Source: Flectonema sp. DT1601
Taxonomy: Eukaryota
Assembly (NCBI GenBank): GCA_964019425.1
Contig: OZ025802.1
Span: forward strand, 434,001 to 498,000
DNA: 64,000 nt
Reading direction: 5' to 3'
The notes below the pieces were generated by a model, which searched no databases, was not told where the DNA came from, and worked only from the letters and a program-made list of their open reading frames with translations. Below are positions 1 through 64,000 of this stretch, one piece after another (within the stretch, counting starts at the first letter, position 1; every line of letters begins with the position of its first letter). Position numbers and translations under genes: made by a program.

Positions 1-3000
1 AGACGAGCCAGCACAGGAAGTGGGACAACCCGAGGAAAAAGAGCACCCACCCCCCGACCCCCCGTCGAAGGAGGAGAAGCTGTATGCGGTGGCGGTGGGA
101 TGGAAACCGGGAGTGTATGCATCGTGGGAGGAGGCGAAGGCACAGACGGAAGGGTGCCCGAATGCGACACACCAGAGTTTCTCCTCCAGGAAGGAGGCGG
201 ACAGGTTTGTAGAGAGGTGGCAGCCGGAGACCAGGGAACCGACCCGGGCCACGGAGGGAGTCAGCCCACGTAAGTGGTACGCAGTGGCGAGGGGCAGGGC
301 GGTAGGCCTGTTCCAATGCTGGAACGAGGCGAACTCGATGGTGTCAGGCTACGCGGCGGCGAGACACAAGAGTTTCGCAAGCAAGGGGGAGGCGGAGGGA
401 TACCTCCGAACCCACCTGCTGGGGGAGGTGGTGGGGGAAGTAGGGACGAGGTACACCTTGGTGTACGCGTGCGAGGTAGACCCGGTAACGGGCCGTCTGG
501 GGGCGGCGGCGAGCTGGCTGGACACACACCGGTTCGAGGTGTTGGGCACATGGTCAGCTGGCCTGCCAGCGGGAGACACACACGGGGGGCGATACTTCGC
601 AGCCCTGGTGGGGCTGGTAGCGGCCAAGGCGTGTGGAGGCCTCGTCCCAGCGGAGGCATCCCTGCTGCTGCGAGGAAGCACGACACACTGGTCGACGGAC
701 CAGAGAGAGGTGCTGGAGGAGGCGGATTTGATGGGGAGGCGTACGACGCTGGTGGAGATGCCAGAGGGGATGAGAACACACGCGACGGAGGAGGCGGAAA
801 AAGCGGCGAAAGAGGGCTCGACCTCAGTGACGGAAGCCGTGATGAAGGTTTTCACAGAGGGGGCAACGAACTGCCTGGGACACGGGACACGGACGGGGAG
901 TCCCTTCACGGTGCGGTGGGAGGGAAGACAACTGCGTCTGGAACCCCGGTACACGGAAGGGGGGACGGGATCGTCAGGCGGCCGAGAGTCGGTGGAAGGA
1001 GAAGACGCGAGGGTGGAGGGCCGAGACGAGCAGAGCCCGGTCCCAACCCCGAAGGGGGCCGTACAAAGGGTAGAGGCGGGAGTCCTGGAGTTGAGCTCGG
1101 AAGGGTCGGAGGGAGATGACGATAGATCATCCTCCCCAGCGACAGGGCAGGACGAAGGGAACGGTTCCATGTCGGGAGGCTCCTTGGGGAGTCCAGGGAC
1201 GTCGGACATGGAAGCGGAAGAACAGACGGACGAAAGGGACCAGTCCGTAGACCCGTCGGCAGCAGAAACCTCAGGCGAAAACCATCACCTGGCCGAGGAC
1301 CTGCAAGCCGAGAATGGGGACGAGCTGGACGAGACGTCCCATCACTCAGGAGAGCCACCGTCGTCAGACGGCATGGACGGAGTGGAGGGGTTGAAGGACC
1401 TGGAAGACTCACAGTCGGAGATGGAAGTCGACGGAGAAAATGTGACGGAAGGGTCAGTAGTCCAGTACGTCGAGGAGACGTCAGAGGACGTGGTCCAGGT
1501 GGCAGAGTCGGACACAGAGGAGGAGGGATCGTCAGACTCCCAAATGACCATGACGGTCGATGAACAGGAATGGGAAGAGGGAGCGGCGCCTGAGGGGAAC
1601 GCAGGTCAGATGGCCTGGATGCTGGGACTACACCCAGAAGGGGGGAACGCGGAAACACGACGGGAGGGCCAGTCGGAGCCCCTTTCAAAGCTGGTGAACT
1701 CAGGCGAAACAAAACCAATGGCCGAGAGATCCAGTTTGGGGGCGAAGATGGGACCACGCGCAGTGGGTAGTGACGGGAGCGGGGAAGACGCAGAGAGATC
1801 GCCGGGCACGGTGTCAACACCGAGCACGAGAGGGAGGACGAAGTACAGAAAGGGAATGGAGGAGGAGAGGGAGGAGTGTGTGTCGCCGAAGACAAATACG
1901 GGAAGGGGACGCACGAGAGGCCGGAAGGCAAAGACGGGGGCAAAGGGGGCCGGAAAGGAGGACCCAAGTCCGCAGGTGTTGCAGGCGGAAATGGGAGAGT
2001 CCACCCCGAGCTCAGGTGAACGGCAGGCGAGGAGGAGGTACAGGAAGGGAGAAGAGAGGGAGAGGATAGAGGTTCTCTCCCCAGACCCGAGCAGGAAAGC
2101 GAAGAGGAAGAGACGCAAGCAGAAGGAACCGGAGCCAGTGGAGGGCACCACGAGGGAACAGGCGCCGCGGAGTTACAACAGGAAACCCACACTGCGTCGG
2201 GTAGGTAAGGGAGACTCACCCGACACAATGGGGTACGCACACGGGCCCCCGGGCTCCCTGACCTCGTTCACGGACGCGGGCGTACGCCCGGAGCCGGCGG
2301 AGCGAGACGGACAAGGTGTGGCAGGAGTAGAGTTGGTCACAAGGTCGTCGTCACAGAGTGAGAAAAGCACCCAAGGAGAGATGAGGGAGAGAGAAGGGGA
2401 TCCAACACGAAGGGTCCTGGACTTCTCGTCGAAAGGGGGAAGGCGCTAGGGACTCCACGAAGGAGGTCTCAAGAGTCGAGGAAAAGACAGAGCCAAGACC
2501 CCAGAGCCAACCCAAAACACATGGTAGAGGACGAGGGAGAACAAGAGCGGGAGCGAGGTTAGAAACGTGACCAAAGCCCCCGCGAAGCAGGAGACACAAC
2601 CTGCAACCAGACCCCCCCCCAAAAAAAAAACCCCGGTCAACGAGGCAAACTCGGACCAAAACATGCTTTTCACCCCCCCCAGGAAACACCGACCAGTGGA
2701 GCCAAAGGCCACACACATATTATAAAAATCAAAGGCCGCCCCCCAACCCAAGAAAAGGATGAAAAACTTTCAAGCGAAAAAACTTGACGTCCGTACGCCC
2801 CAGAGATCAAAGGACGGACGACTCACACCCCCTTCTTTCGCCCCATTTTATTTACTGGTACAGCGACAAATGTAAAGCTGGGTAGACGACGAATTATCTT
2901 TTGTGCACAGAGACAAGGGATCCATGAGAACAAAGGATCAAGAGAAGAAGGGCACATTCCCCATCCCAAACCCAGAAACATGAGAACTCATTAAATTGAA

Positions 3001-3178
3001 GGGTCATGTCTTTTCAAGTCGAAAAATGCTTAAATGCTGAAGAAGACTGTCGTCCCCAGCTCGCGGGTTTTCCCTGTCGCTGTATGTCGAGACAACGATC
3101 AGAGTCAGTAGAAAGATTGTACTAATTAACAGTATAATGAAAAAGGACAAAGAGAGTAGTTTCCATTTTATCTTCCCG

Positions 3179-3231
<53 letters not shown>
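1..3231 (+). mobile_element. 3' part of a GC/purine-rich poly(A)-tailed retroelement or retrocopy
   Basis: Composition sharply different from the AT-rich host DNA; intronless ORF, about 730 nt 3' UTR, 53-nt A run at 3179-3231. No RT domain inside the window. Confidence 0.55.
2..2449 (+). CDS. 5'-partial ORF: two RNase H1 N-terminal hybrid-binding (Cauli_VI-like) domains, a degenerate RNase H fold, then acidic and basic low-complexity tail; probably retroelement-encoded
   Basis: Frame open from the window edge. KLYAVAVGWKPGVYASWEEAKAQTEGCPNATHQSFSSRKEA (77-211) and KWYAVARGRAVGLFQCWNEANSMVSGYAAARHKSFASKGEA (272-406) fit the HBD consensus. 449-817 resembles RNase H strands/helices without the catalytic acids. 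Confidence 0.75.
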   Translation, partial: DEPAQEVGQPEEKEHPPPDPPSKEEKLYAVAVGWKPGVYASWEEAKAQTEGCPNATHQSFSSRKEADRFVERWQPETREPTRATEGVSPRKWYAVARGRAVGLFQCWNEANSMVSGYAAARHKSFASKGEAEGYLRTHLLGEVVGEVGTRYTLVYACEVDPVTGRLGAAASWLDTHRFEVLGTWSAGLPAGDTHGGRYFAALVGLVAAKACGGLVPAEASLLLRGSTTHWSTDQREVLEEADLMGRRTTLVEMPEGMRTHATEEAEKAAKEGSTSVTEAVMKVFTEGATNCLGHGTRTGSPFTVRWEGRQLRLEPRYTEGGTGSSGGRESVEGEDARVEGRDEQSPVPTPKGAVQRVEAGVLELSSEGSEGDDDRSSSPATGQDEGNGSMSGGSLGSPGTSDMEAEEQTDERDQSVDPSAAETSGENHHLAEDLQAENGDELDETSHHSGEPPSSDGMDGVEGLKDLEDSQSEMEVDGENVTEGSVVQYVEETSEDVVQVAESDTEEEGSSDSQMTMTVDEQEWEEGAAPEGNAGQMAWMLGLHPEGGNAETRREGQSEPLSKLVNSGETKPMAERSSLGAKMGPRAVGSDGSGEDAERSPGTVSTPSTRGRTKYRKGMEEEREECVSPKTNTGRGRTRGRKAKTGAKGAGKEDPSPQVLQAEMGESTPSSGERQARRRYRKGEERERIEVLSPDPSRKAKRKRRKQKEPEPVEGTTREQAPRSYNRKPTLRRVGKGDSPDTMGYAHGPPGSLTSFTDAGVRPEPAERDGQGVAGVELVTRSSSQSEKSTQGEMREREGDPTRRVLDFSSKGGRR

Positions 3232-3234
<3 letters not shown>

Positions 3235-3517
3235 TTATTTATTATTAAATAAAAAAAAATGATGGTAGGAATGGTAACCGAATTAGCTTCATGTGTCCAA
3301 TTTCAAGGACGCGTGACCACTTATTTTTCCGTTGCCGCTCTTCTTACGTCCTCAGGCGGAGCCTACCTATGTTTCCCGTGTTTTCCAATTTGTCAGACTT
3401 AAATCAAAAGAAAGTATAAAAGAAAGACAAAACAAAGAAGTGAAAAGAACAAAAACAAAGAGTCTGGAAGCACAGACGAGTGTAACCAAAAAAAGAAAAA
3501 AAAAATAAAAAATTACA

Positions 3518-3589
3518 TCCGCTGTAGTATAGTGGTTAGAACACCTGGCCCTCACCCAGGAAACCGGGGTTCAATTCCCCGCAGCGGAA
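3518..3589 (+). tRNA. tRNA-Glu(CTC), copy 1
   Basis: 72-nt cloverleaf: acceptor TCCGCTG/CAGCGGA, anticodon stem CCTGG/CCAGG, loop CC-CTC-AC, T arm CGGGG-TTCAATT-CCCCG; T5 terminator follows. Confidence 0.95.
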
Positions 3590-3614
3590 TATTTTTGCTT
3601 CAGACATTGTCTAT

Positions 3615-4390
3615 TCGTATTCGGAGGTCCTAGTTTACGTTTTGTCGGTCTTGACAAATTGTTCCAAGAACTTCGCAAGTAGTTGGTTCTCGTCAAACTC
3701 AGAAAAATGGAGTTCATTGGACACATCCTGAGTAAGCTTGGGCCCGACGTACTATGCCTTCAGGAGACTTCTTGCAGGATGGCATTGTTCCATTGGAACT
3801 ACGTTTGCTACAGGAGGGATAAGGAAGGGGAGGAGGCCTGATCACGTTAATAAGAAGAATTCAACATGATTGCTTTGATATCTCCATACTGTCGATGAGA
3901 GGAACTGTTGAGTCGATGGGGGTCAGAATTAACGAAGACGTAAGTATTCTCAACATCTCGACTTCCCACCGAGCTCGAGGATTAATTTTAAACTATTCTC
4001 CCTGAAACGTGTGGAAGTTCATACTCGCTGGTGACTTCAACGCACACTACTGGTCCAAGAAAACCGACGTAAAAGGCTGTGACCTTCGGATCAAAGGGAA
4101 GAGAAGAAGAATGTGGAACGCTTCGACGTAAAATTCACATTGTTCGAGATGGTGCGACAATTCCAACTGATTACATTCAGTTTGCAATCTCCTATTCGGT
4201 CCTGGGTTTCGTTCAACGTCCCCTGCTATCAACAAGAGACGTCTTCGAGTCTCAGCCCAGCTTCCATCTACGTGCCGTCATTTTCCAAGAATCTCGTCAT
4301 CAGCATCTCGAAACTATCCATCCTTCGTTCTATCGTACCTGTTCAGCCGTCGACTTCTTCACAGTTTTCTTCTCAATCTTCACATTGTCG
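3615..4390 (-). pseudogene. Rearranged relic of LINE family A: ORF1 end, 2A peptide, APE domain; internal inversion ~3701-4141 and deletions
   Basis: 3615-3700 nearly identical to 7447-7534; 3935-4087 is the reverse complement of ~8095-8250; minus strand reads LLLIAGDVERNPGP then (frameshift) KLNVISWNCRTISN; plus strand continues KMEFIGHILSKLGPDVLCLQET. Confidence 0.85.
4197..4247 (-). other. 2A-like ribosome-skipping peptide RRRLLLIAGDVERNPGP
   Basis: Exact D-V-E-x-N-P-G-P motif preceded by LLLxxG, immediately upstream of the APE start, as in L1Tc. Confidence 0.85.
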
Positions 4391-4753
4391 AAATAATATA
4401 AAATATTTTTTATGACCGACCTACTCAAGAGAAGAGATGAAAAACTTTTATTTATTTATTTATTTATTTAGTCACATCCCCCCTGTCTTTCTACTTTGTT
4501 TTTATTCTTTCTGAGCATACTCGCTCTTCTTATTTTTTAACTAATTAAATAAGCAACAACGAGTGCAACTGTTGTGAGTCCGTTGGAGGACTTCCCCGGA
4601 TAGGAAGCTCACGACACTGTAAGTACAAAGCGAATGATCAATACGGAGACGGTGGCCAAAGACCACTGGGTTACCTGCGAGCTATGAAGCTCTACGGATG
4701 TCCTCAGAGAGTTATTAGGAGATGAATTAGGAGTGATGTATGAGTATGATATA

Positions 4754-7700
4754 CTAAAAAGATAGTAACTTCTGATAACAGCTTGTTGCCGTCCATTGTT
4801 CTAAATGCCATATGAAGCCAGCGAGGGAATGTAAGTTCCTCGTAGCGAACATAAATAGCAGGCTGTGTTCCTTCTTTGAAATCTTCGCTTCTTCCATGAC
4901 AGATCCAATTGTTCCATTTCTGATGCGTACCAGAGCAGAGTTCATGCAGTTAAACATCAAGTGTCTAGGTGATGAGTCCGTCCGTCTACAAAAAGGGCAC
5001 TTCAGTTGTACGCCTTTGTCTCTCAGCAAGGGGTGTGAACCCGTTCTGAATTGTGCAATTCTTACTTCCGAAGCTCTCAGCATGTCTTTCGGATATCTAG
5101 CAGTTCTCAATCCTCCGGTCGCCTCCAGATACTGTCTGAGCATCACCCGTTTCATTGGAGGCTTTGCCTTCTCGGAGGCTTCCATCATCTTTCCTATCAA
5201 CTTCCTGTGAGACTCCCTCGCTACCCTTGATTTGTGGGCGAAGAAATCCATGGTCGTTGAGACCGGTTTTCTTTCGGCATCCTTCGAGACTTCTTTGGCC
5301 AGCTTATCAGCCTTATCGTGTGGTTCAATCCCCACATGGGCCGGGATAAACTGGAGATGCACCTGTGTCTTCAGATCCCTAATGCTTTCCAGTATTAACA
5401 GAGAGTTCAACTTCCTCTGGGCAACAATCCCTCCATTGAGTTCCTCCAGGTTGGATCTCGAGTCACTGAAGATTCTGGTAATACCTGACCTGGGACCCAA
5501 GATCGAGTCAGCTTTGCCAATTTCTCTCATCAGCAGTTTGAGTGTTACTTGTTCAGCCTTGTAGCTGCTTTCAGTAGCTACAAGTCTTGACGACATCGTT
5601 CTCTCAGTTGGTGAGACCTGTACTGCTGCCGCACCCGCAGTGTAGTTAACAGGATCATGTGAGCCGTCCACATATATAGCCGAGTTGCAAGGGACTAGGT
5701 CCCTGCAGTATTCCTCAAATTTGTTCCTGTCCACATCTGCATCACCGGTCTTGTTATGACCATACCCACAGGATATCTCTAGATTTGGTACATCCGCCCA
5801 GGGTTCGATGCTGTCAGGTTGAACTATTCCTTGGAGGGCGATGTTACAATCTTCCTGCGGCAACTTAGAACTCCAGAATCCTTTCGCTATTCGGTTCGTC
5901 GAACGTACCCACTTCAGCGATCGATACCTAAACAGAGCAGTTCTGGCCTGTTTTTCTATTATCAACTTCATCGGGAGCATGTTCGCCTCCAAGAGCAGTG
6001 GGAGAGACCTGGTGTAGATGCTGCAACCCGTTATCCTTCTCGCAATCTTCTTCAGATTCAAGTCCACAAGATCAATCTGACCCTCAGATAGGAAAGGACC
6101 GAAGCTCTCCAGCCCATATGACAGCCTTGAAAGTATGTACAGGTTCTTGACCATGCACAGCGTCTTAAAATCAAAATCATACTGTTCTAGTTTCCCCAGG
6201 AGTGCAAGACCCTTCCTGGTCTCATCCAGCATCTTTCCGACCTGTGTTCCATAAGATAAATCACCATCAATGTGCACCCCCAGGTATTTAACGCTGTCTA
6301 CCATCGGCATCAGTACTGCGGTTAACAACTTTACTCTCAGCTTACTTGATCCATCAGGGAAAATTGCAAGCAGGTCCTTCGTATTAGCAACTTCGGTATC
6401 ATCCACCTTGAGAATGGTTTCTCCACTCCCCAGAATTGGCCTTCCAAACTCGTTCGGTCTGATCATCTTAGCCAGATCTCCCCTGCTTACAACGTAATAA
6501 TTATCCTTTGCAGTCCTGGGGAAGCCCAGTCTCCAGTAGATATCCTTTGGGCAGCGCACAGGCATACCACATGTCTTAGAGACGGACAGTGCCATATCAT
6601 TGGTTTTGCACCAGCTATCCACAAGTCCAAGGATCCATTGCGCTTTCTTATTGGTTAAATTAACGTCCTTATCAGAGACTACACAAGCGGTGTCATCTGC
6701 ATAAAGAGCCGAAACTGAGCCAGTCTTCTCCAACAACTTTGCCAGGTCATCAACATAAATCAGGTATAGCAGCGGACCGATAATCGATCCTTGGGGAACC
6801 CCCCTCGTTACCGTTCTGTAGGAGCTAAGGTTGCCATTCGCACTCACCCTTGCCTGCCTGCCCTTCAGGAAGTCAACTACCCATGCAATGAACGGGGAGG
6901 GAATACGCATGTTCTTCATCTTCTTGATCAGTTTCTCATGATTAATTCTATCAAATGCTTCCGTGAAGTCGAACGACAGCAGAACAGAGCTCTTGTTCTT
7001 TTCACTGGCCTCATGAAGAGCGTTGACTAACATTGAAATCTGCTCACACGTATTCCTTCCTCTTCTAAAACCCGCCTGGATAGACGACAGGGCATTGTTC
7101 TGGGTAAGCCAATACATCAACCTATCATAAATCACTCTTTCAAGTACTTTACCCACCACCGAGGTCAACGTGATCGGTCTGAAACTTGCGATCTTATCTT
7201 TTGGCTTACCTGGTTTGTAAACTGGCTTGATAAGACCCTCCTTCCAGATCCTCGGTACCTTTGACGTTAGCCACGATTCATTGAATAACGCCAGGAGGAA
7301 ATCCATTCCTATCACCGATAAGTTCTTCAACATTATCCCATGGATTCCATCTGGACCTGGTGCTTTCCCGGGCCTTACCTTCTTGATGGCTCGCTTCAGT
7401 TCAGTCATTGTTAGATTCCCTCCGATTTTGGCGAAGTCGCTGCTCTTCGTATTCGGAGGTCCTAGTTTACGTTTTGTCGGGGTCTTAACAAATTGTTCCA
7501 AGAACTTCGCAGGTAGTTGGTTCTCGTCAAACTCCGGAATGTGAATTTCACGTCCTTCATCCGTCTCAAGGTCCTTTATCTTTTTGAACGCATATGCAAA
7601 GCCTTCACCTTTTGCTAGCCGTTCAGCGATAAATTTTCCCTTCGCACGCTTGGTATCTGGGGTGGAAGCGTTCCACATTCTTCTTCTCTTCCCTTTGATC

Positions 7701-8250
7701 CGAAGCCTTCTTCTAACGTACCTCTTCGCTACTCCAAGAACGATTCTGTTGAACGTTACTGCTCTTCTCCCAACGCTCGCAGAGTTGTTTACCTTTCCAA
7801 ACCTGTAGTCTAGTTCATGTTCATATGAGTACCAATCAGCTGTATTGAAGTCCCAGACCGATCTCTTCGTCGCGTGGTTGCCCGAAGGCTCAAGGGGTGA
7901 GAGCGTATCGAAGGTAGCAGAGAGTGGTGTATGATCCGAACCGTGCTCAATTCCTTCACCTACCAGCTCAAAGTTAAGCAGTTGAATCTCCTCGTGGTGC
8001 AGGATCAGATCGGGCGAGGTCCCATGTCTCGGCAGTGTCGCTAGACCTGGCGGGTTCGCAATCAGGAGGTCCTCTTGCCCTGTCCAGTTGAGAAGGTCAC
8101 AGCCTTTTACGTCGGTTTTCTTGGACCAGTACCTATGGTGTGCGTTGAAGTCACCAGCGAGAATGAACTTGCCAACACGTTTCAGGGAGAATAGTTCAAA
8201 ATTAATCCTCGAGCTCGGTGGGGAGTAGATGTTGAGAATACTTACGTCTT
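4754..8250 (-). CDS. Element A ORF2 (5'-truncated): AP endonuclease, reverse transcriptase, RNase H, CCHC finger
   Basis: YSPP, GDFNAHH, GSDH (APE); KAPGPDGI, RPITLTS, GVPQGS, YADD, KYLGV (RT); YVDGS, KAE, SDS, PAHVG..HDKAD (RNase H); CPFC..HLMFNC. The track's MMHSKKKK start is an artefact of B's 3' end and poly(A). Confidence 0.93.
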
Positions 8251-8522
8251 TTTTTTTTTTTTTTTTTTTTGAGTGCATCACGACCCGTGAGTCTGTGATG
8301 CTGATTGCGCTGTTAGGCGCGGTTGTTCTTTTTCTTTCTTTCTTTCTTACTTTCTTTGTTTTGGGGGTTGGGGGTGGGAATCCCGTAGGCTTCGTATCTC
8401 CTTTCTTTGTTTTGATAACTTAAAACTAATACTACATAATTAATTGTCCACTTGGACGACTTCAGATGTGTTGCAATGATGCCTTCAATGTTGATATTCG
8501 AAATGTCGATGTTTTAATAATA

Positions 8523-11500
8523 CTACCGTCCTAATAGTTGTGCCAGTCTGTCTAAGGTTGTGACAAAACCAGTCATCTGCTGTTGATTCGCAGGTAAGTA
8601 GCAGTCCTCCAGCTGGCATGCTTCCTCTCCCTTGTCATTCATCATGTGACTGATGTATTTTTCCCTCAAGGTTTCTATACACCAATGTTCGCATATAAAT
8701 AATACATGATGTGCTGTCGCCTTTCCAAGTTTACAGAAAAAGCACAGCTCGTTCAGTCCTTTGATTATCAGAGATCTGCAATGTCCCACTCTAAAGCGTG
8801 ACATCAGTACTTCCTCTGGTCGTGTTAGAGCTTCGATGTACGGAGGGTGTCTTACCTCTCCCGGTCCGATCCAGTTCTCCCGTTTTCTCCGCTTGTGAAA
8901 CGTCATCAATGTTCCCATGTCAAGTTGAGTGGGCAGTTGTTTAATAATAACATCTTCGTGAGGTGGATCTTCCTTCAGGCCTGCAGCGAATTTCGCCAGT
9001 TGGTCCGCTACTTCGTTGTACCGCACGTTTCTGTGTGCCGGTACATACTGCATGTTGACTTGGATTCCCTTCTTCTCCAGTTTCATTGCCAACTTCCAGA
9101 TCTTTTTGTTCATTGGGGACCTTTGTTTATATGGCCCTTGTTCCAATGCCTGCATGACTGACATCGAATCAGTCAACAGGTGCGTCGTTGTTGTTAGAGA
9201 TTCATGTTCATCCTCCGCCACCTGAACTAAATTTTCCAACGCCAGTTTTACTGCAATCTGCTCGGTCCTATAAGAGGAACCCGCTACTGGTATTTTATAT
9301 CCAAGTAGACGCATCTTGCTTTCTTTTACTATGACCACAGCGGCAGCCGAGTCTGTCATGTAAGTCTCGGATTTGTGTCTTATCGACCCGTCAGTGTAGA
9401 CTTTCATCTCGTGAGTTGGTAGTTCAGCTTCTCGCTGTTCAGCCTCTTCCTTGTTACTTGAATATGTGAATCTCATCGCACTAGTACTTTTCCATGGAGG
9501 GAGAGTGTAGTGTTCTGGGTTCACTTCCAGGTTGGTAATGCTCCGGTAGTTGTCAAGTCCAGGGACACCAGAGACATAGTCTATCCAGACATTCCATCCC
9601 CATTTTGATTTTTGGTATAATTCTGAACTCCCTGTTCTCGTCAGCTTGCGAGTCGGTAAGAACGGACTCAATTTGAAACGTTCGTAAGTTCTACACATCT
9701 TATACTGGATGTGTTCCTTTAGTCTTGGCGTATCGGCTTCTTTGTAAAGTCTCTGTAGTTTGGTGCTCCGCAGACATCCAGTTACCAGCCTCACTGCCCT
9801 GTTTACCAGTAATTCCAGTTGTTCGAAGCACTCTTTTGGTAACATCCAAGCAAAGCTTTCAACACCATAAAGCACCCTTGCTAACACCACCGTCACCAGT
9901 ATACTAATGAGTGTCCTCTTTCTGCAGCCTATCCTAGTGAGTCTAACCAACAAGCCTAGACCCTTGGAAGCAGCTGTCATCATCTTTTGAATTTGCGACT
10001 TAAAGGTTAACTTCTCGTCATAATGTACACCCAGGTACCGCACGGTATTCGTCTTGTGAACTTTTCGTCCAACCGCATAGGCAAATCCGTGTAGTCCGGG
10101 CCCCACTCTTTCCAGCATCTTATCTATTTCTGCCTTGTTGTGGACTTTCTTCAGTTGTGGGAAGCGGGCACTCATCTTCATTGTTTTCAGTACCGCCGGT
10201 TTGTTCGGTAGCTTGACTTTGATCTTATGTTTTGGAACGACGTACAGGTGAGTGATGGCGAATTCTTCTTTTGAAACTACAGTTGTTGAGTTATCATCCT
10301 TCACAAGGTTACTCATTTGTTCTGCCGTGGCCACCACATATTTAAATGTGTGTTCCTCCGAGTATACCACTACTGGGGACTTGTCGTGAGTTCCACTTGG
10401 CCTCACGTGAATGTATTCCGTCTTGCCAGGGTTCTTATTGATTTTGATGTGTGAGTCAAGTGCCCACCTTTCAAATATTTTGACTGCGTTGTTAACCTTG
10501 TTTTCTAAACAGCTGACAGTGCCTGCGGTTATTACTATTCCAACATCATCTGCAAAGACAGTCGGTTCGTACATCTCTAGTTTATCTATCAAATCGTTTA
10601 TGAAGATAGAGAATAACTGGGGTCCCAGCACGCTTCCTTGTGGTACTCCTACTCGAATGTTCCGGAATGCTCCCTTCACTCCATTCACCCTTGTTGAAAT
10701 CTTCCTACTAGTCAAGTAGTTTTGAACCCACCGTAGATATTTCGTTGATAGTCCTATTTTGGACATCTTATTTAGAAGAGTTACCGGTTGAACTGCATCG
10801 AAGGCTTTTTGTAGGTCGAAGGTGATTAATATCGCTTCTTCTCCCATTGCCTTGGCACTTTTGAGTTTGTCTGTAACTATACAGAGATTTTCAATGGAAT
10901 CCCGTCCTCGTTTGTAGGCTGCTTGCCTCGGATTCATTCTGTCTTTCAACAGGTGGTGCATCCGTTCTACGACCATTCTTTCAAAGAGTTTCGAGACGGT
11001 CGAGGTTAGTGCTATCGGTCTGTACGATAAGACTTGTTTCTTGTCTTTATCAGGTTTCAGTATGGGTATTACCATTCCACTTTTCCAGCACCTGGGTACT
11101 GCTGATCGTTGCCATGAGAGGTTGAATAGTCTTAGTAGTTGCTCGAGGAAAGCTTTTGGAAGTTGTTTTAACATCGAGTTCCAGATGTGGTCAGGTCCAG
11201 GTGCCTTCTTCTCCTTTGTTTTTGAAATTTGTCGTTCCAGTTCAGGCATTCCAAATTCCACCGAGTTGTCATCAGGTATTCCTTGTAAGGTTGGTTCACC
11301 ATCTTCGAATTTGAATTGGTCTGCGTATGTTTTGGTGAAGACATCTGCCATCTCCCGCGAGTCGGTTAATTCCTTCTCACCGTCGACAATCTTAGTAATT
11401 GAATGGTCCATCATTCTACCTTCCAGTTGTTTAACTTTTCTAAAGGCCCATCGGTAGTCCATTCCAGTCATGTCGCACTCAATGATCTTCTGTTTGATCA

Positions 11501-12440
11501 TGTTGATACCTCTTTCAATTGCTTCTGAGTCTGTCTTATCAGGGTCAGTCTCTGCCATTAAATCTTCCAATTCTGAATCCCTCACAGCGAAGGTACTACT
11601 TGACTTTTTGTTGTAGCCTGGGATGGCCCTACTCGCTGCTCTCAGAATCTCGTTGTTGATCCTATTAGCAAGTTTCTGCACATTCTTAATTCTTTCTAAT
11701 TTGGGCGCTGCCCTTTCCAACAATATTTTATAATAATTCCAATCGGCACAATGCCACTTCCATTTCCATGTCCCAGAACTCTCTTTTGAATATTCATCTG
11801 TTTTGATATCTTCGATTGTCAGTTTGAGTGGCAGGTGATCGCTGCCCCATCCCTTCATGAGTTCGATTTGTGCATCTATTGAAATATCTAATGCAATTAC
11901 ATCCGGAGAAGCTGAGCTTTGTGGTCTTGTGTGTTGTTGAGGTTTATTTAGAATTTTAATTGTTGCTTCTAGTGACCAATCGTAGAAGCTGTTACCAGTG
12001 GTGTTCGTATTACCATTTGACCAAGTTGAATGGTGTCCATTAATGTCACCCGCAATCAATGTGCCGGGCTCTGATATAAACTTCCAGGTTGTTGCCTTGA
12101 TTTCAGGCGGGTGGTAAACATTGTGAATTGTCAATGGCGGATTAGATTGAAGTACTACTGTTAATATCTCAGTTTGGTCATGTGAGATGTCGGGGTGTTT
12201 TAATATTAACTTATTTAAATCATTTCTGACCAGAGTGACGAGTCCTCGATGACCTGACTTGATGGTGCTGTCTCTCCTGTGGATTGAATATCCTTCAATA
12301 GCGAAGTGTTTTTCTTTTGATAACCACGTTTCCTGCAGTAGTACTACTTCAGGCTTTTCTTCTTTCAGTGCCCAGTTCAATCGAAAGTAATTTTCTGGTT
12401 TCAGAACTGAGCGAATGTTATTTGACCAAATCACAATCAT
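8523..12440 (-). CDS. Element B ORF2, intact 1305 aa: AP endonuclease, reverse transcriptase, RNase H, CCHC finger
   Basis: SNNIRS, LQETW, YHPP, GDINGH, GSDH; KAPGPD, YRPIALTS, GVPQGS, FADD, RYLGV; YTDGS, RTE, TDS, PAH..NEVAD; CFFC..HVLFIC. Confidence 0.95.
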   Translation of the reverse strand: MIVIWSNNIRSVLKPENYFRLNWALKEEKPEVVLLQETWLSKEKHFAIEGYSIHRRDSTIKSGHRGLVTLVRNDLNKLILKHPDISHDQTEILTVVLQSNPPLTIHNVYHPPEIKATTWKFISEPGTLIAGDINGHHSTWSNGNTNTTGNSFYDWSLEATIKILNKPQQHTRPQSSASPDVIALDISIDAQIELMKGWGSDHLPLKLTIEDIKTDEYSKESSGTWKWKWHCADWNYYKILLERAAPKLERIKNVQKLANRINNEILRAASRAIPGYNKKSSSTFAVRDSELEDLMAETDPDKTDSEAIERGINMIKQKIIECDMTGMDYRWAFRKVKQLEGRMMDHSITKIVDGEKELTDSREMADVFTKTYADQFKFEDGEPTLQGIPDDNSVEFGMPELERQISKTKEKKAPGPDHIWNSMLKQLPKAFLEQLLRLFNLSWQRSAVPRCWKSGMVIPILKPDKDKKQVLSYRPIALTSTVSKLFERMVVERMHHLLKDRMNPRQAAYKRGRDSIENLCIVTDKLKSAKAMGEEAILITFDLQKAFDAVQPVTLLNKMSKIGLSTKYLRWVQNYLTSRKISTRVNGVKGAFRNIRVGVPQGSVLGPQLFSIFINDLIDKLEMYEPTVFADDVGIVITAGTVSCLENKVNNAVKIFERWALDSHIKINKNPGKTEYIHVRPSGTHDKSPVVVYSEEHTFKYVVATAEQMSNLVKDDNSTTVVSKEEFAITHLYVVPKHKIKVKLPNKPAVLKTMKMSARFPQLKKVHNKAEIDKMLERVGPGLHGFAYAVGRKVHKTNTVRYLGVHYDEKLTFKSQIQKMMTAASKGLGLLVRLTRIGCRKRTLISILVTVVLARVLYGVESFAWMLPKECFEQLELLVNRAVRLVTGCLRSTKLQRLYKEADTPRLKEHIQYKMCRTYERFKLSPFLPTRKLTRTGSSELYQKSKWGWNVWIDYVSGVPGLDNYRSITNLEVNPEHYTLPPWKSTSAMRFTYSSNKEEAEQREAELPTHEMKVYTDGSIRHKSETYMTDSAAAVVIVKESKMRLLGYKIPVAGSSYRTEQIAVKLALENLVQVAEDEHESLTTTTHLLTDSMSVMQALEQGPYKQRSPMNKKIWKLAMKLEKKGIQVNMQYVPAHRNVRYNEVADQLAKFAAGLKEDPPHEDVIIKQLPTQLDMGTLMTFHKRRKRENWIGPGEVRHPPYIEALTRPEEVLMSRFRVGHCRSLIIKGLNELCFFCKLGKATAHHVLFICEHWCIETLREKYISHMMNDKGEEACQLEDCYLPANQQQMTGFVTTLDRLAQLLGR

Positions 12441-12661
12441 GATTGGCCAGTGTTGTTCCTGTTGGTCGCACTTGTAGTAATCTTGTTCATACCAAGATTG
12501 TTCTCAATCCTCTTGACAGCTTCTATTAGCGAAGTGATGGCTGTCGCCATGTTGTTGTTGGCTGCTTCGTTCTTTTTCGTAGTTTGCACCAGGGTTTCTA
12601 CAATCCCGGTTATCTGTGCCATGCCTTCATCAAGTCGAACTTGCATGTCCTTCACTTCTTT
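12437..12661 (-). CDS. Element B ORF1 C-terminal fragment (coiled-coil-like)
   Basis: Open to the element 5' junction; its TGA overlaps the ORF2 ATG (ATGA, 12437-12440). Confidence 0.65.
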   Translation of the reverse strand, partial: KEVKDMQVRLDEGMAQITGIVETLVQTTKKNEAANNNMATAITSLIEAVKRIENNLGMNKITTSATNRNNTGQS

Positions 12662-12737
12662 CTGTCTTCGTTAATTCTGACACCCATCGACTCGACGGTT
12701 CCTCTCATCGAATAAATAAAACTTTTTTTGCATTACA

Positions 12738-12809
12738 TCCGCTGTAGTATAGTGGTTAGAACACCTGGCCCTCACCCAGGAAACCGGGGTTCAATTCCCC
12801 GCAGCGGAA
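12738..12809 (+). tRNA. tRNA-Glu(CTC), copy 2
   Basis: Identical to copy 1; T6 terminator. Confidence 0.95.
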
Positions 12810-12934
12810 TTTTTTACATAAGTCGGTAATCCAAATTAATCCATGAAGCCTTGGGCATTTCCCCCCTTTGGGGTGTTTTTTTTTTTTGACAGACCTACTC
12901 AAGAGAAGAGATGAAAAACTTTTTTTGCATTACA

Positions 12935-13006
12935 TCCGCTGTAGTATAGTGGTTAGAACACCTGGCCCTCACCCAGGAAACCGGGGTTCAATTCCCCGCA
13001 GCGGAA
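12935..13006 (+). tRNA. tRNA-Glu(CTC), copy 3
   Basis: Identical to copy 1; uninterrupted 5' flank; T6 terminator. Confidence 0.95.
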
Positions 13007-13205
13007 TATTTTTTAACTATTTCATTCTTTTTTCCCATTACCTTGCAGAAAAGAAAACTAGCTAAAAAAAAAATAGATGCCAAAACTCTCGCAGATGACA
13101 TTTCAATTTCACTGTTTTGAGGAATTAAAATTTTTTTTAGACTACAGCACTAATTCCCTGTCTGTAAAGAACAAATTAAACAAATGAATGTGTAAATGAT
13201 CACAA

Positions 13206-16200
13206 TCAAAGTGCCAGACTCTTTTGTTTTCGTGGCAATGACGGCAGCACAAGTGCTCTGCTTCTACTTGTGTGATTTAATGCTAAGAGGTACCCAAGTA
13301 ACTGCTTTGTTTTAACAGAAATTGAAGTGTTGTCTGTATCAAGGAACTCCAGCGACGGGTTTACCTTCAGTGCTGAGGCAAGAGCAGTGCCACCAGAATC
13401 AGAAATGTGAGAATTACCAGCAAGAGACAAAGCTGTTACGGAACGATTTGTCTGAAGATATTCAGAGATTTGTTGAGCACTGTAATCTGTCAGATTGTTG
13501 TGATCGAGGACAAGACTCACAACATCACTCGAAGTTCTGATTCTCGACAGCAGGGTGATACAACCATCGTCTCCAATTTTTTTATTCGAAGCATCAACAC
13601 AATCCATGCTGCTGTAACTTCTCTTTCTGATCCTTTCAAGACGTTCCCGTACACGGCTTCGCATAGCAAAGACGTCTGTGAAATCGTTCTCCTCACTCAG
13701 GAACTCTTCAACTGGTGGAAGCTTTCTTTTCAAAAAACCGCTGTCACTCTCTTGAGGAATGCAATATTCACCTAGCTTTTCATGACTATGAGATTTGCTA
13801 ATATTTGGCAAAACAGGACCTTTTTTCCTTTTAAGCCCTCGAATGCGAATCAACTTTGTCTGTCTGAGTTTAATTTCGCGTCTCCCAAGCAGCTGCTCAC
13901 TTTCGATAGAACTGCGGGAACGCCTCTCGTGATTAAATAGATTTATTATCGCCCTCCGCGAATTACTGACTAGCCATTGCGGGAGAACTGAAGATCGCTC
14001 TTTGCGAATGTCGTCAGAAAATCTCTTCAGTTGTTCAATGGCTTCTCCAACGATGAGTTTTCGAGATTTTCTTTCAGCTCTTAAGAAATACTTAAAAGCA
14101 ATGGAATCGTTGTCAACTCCTCCTTCGTGTGGTGATGGTTGTTCTTCAAAACTCGTCACAGGGTCTACCTGTACTGAATGTAGACATGTCTTTTTGGAGG
14201 AACTAACTGACTTAAATTGCTTCTTGTGTTGAATTAGAGAACGAACAGTAGCCATTGCAGGATAACTGGAAACCATAAAACGCGTGACTGCCACAGCTGC
14301 AATATTCCGTCGACGTTGAAACTTTCTGAAACAACTCTGAATGCGAAGGGCGCTAACATTTCTTTGAATTCGAACTACTTTATTTAAAAATTCATTCTTC
14401 TTCTCCAGCAGCTGCTTTCTTGAAAGGTGCGATCTCCAAGCGCACTGCACTGCGATGGCTGCCTGCAGCTGTAAATACTTCAATTGAATTAAATACTTCC
14501 TCTCACTGTACCCAAGAGCAATTTTAATTAAAAACTCGGCAACCTCACATGCAATGGCATTCTGAGACTTCAGGTAATCCCGACGTTGCCGGGTTCTTTC
14601 CTTTGATTTGAGAACTCTGAATGCAGACTGAATCACGTTGGCAGATTGCTGCTGTAGGTTGAGATTTTCTATTAGTAGTAGGTCAGATTTTCTTTTGGAG
14701 ACGATTCTTTGAGCGATTGTACGACGGAAAGCCAACTGAATTACAATTGAAGCATTCCCATAGTTTCTCATTAATCGACGCAATCGTAGTCGAGATGCGA
14801 ATGCTCGTGCTGCGCTTTGAAGAGTCAACACTGAGAGAGTACATGTTAATTGCCACTTTCTGAAAGCTTCGAACTTAACTCTCTTTTGTCTGTGTCTTGC
14901 CATTCTCCTGCCTATAAACCCCCTGTAGCATCTCTGAACTGTCATCGCTGAACTTTCTTCAATAATTTGTTCCTCACGTAATAAAACTTGAATCCTTTTT
15001 CGTTTGACACATTTCGTGGCCAACACTCTCCTCCATTCTTTTTGTATGACAATAGCTATCTCATTGAGAGCATTGTTCGGGTGGATTTTCAGTGCTATCT
15101 TTTCCTTTATAATTTTAGTTGAAGCGAATGATTGCAAATAAGTTTGTATCACAACCAAGTGATCCATAAAACGTAACGTGTCGATAAGTTCCCTTTCATA
15201 AGCTGTCGTTATCTCAGAGACCTTAGCTCTTGCAAAGGCTTGTGCAATGGTCACGTTGCGTTCCTTTTGCTTCAATAGGTTGCTGAGGTGAATTCGATCT
15301 TGATATGCTTTAAAGCAACTTGTTAAGAGGGTTTTCTTCGATTTCAGAGCAGCGCGGCGTTGACGGACTTGTAATTGAGCTTTTCGATCGTCATTGCGTT
15401 GCTTAACGGATTCAATCCACTTGACTATTGCTTTCTTACAACGTTCATCTTTAGTGGCCTGCAGTCGGGCTCTGAGTAATAGGAGATTGCACTGTGTCGA
15501 TGCCTTAAGCTCTGATATTTTCGCCCTCGCAAACATCTGCACCGTGATAAAATTATTCCCTCGAACAACTACAGCAGCCGCAGCCACAGCTACCAATGAA
15601 ATACCACCAGAAAGAATTTGTAACCGACGAGCTTTTCTCAATAAGATCATTTTTACTCTCGCCTTCATTACAACCTGGAAGCTCAAAATACTCGATTCTG
15701 CGTAGTTGTGTTCTTGTTCTTCCGCCCATGCCTCAAGTAGCTTCTTGTGTTCGATGTATTTCTTTTGTAAAATTTGTGTTATTATTCGAGCCTTTGTCCT
15801 TCTATAAAGTTTTTGAATAATTATTGAGGAGTCAGTTTGGATCCGAAGCAATTCAACATCAGCAATCTTATTTGAAATAAAAGTAAAGATGCTATTCTCT
15901 TCAGTAATTATAACTCGTCTTGTGGCGTTTTCAGAGGAGAGGGTTTCTCCCTGACGAGAATGGAAATAGTGTGACTGCTCTAATATTAGTAAGGCGTTGA
16001 AAGCGATAAGCTCATCACTGCCAACGTGATGGTCTCTTAGTAAGATATGCTTTTGGAAGAACAACGGAAATGTCTCTGATACAAAGATCGAATACTCAAC
16101 TGTTGCAGTACTGCTCCAGGTGGTTTCAATATCATCGAAGTATTGTTTTACGAATAGGGAAGGCCAGGGAGCTCTAAAATCAGAACTCAGTTCTATAAAA

Positions 16201-19200
16201 TAAAACTCTTCAGAACCTTCCGTCTCAATCCGAGTCGTTGAATTCTGTTGAAGGAAATCAGATATTTGTTCTTTGTTTAGAATTGACAGCAACACATCAT
16301 TAAAACGTCTTTGACAAGTCGACCAATCCACCAACCAGCAATCAGTTAGACAAGATCTTTCTCTGTTTTCAGTCTTCTCACAACGTTGGAGTTGTCTTGC
16401 TGCGTACATGTCGTGGATGATAACAGCTTCAGCATGTCCTAGTTGATACCAATCAGTTCTTGTTGTGTTCTCAGATAACATTATTAGAAGTCGTTGTTTC
16501 GTTTCGTCAACAAGAAAGACATCCAACTCAAACTCGTGATGAATGTGTTGGTTGTTGTGTTCTTCTTTATTTTCTAATTTTTGAATTCTCTCACTCGTTA
16601 TAATGTCCGTCAGTTCAGTGAAGAACTGTTTTAGTTGTTGTAAACGATCTCCCACCTGTCCCATTCGAAATTCAAACTCATCATTTATGAGGCTCAGCTG
16701 TTCCTTCTTGTGCTCCAACAGCATCATCTGCCCTGAATACAACTCTCTCAATGACGATAATGAATTTTCAAAATCAGACTCAATCTGATGACGAATTGTA
16801 TCTTGCAAATCAGCAGCTGCGGTAATTTTAAGAGAGATGTCAATGTAGGTACATTCAATTGCACAGATTCGTCTTTTTGATAATATGCATCGAAGCTCTT
16901 CGTCTGCTAATGTGCTTCGAATTATGTCTTCCGCGCGTATGCAGTGATTACATCGCTCATCTAGTACCAGGTCATCGTAAGAGTTTGTTTGCTCGACTGT
17001 GATTCGATTCCTGAGACGGATCTCATCAAAGGAGACCAAAACATTAAATTTATTTGACAAAAACTGAGACAATAATGAAACATCATTTCCTGAGAAGATC
17101 ATCACTTCATCACTGCAAATGACTCGGCGATTTGTCTGTTCAGAGATACAAAGATCAGATATTCGAACAACAGCTAAAAGTTTATTTCTTTCAGTGTAGT
17201 GATTATTTATAATTGTTGTTATTGATAACAGCTCTTCACTCAAAAGCAACTTCCTCGATGTGTACTCACTGTCTTGAGTACATTGCTCTGCTACTTCCAT
17301 CGTCTCATAAAGTAGTTGTGTTTCTATTGAGAGCCCTTCTTTTTCTTGAGAAGTCTCAACATACATCCTGTTGTTGGATTCGTAATCACAAAGAGATCTT
17401 ATTCTGTTGTTTAATAAAATTTCATTTCTCGTTGCTATAAATTCTTCTTTCAAAACGACGTATCCCTCAAGACAACGATCAGTAATGTCATTAGAGGCGA
17501 CGGTTACACTCTCCCGAAGTAAATTAAACATCGTAACGTGTCGTTGAGTTCTTTCTTTTAATAACAAACGATAAAGTGATACTTCATAATTAACATCACA
17601 GTGGTAGTCTTGGAACTGGTCAGCAAGTACAGTGACTCTGGTAGTTGATTCTTGTAGTGATAAGTTAGAGTAATTAATCATGAGTATTCCATTTCCATAT
17701 CCCTTTGAAATATAACACAACTGAGACAATCTCTGTGATATTATAACTTGTCGAGTTAAAGTTTCTGAGTGTGGAGTCCACTTTCTCAAGTGATCTTTAA
17801 GAATATAATTCCATTCAACTTCTTCCTCGTGTGTGATTCCAGTGTTCGCCCACCATAATCGACCTGCAGCACCAACTCCTCTGTACTTCTCTTCATGTAT
17901 TATTATTAGTTGATATCTCTTTACTCTCGTCTTCAATCCCGTGAAAGCTTCGACCTCTCCTTCCCACTCTGAAACTTTATTTTCTCGTTCCGCAAAATGT
18001 AAATTTCTAATGTACAGTCTTGCCTTAGCATGGTCTTGTTTAATTTTATCACATTTCAACTGGTGGTCGCTGAGTAGTTTGGTTCGCTGAGGGAGGTCGG
18101 TAATGAGTAGGATGTCATCTTTTTCAGATTCAATGGAATGGACTTCAGCTGCTTGTATTTGATTGAGTTGTGTGAGTTTATCGTTGTGAGAATTACATAA
18201 GAGAAGTTTTAATTGATGGTGTCTGTCAAGTAATTGTTGCTTTTCGTAGATAAGACGCTGCTCGTATTCCAGTAGAAGTTCATCAGAAACTGACTCTGCA
18301 GACTCGATAATCGAAAGCCTGGATTTGAAATCCTGTCGAAGATAATTGTGATCATCACTTTGCTCCTGAAGTACTTCTTCTCGCTGATCTGTTTCATTCT
18401 CTTCGAATCCACATCGTTGGATGAGCAGTTCTTTTGTGTCGAATAAGAATTCAGATTTTATCTTCTTGTATCCCTTTCTGCTAACGTGACCTCTCCAAAT
18501 TCGTTGAACATCAAGAACTGCTTTGTGTATTAATATTTGAGAGGTGATTGCCGTCGATTCGTTTCTTATAATTCTAGCCTCGTCTTCTGAAATGATGTTT
18601 TTATCGATCAGGTTCGGGATGTCGGGTACTATTCCGAGTTGAGAAAGCTGCTGTCTGTCTGTTTCACCGCTGTGAACACTCAGAAGCCATATTAACGATT
18701 TCAAGTAAAGAACAAGTTCTCGATGTCCTACACCTGAAGAAAAGTCATATCTACGAGATAGTGTTGCCATCACATTTGGTGTTAGAACACGTGACAGCAT
18801 TTCAGCCATTCCCACGCTGCATATCAAAAACCGAAGCAGCAGTATCACTTCTTCTAAGATACCAATATCTGGACGTTGTTCTGTTTTTATTAAGTCAGCT
18901 AATCTACGCAACAAGTCGGAACACACAACATCTCCGACGATATCTCGAAGTTCTTGAAGTAGCTTTGCGTCATTTTTAACTGTCAAGATGTTACTCAAAA
19001 TAGATAACACCGACAGGATTCGATCTTCTTCCATTTGGATATCAGCAGGTGCTGTGATTGTTATTGTTATTCAATGCTGTCTTCCATGTTGTAAGAGTCG
19101 GAGAAAAAAAAAAAAAAAAAAATGCAAACTTTTTTGAATCAACTTATCTCTGCAGTTGAACTCAAGACTCAAAAGCATAACAGAGAAGTCATCATGACGG

Positions 19201-20021
19201 AGGAGAGTATTTCTAAAATCAGCTGACTTTTGAGTCATCATTTCTAAAGCAGACAATGCTATTAGCGCCAAACGACGACAAAGAGGTTTCAACGACACCA
19301 TTTCGATAACTGTGGCGTTTATAAGAACTCCAATCATCTCTGTTGGTTGAGTGAACGAAGCGATGCCATTCGCAACACCGCAGATGGCTGTAGCCAAAAG
19401 AGGGTGTTTGAGAATTAATTTAAAATGCAACACCGAATAGCTAATAAAGGAATCGAGTGATTTTCTGGATGAGAAAGACTGAGCGTTAATCGAAACAGTA
19501 ACCATCGATGATAATAAAAGACACAAGGATTCCATTATCAAATGATTTTGATGAACCTGCTCAACTTGTATTAGAATACAAAGCCTATCAAGAACTCCTT
19601 CATTAGTGAGTTGTATCTTTCTACGAGTTGCTTCTTCTTGAGGATCATTCAAATCAGATCTGCAACAGTTGGTAATCGTATTACAAAGTGGTCTTAATAT
19701 TTTCATACAAGGTTCAAAAAGAGCTTCACTGACACCCGAGACTACTACAAAATCTTTTATCTTTGTGATATCTTTAACAGCTGTGGATGTTACTTTTTCT
19801 AAACACAGACAAGCTACTTCTTTTAAAGCAGAGTGAACTCCTTCTCTCGAACAGGTTGAAACTAAAGTCTTAACAACTTTTTCTGTTATGGTATCCGTCG
19901 TTACCAAAACATCACCATCGTCGATGTCTTCTAGAAGGTCCTGACATGCTTCGAATATATTATTGTCATTCGATTCAAGTGACTCCAAGACGTTCAAATA
20001 TGATGCGATGATAGTCGTCAT
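13206..20021 (-). CDS. Large (~2245 aa) protein: ARM-like N-terminus, coiled coils, multiple IQ motifs, C-terminal RI-like LRRs; 2 exons
   Basis: GT-AG intron 19052-19129 joins the 352-aa and 1942-aa ORFs in frame (K-T-P-A-D-I-Q-M). IQ motifs VQRIWRGHVSRK, VQRCYRGFIGRR, IQSAFR; LRRs LVLDHNNLTD, LSLAGNSHISDSGG. Confidence 0.8.
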
Positions 20022-20194
20022 AAGTGTACCAATTCTGTTTAATGAATAATTTAGTATAAATAATACTTCTTTTTTTTTTTTGGAAGTAATAATAATAAAA
20101 AAAGTTAAAAAAAAAAAAGTAACCTCCAAGAGTTACAAACTTCACGTATTCACAATGCACGGAACCACACGATGAGTAAAGTTATAAGAAAACC

Positions 20195-20225
<31 letters not shown>

Positions 20226-21682
20226 AACGGAAATTTCTTTTCAGGGAGGATACACAAAACTTTGTAATCAATACGAAACTATCACAGAGAATTGAGAGAA
20301 TCAGTCATCACTATAAAGCTGAACAGTCATTGGACTTTTCTCTACTTTTTACAATCTCAGAAGGAGATTCCAAGGTGCCAGAATCGAATAGCTTAGAAAT
20401 ACTAATTGTGAATAGAGATGTACTCCGACGGGGAAAAAAAAAAAAAAATGGAAAGAAAAGAAATAATTTAGTTAACAACTCGTCACTTGAGATTAGATGA
20501 TTTGCTTTAAATTCTTATGAGTGATGTCACACAAACTCGATATGAATGACCACTTATTACGTTTCAAAAGCACGGCAGCAAGACGAGGGAGGGCCAACCT
20601 AATACCCGAGACAGAAGAGAGCGTTACAATAAACAAAAAAAAAACTTAATAAAGCCATACATCAAAAACACACACACAGAACTTCACCCTTGGCCTTCAG
20701 TTAAGTAGGCTTTGCTGGGGTTGCTTCTTTCTTTTTTTTCTTCTCTTCCTCCTTTTTTCGGATAATACTACTTATTGTTTCTAGGGGGTACATCTGTGCC
20801 GATTCATGGTTTGGCGTTCAGAGAGGGTTGAATTTGTTTTTTTTAAAAAAAAAGAAAAAAGAAAAACGCATGGAACTCTCCAGGATGTTTCCTGGAAAAT
20901 GCGATTCGCCAATTAATTCAGTTCAATGAAAGTAAGGGATTGGTGACTACCTTACTTAAAGTTGCAATAAATGCTGAAGGTACTCAATCGTTTCTGATTA
21001 TTACCGCAAAAGACGCAACATTGTTCTAATTCAGTAAACTGATGAGGGCACTCAACAGTGGGATGCGGTTCGAAAGCATTAAAAAAAAGATTTCTTTCCC
21101 CCCCCCCCTTTTTTCCTTCATAAGCCACAAGCATCTCAATCGAGTTCAATTTTCTCGTGCATTGATATGAAGTTTTCCTTCTTTCTATTTTGCTGACAAA
21201 ACAGGGAGGTTAACTTTTTATACCGATTCAGTCAAACCTTTGGTTTGCCACGTTTGAAAAGACCAACACATAGAGGGATAAAAACAATAAAAAAAACACT
21301 CAAATCAGCACTCAGTGAAAATTGTCGCGAGATAAACAACCTTCCTACTAAAGCACAGGTACACAACACAGCTGATTGAGACAGACTTTTAAAACAAAAT
21401 ATTATCGTTGATAAGTTACCAGTCGACAGTAGTAAGATTTGCTAAAGGGAACTATCGGAAACTTACAAAGAAAAACAAGAACTTCGCTGAGGGGGATACA
21501 TTTCCCCCCCATCGACTTAGCAGAAATCTCATCGTAACCAAGACAGCAATACAACAAAATAAAAAAATATTTGTTTGAGGTTCCGACAGTTGACAGAACC
21601 TCATCTGCGCTTTACAATTTACACGTTAGGAAAGAACTAATAATTACAACACATCGGTGGGAAAGTAAGTAAGGCTATAAAA

Positions 21683-24600
21683 CTACTCTAAGGCATTTAC
21701 ATCCTTGAACTTTGGGAGATCTGCGTAGGCTTCTGGATCCTGTTTGTGGTTATTGATTACTGTTTCTGTTATGAAACAAACTGATAAATAATCTGATGAA
21801 AATACGGTGAGATCGGTGGTTTCTCAGTCTCATGGCAGGGAGTGTCTTTATTTAGCGTTGGAATAAACTGCAACAGACCCTTGTTACCATAATCCTGATG
21901 AAGCCTGAGGTCCTGTAGAATCTTGCAGGAATTGGATGTGAAGACGCCCCGAGAGAACCCGAGGTACGTACTGGATGAGGGGATGGTAGATTCGTGTCAG
22001 GACGGATAGCAACAACGTCGTGTGCACACTGCCTGGTCGAGAAATCGATGCCGCAGGAGGAGTGTTCGTGCATCATGCCGCGAGATGCATCAACAACGCT
22101 GGCATACAACTGAAGGGCGGTGAAGGGAACTCCGGCGGGTGATGAGTCACCTCACGGGGTTAGAGTAGAAAAAAGAATTGGCTTTAACTTCAACTATACA
22201 GAAAATAATGATATAACACTGTGATTTTTTGTTTGTGCACGAAACCGTGAACCGACTTAAACTGATAAAGCTAAAGGAGGTTTACGTGTGCTGCCAACAT
22301 TCTTTTTCGTTCTTACAATACTTGTTAAATGCAAAAAAAAAAGAGAAAAAAAAACAAACGTTTCCTGTTAAGTCATTGGCCATCTCTTCTTCTCCAGCAT
22401 TCCAGAAACTGGGGCGTTCTTCTCGGGCCTTATTCTTATTGAAGTAGAATACGCCTCCGACTGCAGCAAGGACTAAGAATATAGAACCTAATATAATAAG
22501 AACAATAACACCAGTACTCAAGCCATCTGAACTATCATCTCCAGTTCCAGCACCATTTGTATCACCAGAAGGGGCAGATGTATAGTTCGTTCCATTCGGT
22601 GACATAGTTGAGGGTGACATCGTTGATGGTGTGAGTGTGGTACCTTGAGGTGCATTTGGAGACAATGTCATCGCAGAAGGACACTTTATGTATTGATTTG
22701 CTCCAGTTGCTTCCTTACAGGCTGCTCTAGATTTACAAACTTGAACACCACCTCCGTTATCAACACAACTGTCAGAACATTCACAAGTAGTGTTGGCGTC
22801 TAATCCATTTGCACAAAGTAACCAGCTGTAGTCAGAACTCTGATTGTCTTTACTCCACTGTGACCAGCTACAGGCAGGGTCAACCTTACACCAGGGAACT
22901 GATGGAGAGTTCATTGATGTACTACAGCCTGGATAAGAATCTCCATTATAATCAAAAGGGTTTAAACAATCACAAGAAACATTTGAAGTACAAAAAATAC
23001 TTTGTACTGCCGCACTCGACACCGGGTCTGTGATCTCAGCCTTTGAATTGCAAGCAACGTCTTCAACAACACACCAAGTTTGAGTACCATCTGGTGTAGT
23101 GCTACAGTTCTTGTAAGTGTTTCCTCCCCAATTCCATGATGCTTTACACGTACACTGGGCTGGAGTGCACGATGCATACGCTTGGTTACTGTCTCCGTTA
23201 TTACCAGCAGGCGAGGACTTACAAGGGGCGTTATTAATTACACAATATGGGACATTAGCATTTATACAATCACCACAAGTACAATCAGCAGTACCAATGT
23301 TATCATCACAAGTCTTATAAGGATATCCAAAGCCATCGGTTAGAGCTGAAGGACAGTTTGAATCAATATAACACCAGGGTCTTGATGGTGAGTCAGGTGT
23401 TGTTTGACAACCTTTGTAAGTTACTCCAGAAGAATGGTTCCAGGAAGCTAAACAATCACAGGCGTCGTCTCTGACGCAGCTCATGTATGAGATGGTTGTT
23501 CCTAAACTATCAGTACCAGAAGATGCTGAATTACAAGTTTGATTATTTACTGCACACCAGGTAGCACCTTGTGTGTTAGGTGTCGATTGACACCCAGAGT
23601 AATCAACTCCCTCCCATCTCCAAGAAGTAAGACAGCCGCAGTCAGTTGGTTTACATGTAGCGTAAGCCTTTCCAGCTGTGTTGTTTGCTGCTGGTGAATT
23701 CATACAAGGAGCGTTTGTAATCTCACAGTTTGGTGTTTTAGTATTTTGACACACGTTACTTCCACACTGACATGGTTTAGACAAATCAAGTCCTTCATTA
23801 CATTGTTTAAATGGGGATGTGAAACCGGATGTGTCATTCTTTGGGAATGCAGAATTACAATTATCACCCACAAAACACCACGCCCTTGAAGGAGAATCTG
23901 GTGTAGTTTGACATCCACTGTAAGTAACAGACTTGTATGTCCATTGTGAACGACAATCACACTCAGAAGGTGAGCATGTTATGTAAGCTTCATTATTCGC
24001 ACCATTCGATCCAACTGGAGTAGTGCTACAAGGTGCGTTATCAGCAACACAGTAAGAGTTTAGAATGTTAACACAAGTATTTGATCCACAACTGCAAACT
24101 GTGTTAGCATCAATCCCATCAGCACAATACTTATATGGGAATGATTCGAATGTTGAGGGATCTGTTCCAAATAATCTTCCATTTGTACTATTACACGTCC
24201 AGTCTACAACACACCAGGCAGCTGATGGACTGTTTTGAGTTGTCTGACATCCATTGTACTGAGTTCCGTTAAAAGTCCATTGAGCTTTACAATCACATGC
24301 TCCCTGAACTTCATCAGGTTGACATATCATGTAAGCATCACCATTTGTGTTTAATTGAGCAGAGTCACAAGGAGCATTACCAACAATACACCAACTACTA
24401 TAACCATAAGTAGCAGCATAGTATGTATTCATATTATTGCATGAAGTTGATGGGCATCCAATTTGACTGGTGTTGCAGGTAGATGGACTCAGATCTAACG
24501 AATAAGCACCTGAGTCAGTCCATGAAGGAAGACATTCACATGGAACTGATGAGTTGAGATTATCAGAACAATATTTGTAAGAATACACTTGACTTGATGC

Positions 24601-24792
24601 ATCTGTTCCATTTAGAGTGCTATCACACATTGTTGGGTCTTCAACCATACACCATCCTAGTGAAGGAGAAGATCTCGTTGTTTGACATCCCTCATAAGTC
24701 TCACCATCTAACGTCCAACTTGTTAAGCAATCACATGGAGCACTACTACTTGTCGCAATCATTGATGCGAATAGTAACAGGTTCCGAAACAT
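21683..24792 (-). CDS. Type I membrane protein with cysteine-rich fibronectin type II-like repeats; 2 exons
   Basis: Signal peptide MFRNLLLFASMIATSSS (alternative ATG 24831); about 7 CxCxxxWxxxGxxYxGC..WCxV repeats; S/T/P stalk; TM VIVLIILGSIFLVLAAVGGVFYF. Predicted intron 21740-22359 gives final exon DPEAYADLPKFKDVNALE*. Confidence 0.8.
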
Positions 24793-25243
24793 TTTTGTTG
24801 CTTTTTTTAGAATAATCTGGTTAGAAAACATAAAGTCAATTACTCAACTCAACTACTGAGGTTAAAAGTTCCATTGCCGTCGCTTCTTTCTCATAAAAGT
24901 TGGCAAAAAGAAACAAAACGAACTCTCACAACACCTTTTCTTTGACAATTCCTAAAAACAATATTTACGGTACAAAGACCTCCATTGAAGACGCAACTAA
25001 ACTACACAAGAACTCAAACCCGTCATATCAGACTGCTCTGGTAGAAATATTTTTCGTCTTTTTTTTTTTTTTTTTTTGAGTTTTTTTCTTTTGATACAAA
25101 ACACATCCACAACGACTAGCCAGTCTTTAATATCAAAAAACCCGGAAAAACGAACTGCGACTTATAAACAGTAAAAATAATAATAAAAAAAAAATTAAGA
25201 AGAAAACGTGGATGAGATCATATATCTCCAGGCCGGGCGGGGT

Positions 25244-25276
<33 letters not shown>

Positions 25277-26173
25277 AAAGAACCCCAATTAGAATATCAA
25301 AAACCTTTTTGTTGTTTTTTTTAAGTACGAAAACCATAACCAGAAAGAACAGAGAACAGCCTCAATATGTAATAAGTAAGTTACGTTACACATTTCCTAT
25401 AATTAAGACTACAACTACTCTCTAGTTTGATTAACGAAAGAGGGTGAGATAACTTTTAGGGGGGCGGGTGGGGCAAAAATAAAAAGCCTGTCCACTAAGT
25501 TGGTTCTACAAAAATATTTTGAAAAAAGAAAAAAAAAACGTAACATCATTATCTGTACGGGAGCGGGGACAAATGGAACGGTAAACACTACGGAGGGATA
25601 AGTATAACTGAGCGCCAGAAAGTTTCTTTTATTCTGTTTTCGTTCATTTTTCGTTTTTTTTATATAAAGTTTGCTTTTTTTTTTTTTTATCGTTTTCAGT
25701 TGCACGATGTTCCGCTACACGAAGACATCCAATGCAGCAGACAGGGTTGAAAACTAAAGTACGAATAAGAAAAAGAGAAAAAATAAAAATTACAAAATGC
25801 TTTTGACTCTCCAGGGAAATGGAAAACATAGTTTCAGGCAAGTGTACATCGAAATATCATACACATCATTGTGTGTTGTGTGTGCCGTGGCACATCGATA
25901 CTTTACATTACAATAAGATCAATCAACCTGTTTGGTTACTTAAGAACTTTTTGAGTACTGAGAAAGGGAAAGGGGGAGTTCACTACTCCGAGAGGAAGAC
26001 GAAACGGGTGACATGACAACCTTGCTTTCAACGTTGACGATGCCTAACCTGAATTATTATTTACTTCCTCTCTTTGTACTCTTGTTCAGGTCAATAACTT
26101 CAATCACGCTAATCTATTGTAAAGTCTACTGCAGTTGTTAACAAAGCTACTCGAACTGATAAAGTGAGGAATC

Positions 26174-29100
26174 CTATTCAGGCATTCCACTAAATGCGTG
26201 AAAGTCATCTATCCCAGAATGACGTCCTGTGAGCTGTGTTCCGATATCAGTCTCCGCATCTGAGACGAGTGCTGAGATCCATTCTTTCATTTCATGTTCC
26301 ATTAGCTTGTCGACCATTTCATTAATTTGAGTTCTAATTAAATCATTAATACAATATTCTACTTGTAATTTAATCTTTGTCTCAAGGTCAGACTTGGCTG
26401 ATTTCTTGATTCCAGACTTTTCTCTTCCAGTTGCTCCAACTGGAGGGACGATCTTATCAAGTTGGACTTTAAGTTGATCAATCTTTGCTTTTTGTTCTTC
26501 CCATCGACGTTCTGGTGTACTAGCGAATCTCATTGTAAATAGCTCGTCGATTTCATCTTTTTTAGTTGGTAGTCTGTCTTCATGTTTTAACTTTCTTCTG
26601 GTGTAGTAATCTTCTTCATTACCCGTGTGAGTCTTGCGTCTCATTTCAGCTTCCCACTCGTGATGAAATTCCATCATATCTTGAACCAAGTCTTTTGGTT
26701 GAACTCTAGTTTGTTTAGCACTCTTAAGTACAACACCTTCTTCACCAGTGTCTTTATCATAGAAGAAGTATTCTTGATCTTTACCAAAACGTTCTTCGAT
26801 GTAGTCGTCAAGAACTTTAGAAGTCAACTGAAGGTTATCAACAAATCGAGTACAATGTTTATTAATGTAGTATGAAGTCTCTAGGTTACTCCAATAGATT
26901 CGAGGGTTCATGTCTGCTATTCTTTTTTTCTCAATCGCCACATCTTCTGGTGACATTCCACAACAAGATTTAAACATCAAAACTATCTTCTTAAACCAAT
27001 AAATAATCTCAACAACAAGAGAATTTCTAAGAATCAACGGAGGTACAGACCAAGTCCTTTTCTTACCCGGAGGGTTCCATGCTTGGTTTGATTTAAGTTC
27101 TTGTTGACGAATTAGGATTTCAGTCAGTTCTCCACCTTCGTATTTGTTTTCTTGGATAGTGTTGAATGCGTCTCCCAACACAGCAATAATCATATTAAAC
27201 AACAGAATGACTGCTAAAATCTGAAACAACGCAAAGAATATCGGAGTGAATATTCTGTGACTCTCTCTCAAGGCGACATAATCAAAATCTCCTAAAAGCA
27301 TGAGCATAAGAGATCTAGCAGAGTCACCAAGACTTCGATAGTTTTCATCAACGTGTCCATAAACAACGTAGCACATGAGTGCGAATGCGACGAATACAAA
27401 GGCGAAGATTACTAAAATAGCAACAATTTCATCTCTTGCGAATCCGATGGTTCTCGTCAACAAGTTCAGTCTCGGGTTTAGTTTTAAGAAATAAAAGATT
27501 CGAAGATAAACGAGCATCGCATTAATCGCATTAATATTATCACTAAACTGTGACAGGTACGCTATCTCATCATATCCAGGAGGATAATGTTTGTTTTGAA
27601 GAAGACAGTTCGCAGTAGTTCCCTTAAAAACTATATAAAATCGCATTCCCCAAGCACACGCGAACAGAGCTAAGTTACAAAAATCATACCAAACCCAAAA
27701 GTCATTCACTGCTTTTTTTAAAGCCCTAAACCATAAGAGTGGTGAGTCTTCGTTTGCTTGGAGCATCTGTTGGCGATACGACTGTGTTTGAGTCCAAATA
27801 AATCGAAACCAGACACCAATATAACCAATTACCCAAGCGAAATAAATCATATACATCACATGGTATATTACTGCTTCTTCTCCCCAATTAAATAAACGAA
27901 ATGCTATCGTATCATGAAGAGGAATCCAAGCACCTCCAGCTGTGAGTTCAACAAAGAATGACATCCTCGAGAGAAGTTCAATATTTTGATTAAACATAAA
28001 CATCTCAATGACAATTCCTCTCGTTTGCTTATCAATCCACTTGACAGTAGTCGTTTCATTACCATGAGAGAAGACATTAAAATGTGTGGACTTGATTCCA
28101 TTCTTAAGTAAACCAACTAATTCTTTTGCCTCTTCTAAAGTAGAGTCGAATGGAATGATTTGAGCGAATCCATCACAACTATAAAGACCTGTCTTTCCAT
28201 TGTAGACCTCAACTCCTGTTGAGTTTAAGTCTCTACAACTTCTGTATGTGAATGCGTCTTTTACTTTTAAATGTTCAGTTTTAACATTACGGAAATCAAG
28301 AAGAGAGGTGTGAACATAACTGGCTGGGAGGTTATTGCAGTTGGGGTCAAGTCTGCAACGCTCCTCTTCATTTTGGAGATATGCACCATCATGAATGCGG
28401 TCAATAACAACATACGAACCTCCATCGGATTTCCTGTCTGTTACTGCTGGGATTTCAAGACCAAGAGGAACGTACTCACCGTAGCACTTTAAATTGAAAT
28501 CATCGAGTCTTGCTTGAAGCTTCTGTGGGGAAACAGACTGATGTTTGTGAACACTCAACTCATCCCAATCTCTTCCACACGACGATCCTTCAATTCGAAG
28601 TTGTCGGATTCGCATGGCACCGACTGGCATGTTGGAGTGTTGAACAAATTGATTTGCTTTGACTTCAGAGTCTTTCTGACCGTCATCTTGTTGCCAAAGT
28701 GATTCCATCAGAGGACCTTCAACGAATTGCCAAAACTCTTCTTCACTTGCGATGTCATAATAAACCTTTTTGTATCGAAGATCATCAGACTGAGTGAACT
28801 CCTCATCTAAGAACTTATCGAGAAGTGTTGCAGTCATCCAGTAACCGTTTCCAAGAGACTTTCCTTCAACCAGAAAGAATGAAAAAAGAATAACAAACGG
28901 GATGTACACCCACAACCCTAACGAGTCCTCAGCTTGCATCTGTTGACTTCTTACAAATTGAATGTCGAATCTGGTTTTTGGATCCGTGCTGTAGTAGCGA
29001 AGGACGTCTTCGATAAAGATTCCTTCTCCATTGTCTGCATCTTGGAGGTCAGCCTCAATGGAATCTAATTTTCTTTTTATGTCTTTCTTTTCTAACTTGC

Positions 29101-29293
29101 TTACTTTATCGAGTTCCTTCTTCTTCTCTCTCGCATGTAATATCTGATTAAGTTGTTCAATAAATTGTGGGATTGGTACCCTTCCGTGCCACTTCTTCTT
29201 ATCACCGATCATCTTGTACTTCTTTCTGTACTCAGTGTTGACCCATTCTTGAATCTTCTCAACCTCATCTGGTTTTAGTAAAGTCGATGACAT
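26174..29293 (-). CDS. PKD2: Polycystin-2 (PKD2/TRPP)-like cation channel
   Basis: FWQFVEGPL, GAMRIRQLR, WIDKQTRGIVIE (TOP domain); six TM segments; pore LLGDFDY; ILLFNMIIAVL. First in-frame ATG at 29293. Confidence 0.88.
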   Translation of the reverse strand: MSSTLLKPDEVEKIQEWVNTEYRKKYKMIGDKKKWHGRVPIPQFIEQLNQILHAREKKKELDKVSKLEKKDIKRKLDSIEADLQDADNGEGIFIEDVLRYYSTDPKTRFDIQFVRSQQMQAEDSLGLWVYIPFVILFSFFLVEGKSLGNGYWMTATLLDKFLDEEFTQSDDLRYKKVYYDIASEEEFWQFVEGPLMESLWQQDDGQKDSEVKANQFVQHSNMPVGAMRIRQLRIEGSSCGRDWDELSVHKHQSVSPQKLQARLDDFNLKCYGEYVPLGLEIPAVTDRKSDGGSYVVIDRIHDGAYLQNEEERCRLDPNCNNLPASYVHTSLLDFRNVKTEHLKVKDAFTYRSCRDLNSTGVEVYNGKTGLYSCDGFAQIIPFDSTLEEAKELVGLLKNGIKSTHFNVFSHGNETTTVKWIDKQTRGIVIEMFMFNQNIELLSRMSFFVELTAGGAWIPLHDTIAFRLFNWGEEAVIYHVMYMIYFAWVIGYIGVWFRFIWTQTQSYRQQMLQANEDSPLLWFRALKKAVNDFWVWYDFCNLALFACAWGMRFYIVFKGTTANCLLQNKHYPPGYDEIAYLSQFSDNINAINAMLVYLRIFYFLKLNPRLNLLTRTIGFARDEIVAILVIFAFVFVAFALMCYVVYGHVDENYRSLGDSARSLMLMLLGDFDYVALRESHRIFTPIFFALFQILAVILLFNMIIAVLGDAFNTIQENKYEGGELTEILIRQQELKSNQAWNPPGKKRTWSVPPLILRNSLVVEIIYWFKKIVLMFKSCCGMSPEDVAIEKKRIADMNPRIYWSNLETSYYINKHCTRFVDNLQLTSKVLDDYIEERFGKDQEYFFYDKDTGEEGVVLKSAKQTRVQPKDLVQDMMEFHHEWEAEMRRKTHTGNEEDYYTRRKLKHEDRLPTKKDEIDELFTMRFASTPERRWEEQKAKIDQLKVQLDKIVPPVGATGREKSGIKKSAKSDLETKIKLQVEYCINDLIRTQINEMVDKLMEHEMKEWISALVSDAETDIGTQLTGRHSGIDDFHAFSGMPE

Positions 29294-29787
29294 GTTTGGA
29301 GAGTAGGAGGCTCCGCACCCCAACCCAACCTGACGAGATGAATAGAACTGAGAATACAAAATATTAATATTATCCTACGGAGTAAACAACAACACCACCA
29401 CTGAACATCTCATGTGTGGACTACTTGCTTAGTGAATGTTGGTATTAATAAAGAGCAGAATTATTATTTCAAAAATACGATCTCACTAACTCACTCAGAT
29501 GGCTGAGGTGTTGTAAAGATCGATGGACTCAAAGAAGTGAAGAGGGAGTTCAGACAACTTCACTGACAACGATAATCAGTTTCTGGGAAAGATAAACCGA
29601 CGTGTGTTGGGAACGGACGAAAAAGATGATTTTTACACTTTTTGAATACACTGTACTACCAACTGTGGTATACTAACGTCTGTGGTATTGGACTCTCGTA
29701 TTGGTTAGATGAGAATAGAGTCCTCGACACTAATAAATAAAATAAAATAAAAGTTGTTCGAATATCCACCAACAGGAAGACAGAGGT

Positions 29788-32700
29788 TTACATTTCTTCA
29801 TTTCCTTCACTTTCCTCCTCGTCTTCTTCGTCATCATCCTGTTCTTCTGGTTTCGCAACATCAAAAGAATACTGCATATCAACACCAATATAAGAATCAC
29901 ATATTAAGTAAATAGAGAATGTGTACCCTGGAACAGTCTTCCCACTCTGGTCAACGATGTCCTTGAGGTTTGGGTCCCAGTCCTCATCCCATTCGAAGGT
30001 CATAGAAGTAGTTTGGAATCTTCCCATTCGTGAGATTCTCTTTAAAGCCAACAATTCACCTGTTGCTGGATCACCGAGTACGACCCACCATTGTTCATCT
30101 TTTGGTTTTGGGAATCGTGAAGCGTAAGCACTCTTATTAGGAGCTGATTGCCTAAACATTTCAACTGTTACTTTGATCTCAGGTTCATCATCATCATCTT
30201 CTCCAGCTTCGATATCATAAAAGAGACGAACATCAATTACTGGGAAGCATTGAGCAGCACTGTTGTGGTTTGTGTTTGTTGGTTGTATTATTATTATGAG
30301 GCTGAAAAAAAAGTAAAAAAAAAAAAAATAAGATAAGAAAACCATACCGACAAATTTCAGCTTCTTGTTTGTACGAAAATCCCAACTTCTTCAACTGCTC
30401 TCTTGCGATAATCGGATCGGTGTTGATGAAGTCAGAGATACCGTGAATACCAACTTGTTTGAGTGGAGCTAAGTGTTCAAGCGTGATATTTGGAAGTTGA
30501 AGAAGAGTGTTATCGTGAACCCAACGTCCTTGACATATCATTTGAAGAAGTTGCATACATTTAATAGTTGAGAACAACAATCCATTATTAGCACTGATGT
30601 CGACCATTGCTTGAATAGTTCTAATACTATTATCTAAAACAGTCTTCGTGTCTGTAATGTAATCCGAGATTGGTAACGCTGCTTGTGAAAAGTGAGCCTG
30701 CAATAATAAATGTGCTTTGATGTGAGGACTCTCTAACTGACGAGTATCAACTTGAAATGGAACCAGTCTGGCTAAGTCCGCATTTAACTTATCTTCGTTA
30801 TGTCGAACTGGAAGTTCACTAAATTCGTTTGCTTCAGTTAAAAGTTTTAGAACATCTTGAAGAGAACTGTTGTCTTGAATACCATCTTCGAATAAACCGA
30901 CAGTTGTATGAGACAAGTAGTAGAATGAAGCGATTCGACCTGTTGGTGTGTTGTGTTTTAGATGAGATGGGTTCTTAAATAACATAAAAAATAAAATAAT
31001 AAATTCATACCCAAGACTGAAGGGATCAGAGCATCAGCATCGTAGTCTTCATCTTCAGGATCTGGTTCATCAAGACACTTTGCAGCGTAAAGATCTCTGA
31101 GAACCTTTTCAACGACGCCGGATAGAAAACGAGAAACAGCTTCATGATCAGCTGACTCAACACCATAGTAAGTTGGATTCTTATAAAGTCTTCTAAAGAG
31201 GTAAGTCCATGTTAGATAATCAACTGTGTCTTGTCTTTTTGTTATCGTCCCGGCAACGATCTCAGCGTTAATATGCTCATGCATATTCTTATGAAGAGAC
31301 GACTCAACTGGGAAGGGATCGTGTACAAACTTTTTATAAAAAGCTTTCTTTGGTTCGTGAACCATCACCACAGCAACTCCCTCAGTGTCGAATTGAGGAC
31401 GACCTGCACGTCCCATCATTTGAAGGACGTCAGTTAAACTGAAATCGACGTATGACTTCGTCTTGGCATCGTAGAATTCTGTTCCTTTGATGATAACTAA
31501 ATGAGCGGGGAAGTTAACACCCCAAGCAAGTGTTGATGTTGCCACGAGTACTTTTAATTTACCGCTAACGAACATATACTCCATGATGTCCTTATCTCCT
31601 TCTGTTAACCCAGCATGATGTATTCCAATACCAAATGCTAACAAGTGACGAAGATGCTCATCATTACACTGACTTACGTAGTCGTCGAGTTCTTCAGGAT
31701 CAAGACCAGCTGTGAACAGAGTTGGATCATTTGATATATTTAAGAAAGACACGAGATCTATTCCTGTTAGTCTTGTTTGTCTTCTTGATGAGACGAATAT
31801 AATTACTGGTTTCACAGTCATATGACCATCAGGGTGAAGCATCTTTGCGTGTTTTTCAATTGCAGTAAAACAAGGCTTATTCATAGTAGCCATCCGAGGG
31901 CAGTAATTACGACCCTCATATCCCTGGATGTGAAGTTGTAATGGAACTGGTCTGACTTGTGGCCTGAAATTATAAAGACCTGGACTGTTGGCATCAATAC
32001 CCATCCAGAATCCGAGATCACTGGCGTTAGCGAGGGCTGTTGATAATCCGATGATTCGGATTTTACGACCAATATGCCAACCCATGTAACGCATTCTACT
32101 TACGATGACTTCTAAAATAGGACCTCTGTCACCTCCAAGCATGTGAATCTCATCAATGACAACAAGAGCAACACTTTGAACGTAGCTTCTGTTCTGCCAG
32201 TTTCTTGAGATCCCATCCCACTTCTCAGGTGTACAACAGAGAATATCAGCTTTTGTTAATCTATTAATATCAGGTGTGTGATCTCCTGATAATTCTAATA
32301 CAGTCTTACCCAATACTGTTCCTAATCGTTTTGTCCAGTCCTTCATTCTCTCCTTTACAAGTGCTTTTAGGGGAGCGATGTAGACGACTTTGTCTTTTCC
32401 GACTTCACCAGATTGGTTAAAAACTCTGAACATTGCAATCTCTGCTGCGACTGTTTTTCCAGATCCAGTTGGTGCTCCGAATAATACATTCTTATCACTA
32501 TGGTATAAAGTATGAAAACATTGCGTCTGAACTGGATTGAAGTGAGTAAACTTCATAATCTCTCTGTACTTCGGATACGCTAATACGTTTTTGAGTTTAA
32601 GAGGTTCGAGTGATAGAAGTTCAGTAAATGGTCTCAAGTCTGAAGGCATGATGACACCATTAAGATACATGTCAACAGATTCTTCCGCATTCAACCATCT

Positions 32701-35700
32701 GTCAGATACCGCCTTTATAATATAATGAGTGTGTCCATCCTTTATTGGAAGGGTCAGGTTTATTTCTACTTTTTGTAAATCTTTCTCGTCGAGATTGTAC
32801 CTCGGGTCATTAACTTGCTTTGCTGTTACTAAAATGAACTCTTTGTGGTGGATCTTCATTCCTGTTGTTGGGTTGTTAGGAGAGTCGTAACTTTTTTTTT
32901 TATTTACAAATTAATAAAATGATAACAACATTAACATACCAGAACTATCCTCAACAAAGACATGGAATGGTTGAGAGTTACCATGGTGTTTGCTAGACCA
33001 CCTGAAGTAGAACAACAGCTCTACTTTAACTCTAATAATGGTCGCTGTAATTGGAGCAACTTCGTGTCTAATTTCAATCCAAGGAAACAACTGTACTAAC
33101 TCCTTAATGATTGGAGCGTATTTATAATTACGAATGAGAGCACCGATACTCTTCACGTCTTGTGATTGGAGTCGTGCGATGGTACACTTTTGATCTTCGA
33201 GTCTTCCACAAACAGTTCCAGGGATGTCACCGAATTGAATTATTTCAGGTTGAGAATACCAGGCACGTCTTTCAATCATCTTTGCGAGTTCCAGTAAGAC
33301 AGCGACGGATCTGTTTGTTGGTTTAAATTTTATTATTAAATCAAAAAAAGGTTAACACGAATAATATCTTAATCATACCTTGGACAACTTCTATACACAG
33401 CGATATCAAGAAGTGCTCTACAGATACGAGCAGCATTGTCAGCAACGTACTGCATATCGTTAGATAAAGAGAATGAGTATGGTGAATACTTTCCTATCCA
33501 TGCTTGAATTAGTGTTCTTGTTTTTACTTCTGAAGTAGACATGTCTTGGTCATCACCTGCAAGTAGACGACATTGTTCTTTCATAGACTTCGATTCAAGG
33601 ATACAATAGTTACCTCTAATGTCAGTTAGTTCTTGTGCTTCATCTTCTCTAACTTGTATTTGATCGAACTCTGAAGCCTTCGCAATTAGAGCCAACGCAT
33701 CACCGTGATCAACAATTGTTCTTCCATCTTCAAGTCTAAGAAAACCTTCTTCAAACCATCTCTTAATCGTCTCGTATTCAACGTAAAAGTGAGCAGCTAC
33801 TCTACCGAAGTGAGTTGCTCCATAGTTTTGTACTGTCGCTTCCTCATCAACGCGAACCATTCCTGTTTTGTAATAGTTTAAGTTGTGGTTTAGTTATAAA
33901 ACTAGAACTGACTTAACTAAAATAGAATAATTAACAATACCTGCTTCATCCAATAGATCGGTAGCAGCCTTGATCATCTTAAAACATGTGTTGCGAAGTT
34001 GAGGATCTTTCGCAAGTTGTTTTGGTGTAATTCCATAAGCTTGTGGATTCTTAACCATACGAACATTTAAGTAAGTAAATTTAAACCAGTTGTAGGCTTC
34101 TTCAGCTGATGTGATGGTGCCGAGAACGATCTCAGCGTTCAAGTGATCGACGAGTTTCGATTGAAGTTTACTTTCAATTGGAACTGCGTGTGACATACTG
34201 TGAACGTAATGAGGAAGTTTCTCATGAGATGTCAGAATAATACCAGTTCCAGATGTATCAAATTGAGGACGACCAGCACGACCGAAGATTTGCATCACAT
34301 CAAGAATAGAAATATCAGTCCAACCTCCCTTTGATGCATTGTAGACCTGTTGTTGATTTAATGAGTAGTGTTCTTTCTCACATAATAAATATAAATAATA
34401 AACATACCTGTGTACCGTGAATTACAACGGTGTGAGCTGGCAAGTTAACACCCCAGGCAAGTGTTGCTGTAGAGACCAAGACTTTAATATGACCGTCTGA
34501 AAACATTTGTTCAGCAAGTCTTCTAGCGTGTTTTAATAACCCAGCGTGGTGAATACCTAACGAAGATGGGAACAGATCTTGAAGCTGTTGACATTTACTG
34601 TTGTGGACCTGCTTGAAGGCGCGACCAGGTACCTTGTCTTGAGCGAATAAGTGCAACTTATTAGATTTCTGAGCTTCTTCTCTTAACATGCAGGCGACTT
34701 TGTAAGTCTTTGCTCTACTGTGACAGAAGACCATGCACTGCTTACCATTTTCTAAGGCTTCGCATATTTTGTCAAAACAGATCTTGTCGTAGAGCCATGT
34801 CTGGTCTCTGCTCTTAATCTCTTTCTCTGATTCATCGTTCTGTTTTTTTTTTTTTTTTTGTTATTTTACAATTCAATTCGAATTAAAGAGAGATAATTTT
34901 TATAATAATACGACATACCTTTTTAACTGTCGTCTTTATGTTACGAGACTTCTCTTTTACTCCGATGAATGTCTGTTTGAGAGGGACAGGACGGTAGGCG
35001 CTGTCGAATACGTAGAGTCCGCTGACGCGACTGGCTCCAATAAAGTCGCTGACATCTCTGTAGTTGGGAAGGGTGGCAGATAGTCCAACAATTCTAATCT
35101 GTCGTTGAGTTAGTTCTTGTTCTCGAAGCATTCTAGCGACTAGTACTTCGATGACTGGACCTCTGTCTTCATTCAGAAGATGAATCTCATCAAAGATAAG
35201 AAGGTTTGTCTTATCAACTAATGCTTCAGTCTTCTTTCTGGTTATAACATCCCACTTCTCAGGTGTTGTTATTATCAAATGTGATTCAGCCATTTCTCTT
35301 TTTGTTAATTGAGCGTCACCAGTACACTCCTTCACAACCATATTGTAAGGAGCGAGTTTCTTTGTGAAGTTGGTAACCATCTCTTGAGCGAGTGCTTTCA
35401 TTGGACAGATGTAAATCATTTTAAACTCTTCTTTCATTAAAGTTCCCTCAGGAGTTACATGTTTTGAGATCTCGTGAAGCATCGTCAGAAGAGCGCAAAC
35501 AGTTTTACCAGCACCAGTAGGGGCAGATATCAACATGTTCTCACCACTGTGGAAGGCGGTGTTAAAAACTTTACTTTGAACCTGATTGAGATGTGTTATT
35601 TGAGTTCCAAATGCGAGTTGTGCCCAAACTGGAAGATCAACAACAGCTACCAGGTCACGTTTTGCTACTTCCGGACGAGATGCCATCGGAACATCAATCT

Positions 35701-36505
35701 CATCATATCCTTTGTGTTTTTTATATTCAATTCCTGGAATTGACATCAGTGTTTGTTCAACTTCCATTGGACTGTACTTCCTCTCTGTGTGCATCAGTTC
35801 TTCACGTTGTTGTTTAATGCGAGTTTCTTTGTTTGCCAGACTTTTAAGGAAATCCTGTTGTTTCATTAACTCTTTAGTTCCTGACTTTTGTCTCATTCTG
35901 GCTTCGTCTTTTTGTTTTCTCTTTTCTTTGGCGCTTGTGATTCTCACTGTTGGACCGACCGCTGGCATTTTTGCTTCCTGTTCTGGTATGTCGCTGTATT
36001 GTTGAAAGTCTGACATGAGGTCAGCGTAGCATTGCATGCTTCCATTGACTACTGTTTGAACCACATCAATTCGTTCAGGTCCTAAAAGTTCAAATAGTTC
36101 TTCTTGGAGTTTGATTTCAGTAGTCGCGTCTTTCTTAGATCTGACAATCGCACTGACTACAAGTTGTTGAACGTCATCACCCATCGTACGAATAACATTA
36201 CAGGCTCTTATTATATCATCACTTGATATTCCTCCTGAAGTACCTCCGTATTGTTGTTGTTGCTGTTGAGCTTGTTTTGCTCTTACAGCTGATTCGTATT
36301 CTTGTCTACCAGTAGCTCTTCGAGTCTTGTAATCTTCAGGTTGTAAACCATCAATCTTACCTCCCGTGTCAGTCCTTCTAACAGCGTATGTTCTTCCTAT
36401 CTCACCCTCGTCTCTAAAATCATTAATTTGAAGAGCACCATCTTTACTCACACCTAATATCTCAGGCAGGTCTGGACAGATGCCACGAAGCCATGCCTCA
36501 GCCAT
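29788..36505 (-). CDS. ASCC3: ASCC3/Slh1-like Ski2-family helicase with two helicase-Sec63 cassettes; 8 exons
   Basis: APTGAGKT/DEIH and APTGSGKT/DEIH; YCPRMATMNKP, SSRRQTRLT, ELPVRHNEDKLN, RFPKPKDEQWW. Phase-consistent introns 34840-34918, 34347-34407, 33863-33940, 33311-33378, 32862-32939, 30940-31010, 30260-30347. Confidence 0.9.
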
Positions 36506-37139
36506 TTGTCTTTCCCTTTATTCTCTGATGTTAAATAAATCGATTAATCAATACGTTGTTTTGGGTTGCTTTTTTTTTTTTTTTTTTTTTTTTGATATAA
36601 TAGAAAAAGCTCATAGTCATGTACTGCAAGTGGGGGAAGCTAATAGCGTCAAACAAACAGAACTACTTTATTCTGAACAGGTGCTAAAATATCAGAACTT
36701 TTCTTTTTATTTATTTCCCCCTTTTTTTTTGTTATTTCCTTCTATTATTTTCATTAAGAACGGATCCTGTTAAGTTTTTTTTTTTTTTTTTTGGTGGGAA
36801 TTTTTGGGAATTTTTTTGCATAAATCGCACAGTAACAAGATAATCTGCATGCACACCTTTTGTTCAAAGGTAAGCGATTTCTTGCATTGTAAAGGGGGTA
36901 GTGTCTATTTCTTCTATCAATACTTAAGGGGGGAAAGGGGAAAAGGGAACAAGGATTGTTTTCGTATTTTTCTATTGACTGGCTACTCGCCTATCATTAT
37001 TTTCAAGTAAAGTCAGCTGTATGGTCTGACGATTATCGCTTTATACCTTTCAAGGTAATATGTCTGGTCTGGCGTACCAGATAAGGCCAATGAATGGCAC
37101 TATTGTAACATCAGATAGACTGCTCAGTGATGTTATATT

Positions 37140-39695
37140 TTACATTCCGGGTAAGTCATCGTCGTCTAGTTCGTCGTCATCTTCGTCTTTCTTACTCTTT
37201 TTTCGAACTTCGGCATTTAAGGCATCCTGTGTTGGTGTTTTAAAGTCGTATGCTACTGCTGTATAATGCGAAATAAATTTATACAAATTCATACCTTGTC
37301 GGGTTCATTCTCAACCGCAGCAACATCTGCAGCATGTCGGGAAGTAGTAGCAGCGGGTTTATCAGGTTGCTGATTGTCACCATAAGCAGCCTGTCCCTGA
37401 CCTGCTGCTGGACTGTATATATGAGCGTCATGGCTGCCACTGCGTTTTTCAAGTTTTGCAAGCACCTGTTTTTTTAGTGTTTATGATGTCTGTGCGAGAC
37501 TCTTACTGTGACTTGTTAGAAAACTAAATAATAAAAAAACAAACCTTGTGATAAGCAACTGCTTCATCAGTGAGCCCCATTTCCTTACAAAGGTGAACAA
37601 GGTATCTCGGGCACTCGACGTTATCTGGATGTTTTCTGTGGATTTCTTCGTACATCTTTTTAGCTTGAGGGAAAGCTCCAATTCTTCGGTAGCAGGAAGC
37701 GACAAGTAGCTGCCACTTTACTTCGTTTGGCTGAATTTGTGAGGCGCGTTCAAAATATTTCATAGCCTTTTCATAAACTTCGTTCTTAACAAAGTAAGCA
37801 CCCAACCAATTAATGACTTCCATGTTAACAGGGAAGTAACGATAGGCTTCAAGATGGTAATGGAAGGCTTGACTCTCATCTTCTTCTTTAGCGTAGATTG
37901 TTCCAAGACGGGCGAGGATTGCTGGATCGATAGGAACTTTACGAAACCATTCAACAGACATATCGTGTCTTCCAATTAGATCGTAAAGGTTAGCAAGCTG
38001 ATAAATAACTTCAACAGAATCAACCATCGTTTGTAATCTTTTAAATACTCGTAAAGCTTCTTCGTGTTGATGAAGAGCTTTGTTAGCCAATCCTAAATTA
38101 TACAAAGCTTCAACACAATCAGCTTCAACTGATAAGGATTCTAAGTAGAATTCTTTAGCCTTTTCGTAGTCTCCTTTACTGTATAAGAAGTTTCCTTTAT
38201 TTACTAGTGCTCTTGCGTTGTATTTGTCAGCATCGATAGACATGTCGGCGTATTGCTCTCCGTTTTCCAAGTCTCCTTCCAAGAAGTAAAGATATGAAAG
38301 ATTACATGCCGCACGTGCTTTTAAAACTTTGTCTTTCTTTTCGAATGCCTTCAGACATTCGATAGCCTGATTGTACTTTTGATGCTTCAAGTATTGCAAT
38401 GCCCTGCACATTTCCATTTCAGATGCAAGACGTGAGTTTGACTGCTCGCTTACTCGGCTTTGTTTAAAGCTAGATACGACAAAGTCATAACCTTTTTCCC
38501 AATCAACTTCTACTAATGGTGCAATAAGACGACCTGCAGTAAGGATTAGTTGAGTGTGTTGTTTTCTTCTTGCTTTTAAATCTGAGAGAAGACCATCATC
38601 AGCGAGGACTTCTTTGTCATCGTGTTCGGGATCTTCTTCATCTTCATCGTCTGTTGCTCCAGCCATTTTAATTTGAAGTAATTTTTGAAATTGTCTTTTC
38701 AACCTATCCTTGTCTCTCAACACATAGTAGCACAACAGTAAATTAAAACCAGTTTGCATGTCTGGAATCTCTTTCATGATTGCTTCGTAGTGATTTATAG
38801 CATCTTGATACTGTCCCATTTTCACATATGCATTTGCAATGTTTCGAGTTATCTTAAAGCGAAGTTCCTTTCCAGTAGGTGGGACTTGATCGAGGGCAGT
38901 CTTGTATAACTTGATTGCGTATGTGTATTTCTTTTGTTCATAGTATATATTTCCCATGTTCACCCGAAGCCTTCCCGACTGAGCATACTGTTTATTACGA
39001 ACAATAAGAGTGTAGGTATTTATTGCTTCCGTGTAATTCTGAGAATTGTGATACTGAACGGCTAAATTAAAATGAACTGAGTAGGTCAGATCGATGTTGA
39101 TTTGATCACCCAGCCCAAGCTTCTCTCGCTCTTTGCAGAGCCAGCGTTCTTTTTTCCCCGCCTCAATAGCCTTTTCAAGTGCCAGAGGATAGTCTTTTTG
39201 TAGAGCAATCATTGCACTTTCTTCAATGAGACTGTTGACCTTTTTCTCTATTTCGAGACATTGTTCTTCAGGACTGTTATCACTTCTCTTTTGAAGAGGT
39301 AGTGCCTGACCCATACTATGTCCCTGATTTAGGGGATCAAATCCACTTTGAGGAGCTTGTTTTGATTGGTATCCTGAAGCTCTATTTGAGGTCATCGGTC
39401 TGGCGTCCATTGTTCTCAACATACTTCCTGATTGAGTTCCTGGTGCTCCCCCCCATCCACCGACTCCTGTATTTCCCCAATTACCACCTTGTGAACTTGG
39501 AGGAGGACGTTGCATTGACTGCTGTCCTGCACCAAAACCTCCATAGTTACTCCCTGGTGTTCCAACCAGAGGGTTTGGGACAGGGGCAGGTTGGTTACTA
39601 AATCCTTGATATAATGAATCCTCCTCTCGAGGAGCACCACTGTCTCCCCATCCACTTCCAGCACCGAAGCCGCCAATCGGATTGTTGTCAACCAT
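37140..39695 (-). CDS. IFT88: Intraflagellar transport protein 88 (TPR protein); 3 exons
   Basis: ARPMTSNRASGY, NIDLTYSVHFNLA, GRLRVNMGNIY, YNARALVNKGN, KWQLLVASCYRRIG. Introns 37466-37544 and 37227-37294 give C-terminus DDDDLPGM*. Confidence 0.95.
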
Positions 39696-40343
39696 TTTAG
39701 TGAGCAACAACACTTTATGAAAGAAATTATATTTAATACGATCACCTGTCGTAGATATTATTATCAAATAATTTAAGATTACATTAGATTTATTGGGCTG
39801 AGTACCAATCACTCGAAACCCCATTTCTTCTGTTGCTGTCATTAGTAAAGATAAACAACAATCACAATACTACTAATTGTATTTGAGGGCGCTCCTTGGT
39901 AAGCACACATGCAATCATGTGCCTGTCCTTTGAAGTCTCCTCACTCTACGAATGATGTTCGTTTCTTTGTTTTCTTGGACTTGTGTTGGTGAACGTTGTA
40001 TGCAGAACAAAAGCAATGAAAAGGAAAAAAAAAAAGTTCACGATTTCTGAAAGTCCAGGACTTTAAAGGCTGAAGAGAGCACAAAATAAAAAAAGTTACC
40101 AACAGTCACTCTTGTTTCCGTTTTTAGTGCGATGTGAGTAGACTCAGCTCAACGTACAGTAAAAACAAAATTCGAGTTATTTGACTCCGTTGGATAATTT
40201 AGTGGGAAAGACTGGTCAAGACTTTCATATCGTCCTGACTTAATATAATTAATTAAATTATATTAAACAAAACACTAGTAGTGTTATGGTTTAGCCTTGA
40301 TTTGATTTCTGGTCATGAAGAAAATAATTGAAGTTAGGGATAG

Positions 40344-40465
40344 TTAGCAAGCCCAGAACTGATGACTGCTGGGGGTCTGGATAACCCGCACCAGTAGAGG
40401 ACGCAATCAGGGGATAGTGTTTTTATAGCTTTGGCTAGAAAGATCAATTCCCAGCTGTCCGCCTT
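40344..40465. repeat. Structured dispersed repeat, copy 1 (diverged, partial)
   Basis: AACTGATGACT..GGGGGTCTGG..CCCGCACCAGT..GATC..CCCAGCT similar to 40475-40610 and 48141-48293. Confidence 0.7.
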
Positions 40466-40474
40466 AGTTAGTAG

Positions 40475-40610
40475 AGCAAAATACAGAACTGATGTCTAAG
40501 GGTTTGGGTAGCCCGCATCAGTAAGTACCCAATCGTTTTATAGCTTCGGTTGGTAGTGATCGACTCCCAGCTCCCACCTTGCCCAGAGGCTAACAGGTTG
40601 AAAACAACTA
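40475..40610. repeat. Structured dispersed repeat, copy 2
   Basis: Shares GCCCGCATCAGTAAG.ACCCAATCG and CCACCTTGCCCAGAGGCTAACAGGTTG with 48141-48293. Confidence 0.85.
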
Positions 40611-40955
40611 AAGAAAATAAAAGAGTAATGATCTGGGAGTGGGAGGGGAAGGTGAAAAATAAAAAAACCCTTTTTTATTCTATGTACAGCATCTTTCTTT
40701 ATTATGTGCCAAATGCCCACATACTACGAAAGAAAATAGAAACCCCCAGTACCGAGGATCGTTCACCCCCAGTTGTCCAAAGCATTATCATTGTACTGTG
40801 GGCTTACCGAAAGCTTTATAACAGCATCTCAAAAATTGGGCAGCACACAGCCATATCACTCAGCAAGAAATGAAAACAAAAGGATTGGGAAAGATGACAG
40901 TCAGTTTATAGTCATAGCTGCAACGGACCTTTCTAGAGGTCAAACCAACAAATTG

Positions 40956-40987
<32 letters not shown>

Positions 40988-42018
40988 AAGGAAACAACTC
41001 CGGGGAGTAATAAATATTAATTTATCTTTTCTACTCACATGAAATAATCACACGTGTCTAAACTCCCATTCCATAACACACCCTCATTGATATCGCAAGA
41101 AGTACCACAAATTTAGGGCAACACAAATAACTATACCAATCTGTAAGGAACGTAATTAAAGGAAACTCAACTGAGACAGCTAGTTTTAGGTCTTAACTAT
41201 TTCGGACCATAAAGGGGTATCAAGTTACTTACAAGTAGAGAGTCACTCTAATTTAACTTCATAAAGTAAAGAGGTTTAAAAAGAGTTCCATAGTCAGGCT
41301 TGCAAAAAACACAACAAAACAAATAAAAATTAGAAGAAAAAAAAAGGACAAGTTCAGATCATGAGGGCATCGCGATTGAAAAAATTGCATCAATACGACG
41401 ATTGACTCGGTCAGAGTTCCACTATTCAAATATGTGTCCGACGGTAGTCAGATATGAACTGTTAGTAAGTATTCACAGTTCGTATTGAAGTAGTTAATTA
41501 TTCATTTAAATCATTAATCCGTTATCAGTTGTACTGTTGGATCTGACGTTGAAATTGGAGTTTCCTCGAGTAAGTGATCGCAGTTAAGGGTAAAAAGAAA
41601 AATTTTAAAGTAAGAAAGAAGGTTTAACAAAGTCACTCACCAAATGCCTAACAACAGTTGGCATGTATAAAGTAACATTATCATAGAAATGAATTAATAA
41701 AAGGCACTTGTGGAAAATCCACAAGATTCATATGGCTATATAAAAGCAGCATTTCTTTTTGCTGCTTTTGAAATAGTCACTTGTTGAACGATACTTTTGG
41801 GAGAGATTAAAAAAAAAAACTTTAAGTGACTATTCACTAAAAAAAAAAAAAAACTTACATTAAATAACAGTAATTCCAAACATTGAATAACTGTTTTATT
41901 TATTCTTGACGATCTGATTTGGTTGGTGGAACACTATTCAGTAGATTGCCAATGATGGGCAGCAGTAACCTCTAGTAAGGAATGTAAGGTTCAGCTCCCG
42001 TAGTGACCACCAACAGCT

Positions 42019-42696
42019 TTAATTGACTAGATGAGTCTTTTTAAGTAGATTTTCAGCAACGATACGAACGCTTGTATCTGGACATAGTACCGTATGCGAT
42101 ATCACTCCTGTTCTCTCAAGAGATGATAAAACTATCGTTCCAGGACATCGTGATGATGGACGAAAGAGACTTCTCTGACCAGTAGATTCAAAAACAGAAG
42201 CCACCGAACTACTTGTAGTCCCCAACACTAATAAATTGTGTGATGTCAGCCACGCTATTTCACAACACAATTCCAATATTGTTAACACATCAAATTGTCG
42301 AAGTATTTTCTGAAGTATTTCCTCATCAACATCATCAGAAGCAGAAGTTAAATATCTAAAATATTGAAGGAAGACACTCGTTGATGGATTTTCATTAATA
42401 ATTCTACTCCAACTTAATGAATTCGTTTTTGAAACATTCTTCACAACTGTGACGGATATTACTAAAGTTTCTGAAACATCTTTGATGACTTCACTCCATC
42501 CTTCTTCATTTGTTATAATTGTCTTGTCGTTGAAACAGTTTTTATATTCGATTTTAACGTATTCTCTGCTATTCTCACCAATCCAGTTACATAAAATTTT
42601 CCTAACTTCTTTCAGACTCTCAGGTAACGGAATTCTTCGAACTTGTCGAGCCCCGTCTGGATGTATAAATATCTTTAACCTCGCTGAGGATACCAT
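42019..42696 (-). CDS. Small protein with PB1-like N-terminus and SH2-like C-terminus
   Basis: RQVRRIPLP..KIEYKNCFNDKTIITNEEGW (PB1-like); SLFRPSSRCPGTIVLS..GVISHTVL (SH2-like). Confidence 0.55.
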   Translation of the reverse strand: MVSSARLKIFIHPDGARQVRRIPLPESLKEVRKILCNWIGENSREYVKIEYKNCFNDKTIITNEEGWSEVIKDVSETLVISVTVVKNVSKTNSLSWSRIINENPSTSVFLQYFRYLTSASDDVDEEILQKILRQFDVLTILELCCEIAWLTSHNLLVLGTTSSSVASVFESTGQRSLFRPSSRCPGTIVLSSLERTGVISHTVLCPDTSVRIVAENLLKKTHLVN

Positions 42697-43166
42697 TTGT
42701 GCATAACGTACTATAAATAAAATTAATAAAATTAAAGAAAAAGATAAGATTAAAGACGTCTATTAGTTAGTATTAATAATTATCAGTCAATCAAAAAAAA
42801 AAAAAAAGCAAAATTTCGTAGGACAACAAACAAGTTGGTTTCGGGCTAAGATTAAAAACAATCTTTCTTCGGACTATTCCCCTTACCTAACTCTAATACG
42901 AAGTGTTATAAAGGGAAATATATTTTTGTCTTATTTGCTAAGCCTCTCAATCAGATGATTCAAAAACTCCTGTCAGATGAGAAAAATAAATTAATTCAAC
43001 TTCTTCGAACTTTTATAATAGAAAAGAAGAACAAAAATTGAAGTTTCCATAACAATCTAAATGGGTGTCTATGTGCTCTAACTGTTTTGAGAGAGAAACG
43101 GGACAGGCCGCAGCTTGTTGTCTCAAAACGTTTGTGGAAAAGTAACCAAAAAGAAAAAAAAAAGAA

Positions 43167-46100
43167 TTATAACTCGGTGCGTAACACTGCTGCCGGATGT
43201 ATATACGCCAACATCTGTGTCGCCATTTCCCGACTGTTTGGCCACAAGCTGGGAAGTTTATTTCCGTTTGGCATCTCGGTAGAACTGGGAGCCTGGCTTT
43301 CAGAAACCAACGAATCGATAATAAATTGACGAGATTGTCTAAACTGCTGATGAAGTCTCTGAATAGCAGTAGCAGAAGGTTGGTATACTAAAGAAGGAAG
43401 AGATAACGATAATAAGATAACTTCCCTAAGTCGTCTATTAATAGGTTTTACTGCTGGTGTCGTTAATGTTATTCTTTGAATTCCAACAACAAACATCTCG
43501 TGAAGATCTCTGTAGCCGACCATGTTGCTGGGTTGGTTTATTACTTTACCATTGCCTTCGAGAATGTTTTTTAATTCTATTGAAGCCGCTCGTAGACCAT
43601 CACACATATACGTAGCGAGTCCTTGAAGTAATCTTTGAATCTCATAACGTAGAAATGATAAACCAGTCAAACCACCAGTAACACTACCTCGATGAGCAGC
43701 TCTGCATGCCCTCAGTACTGTTGTTGCAACTTTCACAGATGATCTCAATGCAAGAAGCATTCTGTGAGCATTTTTATATACCCTGTTTGGTTTTGGTTGG
43801 TTTGGTTGTTATTATTATAAAAGTTACGTAATCACAAAAGAAGGTAAAAAATATCACCACAATCATACCTAAGGTGAGGCTCTGTAATAATATGTTGAAT
43901 CCTTTCTGTTGGGAGATATGACATTTGAACATAATCTTCTGCGAACTCACTTCTAGTGGATCTCGAAGTGCTACTGGTTGAGAGGATGTCATCAAATATA
44001 GAAACTGAGAAGCAAGAAGCAAAATCAGAACAATCTGTTGTACCGATACCGGGAAAAGCTAATGAAGTTCGAACCCGTCTCAGTGCAAGTTGTATATTAC
44101 TTGTTGCAGATGCTATCGATGTAGTCCCAGAAGCAACGCTGTCAATAATTCTTGAAATCTCAGCAGAAAGTAAACTATCCAATGCTAAGTAAACACATTG
44201 TAATATAGCCAAGTGATCCTTCAGTCTACCAGCTGTTAATATCACACTCTGTACTGCTGATGTCACTTGACTTTGTTGACAAATAATTGCCCTGCCAACA
44301 GTACATTCAAGACCAACAGTAACAGGTACATCACAGTTTAAATAAACTGGTGCCAACTCTTCAGGATGTACAGGAGGTGTTCCCTTCCATGATGAAGTGA
44401 GTGTTTTAACTACTTGTGAATCTCTTGATATCTTATGAGGACTTTGGACTTTTGAAGATTCTTCCCTCGGAGGTGATGTGTGACTCGTTATTTTTTCATA
44501 AAGCTGCTTCAATTGTTGAACGCTGTTGAATCCTTTATTACTTTCTTTCATTGATGTCACTTCTAAAGTAATCCCATCAGGTATTGTAAAGTTTACTAAT
44601 CTTGGTGGTGAGACTGAAACAGATTGGTTTGGAATCGAATGCTTCAGTTTCGTCTTTGCCTCAGCTGCTGCATATCTCATATCTTCCGGTTGTGTAGGGT
44701 CTTCATACTCTTGTGTGACTGTTTCTATATCAGTTTCAATATGATCTTTGATTTGAATATTAATAAAGTCAGGAATAGTTTTCATACTTCCCAAAGCAAA
44801 AGGAATATTATAATAAGGAATGCAACGTTGTTTAGCTCTTCTTCCTTGTGATCCACTCCAGATGACACGTTTTCTCTTTGGTCCTTCTCCTACTCGAGGT
44901 TGAAGCTCACGGAGAAGTTCTCTACGTTCATCATTTGATAATCTCTGAGTTGATTTCTTTGCTGTGTATCGAACACGTCGTCGTGTTGGTTGATCTGAGG
45001 AAGGGATTCCAAAGATACGAGTTTTTGTATCATCCTCTGAAGCTCTAGTTCTCAGACTTTCCTGTCGTTGAACACTACTCACATTGAGAGGTGGTGTTGG
45101 TATCACAACTGCAGGAGATGGAAGTGGAACAACAACATCTATTACATCCTTATCATCACTGACTGACTCCTTAACAGGACTACTACTCTCGTCTATCATC
45201 ATTGGTGTTTGAGATGAGGATGGATCACTCCAGACATCTTGCATTAATAATTCGATTCGTTTTGTGTTTAGTGCCCTTCGTCTATTCAGCCAATGTTGTC
45301 TTTTACTAATTCCACCAAGTTCAGTGATTCTCTGGTCAAGAGTTTTCATCTTAGCAGCGTATTCCATTTTCACAATTTCAGCGACCCTTTCAATTTCTGA
45401 TTTACTGAATCGAGTGTCTTCACCCAGCGGTGATGAAGGCATAGCTTTCGGGTCTTTGTTTTCCATTTCAACATCTGCTTTAAGGCTTTTATAGTGTGCT
45501 TTCGTAGCTTCCCTTTTCTTTTGTTCTTCCCTATCCCTTTGCATTTTTCGATAGTGCAAAGACCCAGGCCACTCGTCAGGAATGATCTTTCGTTGGTTTA
45601 ACTCTTTGAGGGCTTGTTTTTGTTTTAGCTGAGCAGCTTTTTCACGGATAGCAAGACGCTGCTGGCGATCATGGGCGGCAGACTTTCGGGCTTTCAGAAC
45701 AGCGTCGAGGGATGAGGCGAGTTCGACTGCTCCTTTTACAGTTAGTCGGATCCCGAGAAGAAGAGGAGCAGTGAGTCCGGGTTCTGAAGTAGTTGTTGAT
45801 TTTTGAATTACCTTATGAAGTAAGCTAACTGACCCTTTCTGTCGATAAAGAACACCACCGTACTCTGGTGTAAGAACTTGTGATTCACTAGAATCTCTAG
45901 CAGTTGCTAACATAACACTGTGATGTGGAATGATATTCTTAACATCTGACACTGAGCATCCCGTACTACTTATTGCTACTTCATATTTTAAAAGGAATTC
46001 TGGAATGCGAACACCTTCCCATATAAGCCTTCCATCAGTTTGTAGATGCAACCCTGGGTTACCCCCATGCATAAATAACATGATAGCATACAACAGCGGC

Positions 46101-47323
46101 TGACTAGAAATATTCAAAAGTTTTAAATAAAGTGTCGCTGCAGTACTATTTCCACGAGACTCAGCTGCACACAACGATCTGTATAATTTTTGAAGCAGAA
46201 TAGATCCAGATGGGAATGTTTCATCGGGTTGAATAAGCGCTGATGCTGCTACTAAGTGGTCAGTTAAAGGTTTTATTGATTGTTTTAAGTTAATTAAATT
46301 TAATTGAAAGTGAGGGTTTCGAACTTGTTTTCTCCACTGATAAACTTCCGACTGTAATGTTGTCGAAAACAATGAAAGAGTTGGGCTCTCCATACAAAGG
46401 ATTCCCTTGTCGCAAACAGACATTACTTTTGTTTGCATTTCAGCTGTTTTGAGAATTGCAAGACTGATCTCCCTTACAGTGTCTGGTGTAAAGCCTTCGA
46501 CAGTAACAAATCTTTCATCTACTTTAGAGACCTGCCATTCTTTTAACCGACTGTCGTACTGAAACAGAGCTGATGACCTTCCCTCTACTGCTTCTCTAAG
46601 AGCGTCTACAACAGCACTTTCAGTTGCTACGTAACACTTTACTGAAGGATGAATAGCGAGCATACATCCTGCTGTTAGTTGATCACCGCGTGCTGTTTTC
46701 TTTACTTCGGTATATTCACTTCGTAGCCAAGTTGCCCAGGCGAGGTCGTCGTCTGCTACTTTTGATTTCTTTATTACTTTTGTTGATTCAGTTACGGTGT
46801 TACCAACCAGAAACAGTTTTGGAATCCCCTGAGCAAAGGCAGTTTCATATTTTGGTTTTGAAGTTGTGTTAACAGCTTCCAGTGGTGGGTTAGCGTTGCC
46901 ATTGTTACGTAGCATTCGGCCGAGAGGTCTCCAGGTAGAGGCTTCGATGGATGCTTCGTCAGGGAAGTTGGTAATTCCAAGTTGCCGCATCGACGATTTT
47001 GATTTGTATGTCGTACAACCTCCTTTTCTATGTAGTCTTGACAGGATTGCACATATTGAGTCAGAAACAAATGGTGATGACACCTTCAGCATTTCTTGCA
47101 ACTCCTCAACACGCGTTGTTGCAGCTTCCCTCCCTTCCTGTGCCATCGATACTTTCGCAGCCCGGAACCAAATCTCATTATCACACTTTCCTTCATTAGT
47201 TTTTCTAGTAGCGTGGACTCCAGCAGGGTCGATGCATTCGTCGAGAACATCAAAAGCAAACTGACGGGTGTCAGGAATGCTTAATCGTTGACCCAACTCC
47301 TTCAGAGATGAGATCGTATTCAT
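43167..47323 (-). CDS. Gamma-tubulin complex component, GCP6-like (GRIP1, long insertion, GRIP2); at least 2 exons, start uncertain
   Basis: LLQKLY..LLNISSQPLL, IPEFL..ISSTG, LKDHLAILQCVYL, LRYEIQRLLQGLATYM; in-frame intron 43783-43868. Confidence 0.65.
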
Positions 47324-48140
47324 GTTTGTGTCATGTGGAACTCTGTTTTGAATTAGTTCATACAAACTGATTGAAAGGTTTGACGAAACTGTTTTGTGAC
47401 ATTCAAAAAGTTGAGGGTCACTACTTTCCGATAACGAAAAGAATAGTTTTAATCAAAGCAACGATGTGTGTTTTTGAAATCAGATAAGTGAAATAGTACC
47501 AACTAATCGATATCTACCTACTGAAACAAAATATCGGCATGAAAAACATAACAAATTTATTTAAGGAAGGAAGAGAAGATCTGTGCGCACCATTGATTAA
47601 TCCTCGAAAATATATAAAACGGGATAGGAACGTCACTACTTCGGTTCTCCTTAAAAAGGAAACAAAAGAAAAAAAAAAAAAAAAAAACTGAACAATTGCG
47701 TAGCAATTGCCAGTCGTGATGATATTTATTAGTGAGAGTTATCAATCAATTATATTATAAGGAAATCAAACAAATAATAGTTTGGTTATCGGGGATAAAA
47801 AAAAAAAAAAATGATTTTTTTCTTTCCACCATACCTCTCAGCGAAGAAAGTAAAGGCATACTGACCCATCGCGTTTGCCATTCTCAAGAAAAGAGTTTTG
47901 TTACATTGCTGTACAGCATGAGTTCTCAAAGGAGGTTACTCACAGAGACAGATGACCCAATCCGTAACCGTTTCCGAAGACTCAGCACATGGATTATTGA
48001 TTTAGCTTCACAGCTAATGCAGTCTTTAATAAATAAAAATATAATCGAGCCTTTGGTCTCGTTCGGTAATTCCTGAGGTGCGAAAAAAACGGAATTGTGA
48101 ACTGTGATCCATCGGGTCAATTATACTTTTTTTTTTTTTT

Positions 48141-48293
48141 TTAGCAAAATACAAACTGATGACTACGAGGGGGTCTGGGAAGCCCGCATCAGTAAGGACC
48201 CAATCGCGAAGATTGTAGTTTCGTAGTATCGGCTGGAAGTGATCGACTTCCAGCCTCCACCTTGCCCAGAGGCTAACAGGTTGTAAACAACTA
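48141..48293. repeat. Structured dispersed repeat, copy 3 (best preserved, abuts T run 48127-48142)
   Basis: Matches 40475-40610; perfect hairpin GGCTGGAAGT/ACTTCCAGCC at 48231-48255. Confidence 0.85.
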
Positions 48294-48810
48294 CTTCCTG
48301 CCACATAAAAGTGTGGATGCAAAAAAAATAAAAAAAAACAAAGCAAGACTAATAACAAAAAAAAAAACACGTCAGTTTTTTAGAATAAAATGCGGTGCGT
48401 GTTACAGCGCTGTAAACACTATAGTAATGTCAGACTGGTTAGAACAAAAAATAATGGTTTGTCAAAAAGCTTTTTTTTGATTCTTTTTTTTCAAACGGAT
48501 AACAAAACAGAATAACCTTATTGAAGCCATCGTTGAAAATATTTCTGATCGAGTTACGAAATAGAAAGTTTTTCAGGCTTTCCTTCAGACGGAGAAATCA
48601 AAACAGAAAACAGAAGCCCTGAAAGGACACAAATTCGGAGGTTCCTCGAGCTGGGTTTTTTTAAAATATCTTTTTTAACATTATTTCTTCCGAGAATCAA
48701 AAAAAAACAAACAGAAACACAGAGAAAACGATAAAAAGAAAACAGTTTTGTCACAACGACGACGACGACAACAAAACTAATAAAAGGCTTTCTACATAAA
48801 AGAATATCAA

Positions 48811-50055
48811 CTACAGAAATGTCAGGTTAGATTTAATAAAATTCAAACCGAAAGTCTGAGTCGCAGATCTCGCAACCAAAGCATCTTTTGGATTCGGAAC
48901 TTTAAAAGGAATTCCCTTACGACGACATTCCTTCCAAGTTGGATATTTCTTGCAGGTTCCATGATAGCGACAGGTTTGGGTTAAGTCAGTACCTGGACAT
49001 CCGTGATTGGTATTTAAAATCGGGTTTGACATCCATTTATTAAGCATTTGTTTCTCATCAACACAAACAGAAGGCATTGGTTCCATTGGAGTTGGTCCAC
49101 AAAGTATATTACCTAATAAATCAACTTCATTTTGAACAACAGGTGCGTGGTAATGAGCTCCATCAAATGACAGTGATGAATTCCATGTTAAGTGATGCGT
49201 TTCAATGAAAGGAACACCTAAACACCCAGCAGTATTCCTCATAATCTCTCTGTACAAAACAACTTTCTCAGGCTTGTTACATGGTTTGCAATATCTCCCA
49301 GCTTCTGGAACACAGATATCAGGATTTATGTAACGGATTCCCCAGGCCATTAGTTTCGCAGATTTCTTCTTTAACCTCTGCAATAACGTGATGAAAGCTT
49401 TAAGATGCCAGAAATAAGTATCAACAGCACAATGATAACCTCCCATGTCCCACATACCATTAGCGATTATGATGTAGTCGGCTTCTTTTATAATCATCCT
49501 TGAATAAGGTTTGTAGAACACTTGGTTCGTAAAGTCATTAGCAGGTACTGCTATTGCCGGTTTAGAAATATAATGTAATTTCCAATCACGATGATCAGCT
49601 AGCATTAGGTATAAAAATGTATTCGTTGAGCCGTCTTTTCGTATGTTTGAAATGTTCAGTCTCGCGGCTACTTCACGTAAGAGTGAGTCGCCAATCATTA
49701 CGATTGATTTTCCTTTCATACATTTGTTCCAGTCATTTGCTGTTCTATATCTTTTAAAAGTACAGTTTTGCGGCTTATATGAATTCTGATTTTTCGATAA
49801 CGTACCTCTCCTTAGATCAATATTTTTATTACAAAATCGATTATCTATTTGTTTTCCACGAGCCGTTGTTGTTGTTGTTGTTGTCACATTTGGGGCTTTT
49901 GTTATATTTGCTGCTGCTTGTGTTTCTGAATGCTTCACCTCCTGTACATCAATTTCTTTCACATGTTTTCCCCCATTCCCATTCCCAACTGCGCTACATG
50001 TAAGAACTACTGCTATCCCAACGAATATGAATAAAAGAATAATCGCCAACCTCAT
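48811..50055 (-). CDS. Type II membrane SGNH-like PC-esterase/TBL-family putative O-acetyltransferase or esterase
   Basis: N-terminal signal anchor, Thr-rich stem, MIGDSLLR, NGMWD, DGAHY. Confidence 0.78.
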   Translation of the reverse strand: MRLAIILLFIFVGIAVVLTCSAVGNGNGGKHVKEIDVQEVKHSETQAAANITKAPNVTTTTTTTARGKQIDNRFCNKNIDLRRGTLSKNQNSYKPQNCTFKRYRTANDWNKCMKGKSIVMIGDSLLREVAARLNISNIRKDGSTNTFLYLMLADHRDWKLHYISKPAIAVPANDFTNQVFYKPYSRMIIKEADYIIIANGMWDMGGYHCAVDTYFWHLKAFITLLQRLKKKSAKLMAWGIRYINPDICVPEAGRYCKPCNKPEKVVLYREIMRNTAGCLGVPFIETHHLTWNSSLSFDGAHYHAPVVQNEVDLLGNILCGPTPMEPMPSVCVDEKQMLNKWMSNPILNTNHGCPGTDLTQTCRYHGTCKKYPTWKECRRKGIPFKVPNPKDALVARSATQTFGLNFIKSNLTFL

Positions 50056-50848
50056 TTTTGTATGTTGAGGTTTTGACTTATAATAGAAAATAATAATTTT
50101 TTTTATTAATAAAACTAGTTTTGACTTGTTTGGTGTAATGCGAGAGGAAAATCAAATACTGGTTTCTCAAAAAAAAAAGAAAAGGAAACGGCTAGTATAA
50201 GAGAAAGGAAAGCAAGACTAAAAAAAGAAAAATAACCTCATAGCAAACCAAGTGCACACTCAAATTATAAATATAATTATTAGTGGTAAGTGATTAGCTT
50301 ACAAGAACTTCGAAAGCAGACAGTTACTATGGAGACTCAACAAAGCGTGTCTGCCATCGCTGCGGTTAGTACAGCCGACAGTATAAGAAGAAGAGGTATT
50401 CAAAGAAAAAAACACTTCAAGATGGAAAATGAGAGGAAGAAATATTACCAATATAAGAAAAACATAATAAAAAAAAAAAAAAAAAGAGAAGTGTTTTTTT
50501 TCTGATTTCTATTTTTTTTTTAAGTTAGAAAAAAAAAGGCTTCCAAAAAAGAAAGGAAAAAAAAAAAATTCTCCCTAACAAGGTATGCTTCGATTTGCTA
50601 TTCGTGTTGAATTGGAGCCTTATGAAAATAAATATAAAAACCTCTGTTTGATACATGAGTAAGTTCAAGTAATTCAGAGGATCCCATACCCATAAGTGAC
50701 GGAGTAGTATCAGTTCACTTATAGGGATCGCAAGAAAGAAGTTGAGTTAGAAAAAAACAGTTTTGATTTTTTTTTTTTTTTTTTTGATAAAACAATTCCT
50801 TCACTTTCGTAATAGTATTTGCTGTTCACTTGTCTCGGCTGAGTTTTT

Positions 50849-51628
50849 TTACTGAAAAGCTGGTTCATTAAGAGCACAGTTACCACAATTACCCTTCCCA
50901 CATGGAGGAAGGCACGGGCCTTGAAACATTCTAGGACACCAATTGTCGACGCACTCACCTCTAATGACTCTACACTGATCGTATCCTGATGTCTCACATT
51001 TATGAATTGGTATTTGTGAGCAATCAATTCCTTTGCTACTCATCGATGCGAATATTAATTTCACATCCGAATCGATATCAACCTTCTCGAGATAGTTTGA
51101 TGGAATCTGTTTTCTAAATGACATCATCTTGTGTGAATCTCTGCCTGTATCACTAATGAATCGCGGTCCGCACTGAGAAGGAACCCAATTGTTGACTGTC
51201 AGGTAGTTTCTAAAGTCTGAATTTAGTCCGAATTCACATCCATTACACTTATAGATGTTAATGTAAATATCACACATCTTAACTGAAGGGTCGTTAGCAC
51301 ACCAAAATCTGAAACAGGAACCAGCATGAATGTCCCATGGTGGGATGTAAGCGAAGTTTAGTATTTGTGATTCAGGAATGTCGAAAAACTTTGAATTAAC
51401 CGTCTCTGGATTAACCCAACCTGACATATGATTCGAGAGCTGACCGCCTCCAAGTGAAAGTAACTCATGCATAGCAAATCCAACTGTCGCAGTGTCTTCA
51501 GATGGATCAGAATTGCGGCTGCTCAAGACACACCAAGAGACATCTTTTGGATACCTAGCCAAGTCTTCATCTGGTTCCATTGCATAGGCAGCCGCAACAA
51601 GAGTTATGACTGATGCGATAGTCTTCAT
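50849..51628 (-). CDS. Secreted cysteine-rich protein, unknown function
   Basis: 259-aa ORF, signal peptide MKTIASVITLVAAAYA, Cys-rich C-terminus. Confidence 0.7.
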   Translation of the reverse strand: MKTIASVITLVAAAYAMEPDEDLARYPKDVSWCVLSSRNSDPSEDTATVGFAMHELLSLGGGQLSNHMSGWVNPETVNSKFFDIPESQILNFAYIPPWDIHAGSCFRFWCANDPSVKMCDIYINIYKCNGCEFGLNSDFRNYLTVNNWVPSQCGPRFISDTGRDSHKMMSFRKQIPSNYLEKVDIDSDVKLIFASMSSKGIDCSQIPIHKCETSGYDQCRVIRGECVDNWCPRMFQGPCLPPCGKGNCGNCALNEPAFQ

Positions 51629-51965
51629 GGTTTATATAAAAAACTGTTGAAAAAAAATGTTAAATTTTGAGTAAATCTTTTTAACCAACATGCCACACAG
51701 AAGTAATTCCTGCTAAGTAGAATTATATTAAAATCATAACATCAATAAACCACTACACCATATCACTATCTACTCACAGACATATTAACTAATAAATCTA
51801 ACTATTGCTTTGAGGAACATTATAGTCCCGTACAAGAAAAGGTAATCACTGTCACCAGAATTGGTGAAGGTCAACAACAACTATCTGAAACTATAAAAAA
51901 TAATACAAATTAATAACATTTTGTTACTATTCCCAACTCGTATCCAATCTGACTCAGAGAGTTCT

Positions 51966-52634
51966 CTATTTAATAGGTGATCTCTGTGAGTAATTAGGCG
52001 GTGAATGAGAAGCCCTCAAAGGCGGAGTTGGTGAGACGCGATGTGGAGAAGGTGATGGTGAGAGGCTACCAGTAATAAGTTCGTTCAGGTTTTGTTCTAA
52101 AATCGGACGTTGAGTCTGAACGTGGAGGGATAGCAGCTGTCTGAGTGATTTTATCGATCGCTTGCGTTCCTTTAGTTTCTCATTCAAAGCGACTATTTGA
52201 GTAGACTGCTGACTAATAACTTTTTCACATGCACACTGGTGTGGTGGTGTTATCCCTTTACGAGCTAATAGAAGTTCCTGTCGAAGACTTTCATTTTCAT
52301 TTTGAAGTATCGCACACTTCACCTGACTCTGTTGTAGTAAGTCGAGTGTTTCTGGATCACAAGCATCTCCGTCTTCACTCGGAACTGGGACATTTGGACT
52401 AACGATTACTGATTTCTGACCATTCCACATCTGTCTGGCTGTCATATATTTATCAAACAATTGTTTCGCTTCATCTTCACTATTTATCATTAGAGGTGAT
52501 CCTCCCCTGTCGTGCATCAGTTTAATATCTTGAGCAAGTTCTAAGGCTGCTTGTGGGCTGTCCACTTCATTTAATGATCTCCTTTTTAACAACGGAGATG
52601 GAGACTGTGATCCAACAGTACCAGGACTCTGCAT
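51966..52634 (-). CDS. Coiled-coil, Ser/Pro-rich protein, unknown function
   Basis: 222-aa ATG-started ORF co-oriented with neighbours; heptads LQNENESLRQEL, IVALNEKLKERK. Confidence 0.65.
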   Translation of the reverse strand: MQSPGTVGSQSPSPLLKRRSLNEVDSPQAALELAQDIKLMHDRGGSPLMINSEDEAKQLFDKYMTARQMWNGQKSVIVSPNVPVPSEDGDACDPETLDLLQQSQVKCAILQNENESLRQELLLARKGITPPHQCACEKVISQQSTQIVALNEKLKERKRSIKSLRQLLSLHVQTQRPILEQNLNELITGSLSPSPSPHRVSPTPPLRASHSPPNYSQRSPIK

Positions 52635-52723
52635 GTTTATTTGTGTTTCTGATTGTGAAATAGCTTATAGTGATTCTACAGTAGTATTCCGTGTTGTGTT
52701 ATTCTGGTTCTGAAATATGTTAA

Positions 52724-54469
52724 CCCTTACACCACCGGAGCTGATATATCAGTCTGAAAAAAAAATTTTTTTTTGCTAAGTGAAAATTTTGCATTTCTGA
52801 GTACAACGATTTCACGGGAGAGGTATTATTGCAATGTCTTTTATGTTCCTTACGTGTTGCGCCGCAATAGTTTTTATTAAATGGTAAATTTTCCATTTGC
52901 TAAAGCTGGCCAAAATCAACTTGGGAAATATGTCGGTCCACAGTTCTGATGAGGATGCAACAGTATTTGTTAATCCATCGTCGGTGTGCTCCGATTCGTC
53001 ACTTGACGAAGTATCTGACCCCAAATGGGAAGGGGAGGTAACAAGGGTTACCAAGAATAAAAACGCGTTTCCAAGAAACGTTAAAGATTAGAGTTGCACG
53101 CAAGTCGGAGCTGCAGGTTTTTGAGTTTTCCTTCGGATAATCAGTTTTCCAGCTGATGAAGAAAAACTCTGAGGTCTATGCCTCACAGAGGGGAAGAAAA
53201 TTTAAAACCAGCACGCAGGAGCGAAGGGCCTTTGTTGGCACAACACTACTGACGCGCCTCCCAATAAAATCTAACCTGGGGGATTCCTGGGGTTTGAATG
53301 ACATGCTGTTGACCCCCCTGTTGTTCTTTCCGCAAGTGTTTTCACGTAATCGCTTTGCCGAAATACTGAGGAACTTACACTTCTCTGCGATATTACCTGC
53401 TCCCGAGCATGAGGATCCGAAGTGGAGACGTGTATTTTGAATTCCTTTATCCTGATGCGACGTGGGCATGGTGGAATTTGGACGGATAATAGTGAATCTG
53501 GCTGGAGAAGCAAGAGATTCTTATCCTTCAAATTGGCTTTGTTTTGGGCAGCTTATAGGTACATTTAAACGTACCAGAGCGGCACCAACACTATTAATAA
53601 CACCATCAGTACCGCCTTCTCCACAATCAGTATCAATCCCTGATCGCCTCAAGCCAGCTTTGGGACACTACCCCGGAAAGATGGAAAAGGCTCGTCGGTG
53701 TGCAGTTCGCGCAAAGCGCGCACAATCACTAGATTACTGTGAGCGATGCAACCAAGCGCTTTGTGCTTACCCATATTTCAAAAGGTATCACATCCTCCAA
53801 AACTACAAAATTCCTTGTGATGTTCCTAAACCGCCAACTTCCCAAAAATCCAGTATGCCAGGCTGGTGGGGTAAAGAGGTGGAAGTTTATAAATCCAGCC
53901 CAACACGGTCTGATCTGAGTAGCTGCACTGTTACTAATGAAGTTCCATGATCTGGGATCGATGTTATTTATATTTTTCGAGCTCATCAACCCCGATGCGG
54001 TAATCCTCCTGTGTGTCTGAACCTGCTGTGCCATGATGCAGGTTGTTTGCGTATTTTCCGCTACCACGGAGGGCTTTTACAAGCTCAAAAAACAGGGAAA
54101 AAATCTGATTTTTCGATTTAATATCGGCCGTGATTTGGCATTCTCTTTACTTGGGCTCCCTCTGACATGATGTTGCGCAGAAACATCATCCCTTTCAAAA
54201 TACGGGAAGGGAATAACATGCAGCTGCTATGAATGGAAACCGTTGAGTACGTTATTGCGACACTGCCGACTTTGTTAGTTCTGCTGAATGTGCAACAACG
54301 CACCAAGGTACGCACCGTTAGGTGTGTGGGTGACAGGTGCTATTGACCCGTAGGAGTAGTTGTGTCCGGTTTGGTACATAGGTTTTCTGGGGGGGTACCT
54401 TTTCTCTTTTTGAAAAAACAGTAAAATTTTGGACCTGTTGTTTTGGGGGTTCTTACGGTGGTGTAAGGG
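52724..54469 (+). mobile_element. Non-autonomous piggyBac DNA transposon (1746 bp)
   Basis: TTAA TSD at 52720-52723 and 54470-54473; perfect 14-bp TIRs CCCTTACACCACCG / CGGTGGTGTAAGGG. Confidence 0.93.
52930..53800 (+). pseudogene. Degenerate, internally deleted piggyBac transposase
   Basis: Acidic N-terminus, FSRNRFAEILRNLHF, and C-terminal RRCAVR..YCERCNQALCAYPYFKRYH; stops and frameshifts; no DDD core seen. Confidence 0.8.
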
Positions 54470-54646
54470 TTAAAGAATAATAGAAATACCAGTAACCTCG
54501 ATCGATACCTTTCACAAATAGATTGCACTGACGACGCAATGTAGGCAAACAAAACAAAAGGGTTAACAGATAAGAAAGAAGGTTGTGTAAATAAATTTAA
54601 CGAATCGAGAAAACAAAACAAAACAACAAATCTGAATGATATAAAA

Positions 54647-57600
54647 TCACTTTACAGCGATCCTTTCGGATGTGAGTACTAAGAAGCTACCATCACCTAA
54701 TTGGTAAGAAACCTCAACAATAATAGAATTGTTTAACGGAAGAGGAATCACAAGTGTCGTACTCACAATGTTCTGATCATCAAGCGAGTAACGAGCTGGT
54801 GAAACAATAGCGGGCATGTCTGAGTCTGTTGTCCAAACGCCTATCCATAAAACTGGATTATGAGGGATGAATTCAGGTGATGAAAGTTGTACAGAAACAT
54901 CCAACAGATGAACTTGTTCTTTATTTTTTGAAGGAATTGAAGAAGGAAGTGATGACAAGAAGAACATTCGAATCGGACGAGGTTGTTTCAAATCATTTCC
55001 CTGAAGTAGTTTATCAATCTCATAAAGTGATAGCAGCGATAAGTTAGCAGACAGATTGTTATTCCAGAGAGGAATTGTTTTAGAAACGATTCGAAAAGGT
55101 TTTGATACGCCACAGACATCTGCTACAGTTGGTATGTCAGATTTACCTGCGACTCTGATCGCCCCTCGACGAGGGTTTCGCAAAGCTTCCATCTCTGAAA
55201 CTACTTCTTCAGAAACACTACTTCGATTCTGCAGAGTTTCAACAGAAAACGAATTATAATTATCATCAAGAGAACAGAACCTACTAAGAGATCCAAAAGT
55301 AGTTAAACATGATTCATCTTCACCAATAAAAGGCTGAGACCTAAAGCTACGTAATCGACTACTTGTCGCACTCGTTAGTTCATGCCATGCAGACTTCCTA
55401 CTTCGAAATGCTTGCGGTTCGTACTTTGCTCTCATTCTGTATGTTCCAGTTTGGAACAATAGAAAGTAATTCTTTGGAAAGACAACATTAGTTTCTTTAT
55501 TATTATGATTGACGTCTATTTTATTATGTGGTGGGGGAATCATTAACTCTTCCCACTTGTTGCCGTGAAGCTTTGCAGGATTTTGAAACTCTAAAGACAA
55601 GTCGAAGTATCCTTCCAATGCGTGACAAGGTTCTCCTCTGGAATCAAGAACTGAAATATAAACTAGATTTACTTCTTCTGAATGAAAGACATGTCTAGAA
55701 AACCTAATACAAACAGTTTCAGGAACATGAGACACGACAACAGGACCTGTCACATGTGATATCGTTACTCTGCTTGACATTTCGTAGACTACTCGAAGAC
55801 GACAAGTTCCAGCTTTTGTAATTCTCGCCTTTGCTTTGGTCAAAGTACTGCTGTCAGGGGGTTTTGTTTTACCATTTTTTAATCGTCTTGGGACAGAGAA
55901 TGGCATAAAAGGAGTTTTGTTTTTATATTTTAAGTGGATTTGAGTTATAGATCCAACAGTGTCATCCTCCTCATCTCCATCAGGTAAATCTTCTACTAAC
56001 TGAAGAAGGACAGCATCACCAGCGTATGGTGTCAATTCCCTCCATCCACCATGAGAAGGGATTGCTAAAGAGACAGTCACAGTGAACTTTTCATTCATTC
56101 TAATATGATGAACTCTGTCAGGTGTTGTATCAGCTGTATTGAGACGGGTTAACAAAGTTAGTCCTTTCCAGGGTTTGTGAGTCGATGTCCACACTCTCAG
56201 TTCTTCCATAATCCACCTCCTTCCCAATCGATCCATAAAATAAATATAAATCCTTTCTTCTTCTTCAACAATTGACAGCAATATCGCACAAACTTTCTTC
56301 GTTAGTTCGAATCGATACAAAAACTGTTTCCATGAGAAGAGACATGAGACATCAAGAGGTGCTGTGTTGTTATTTCTTTTTGAAAAACTAACTTCTTCAG
56401 ATTCCACAAATCAACAAAAGAAGAGAACTATTTCATACCAACAACGTCTGTTAAGAGTGAACTGGATTCGATTGCAGCAACAGTCAGTCTTCTCTTTGCT
56501 TCAGCAACAACAAGAAGTCTTCGTTCTTCAGCTGGATGCATTCTAATAGAACAAGTAGAATGAATACCAATACGAGCAGTGTATCCAGCGAAGAATAAAA
56601 CGCCTCTTACTGTCCATCTTCCTGAATGTGGGAACACAACAGTACAACTTCCCTGTCCGTTCACAATTCTAATTGAGTGGATTGGGTTTCGAGGTATTTT
56701 TGTACATGCCGCCCGCCTTCCTAATTGTTATTAGTCTTAGTTAGTGTTGTTAATCATTCGCATTTTTGTTGTTTATTATTATTTCAGCATACCTACATTC
56801 GGTCGAACTCTGTCCCACATTCCTTTCTTTGGTGACGGGTAGGATTGACCGACGCTACTTGCTACAGGTCTGGGACTGAGAACTTTCTTTGTTGGTTTTC
56901 GTGGTATTGTCTTCACAATAACAAAGCTTGTCTCTGCTACAGGATCAGAAGGGTTGATATGATTCTCAGGGAATATATAAACCTCAACAAATCCAGAAAC
57001 TGGAATAATCATCCTCGTTAATCTACTACAAATGGTGAAGGCCATCGCTGATGGTACCTGTTTGAGTTCGAGTGCAATACATCGTCTTAACAAGAACAAG
57101 AATAGGAAAATTAAATACAAACCTCAGAATATTGCTCACTAAAACCAACACTTAGCTTCAGTGACGATGCTTGTACTCCCTCAGCAAATCCAGTCATCGC
57201 AAGCAATGAAGCGTTGTCTTGAAGAAGTGTGAACTCTGCCGTCTCGACAACTGTCGGTAGTTGAATACTTGGAACTCCCGCATCATCGAGAAAGAATATA
57301 TTAAACACTACTAATATACAATATTCTCCTGCTGGACCAGTTACTGAAAGGTCTTTAAAAGTACAACGTCCGTCTTCAATCCATTTTCTGTTATTTCCAG
57401 TCATGAATGCCCCAACAACTTCAGACTTCCTTCTCTTTGATTTTCTATGTAAATATGCTGTTGCATAGTATGGGACTCGACGTCGTAAGGGGTAGCCTGA
57501 TCTATAAATAAGACCGACAGAAAACTCAATACTCTTTCCACCAGACACATGATAAGGATCACAATCTTTTATAATAGTGCCGAGTATGTGTCTACGAGAG

Positions 57601-59512
57601 GATGTTAATTTCTTTACTAAGAGTGCAAGCTTTGCTGCGAAATACAAACTAGCGAGAGGACGATACTCCCTAACTCCCACATAAGATGTTAGTTGACGAA
57701 AGACTATCCTGCTAGCTCTGTCATCAATTGGTATTAGTGAAAGAGTTATTACTTTAATTGATCGGTGGGATCCTTCACAGTCTTTCTTCTTCTTCTTTTG
57801 TAAACAAGACGCGACCTGTAGTGACACAGGGTCAACAAAGGCAGCCTGAGAAGCGCCTTTCCCCTGTCGCAACTGCTGCACTGAAAGTAAAACAGCACTT
57901 CGGCTTTCAGACACTTCAGTAGAACCTGACAGGGAGACGATGCAGAAGTTATTTTGTTGATTTGTAAGTAAGAAATGACTTTCCTGATCAATCATTCTTT
58001 CACAATGTGATATAACACTAAGTGGTTGGAACTTACTACTGTACCTGTACAGCTTACCCGACTCACAAGAGTGTTCCCATGGACGTTTGGTAGTATTCAT
58101 ACTCTGATCGAGTCTTACTGTGTCATTTAGAAGAAAAGATTTTGATCGTTTTATTGTGGCCTTTCTTTCAAGTATAGATTGCCTTGATACGATACTACTT
58201 GGGACTAGTGTTGGTGATAATTCTGATACTTCTCTTAAGATTAATTGCATCGCTTCATTGTGTAATCCATCCTCAGGGTCCGTAACCATTCCATTTGGTG
58301 GTGCTAATATTAGTACCAACACCGCATGGTGTCTTTCGTGGTAATCAAAGGCTATGTTAGCGACTGATTTACTGGCATCTGTGATGTCGGAATGCGCTCC
58401 ATCTGAACCAAACATTCGATTTCCACATCTGTTTTTTTTTTTTGTTTTTTGTTAAACTACTGAATTAAAAACAACAGTACCAAATCATACCTAACAATAG
58501 GAAGTCTCCTAAGATCTGGAGTAATACTGGCTTGAGAATGATTTACTGTAGTTGGCAGATGATACACAACGTGACCTAAATCACTCACTCCATCAAACCT
58601 TTGTTGAACAGCTTTATATAAAATAGTTGCTACGACTAAACAACAACAAATAGATGAATAATCAACGTTAGGGTTTATGATGGTTGCTATTATTATATTG
58701 AAGACTCCGATAATGCTGGCTAGTTCACAGTCTCTTGGAGGTAGTGAAAACGCCTGATTCACAGCTAAGATTTCTGACGATGATAAAACTCTTTCATTGG
58801 ATGAGATTTGTTGATAATAATTTATAACAGGTTCCTGTCGAGTGACCTTCGAAGACAGATCACAGTTCTCAGGCGTACTTGACATTCTCCTGCTGTCTAT
58901 ACTTCCCTTTGTTGAGACTGATAGTCTTGTTGAGACTGAAGACCTTTTAATAATTGTAACAAAAGGAGGAACAGAGAACTCATCACAGATATCTGTTCTT
59001 ATTGACTCAGATAGAGGTGTCTTTCCAATTGTCATATCTTGAGAACTTGTTCTTGAGCGAGAGCGAGAAGTCTTCCTAGCAGATCTACCTGAAGTCATTG
59101 GGCTAACGTAGTCTATAAATCCTGTGAGAGCATCAGAAGGAAGGGATGCAAATTTTCTTTTAACCGGTTGTTGAGTTTTAGAAATAACAGTTGAACTTCT
59201 AACACGACCTCTACGTGAAGGAGATGACACATCAACTGCTCGTGGTGATGTGATTTGTTGGTACTCAGGAATATCAGAAGGCAATGAAACTCTTCTCACC
59301 CGAGGACTTCTTTGACAAGGAGAGAGAGGAGAACCAATTGGTAGTGACTCATCTACTAAGCTTAATAATCTAGCAGGACTACCCTGAGACATTGATCTCG
59401 ATCTTCCTTGTTGATGATTAGCTTTGCCTTTGGTTTGCTTTTCCATCGACTGTTCCGCCATTTGAACAAATCGATCTCTCAATGAATCCCGATAGTCCTT
59501 TCTCCAAGTCAT
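54647..59512 (-). CDS. Large protein of unknown function; 5 exons
   Basis: Five track ORFs join in frame through introns 58429-58490, 57058-57122, 56721-56792 and 56362-56438; Ser/Arg-rich N-terminus, beta-rich segments. Confidence 0.72.
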
Positions 59513-59757
59513 TGTTTATTGTCATTTCACGTCTTTTGATTGAAAAAAGTGATTATATTTAAAAGAATACAAAAAACAACCAAGTAAATCGAGTTAACCT
59601 ACCTACCTTCTCAAAAAAATAGAACAGATTCTTGCTGAAGTAGAAACGTGCTGCACTCAAAACAAATTTATAAAAAATAAAAAAATAAAAATACTTACAT
59701 CGATCGTTTAAACGAGATTGCCTACAAGATTCTTATAGGTTAGTCGAACTCATAATA

Positions 59758-60620
59758 CTATTCTGTATTGACATCTAAGTATTTTAGGAAAGCATCGGTA
59801 TCTCTTGTACCGTAATAGTGAGTTCCTGACTTGTCTGATTTTGGGAAGAACTGTTTTTTTTTTTTTTTTTTTTTTTTGTTAATTATTATCATCATTTTAA
59901 ATAAGAATATTGAATAATCACTCATACCACGATAGTTGGAAAACTGCGAACTTGATACTTCTCACCGACATGTCCGTGTTTGTCGGCATCGACTTCAGCG
60001 ATTATAATGTCAGGGGAATCCCTTGTTAGTTCAGCTAACTTTACCCAATCAGGTGCCATCTTACGGCAATGTCCACACCAAGGAGCGAAGAATTTAATAA
60101 AAACATTCTTCGTAGGATCGTTTATAATAGATTCAGCCTTCCTTCCGAGAGCAAGAACTGTCCCTGGGACGTGATCTTTCTCAGGCTCTTCACCAGGAAG
60201 AGCTAAATCTCTAACTCCAGGTAGTTGTTCGATGATGAAAGAAATGAATCCCTCGGTGTTTCTGGAACCTCCGAACTTTACAAAACTCCCGTCTTTCTTT
60301 ACTAAAATAATAGTTGGGAATCCCTTGACACCGTATTTCTCAGCAACAGGACCACTTCCGTCTTGAGTTGCATCAAACTTTCCAATTGAAATGTCCTTAT
60401 TGCCGCTTAGTTTATCTCCCATTTCAGTCCATGTCGGGACTAGTTTCTTACACCATCCACACCATGGTGCATAGAATTCAATAAGCCAGTTAGTTCCACC
60501 AACAACAGCTGGAAAGTCTGAGCTGGTCAATTCAGTAACGCCTTCGATTGTTGTCGTTGGATCATCCTCAGCAGTCACAACAAGAGCGATTGTTAGTAAT
60601 GCGAATAGTGACTTCAACAT
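59758..60620 (-). CDS. Protein disulfide isomerase family, two thioredoxin domains; 2 exons
   Basis: Signal peptide; FYAPWCGWCK and FFAPWCGHCR; GFPT/SFPT; intron 59851-59927; last exon FFPKSDKSGTHYYGTRDTDAFLKYLDVNTE*. Confidence 0.9.
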
Positions 60621-61084
60621 CTTTTTTAAAAAAGGAAAAACCCTGTCTTTCTCTTATGAAAAATAATAACACAATTTTTCTTAATTTTATATGCGAACAA
60701 GAAATAACGAACGAGGGAATATCTCAACCAAGAGGTTACTACCCGATATAAAAAAAAAAAAAAAAAAAAAATACCAAATATTTTTTTTTTTTTCAACTAA
60801 AAACAACGCTCACTTATGAAAGAGGCGACCCATCAAAGATAAAATTAAAAAAATACTAACAAAGGGTAACTGAACACGTGAATAAGTGGCAGTAAGTGTA
60901 GAATGCCACAGTTCTATACCTCTGAAAAAGGTAATTCAAAGCACCGTTATTACAACGGTATAGAGTGTTAGGAGGGAAATGAAATAACAAAATTTCTAAA
61001 CAAAACTAAAAAAACAGTTGTTGTGTCTCAATCTCAACGTGGGTAGAAGCCCAGTCGACATTGAGACTTTGACGGGTGAGTTGA

Positions 61085-63733
61085 TTATATTTTTTGGATT
61101 GATTTGATTTGTTGCCACTCGTACTCTTCATTTCGAGTTACAACGAGTCTGCCTCCCATCTCTTCGCTCAGAATGAAACTAGTGATTTTCTCATCTGTTA
61201 ACCCACCTGAAGTGTTCAATAAGTTAGATAAAAACCAAACATCCTGATCTTCATTAAATATAATTGAACCTCGTTGATTAGCTTCTGACTGTTCAAGTAA
61301 AGTTCTACGTTGCTCCATTTCACTTTCAAACTGACTGCATGCGGTCGCTGCGATCACAGAAATGTCTGACCAGAGTAGATCAAATATTCCACAAACTTCC
61401 TTCAAAACTTTTTCTCGACAGATTTCTTCTTCAGATATCTTTTCTAAAAGAAGAGCATTGAATAACGTTGAGACTTCATTATTCCGTTTATCAGCAATAA
61501 AACAAAAATGAACATCTTGAACTAATTCCACGTGTGTTCTTCTATCAAGCTCTCCGTTCATCAATGCTCGATGTTTGGTTGCGCGTTTTATTCGGGTTTG
61601 TCTGGCGATCTCTTGGTCTTCAAGCTGTTGTTTTAATTCTAAAATAGCCGAGTCAACTTGTTGTTTATAATTTGATAATAAAACTCGTTGAGATACTTCT
61701 TCAGATGTAATTTCTCCACGACAAGGTTCTTCACATTGGCTGAGGAGTCGAAGGAGTTTTCTTGCGTGTGATTTTATTAAAATGTCCAACTCTGACGAGT
61801 CTGAAAATATTAAATCATCTCTTTCATCTCTCTCTTGATGACCAAGATTCTTACGCTCAAGATACAACATTAGTGTAGCCCAACATGCTAAACAGTCTTT
61901 ACTTATTAAATCAAAGGATAACTGCTCGTTTGATGAGGCTTCTGTACGTAAGTTTAATTCCAACTTCTGACATTCATCCGACGAGATTTGAAATGCCTTT
62001 TCAGCTCCTTCATTCACAGCCTTCCGCAATGCACTCCACTCGTATGTCTCTTCCTTATTGACACTGTTTCTGGCTCTGTAGCTGTCTCCTTCACATTTCA
62101 TAATTATTTTCATCGGCTGTAGTTTTCTGTTGAAGGCGTTTCGAGCATTTCTTTCTGTTAAAATAGTTCGAAATTTTTCAGAAAATGAATCGACGATAAG
62201 AGTGATCTGATTCCTAGATTCCACTTCCTGCCTACCTTGTAAATGTCTTGAGTACTCTTCATCAGCAAACAGTGGTGATGTGTAGTCACGATTTAGCAGT
62301 TGTTGCAGAGGTCGGATTCTACCGAAAGTAGATCGACGACGAACATTCAAACCAACCTTCGATTCGAGACGTTTAACTGGTGGAGTTGGTGAAATCTCAA
62401 AAGAAAAACATTGATGTACTGGTGGTAGCGGTAATGGTGTCTCATCTGTTCCGTTTAATATACTTTGCCTTAGTCTGCTTACTTTCTTTTCATTTGCAGA
62501 AAGCCAACTTTGCATTCGCTGTTCTCGATCTGTAAACACAGCATTCGCTTTTAAAAGCATCGATGGTTGTAAGTGAGTCGTCCCAACTGCTGAAAGTAAT
62601 TCTCGTTGAGAATTCTCAACGTATCCAGTCTGTTGTTTTCTTGCTTCTCTAAATCGAAGTTCTCTGGCTACCCGAAGGCTGTTTGATAGAATAATTCTTC
62701 TAACAGCTTTATTAAATATTCCTTTGAGGTATTGTAACCACCAACATGAAATCTTTTCAACCGAAACTGCTGCATTTGGTAACGCAAGCATCACTTCTAA
62801 TGAGGCTTTGTATGCGTAGTCTGATAGGCAGAGCTGGGCTAGCTGTTCAATTTGAATTCGAACCTTGAATTCATTTTTCACAACCTTACTGACTGCTTTC
62901 ACAAAGCGAAAGTTGGCGGATTCGAACTGGCGCTGCTCTATCATAATTATAAAGCTTTTGTCGAAGTATTTTATTATTTTATTTCTCTCGGTCTGTTCTC
63001 GTTGTTTGAAAGCTCCTCTTTTCGATATCTTCAGTTCCTCTACGTCGTGTTGCTGTGCTACGATAAGCTCGTCTTCTACTAGCTGTCGAATACTTTTAAC
63101 TTTTTCAATTTTTTGCCGAGCCTTTTGCTGCCTTCGTTGATATACTTCATTTCTAAGAGCTTTGAGACCATATTTTCCAGATCTTGAATTTTGATACCAC
63201 CTCCATATAGACGTACCACTTCTTAACTCACGTGTAGTATACTGACGAACGATTCGAGGAGTTGAACGTTTTTGACGAGTTTGAAATTGATCTATAAGGC
63301 AAGCCCATTCTCTGGATTCATTCATTAAAGTCTGTTCCCATATAGTAGTAAATTGCCGAAGGTGTATTCGACGTTGTCTTGTGTGTGACATCGTGCTAGT
63401 TGTATTCCAACCGAGTGTGACCATCGGAGCAACGTCGTCAACTTTTGTTGATATCATTGGAATTTGATTTCCAGTTAAGAGTACTTTTTGTCTTCCAGTT
63501 ATCGAAGGCTTAGAAACTCTTCCAATTGGAGGATTCTTCACAGGTTGTGATGATCTTCTATTTTCTAAACTCGATGTAGTTGAAACATCACTAAGTCGGT
63601 GATCAGTAGAATTCCTACCTTGATATATAATTGGAGGATGGGAAACAACACTAGAAACACTCAAAACAGAATTACTTCTATGAGACGGAGAATCCCCTTC
63701 AACCGCTATAATAAAATTCTCGAAAGACAACAT
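61085..63733 (-). CDS. Coiled-coil-rich protein, unknown function
   Basis: 882-aa uninterrupted ORF with recurrent E-xx-R-xx-I-xx-EE helical motifs like those in the 13.2-20 kb gene. Confidence 0.72.
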   Translation of the reverse strand: MLSFENFIIAVEGDSPSHRSNSVLSVSSVVSHPPIIYQGRNSTDHRLSDVSTTSSLENRRSSQPVKNPPIGRVSKPSITGRQKVLLTGNQIPMISTKVDDVAPMVTLGWNTTSTMSHTRQRRIHLRQFTTIWEQTLMNESREWACLIDQFQTRQKRSTPRIVRQYTTRELRSGTSIWRWYQNSRSGKYGLKALRNEVYQRRQQKARQKIEKVKSIRQLVEDELIVAQQHDVEELKISKRGAFKQREQTERNKIIKYFDKSFIIMIEQRQFESANFRFVKAVSKVVKNEFKVRIQIEQLAQLCLSDYAYKASLEVMLALPNAAVSVEKISCWWLQYLKGIFNKAVRRIILSNSLRVARELRFREARKQQTGYVENSQRELLSAVGTTHLQPSMLLKANAVFTDREQRMQSWLSANEKKVSRLRQSILNGTDETPLPLPPVHQCFSFEISPTPPVKRLESKVGLNVRRRSTFGRIRPLQQLLNRDYTSPLFADEEYSRHLQGRQEVESRNQITLIVDSFSEKFRTILTERNARNAFNRKLQPMKIIMKCEGDSYRARNSVNKEETYEWSALRKAVNEGAEKAFQISSDECQKLELNLRTEASSNEQLSFDLISKDCLACWATLMLYLERKNLGHQERDERDDLIFSDSSELDILIKSHARKLLRLLSQCEEPCRGEITSEEVSQRVLLSNYKQQVDSAILELKQQLEDQEIARQTRIKRATKHRALMNGELDRRTHVELVQDVHFCFIADKRNNEVSTLFNALLLEKISEEEICREKVLKEVCGIFDLLWSDISVIAATACSQFESEMEQRRTLLEQSEANQRGSIIFNEDQDVWFLSNLLNTSGGLTDEKITSFILSEEMGGRLVVTRNEEYEWQQIKSIQKI

Positions 63734-64000
63734 ATTAATATATAGATACTGATTAATAATAAGAAAGTCAACTAGCAGTTCAGATATTTATTAAAAGGTC
63801 ACACAGACAGCATTCATATTGAAGATCTGTGTTGAGGGAAATTTATAATAAATTAGCAAACTAAGTTCTGTCATTCTCGGATAAGAAACAGGTGAGGAAG
63901 TAATTCAAAAGAAAGGTCAACCAGTACAACCTCAGCAGAAAGTAACTAAAAACTTATAAATACACAAAATGATATTCACAGCAGTAGAGTTAGCAGCTGA

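What the first reader, a model, noticed from the sequence alone, without database searches (positions are those of the whole stretch)
3518..13006. Candidate tRNA-gene-targeted LINE system: three insertions stacked upstream of one tRNA-Glu gene, all head-to-head with it
Seen: the intact flank of tRNA copy 3 (GACCTACTCAAGAGAAGAGATGAAAAACTTTTTTTGCATTACA-tRNA) is split at copy 2, left half at ~4418-4449 and right half at 12718-12737, with TSD AAAACTTTT. So A sits 12-20 bp upstream of the tRNA. B then landed ~70 bp upstream, and the relic's 5' end maps ~60-70 bp upstream once A and B are removed. All three are on the minus strand with 5' ends facing the tRNA. No LINE ORF occurs in the other 50 kb. 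Known: Dictyostelium TRE5 LINEs and yeast Ty3/Ty1 target Pol III genes; trypanosomatid Ingi/L1Tc are not known for this. Inference: an independently evolved Pol III-gene-targeting, RNase H-bearing LINE lineage.
Basis: partly seen in the sequence, partly recalled or inferred. Interest (0 to 1): 0.9.

Follow-up and report, generated by a model that had tools for sequence, protein, structure and literature searches.

The report
Diplonemid LINEs stacked upstream of tRNA
Three jumping-gene (LINE) insertions from two distant families sit within about 75 bases upstream of one tRNA gene in what is likely a diplonemid (a marine relative of trypanosomes), which likely reflects a preference for landing just upstream of tRNA genes, so far described for LINEs mainly in social amoebae, though one locus cannot prove it.

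Summary
The local anatomy is real. Three identical tRNA-Glu(CTC) genes close off a 50-kb one-strand gene cluster in a likely diplonemid (closest LINE relatives: Flectonema neradi). Element A (2A-APE-RT-RNase H-like, Ingi-related) split the tRNA flank with a 9-bp duplication 12-20 bp upstream. Element B (ORF1 + APE-RT-RNase H, 25% identical to A) then landed inside A's 54-bp 5' stub, 70-74 bp upstream, although about 4.7 kb of LINE DNA was available. An older, rearranged A-family copy ends 55-70 bp upstream. Corrections: these are two lineages, not one; half of the relic is inverted; two further A-tailed repeats upstream of tRNA copy 1 point the other way; and the empty 50 kb is uninformative (about 0.4 copies expected). 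RNase H-bearing LINEs that land upstream of tRNA genes are already described in dictyostelids (NLTR-A/B). No genome or flanked copy was available, so genome-wide targeting is untested. Best reading (0.55): a real preference for tRNA-upstream sites. Main rival (0.33): T-run-primed LINEs piling up in the neutral gap at a gene-cluster end. New variant of a known kind if confirmed; my searches found no such report for Euglenozoa.

The parts
3518..3589 (+). tRNA-Glu(CTC) copy 1; shares only 6 bp of upstream flank with copies 2 and 3
3611..3716 (-). Relic (A family), 3'-most surviving piece, matches A 7443-7550 (97/106); the rest of its 3' part, its tail and its TSD are gone
3706..4127 (+). Relic, inverted block: start of the APE domain, frameshifted, with an internal deletion
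   Evidence: un-inverted join 3706/4140 in one X1 contig
4128..4400 (-). Relic, 5' piece: 2A-like motif (GDVERNPGP) just before the APE start; 5' junction approximate (4390-4405), about 55-70 bp upstream of tRNA copy 2 before A and B arrived
4406..4449 (.). Left half of the original upstream flank of tRNA copy 2, ending in the left copy of A's target-site duplication (4441-4449)
4450..8250 (-). Element A, main part: (TAAA)n tail 4450-4469, 3' UTR, ORF ending at 4754 with APE, RT, RNase H-like and CCHC regions; intact from the truncation point on
8251..12664 (-). Element B: poly(A) tail 8251-8270, 3' UTR, ORF2 12440-8523 (APE, RT, RNase H, CCHC), and the last ~75 codons of an upstream ORF1 whose stop overlaps the ORF2 start; 5'-truncated; TSD GTCTT (8246-8250 / 12664-12668)
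   Evidence: B continues past 12664 in an X1 contig
12664..12717 (-). Element A, 5' stub left between B and the tRNA (A sequence to 12711, then a 6-7 nt AT-rich filler)
12718..12737 (.). Right copy of A's TSD (12718-12726) and the last 11 bp of the tRNA flank
12738..12809 (+). tRNA-Glu(CTC) copy 2, the gene next to all three insertions
12810..12934 (.). Unoccupied 125-bp spacer; serves as the empty-site reference, with T runs at about -9 to -15 and from -49 outwards
12935..13006 (+). tRNA-Glu(CTC) copy 3, facing the end of the minus-strand gene cluster that begins at 13206
3232..3511 (+). Repeat D: 3' end of another A-tailed repeat; its tail stops 6 bp upstream of tRNA copy 1 (tail towards the tRNA). 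A near-identical copy precedes an A-lineage ORF on another contig (P0157)
1..3231 (+). Repeat C: GC-rich element running off the window; 815-codon open frame with two RNase H1 N-terminal (Cauli_VI) domains, long 3' UTR, 53-nt poly(A) at 3179-3231; family not identified

Best explanation
Two Ingi-related LINE families, in what is likely a diplonemid genome, have inserted three times within about 75 bp upstream of one tRNA-Glu gene with their 5' ends facing it, likely because they prefer sites just upstream of active tRNA genes. Shown by sequence: the order relic, then A, then B; target-site duplications; 5' truncation; A-rich tails. Inferred from standard target-primed reverse transcription: the APE domain nicks the tRNA-sense strand at a T-ending site (inside the T7 run for A, after GTCTT for B), the T end pairs with the RNA's A-rich tail, and the copy ends up head-to-head with the tRNA. 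Each newcomer lands at its preferred distance and pushes older copies away, so B left only a 54-bp stub of A. Untested: what draws them there. Tethering to TFIIIB/TFIIIC as in TRE5-A (about 0.3 overall) or nucleosome-poor DNA at tRNA genes plus a T-run preference (about 0.25) would both give this picture.
For: (1) B chose a site 70-74 bp from the tRNA, on the head-to-head strand and not in a T run, out of a ~4.7-kb LINE-filled spacer: 13 of 740 TT sites. With A the joint chance is about 0.007 (T-run-aware) to 0.0006 (uniform), by my arithmetic. (2) Three events from two lineages 25% identical, plus repeat D's tail at -6 of copy 1. (3) The distances overlap known windows: DGLT-A 13-33, NLTR-B 39-64, TRE5 37-90 bp (PMC5006619 table passage; PMC5911963); TRE5 is also head-to-head. 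(4) In 112 other family members compared, 4 ORFs begin in another element's poly(A) tail in the same orientation, while 0 of 29 C-terminal run-ons begin with poly-Phe, the sign of an opposite-orientation nest. (5) One F. neradi A-lineage isoform (P0166) starts with KKSFI, the same five residues that A's target site and filler give here; found in only 1 stored protein (434,184 residues) and once in the window's six frames. (6) tRNA loci are open chromatin in T. cruzi (PMC9158160 passages).
Against: One locus only; no genome; no flanked close relative in metagenome (14 distant loci), viral (0, B lineage only) or prokaryote-genome contigs (21 distant loci, A lineage only). A and the relic are one family but differ in distance (12-20 vs about 55-70). 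A's site is unremarkable if it simply needs a T run (8 of 21), and the relic also abuts a T run. Repeats C and D face the other way. The poly(A)-to-ORF junctions of point (4) are equally explained by insertion into older poly(A) tails. Of 7 foreign N-terminal read-throughs only 1 could encode a tRNA T-arm, against 4 of 84 shuffles: not significant. The 120 listed members lie on 66 contigs with no more sharing between families than a ~59-Mb length-weighted null gives (54 vs 53 expected, low power). The 100-bp window was chosen after the fact.
Confidence: 0.55

Rival explanations
1. Ordinary Ingi-like LINEs that prime on T runs survive only where they do no harm, in the gaps between polycistronic gene clusters. 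tRNA genes sit at such cluster ends and their flanks carry T runs on one strand, which explains both the closeness and the orientation; B's position is luck.
For: The tRNAs lie just past the end of a 50-kb minus-strand cluster. D. papillatum clusters are separated by repeat regions rich in transposons (PMC10161547 abstract). Strand-switch regions have the highest retroposon density in T. brucei and L. major (PMC2323293 passage). A and the relic both use T runs. C and D lie in the other orientation. The families are abundant: 441 distinct ORF pieces in 8 clusters.
Against: B did not use a T run and ignored ~4.7 kb of neutral LINE DNA (0.018). A did not use the 53-nt poly(A) of repeat C nearby. 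126 A/T runs of 6 or more in the other 51 kb hold no LINE, though selection could account for that.
Confidence: 0.33
2. The A lineage recognises a short DNA sequence (A-run, C, T-run) rather than the tRNA gene, like other sequence-preferring LINEs; the motif happens to lie in this tRNA flank, and B prefers to insert into A-family DNA.
For: The KKSFI junction in F. neradi P0166 fits the same target letters (back-translation is ambiguous). L1Tc copies have been reported with one recurring 9-bp TSD (PMC5814959 passage). B-type tails precede A-lineage ORFs in P0129 and P0140.
Against: AAAACTTTT occurs at 3 other places in the gene cluster and at tRNA copy 3, all empty. The relic's junction lacks the motif. 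B-type tails join A ORFs at different positions (residues 543 and 869), so there is no fixed target in A.
Confidence: 0.09
3. The stack is an assembly artefact made of collapsed repeats.
For: No independent read or contig bridges the whole locus in the 4 runs laid.
Against: Two clean TSDs, a split flank matching the empty site at 53 of 55 bases, and a reading frame restored when B is removed are not what a misassembly produces.
Confidence: 0.03

Closest known systems
Dictyostelid NLTR-A (D. purpureum) and NLTR-B (P. pallidum)
   Same: Non-LTR elements with APE, RT and RNase H, found 2-6 bp and 39-64 bp upstream of tRNA genes; related families with different distances (PMC5006619 passages; PMC5911963).
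   Different: Amoebozoan hosts; not placed in known RNase H-bearing clades by their authors; no zinc finger, whereas A and B end in CCHC. Relationship to A and B not tested (no sequences at hand).
Dictyostelium TRE5
   Same: 5'-flank insertion, opposite to the tRNA's direction, about 44-54 bp (range 37-90); ORF1 binds TFIIIB.
   Different: L1-type, no RNase H. A appears to lack an ORF1 of the TRE5 kind and carries a 2A motif; here targeting is inferred from one locus.
Trypanosomatid Ingi / L1Tc / L1Tco
   Same: 2A-like motif directly before APE, then RT and RNase H (PMC3708506 passages; PMC5814959). A and B group with T. congolense and Angomonas elements in RT trees (FastTree 0.909; SH-aLRT 92).
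   Different: Only about 34-35% identical over the RT. B has a separate overlapping ORF1 and no 2A before APE. Ingi/RIME lie mainly in subtelomeres and strand-switch regions; I found no report of tRNA-gene targeting. No Pr77/HDV ribozyme hit, but all copies here are 5'-truncated.
Dewa (zebrafish) and other sequence-specific non-LTR elements
   Same: Insert in the spacer of tRNA tandem arrays (PMC3706591 passage).
   Different: These recognise a fixed sequence; here three different sites and two lineages are involved.
Yeast Ty3 and dictyostelid DGLT-A
   Same: [quoted passage not shown]
   Different: LTR elements with an integrase; DGLT-A inserts in either orientation.

Membership tests
APE-type non-LTR retrotransposon (LINE) | APE endonuclease and RT in one ORF | tested here: met
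   Pfam RVT_1 and Exo_endo_phos_2 above cut-off in A and B
APE-type non-LTR retrotransposon (LINE) | A-rich 3' tail, target-site duplication, 5' truncation | tested here: met
   A: (TAAA)n tail and 9-bp TSD; B: poly(A) and 4-5-bp TSD
Ingi clade | RT phylogeny with Ingi/L1Tc | tested here: inconclusive
   A and B group with T. congolense and Angomonas elements at moderate support (0.909; SH-aLRT 92 in a quick search). No labelled I, L1/TRE, Tx1, Vingi or NLTR references were in the tree.
Ingi clade | 2A-like peptide before APE, no separate ORF1 | tested here: inconclusive
   Met for the A lineage: 2A in the relic and in P0006, P0008, P0168; sequence further upstream is not held. Not met for B, which has an overlapping ORF1.
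Ingi clade | RNase H domain after RT | tested here: met
   B: PF00075 E 6.8e-13. A: no Pfam hit and a sub-threshold hit in P0144, but the D/E/D/H/D residues are invariant across A and B families.
Ingi clade (trypanosomatid members) | 5' Pr77 / HDV-like ribozyme | tested here: inconclusive
   No Rfam hit at E up to 5; true 5' ends are missing from the window
tRNA-gene-targeted retrotransposons (TRE5/NLTR type) | Most genomic copies within a narrow window upstream of Pol III genes | not testable with these tools
   No genome held; no flanked close relatives
tRNA-gene-targeted retrotransposons (TRE5/NLTR type) | Family-specific distance and orientation | tested here: inconclusive
   All three head-to-head, but the two A-family copies differ (12-20 vs about 55-70 bp)
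tRNA-gene-targeted retrotransposons (TRE5/NLTR type) | Dependence on B box / TFIIIB / TFIIIC | not testable with these tools
   Needs an integration assay or protein binding tests
TRE (L1-type) family itself | APE-RT-zinc finger without RNase H | tested here: not met
   RNase H present in B and, by conserved residues, in A; TRE layout

The most novel reading that the evidence does not exclude
A whole community of Ingi-related diplonemid LINEs (at least 8 active families in two lineages, shared with Flectonema) targets Pol III genes by binding the Pol III machinery, one lineage doing so without a TRE5-type ORF1. This would be an independent origin of tRNA-gene targeting in Discoba, used to colonise a polycistronic genome at its cluster ends.
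Probability: 0.3. Interest if true: 0.8.

Novelty: new variant of a known kind. Interest (0 to 1): 0.58.

Why it matters
Position-specific insertion of LINEs near tRNA genes is described from dictyostelids; my searches found no euglenozoan case. A case in a third eukaryotic supergroup, in Ingi-related elements whose trypanosome relatives are not reported to do this, would show the safe-haven strategy arising again under a different constraint: polycistronic gene clusters that leave little harmless space. It would give a natural comparison for finding the targeting determinant (single-ORF A vs two-ORF B), and young, intact families (members 97-100% identical) that could be tested as safe-site integration tools. 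If the rival is right, the locus is an ordinary retroposon pile at a cluster boundary.

Tried and rejected
No own genome was held. Sequencing runs: 7 listed, no RNA holder listed; 4 of 7 laid, all low-depth contigs covering mostly B, none bridging the locus; loose ends show only 30 letters, too few to see a tRNA 70 bp away. Searches for flanked relatives gave only distant elements (25-41% identity): 14 metagenome loci with the B alignment, 0 viral loci with B, 21 prokaryote-bin loci with the A alignment; A was not searched in metagenome or viral contigs. Short-fragment search: 6 proteins, none with a long foreign flank. Asking for other cluster members returned the same 15 per cluster, so only 120 of 441 members were seen. 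Exact look-ups of the window's two ORFs failed, but my start points were not the start codons, so this says nothing. Read-through peptides as tRNA: rejected (1 of 7 vs 4 of 84 shuffles). Clustering of families on contigs: no excess. D as a relative of B's, A's or C's 3' UTR: only an A-rich low-complexity match. The careful IQ-TREE search did not finish; the quick tree is quoted. Atlas and representative searches did not name repeat C, and a host-gene look-up gave only a gamma-tubulin-complex lead with no useful taxon. Four look-ups of earlier scan findings were empty. An 18-bp match between the copy 2-3 spacer and an A-lineage variant was left as possible chance.
Full report
Host and setting. 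No whole genome is held for this window. Of the long ORFs from 13.2 to 63.8 kb all but one 164-codon frame are on the minus strand; they include ordinary eukaryotic genes (a Brr2-like helicase, a polycystin channel, TPR and thioredoxin proteins). Five GT-AG introns of 68-79 nt fall at frame breaks of the helicase gene. The closest named relatives of both LINEs are transcripts of the diplonemid Flectonema neradi (A lineage 49-56%, B lineage 46-58% over the RT region). One-strand clusters with introns are the D. papillatum pattern (PMC10161547, abstract and passages). The host is therefore likely a diplonemid; I did not confirm this with a host-gene tree. The three tRNA-Glu(CTC) genes (identical) sit just past the 3' end of the cluster and face it.

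Anatomy. The 55 bp upstream of copy 3 match 4406-4449 plus 12727-12737 at 53 of 55 bases, and AAAACTTTT is duplicated at 4441-4449 and 12718-12726. Element A lies between these on the minus strand, with a (TAAA)n tail at 4450-4469 and an ORF with APE and RT hits. It is cut short inside the APE domain. Element B (8251-12664) interrupts A: GTCTT flanks it on both sides, removing it restores A's frame, and the relic carries the uninterrupted sequence. B has a poly(A) tail, an intact 1,305-codon APE-RT-RNase H ORF from 12440, and the end of an ORF1 whose stop overlaps that start; a contig of run X1 continues B's sequence past 12664, confirming truncation. A and B are only 25% identical. The relic (3611-4400) is an A-family copy (97/106, 187/194 and 43/44 identical blocks) with a 2A-like motif before the APE start. 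Its middle block, 3706-4127, is inverted; one X1 contig shows the un-inverted join. Its tail and TSD are lost, so only its 5' junction, about -55 to -70, can be placed. Order: relic, A (-20 to -12), B (-74 to -70).

Upstream of tRNA copy 1 lie two more A-tailed repeats on the plus strand. C (1-3231) has an 815-codon open frame with two Cauli_VI domains, close copies elsewhere (P0402 90%, P0420 98%) and a 53-nt poly(A). D (3232-3511) ends 6 bp from the tRNA and recurs in front of an A-lineage ORF on another contig (P0157). Both point tail-first at the tRNA. So the locus has five A-tailed or LINE-derived repeats in both orientations, though the three next to copy 2 are all head-to-head.

Is it more than chance? 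Before B arrived, about 4.7 kb of LINE DNA separated copies 1 and 2. Of 740 TT sites on both strands, 13 lie on the right strand in the last 100 bp (0.018). For A, in an 871-bp spacer, 8 of 21 TTTT sites qualify (0.38), or 0.057 under uniform sites. The products, 0.007 and 0.0006, are my arithmetic, and the 100-bp window is post hoc. B carries most of the weight. The absence of LINEs from the other 50 kb carries little: eight ENA clusters that appear to come from one assembly (shared contig lengths) hold 441 distinct ORF pieces; the 120 listed lie on 66 contigs totalling 29.6 Mb, and a null of about 59 Mb fits best, giving about 0.4 pieces per 50 kb.

Indirect genome-wide evidence. I compared 112 of the 441 ENA members and 3 F. 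neradi isoforms with family references. Four ENA ORFs (P0129, P0140, P0157, P0343) start in another element's 3' end and poly(A), in the same orientation; a fifth (P0173) is ambiguous. None of 29 C-terminal run-ons starts with poly-Phe, which an opposite-orientation nest of a poly(A)-tailed element would give. Head-to-tail stacking is thus recurrent, as repeated use of a fixed site predicts, but insertion into older poly(A) tails predicts it too. One F. neradi isoform (P0166) replaces the element's own start with a peptide containing KKSFI, which is what A's target site plus filler reads as here; it occurs in no other stored protein and once in the window's six frames. This hints at a shared target context, not at a tRNA. 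Read-throughs gave no significant tRNA signal (1 of 7 vs 4 of 84 shuffles), and families do not share contigs more than expected (54 vs 53).

Phylogeny. RT cores from 247 of 248 proteins tried gave a FastTree in which A (with four F. neradi families) and B (with four) are separate, fully supported lineages inside a 33-tip group with T. congolense and Angomonas elements (0.909). A 48-row IQ-TREE subset gave SH-aLRT 92 for a similar group, without two unnamed neighbours; the bootstrap search did not finish. No labelled I, L1/TRE, Tx1 or NLTR sequences were included. The 2A-before-APE layout is that of the Ingi clade, though 2A also occurs in five other clades (PMC3708506, abstract and passages). 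A is best called Ingi-like; B is a two-ORF relative.

Mechanism. Steps shown by sequence: separate insertions, TSDs, truncation, order. Inferred from general knowledge of target-primed reverse transcription: nicking of the tRNA-sense strand at T-ending sites and priming on the A-rich tail. Untested: the cause of the positional bias. I put 0.55 on a real preference for tRNA-upstream DNA (active tethering about 0.3, open chromatin plus T runs about 0.25), 0.33 on survival in a neutral cluster-end gap, 0.09 on a sequence target and 0.03 on misassembly. [quoted passage not shown] Against my reading: two copies of one family at different distances, and C and D in the other orientation.

Comparison with what is known. 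PMC5006619 (abstract, first 10,000 characters, passages and section 11) reports at least six origins of tRNA-gene targeting in dictyostelids, including two RNase H-bearing non-LTR elements, NLTR-A (2-6 bp) and NLTR-B (39-64 bp). PMC5911963 (passages and table) lists the known non-LTR cases as dictyostelid only. Dewa inserts in tRNA-array spacers (PMC3706591 passage). PMC5814959 (passages) names CZAR/SLACS and TcTREZO as the site-specific trypanosomatid elements and has no occurrence of 'tRNA'. Paper searches (listings and abstract starts) showed no report of tRNA-gene targeting by Ingi-related or diplonemid LINEs; the library lacks most subscription papers and Repbase. The bioRxiv preprint 10.64898/2026.07.29.740908 (passages) added nothing on this; its supplements were not seen. 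Seven supplementary files of PMC10161547 held as text had no relevant passage; its main PDF supplement may not have been among them.

Verdict. If a genome-wide map confirms it, this is a new, independent case in Discoba involving two LINE lineages. Interest 0.58; new variant of a known kind.

Noticed in passing
window 1-3231: GC-rich poly(A)-tailed repeat C with two RNase H1 N-terminal (Cauli_VI) domains and a long acidic low-complexity frame; close copies exist (P0402, P0420) and a distant relative (P0406); family unidentified.
   Followed up: partly
window 3232-3511: Repeat D, 3' end only, tail 6 bp upstream of tRNA copy 1 and directly behind C's poly(A); could be a fourth tRNA-proximal insertion in the opposite orientation.
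   Followed up: partly
window 12711-12717, 4390-4405, 3232-3260: The 5' junctions of A, the relic and D all carry short AT-rich filler sequence.
   Followed up: no
window 40357-40610 and 48143-48293: Two related intergenic ~150-250 bp elements (73-79% identical, internally repeated), possibly small guide RNAs; no Rfam hit at gathering score.
   Followed up: no
window 12819-12836: 18-bp exact match between the copy 2-3 spacer and an A-lineage variant contig of run X1; a tiny LINE remnant or chance.
   Followed up: no
window 32862-34918: Short GT-AG introns (68-79 nt) with A-rich, not pyrimidine-rich, 3' ends.
   Followed up: no
protein P0144: An A2-family ORF runs into what looks like a pogo/DDE transposase (my reading of the sequence, not searched).
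   Followed up: no
window 12440-12437: B's ORF1 stop overlaps the ORF2 start (ATGA), suggesting coupled translation, while the sister lineage A uses a 2A motif.
   Followed up: partly
protein P0323: Its 16-residue foreign start could encode a reversed tRNA T-arm directly at the junction, which would mean a B copy inside a tRNA gene; not significant against shuffles.
   Followed up: yes
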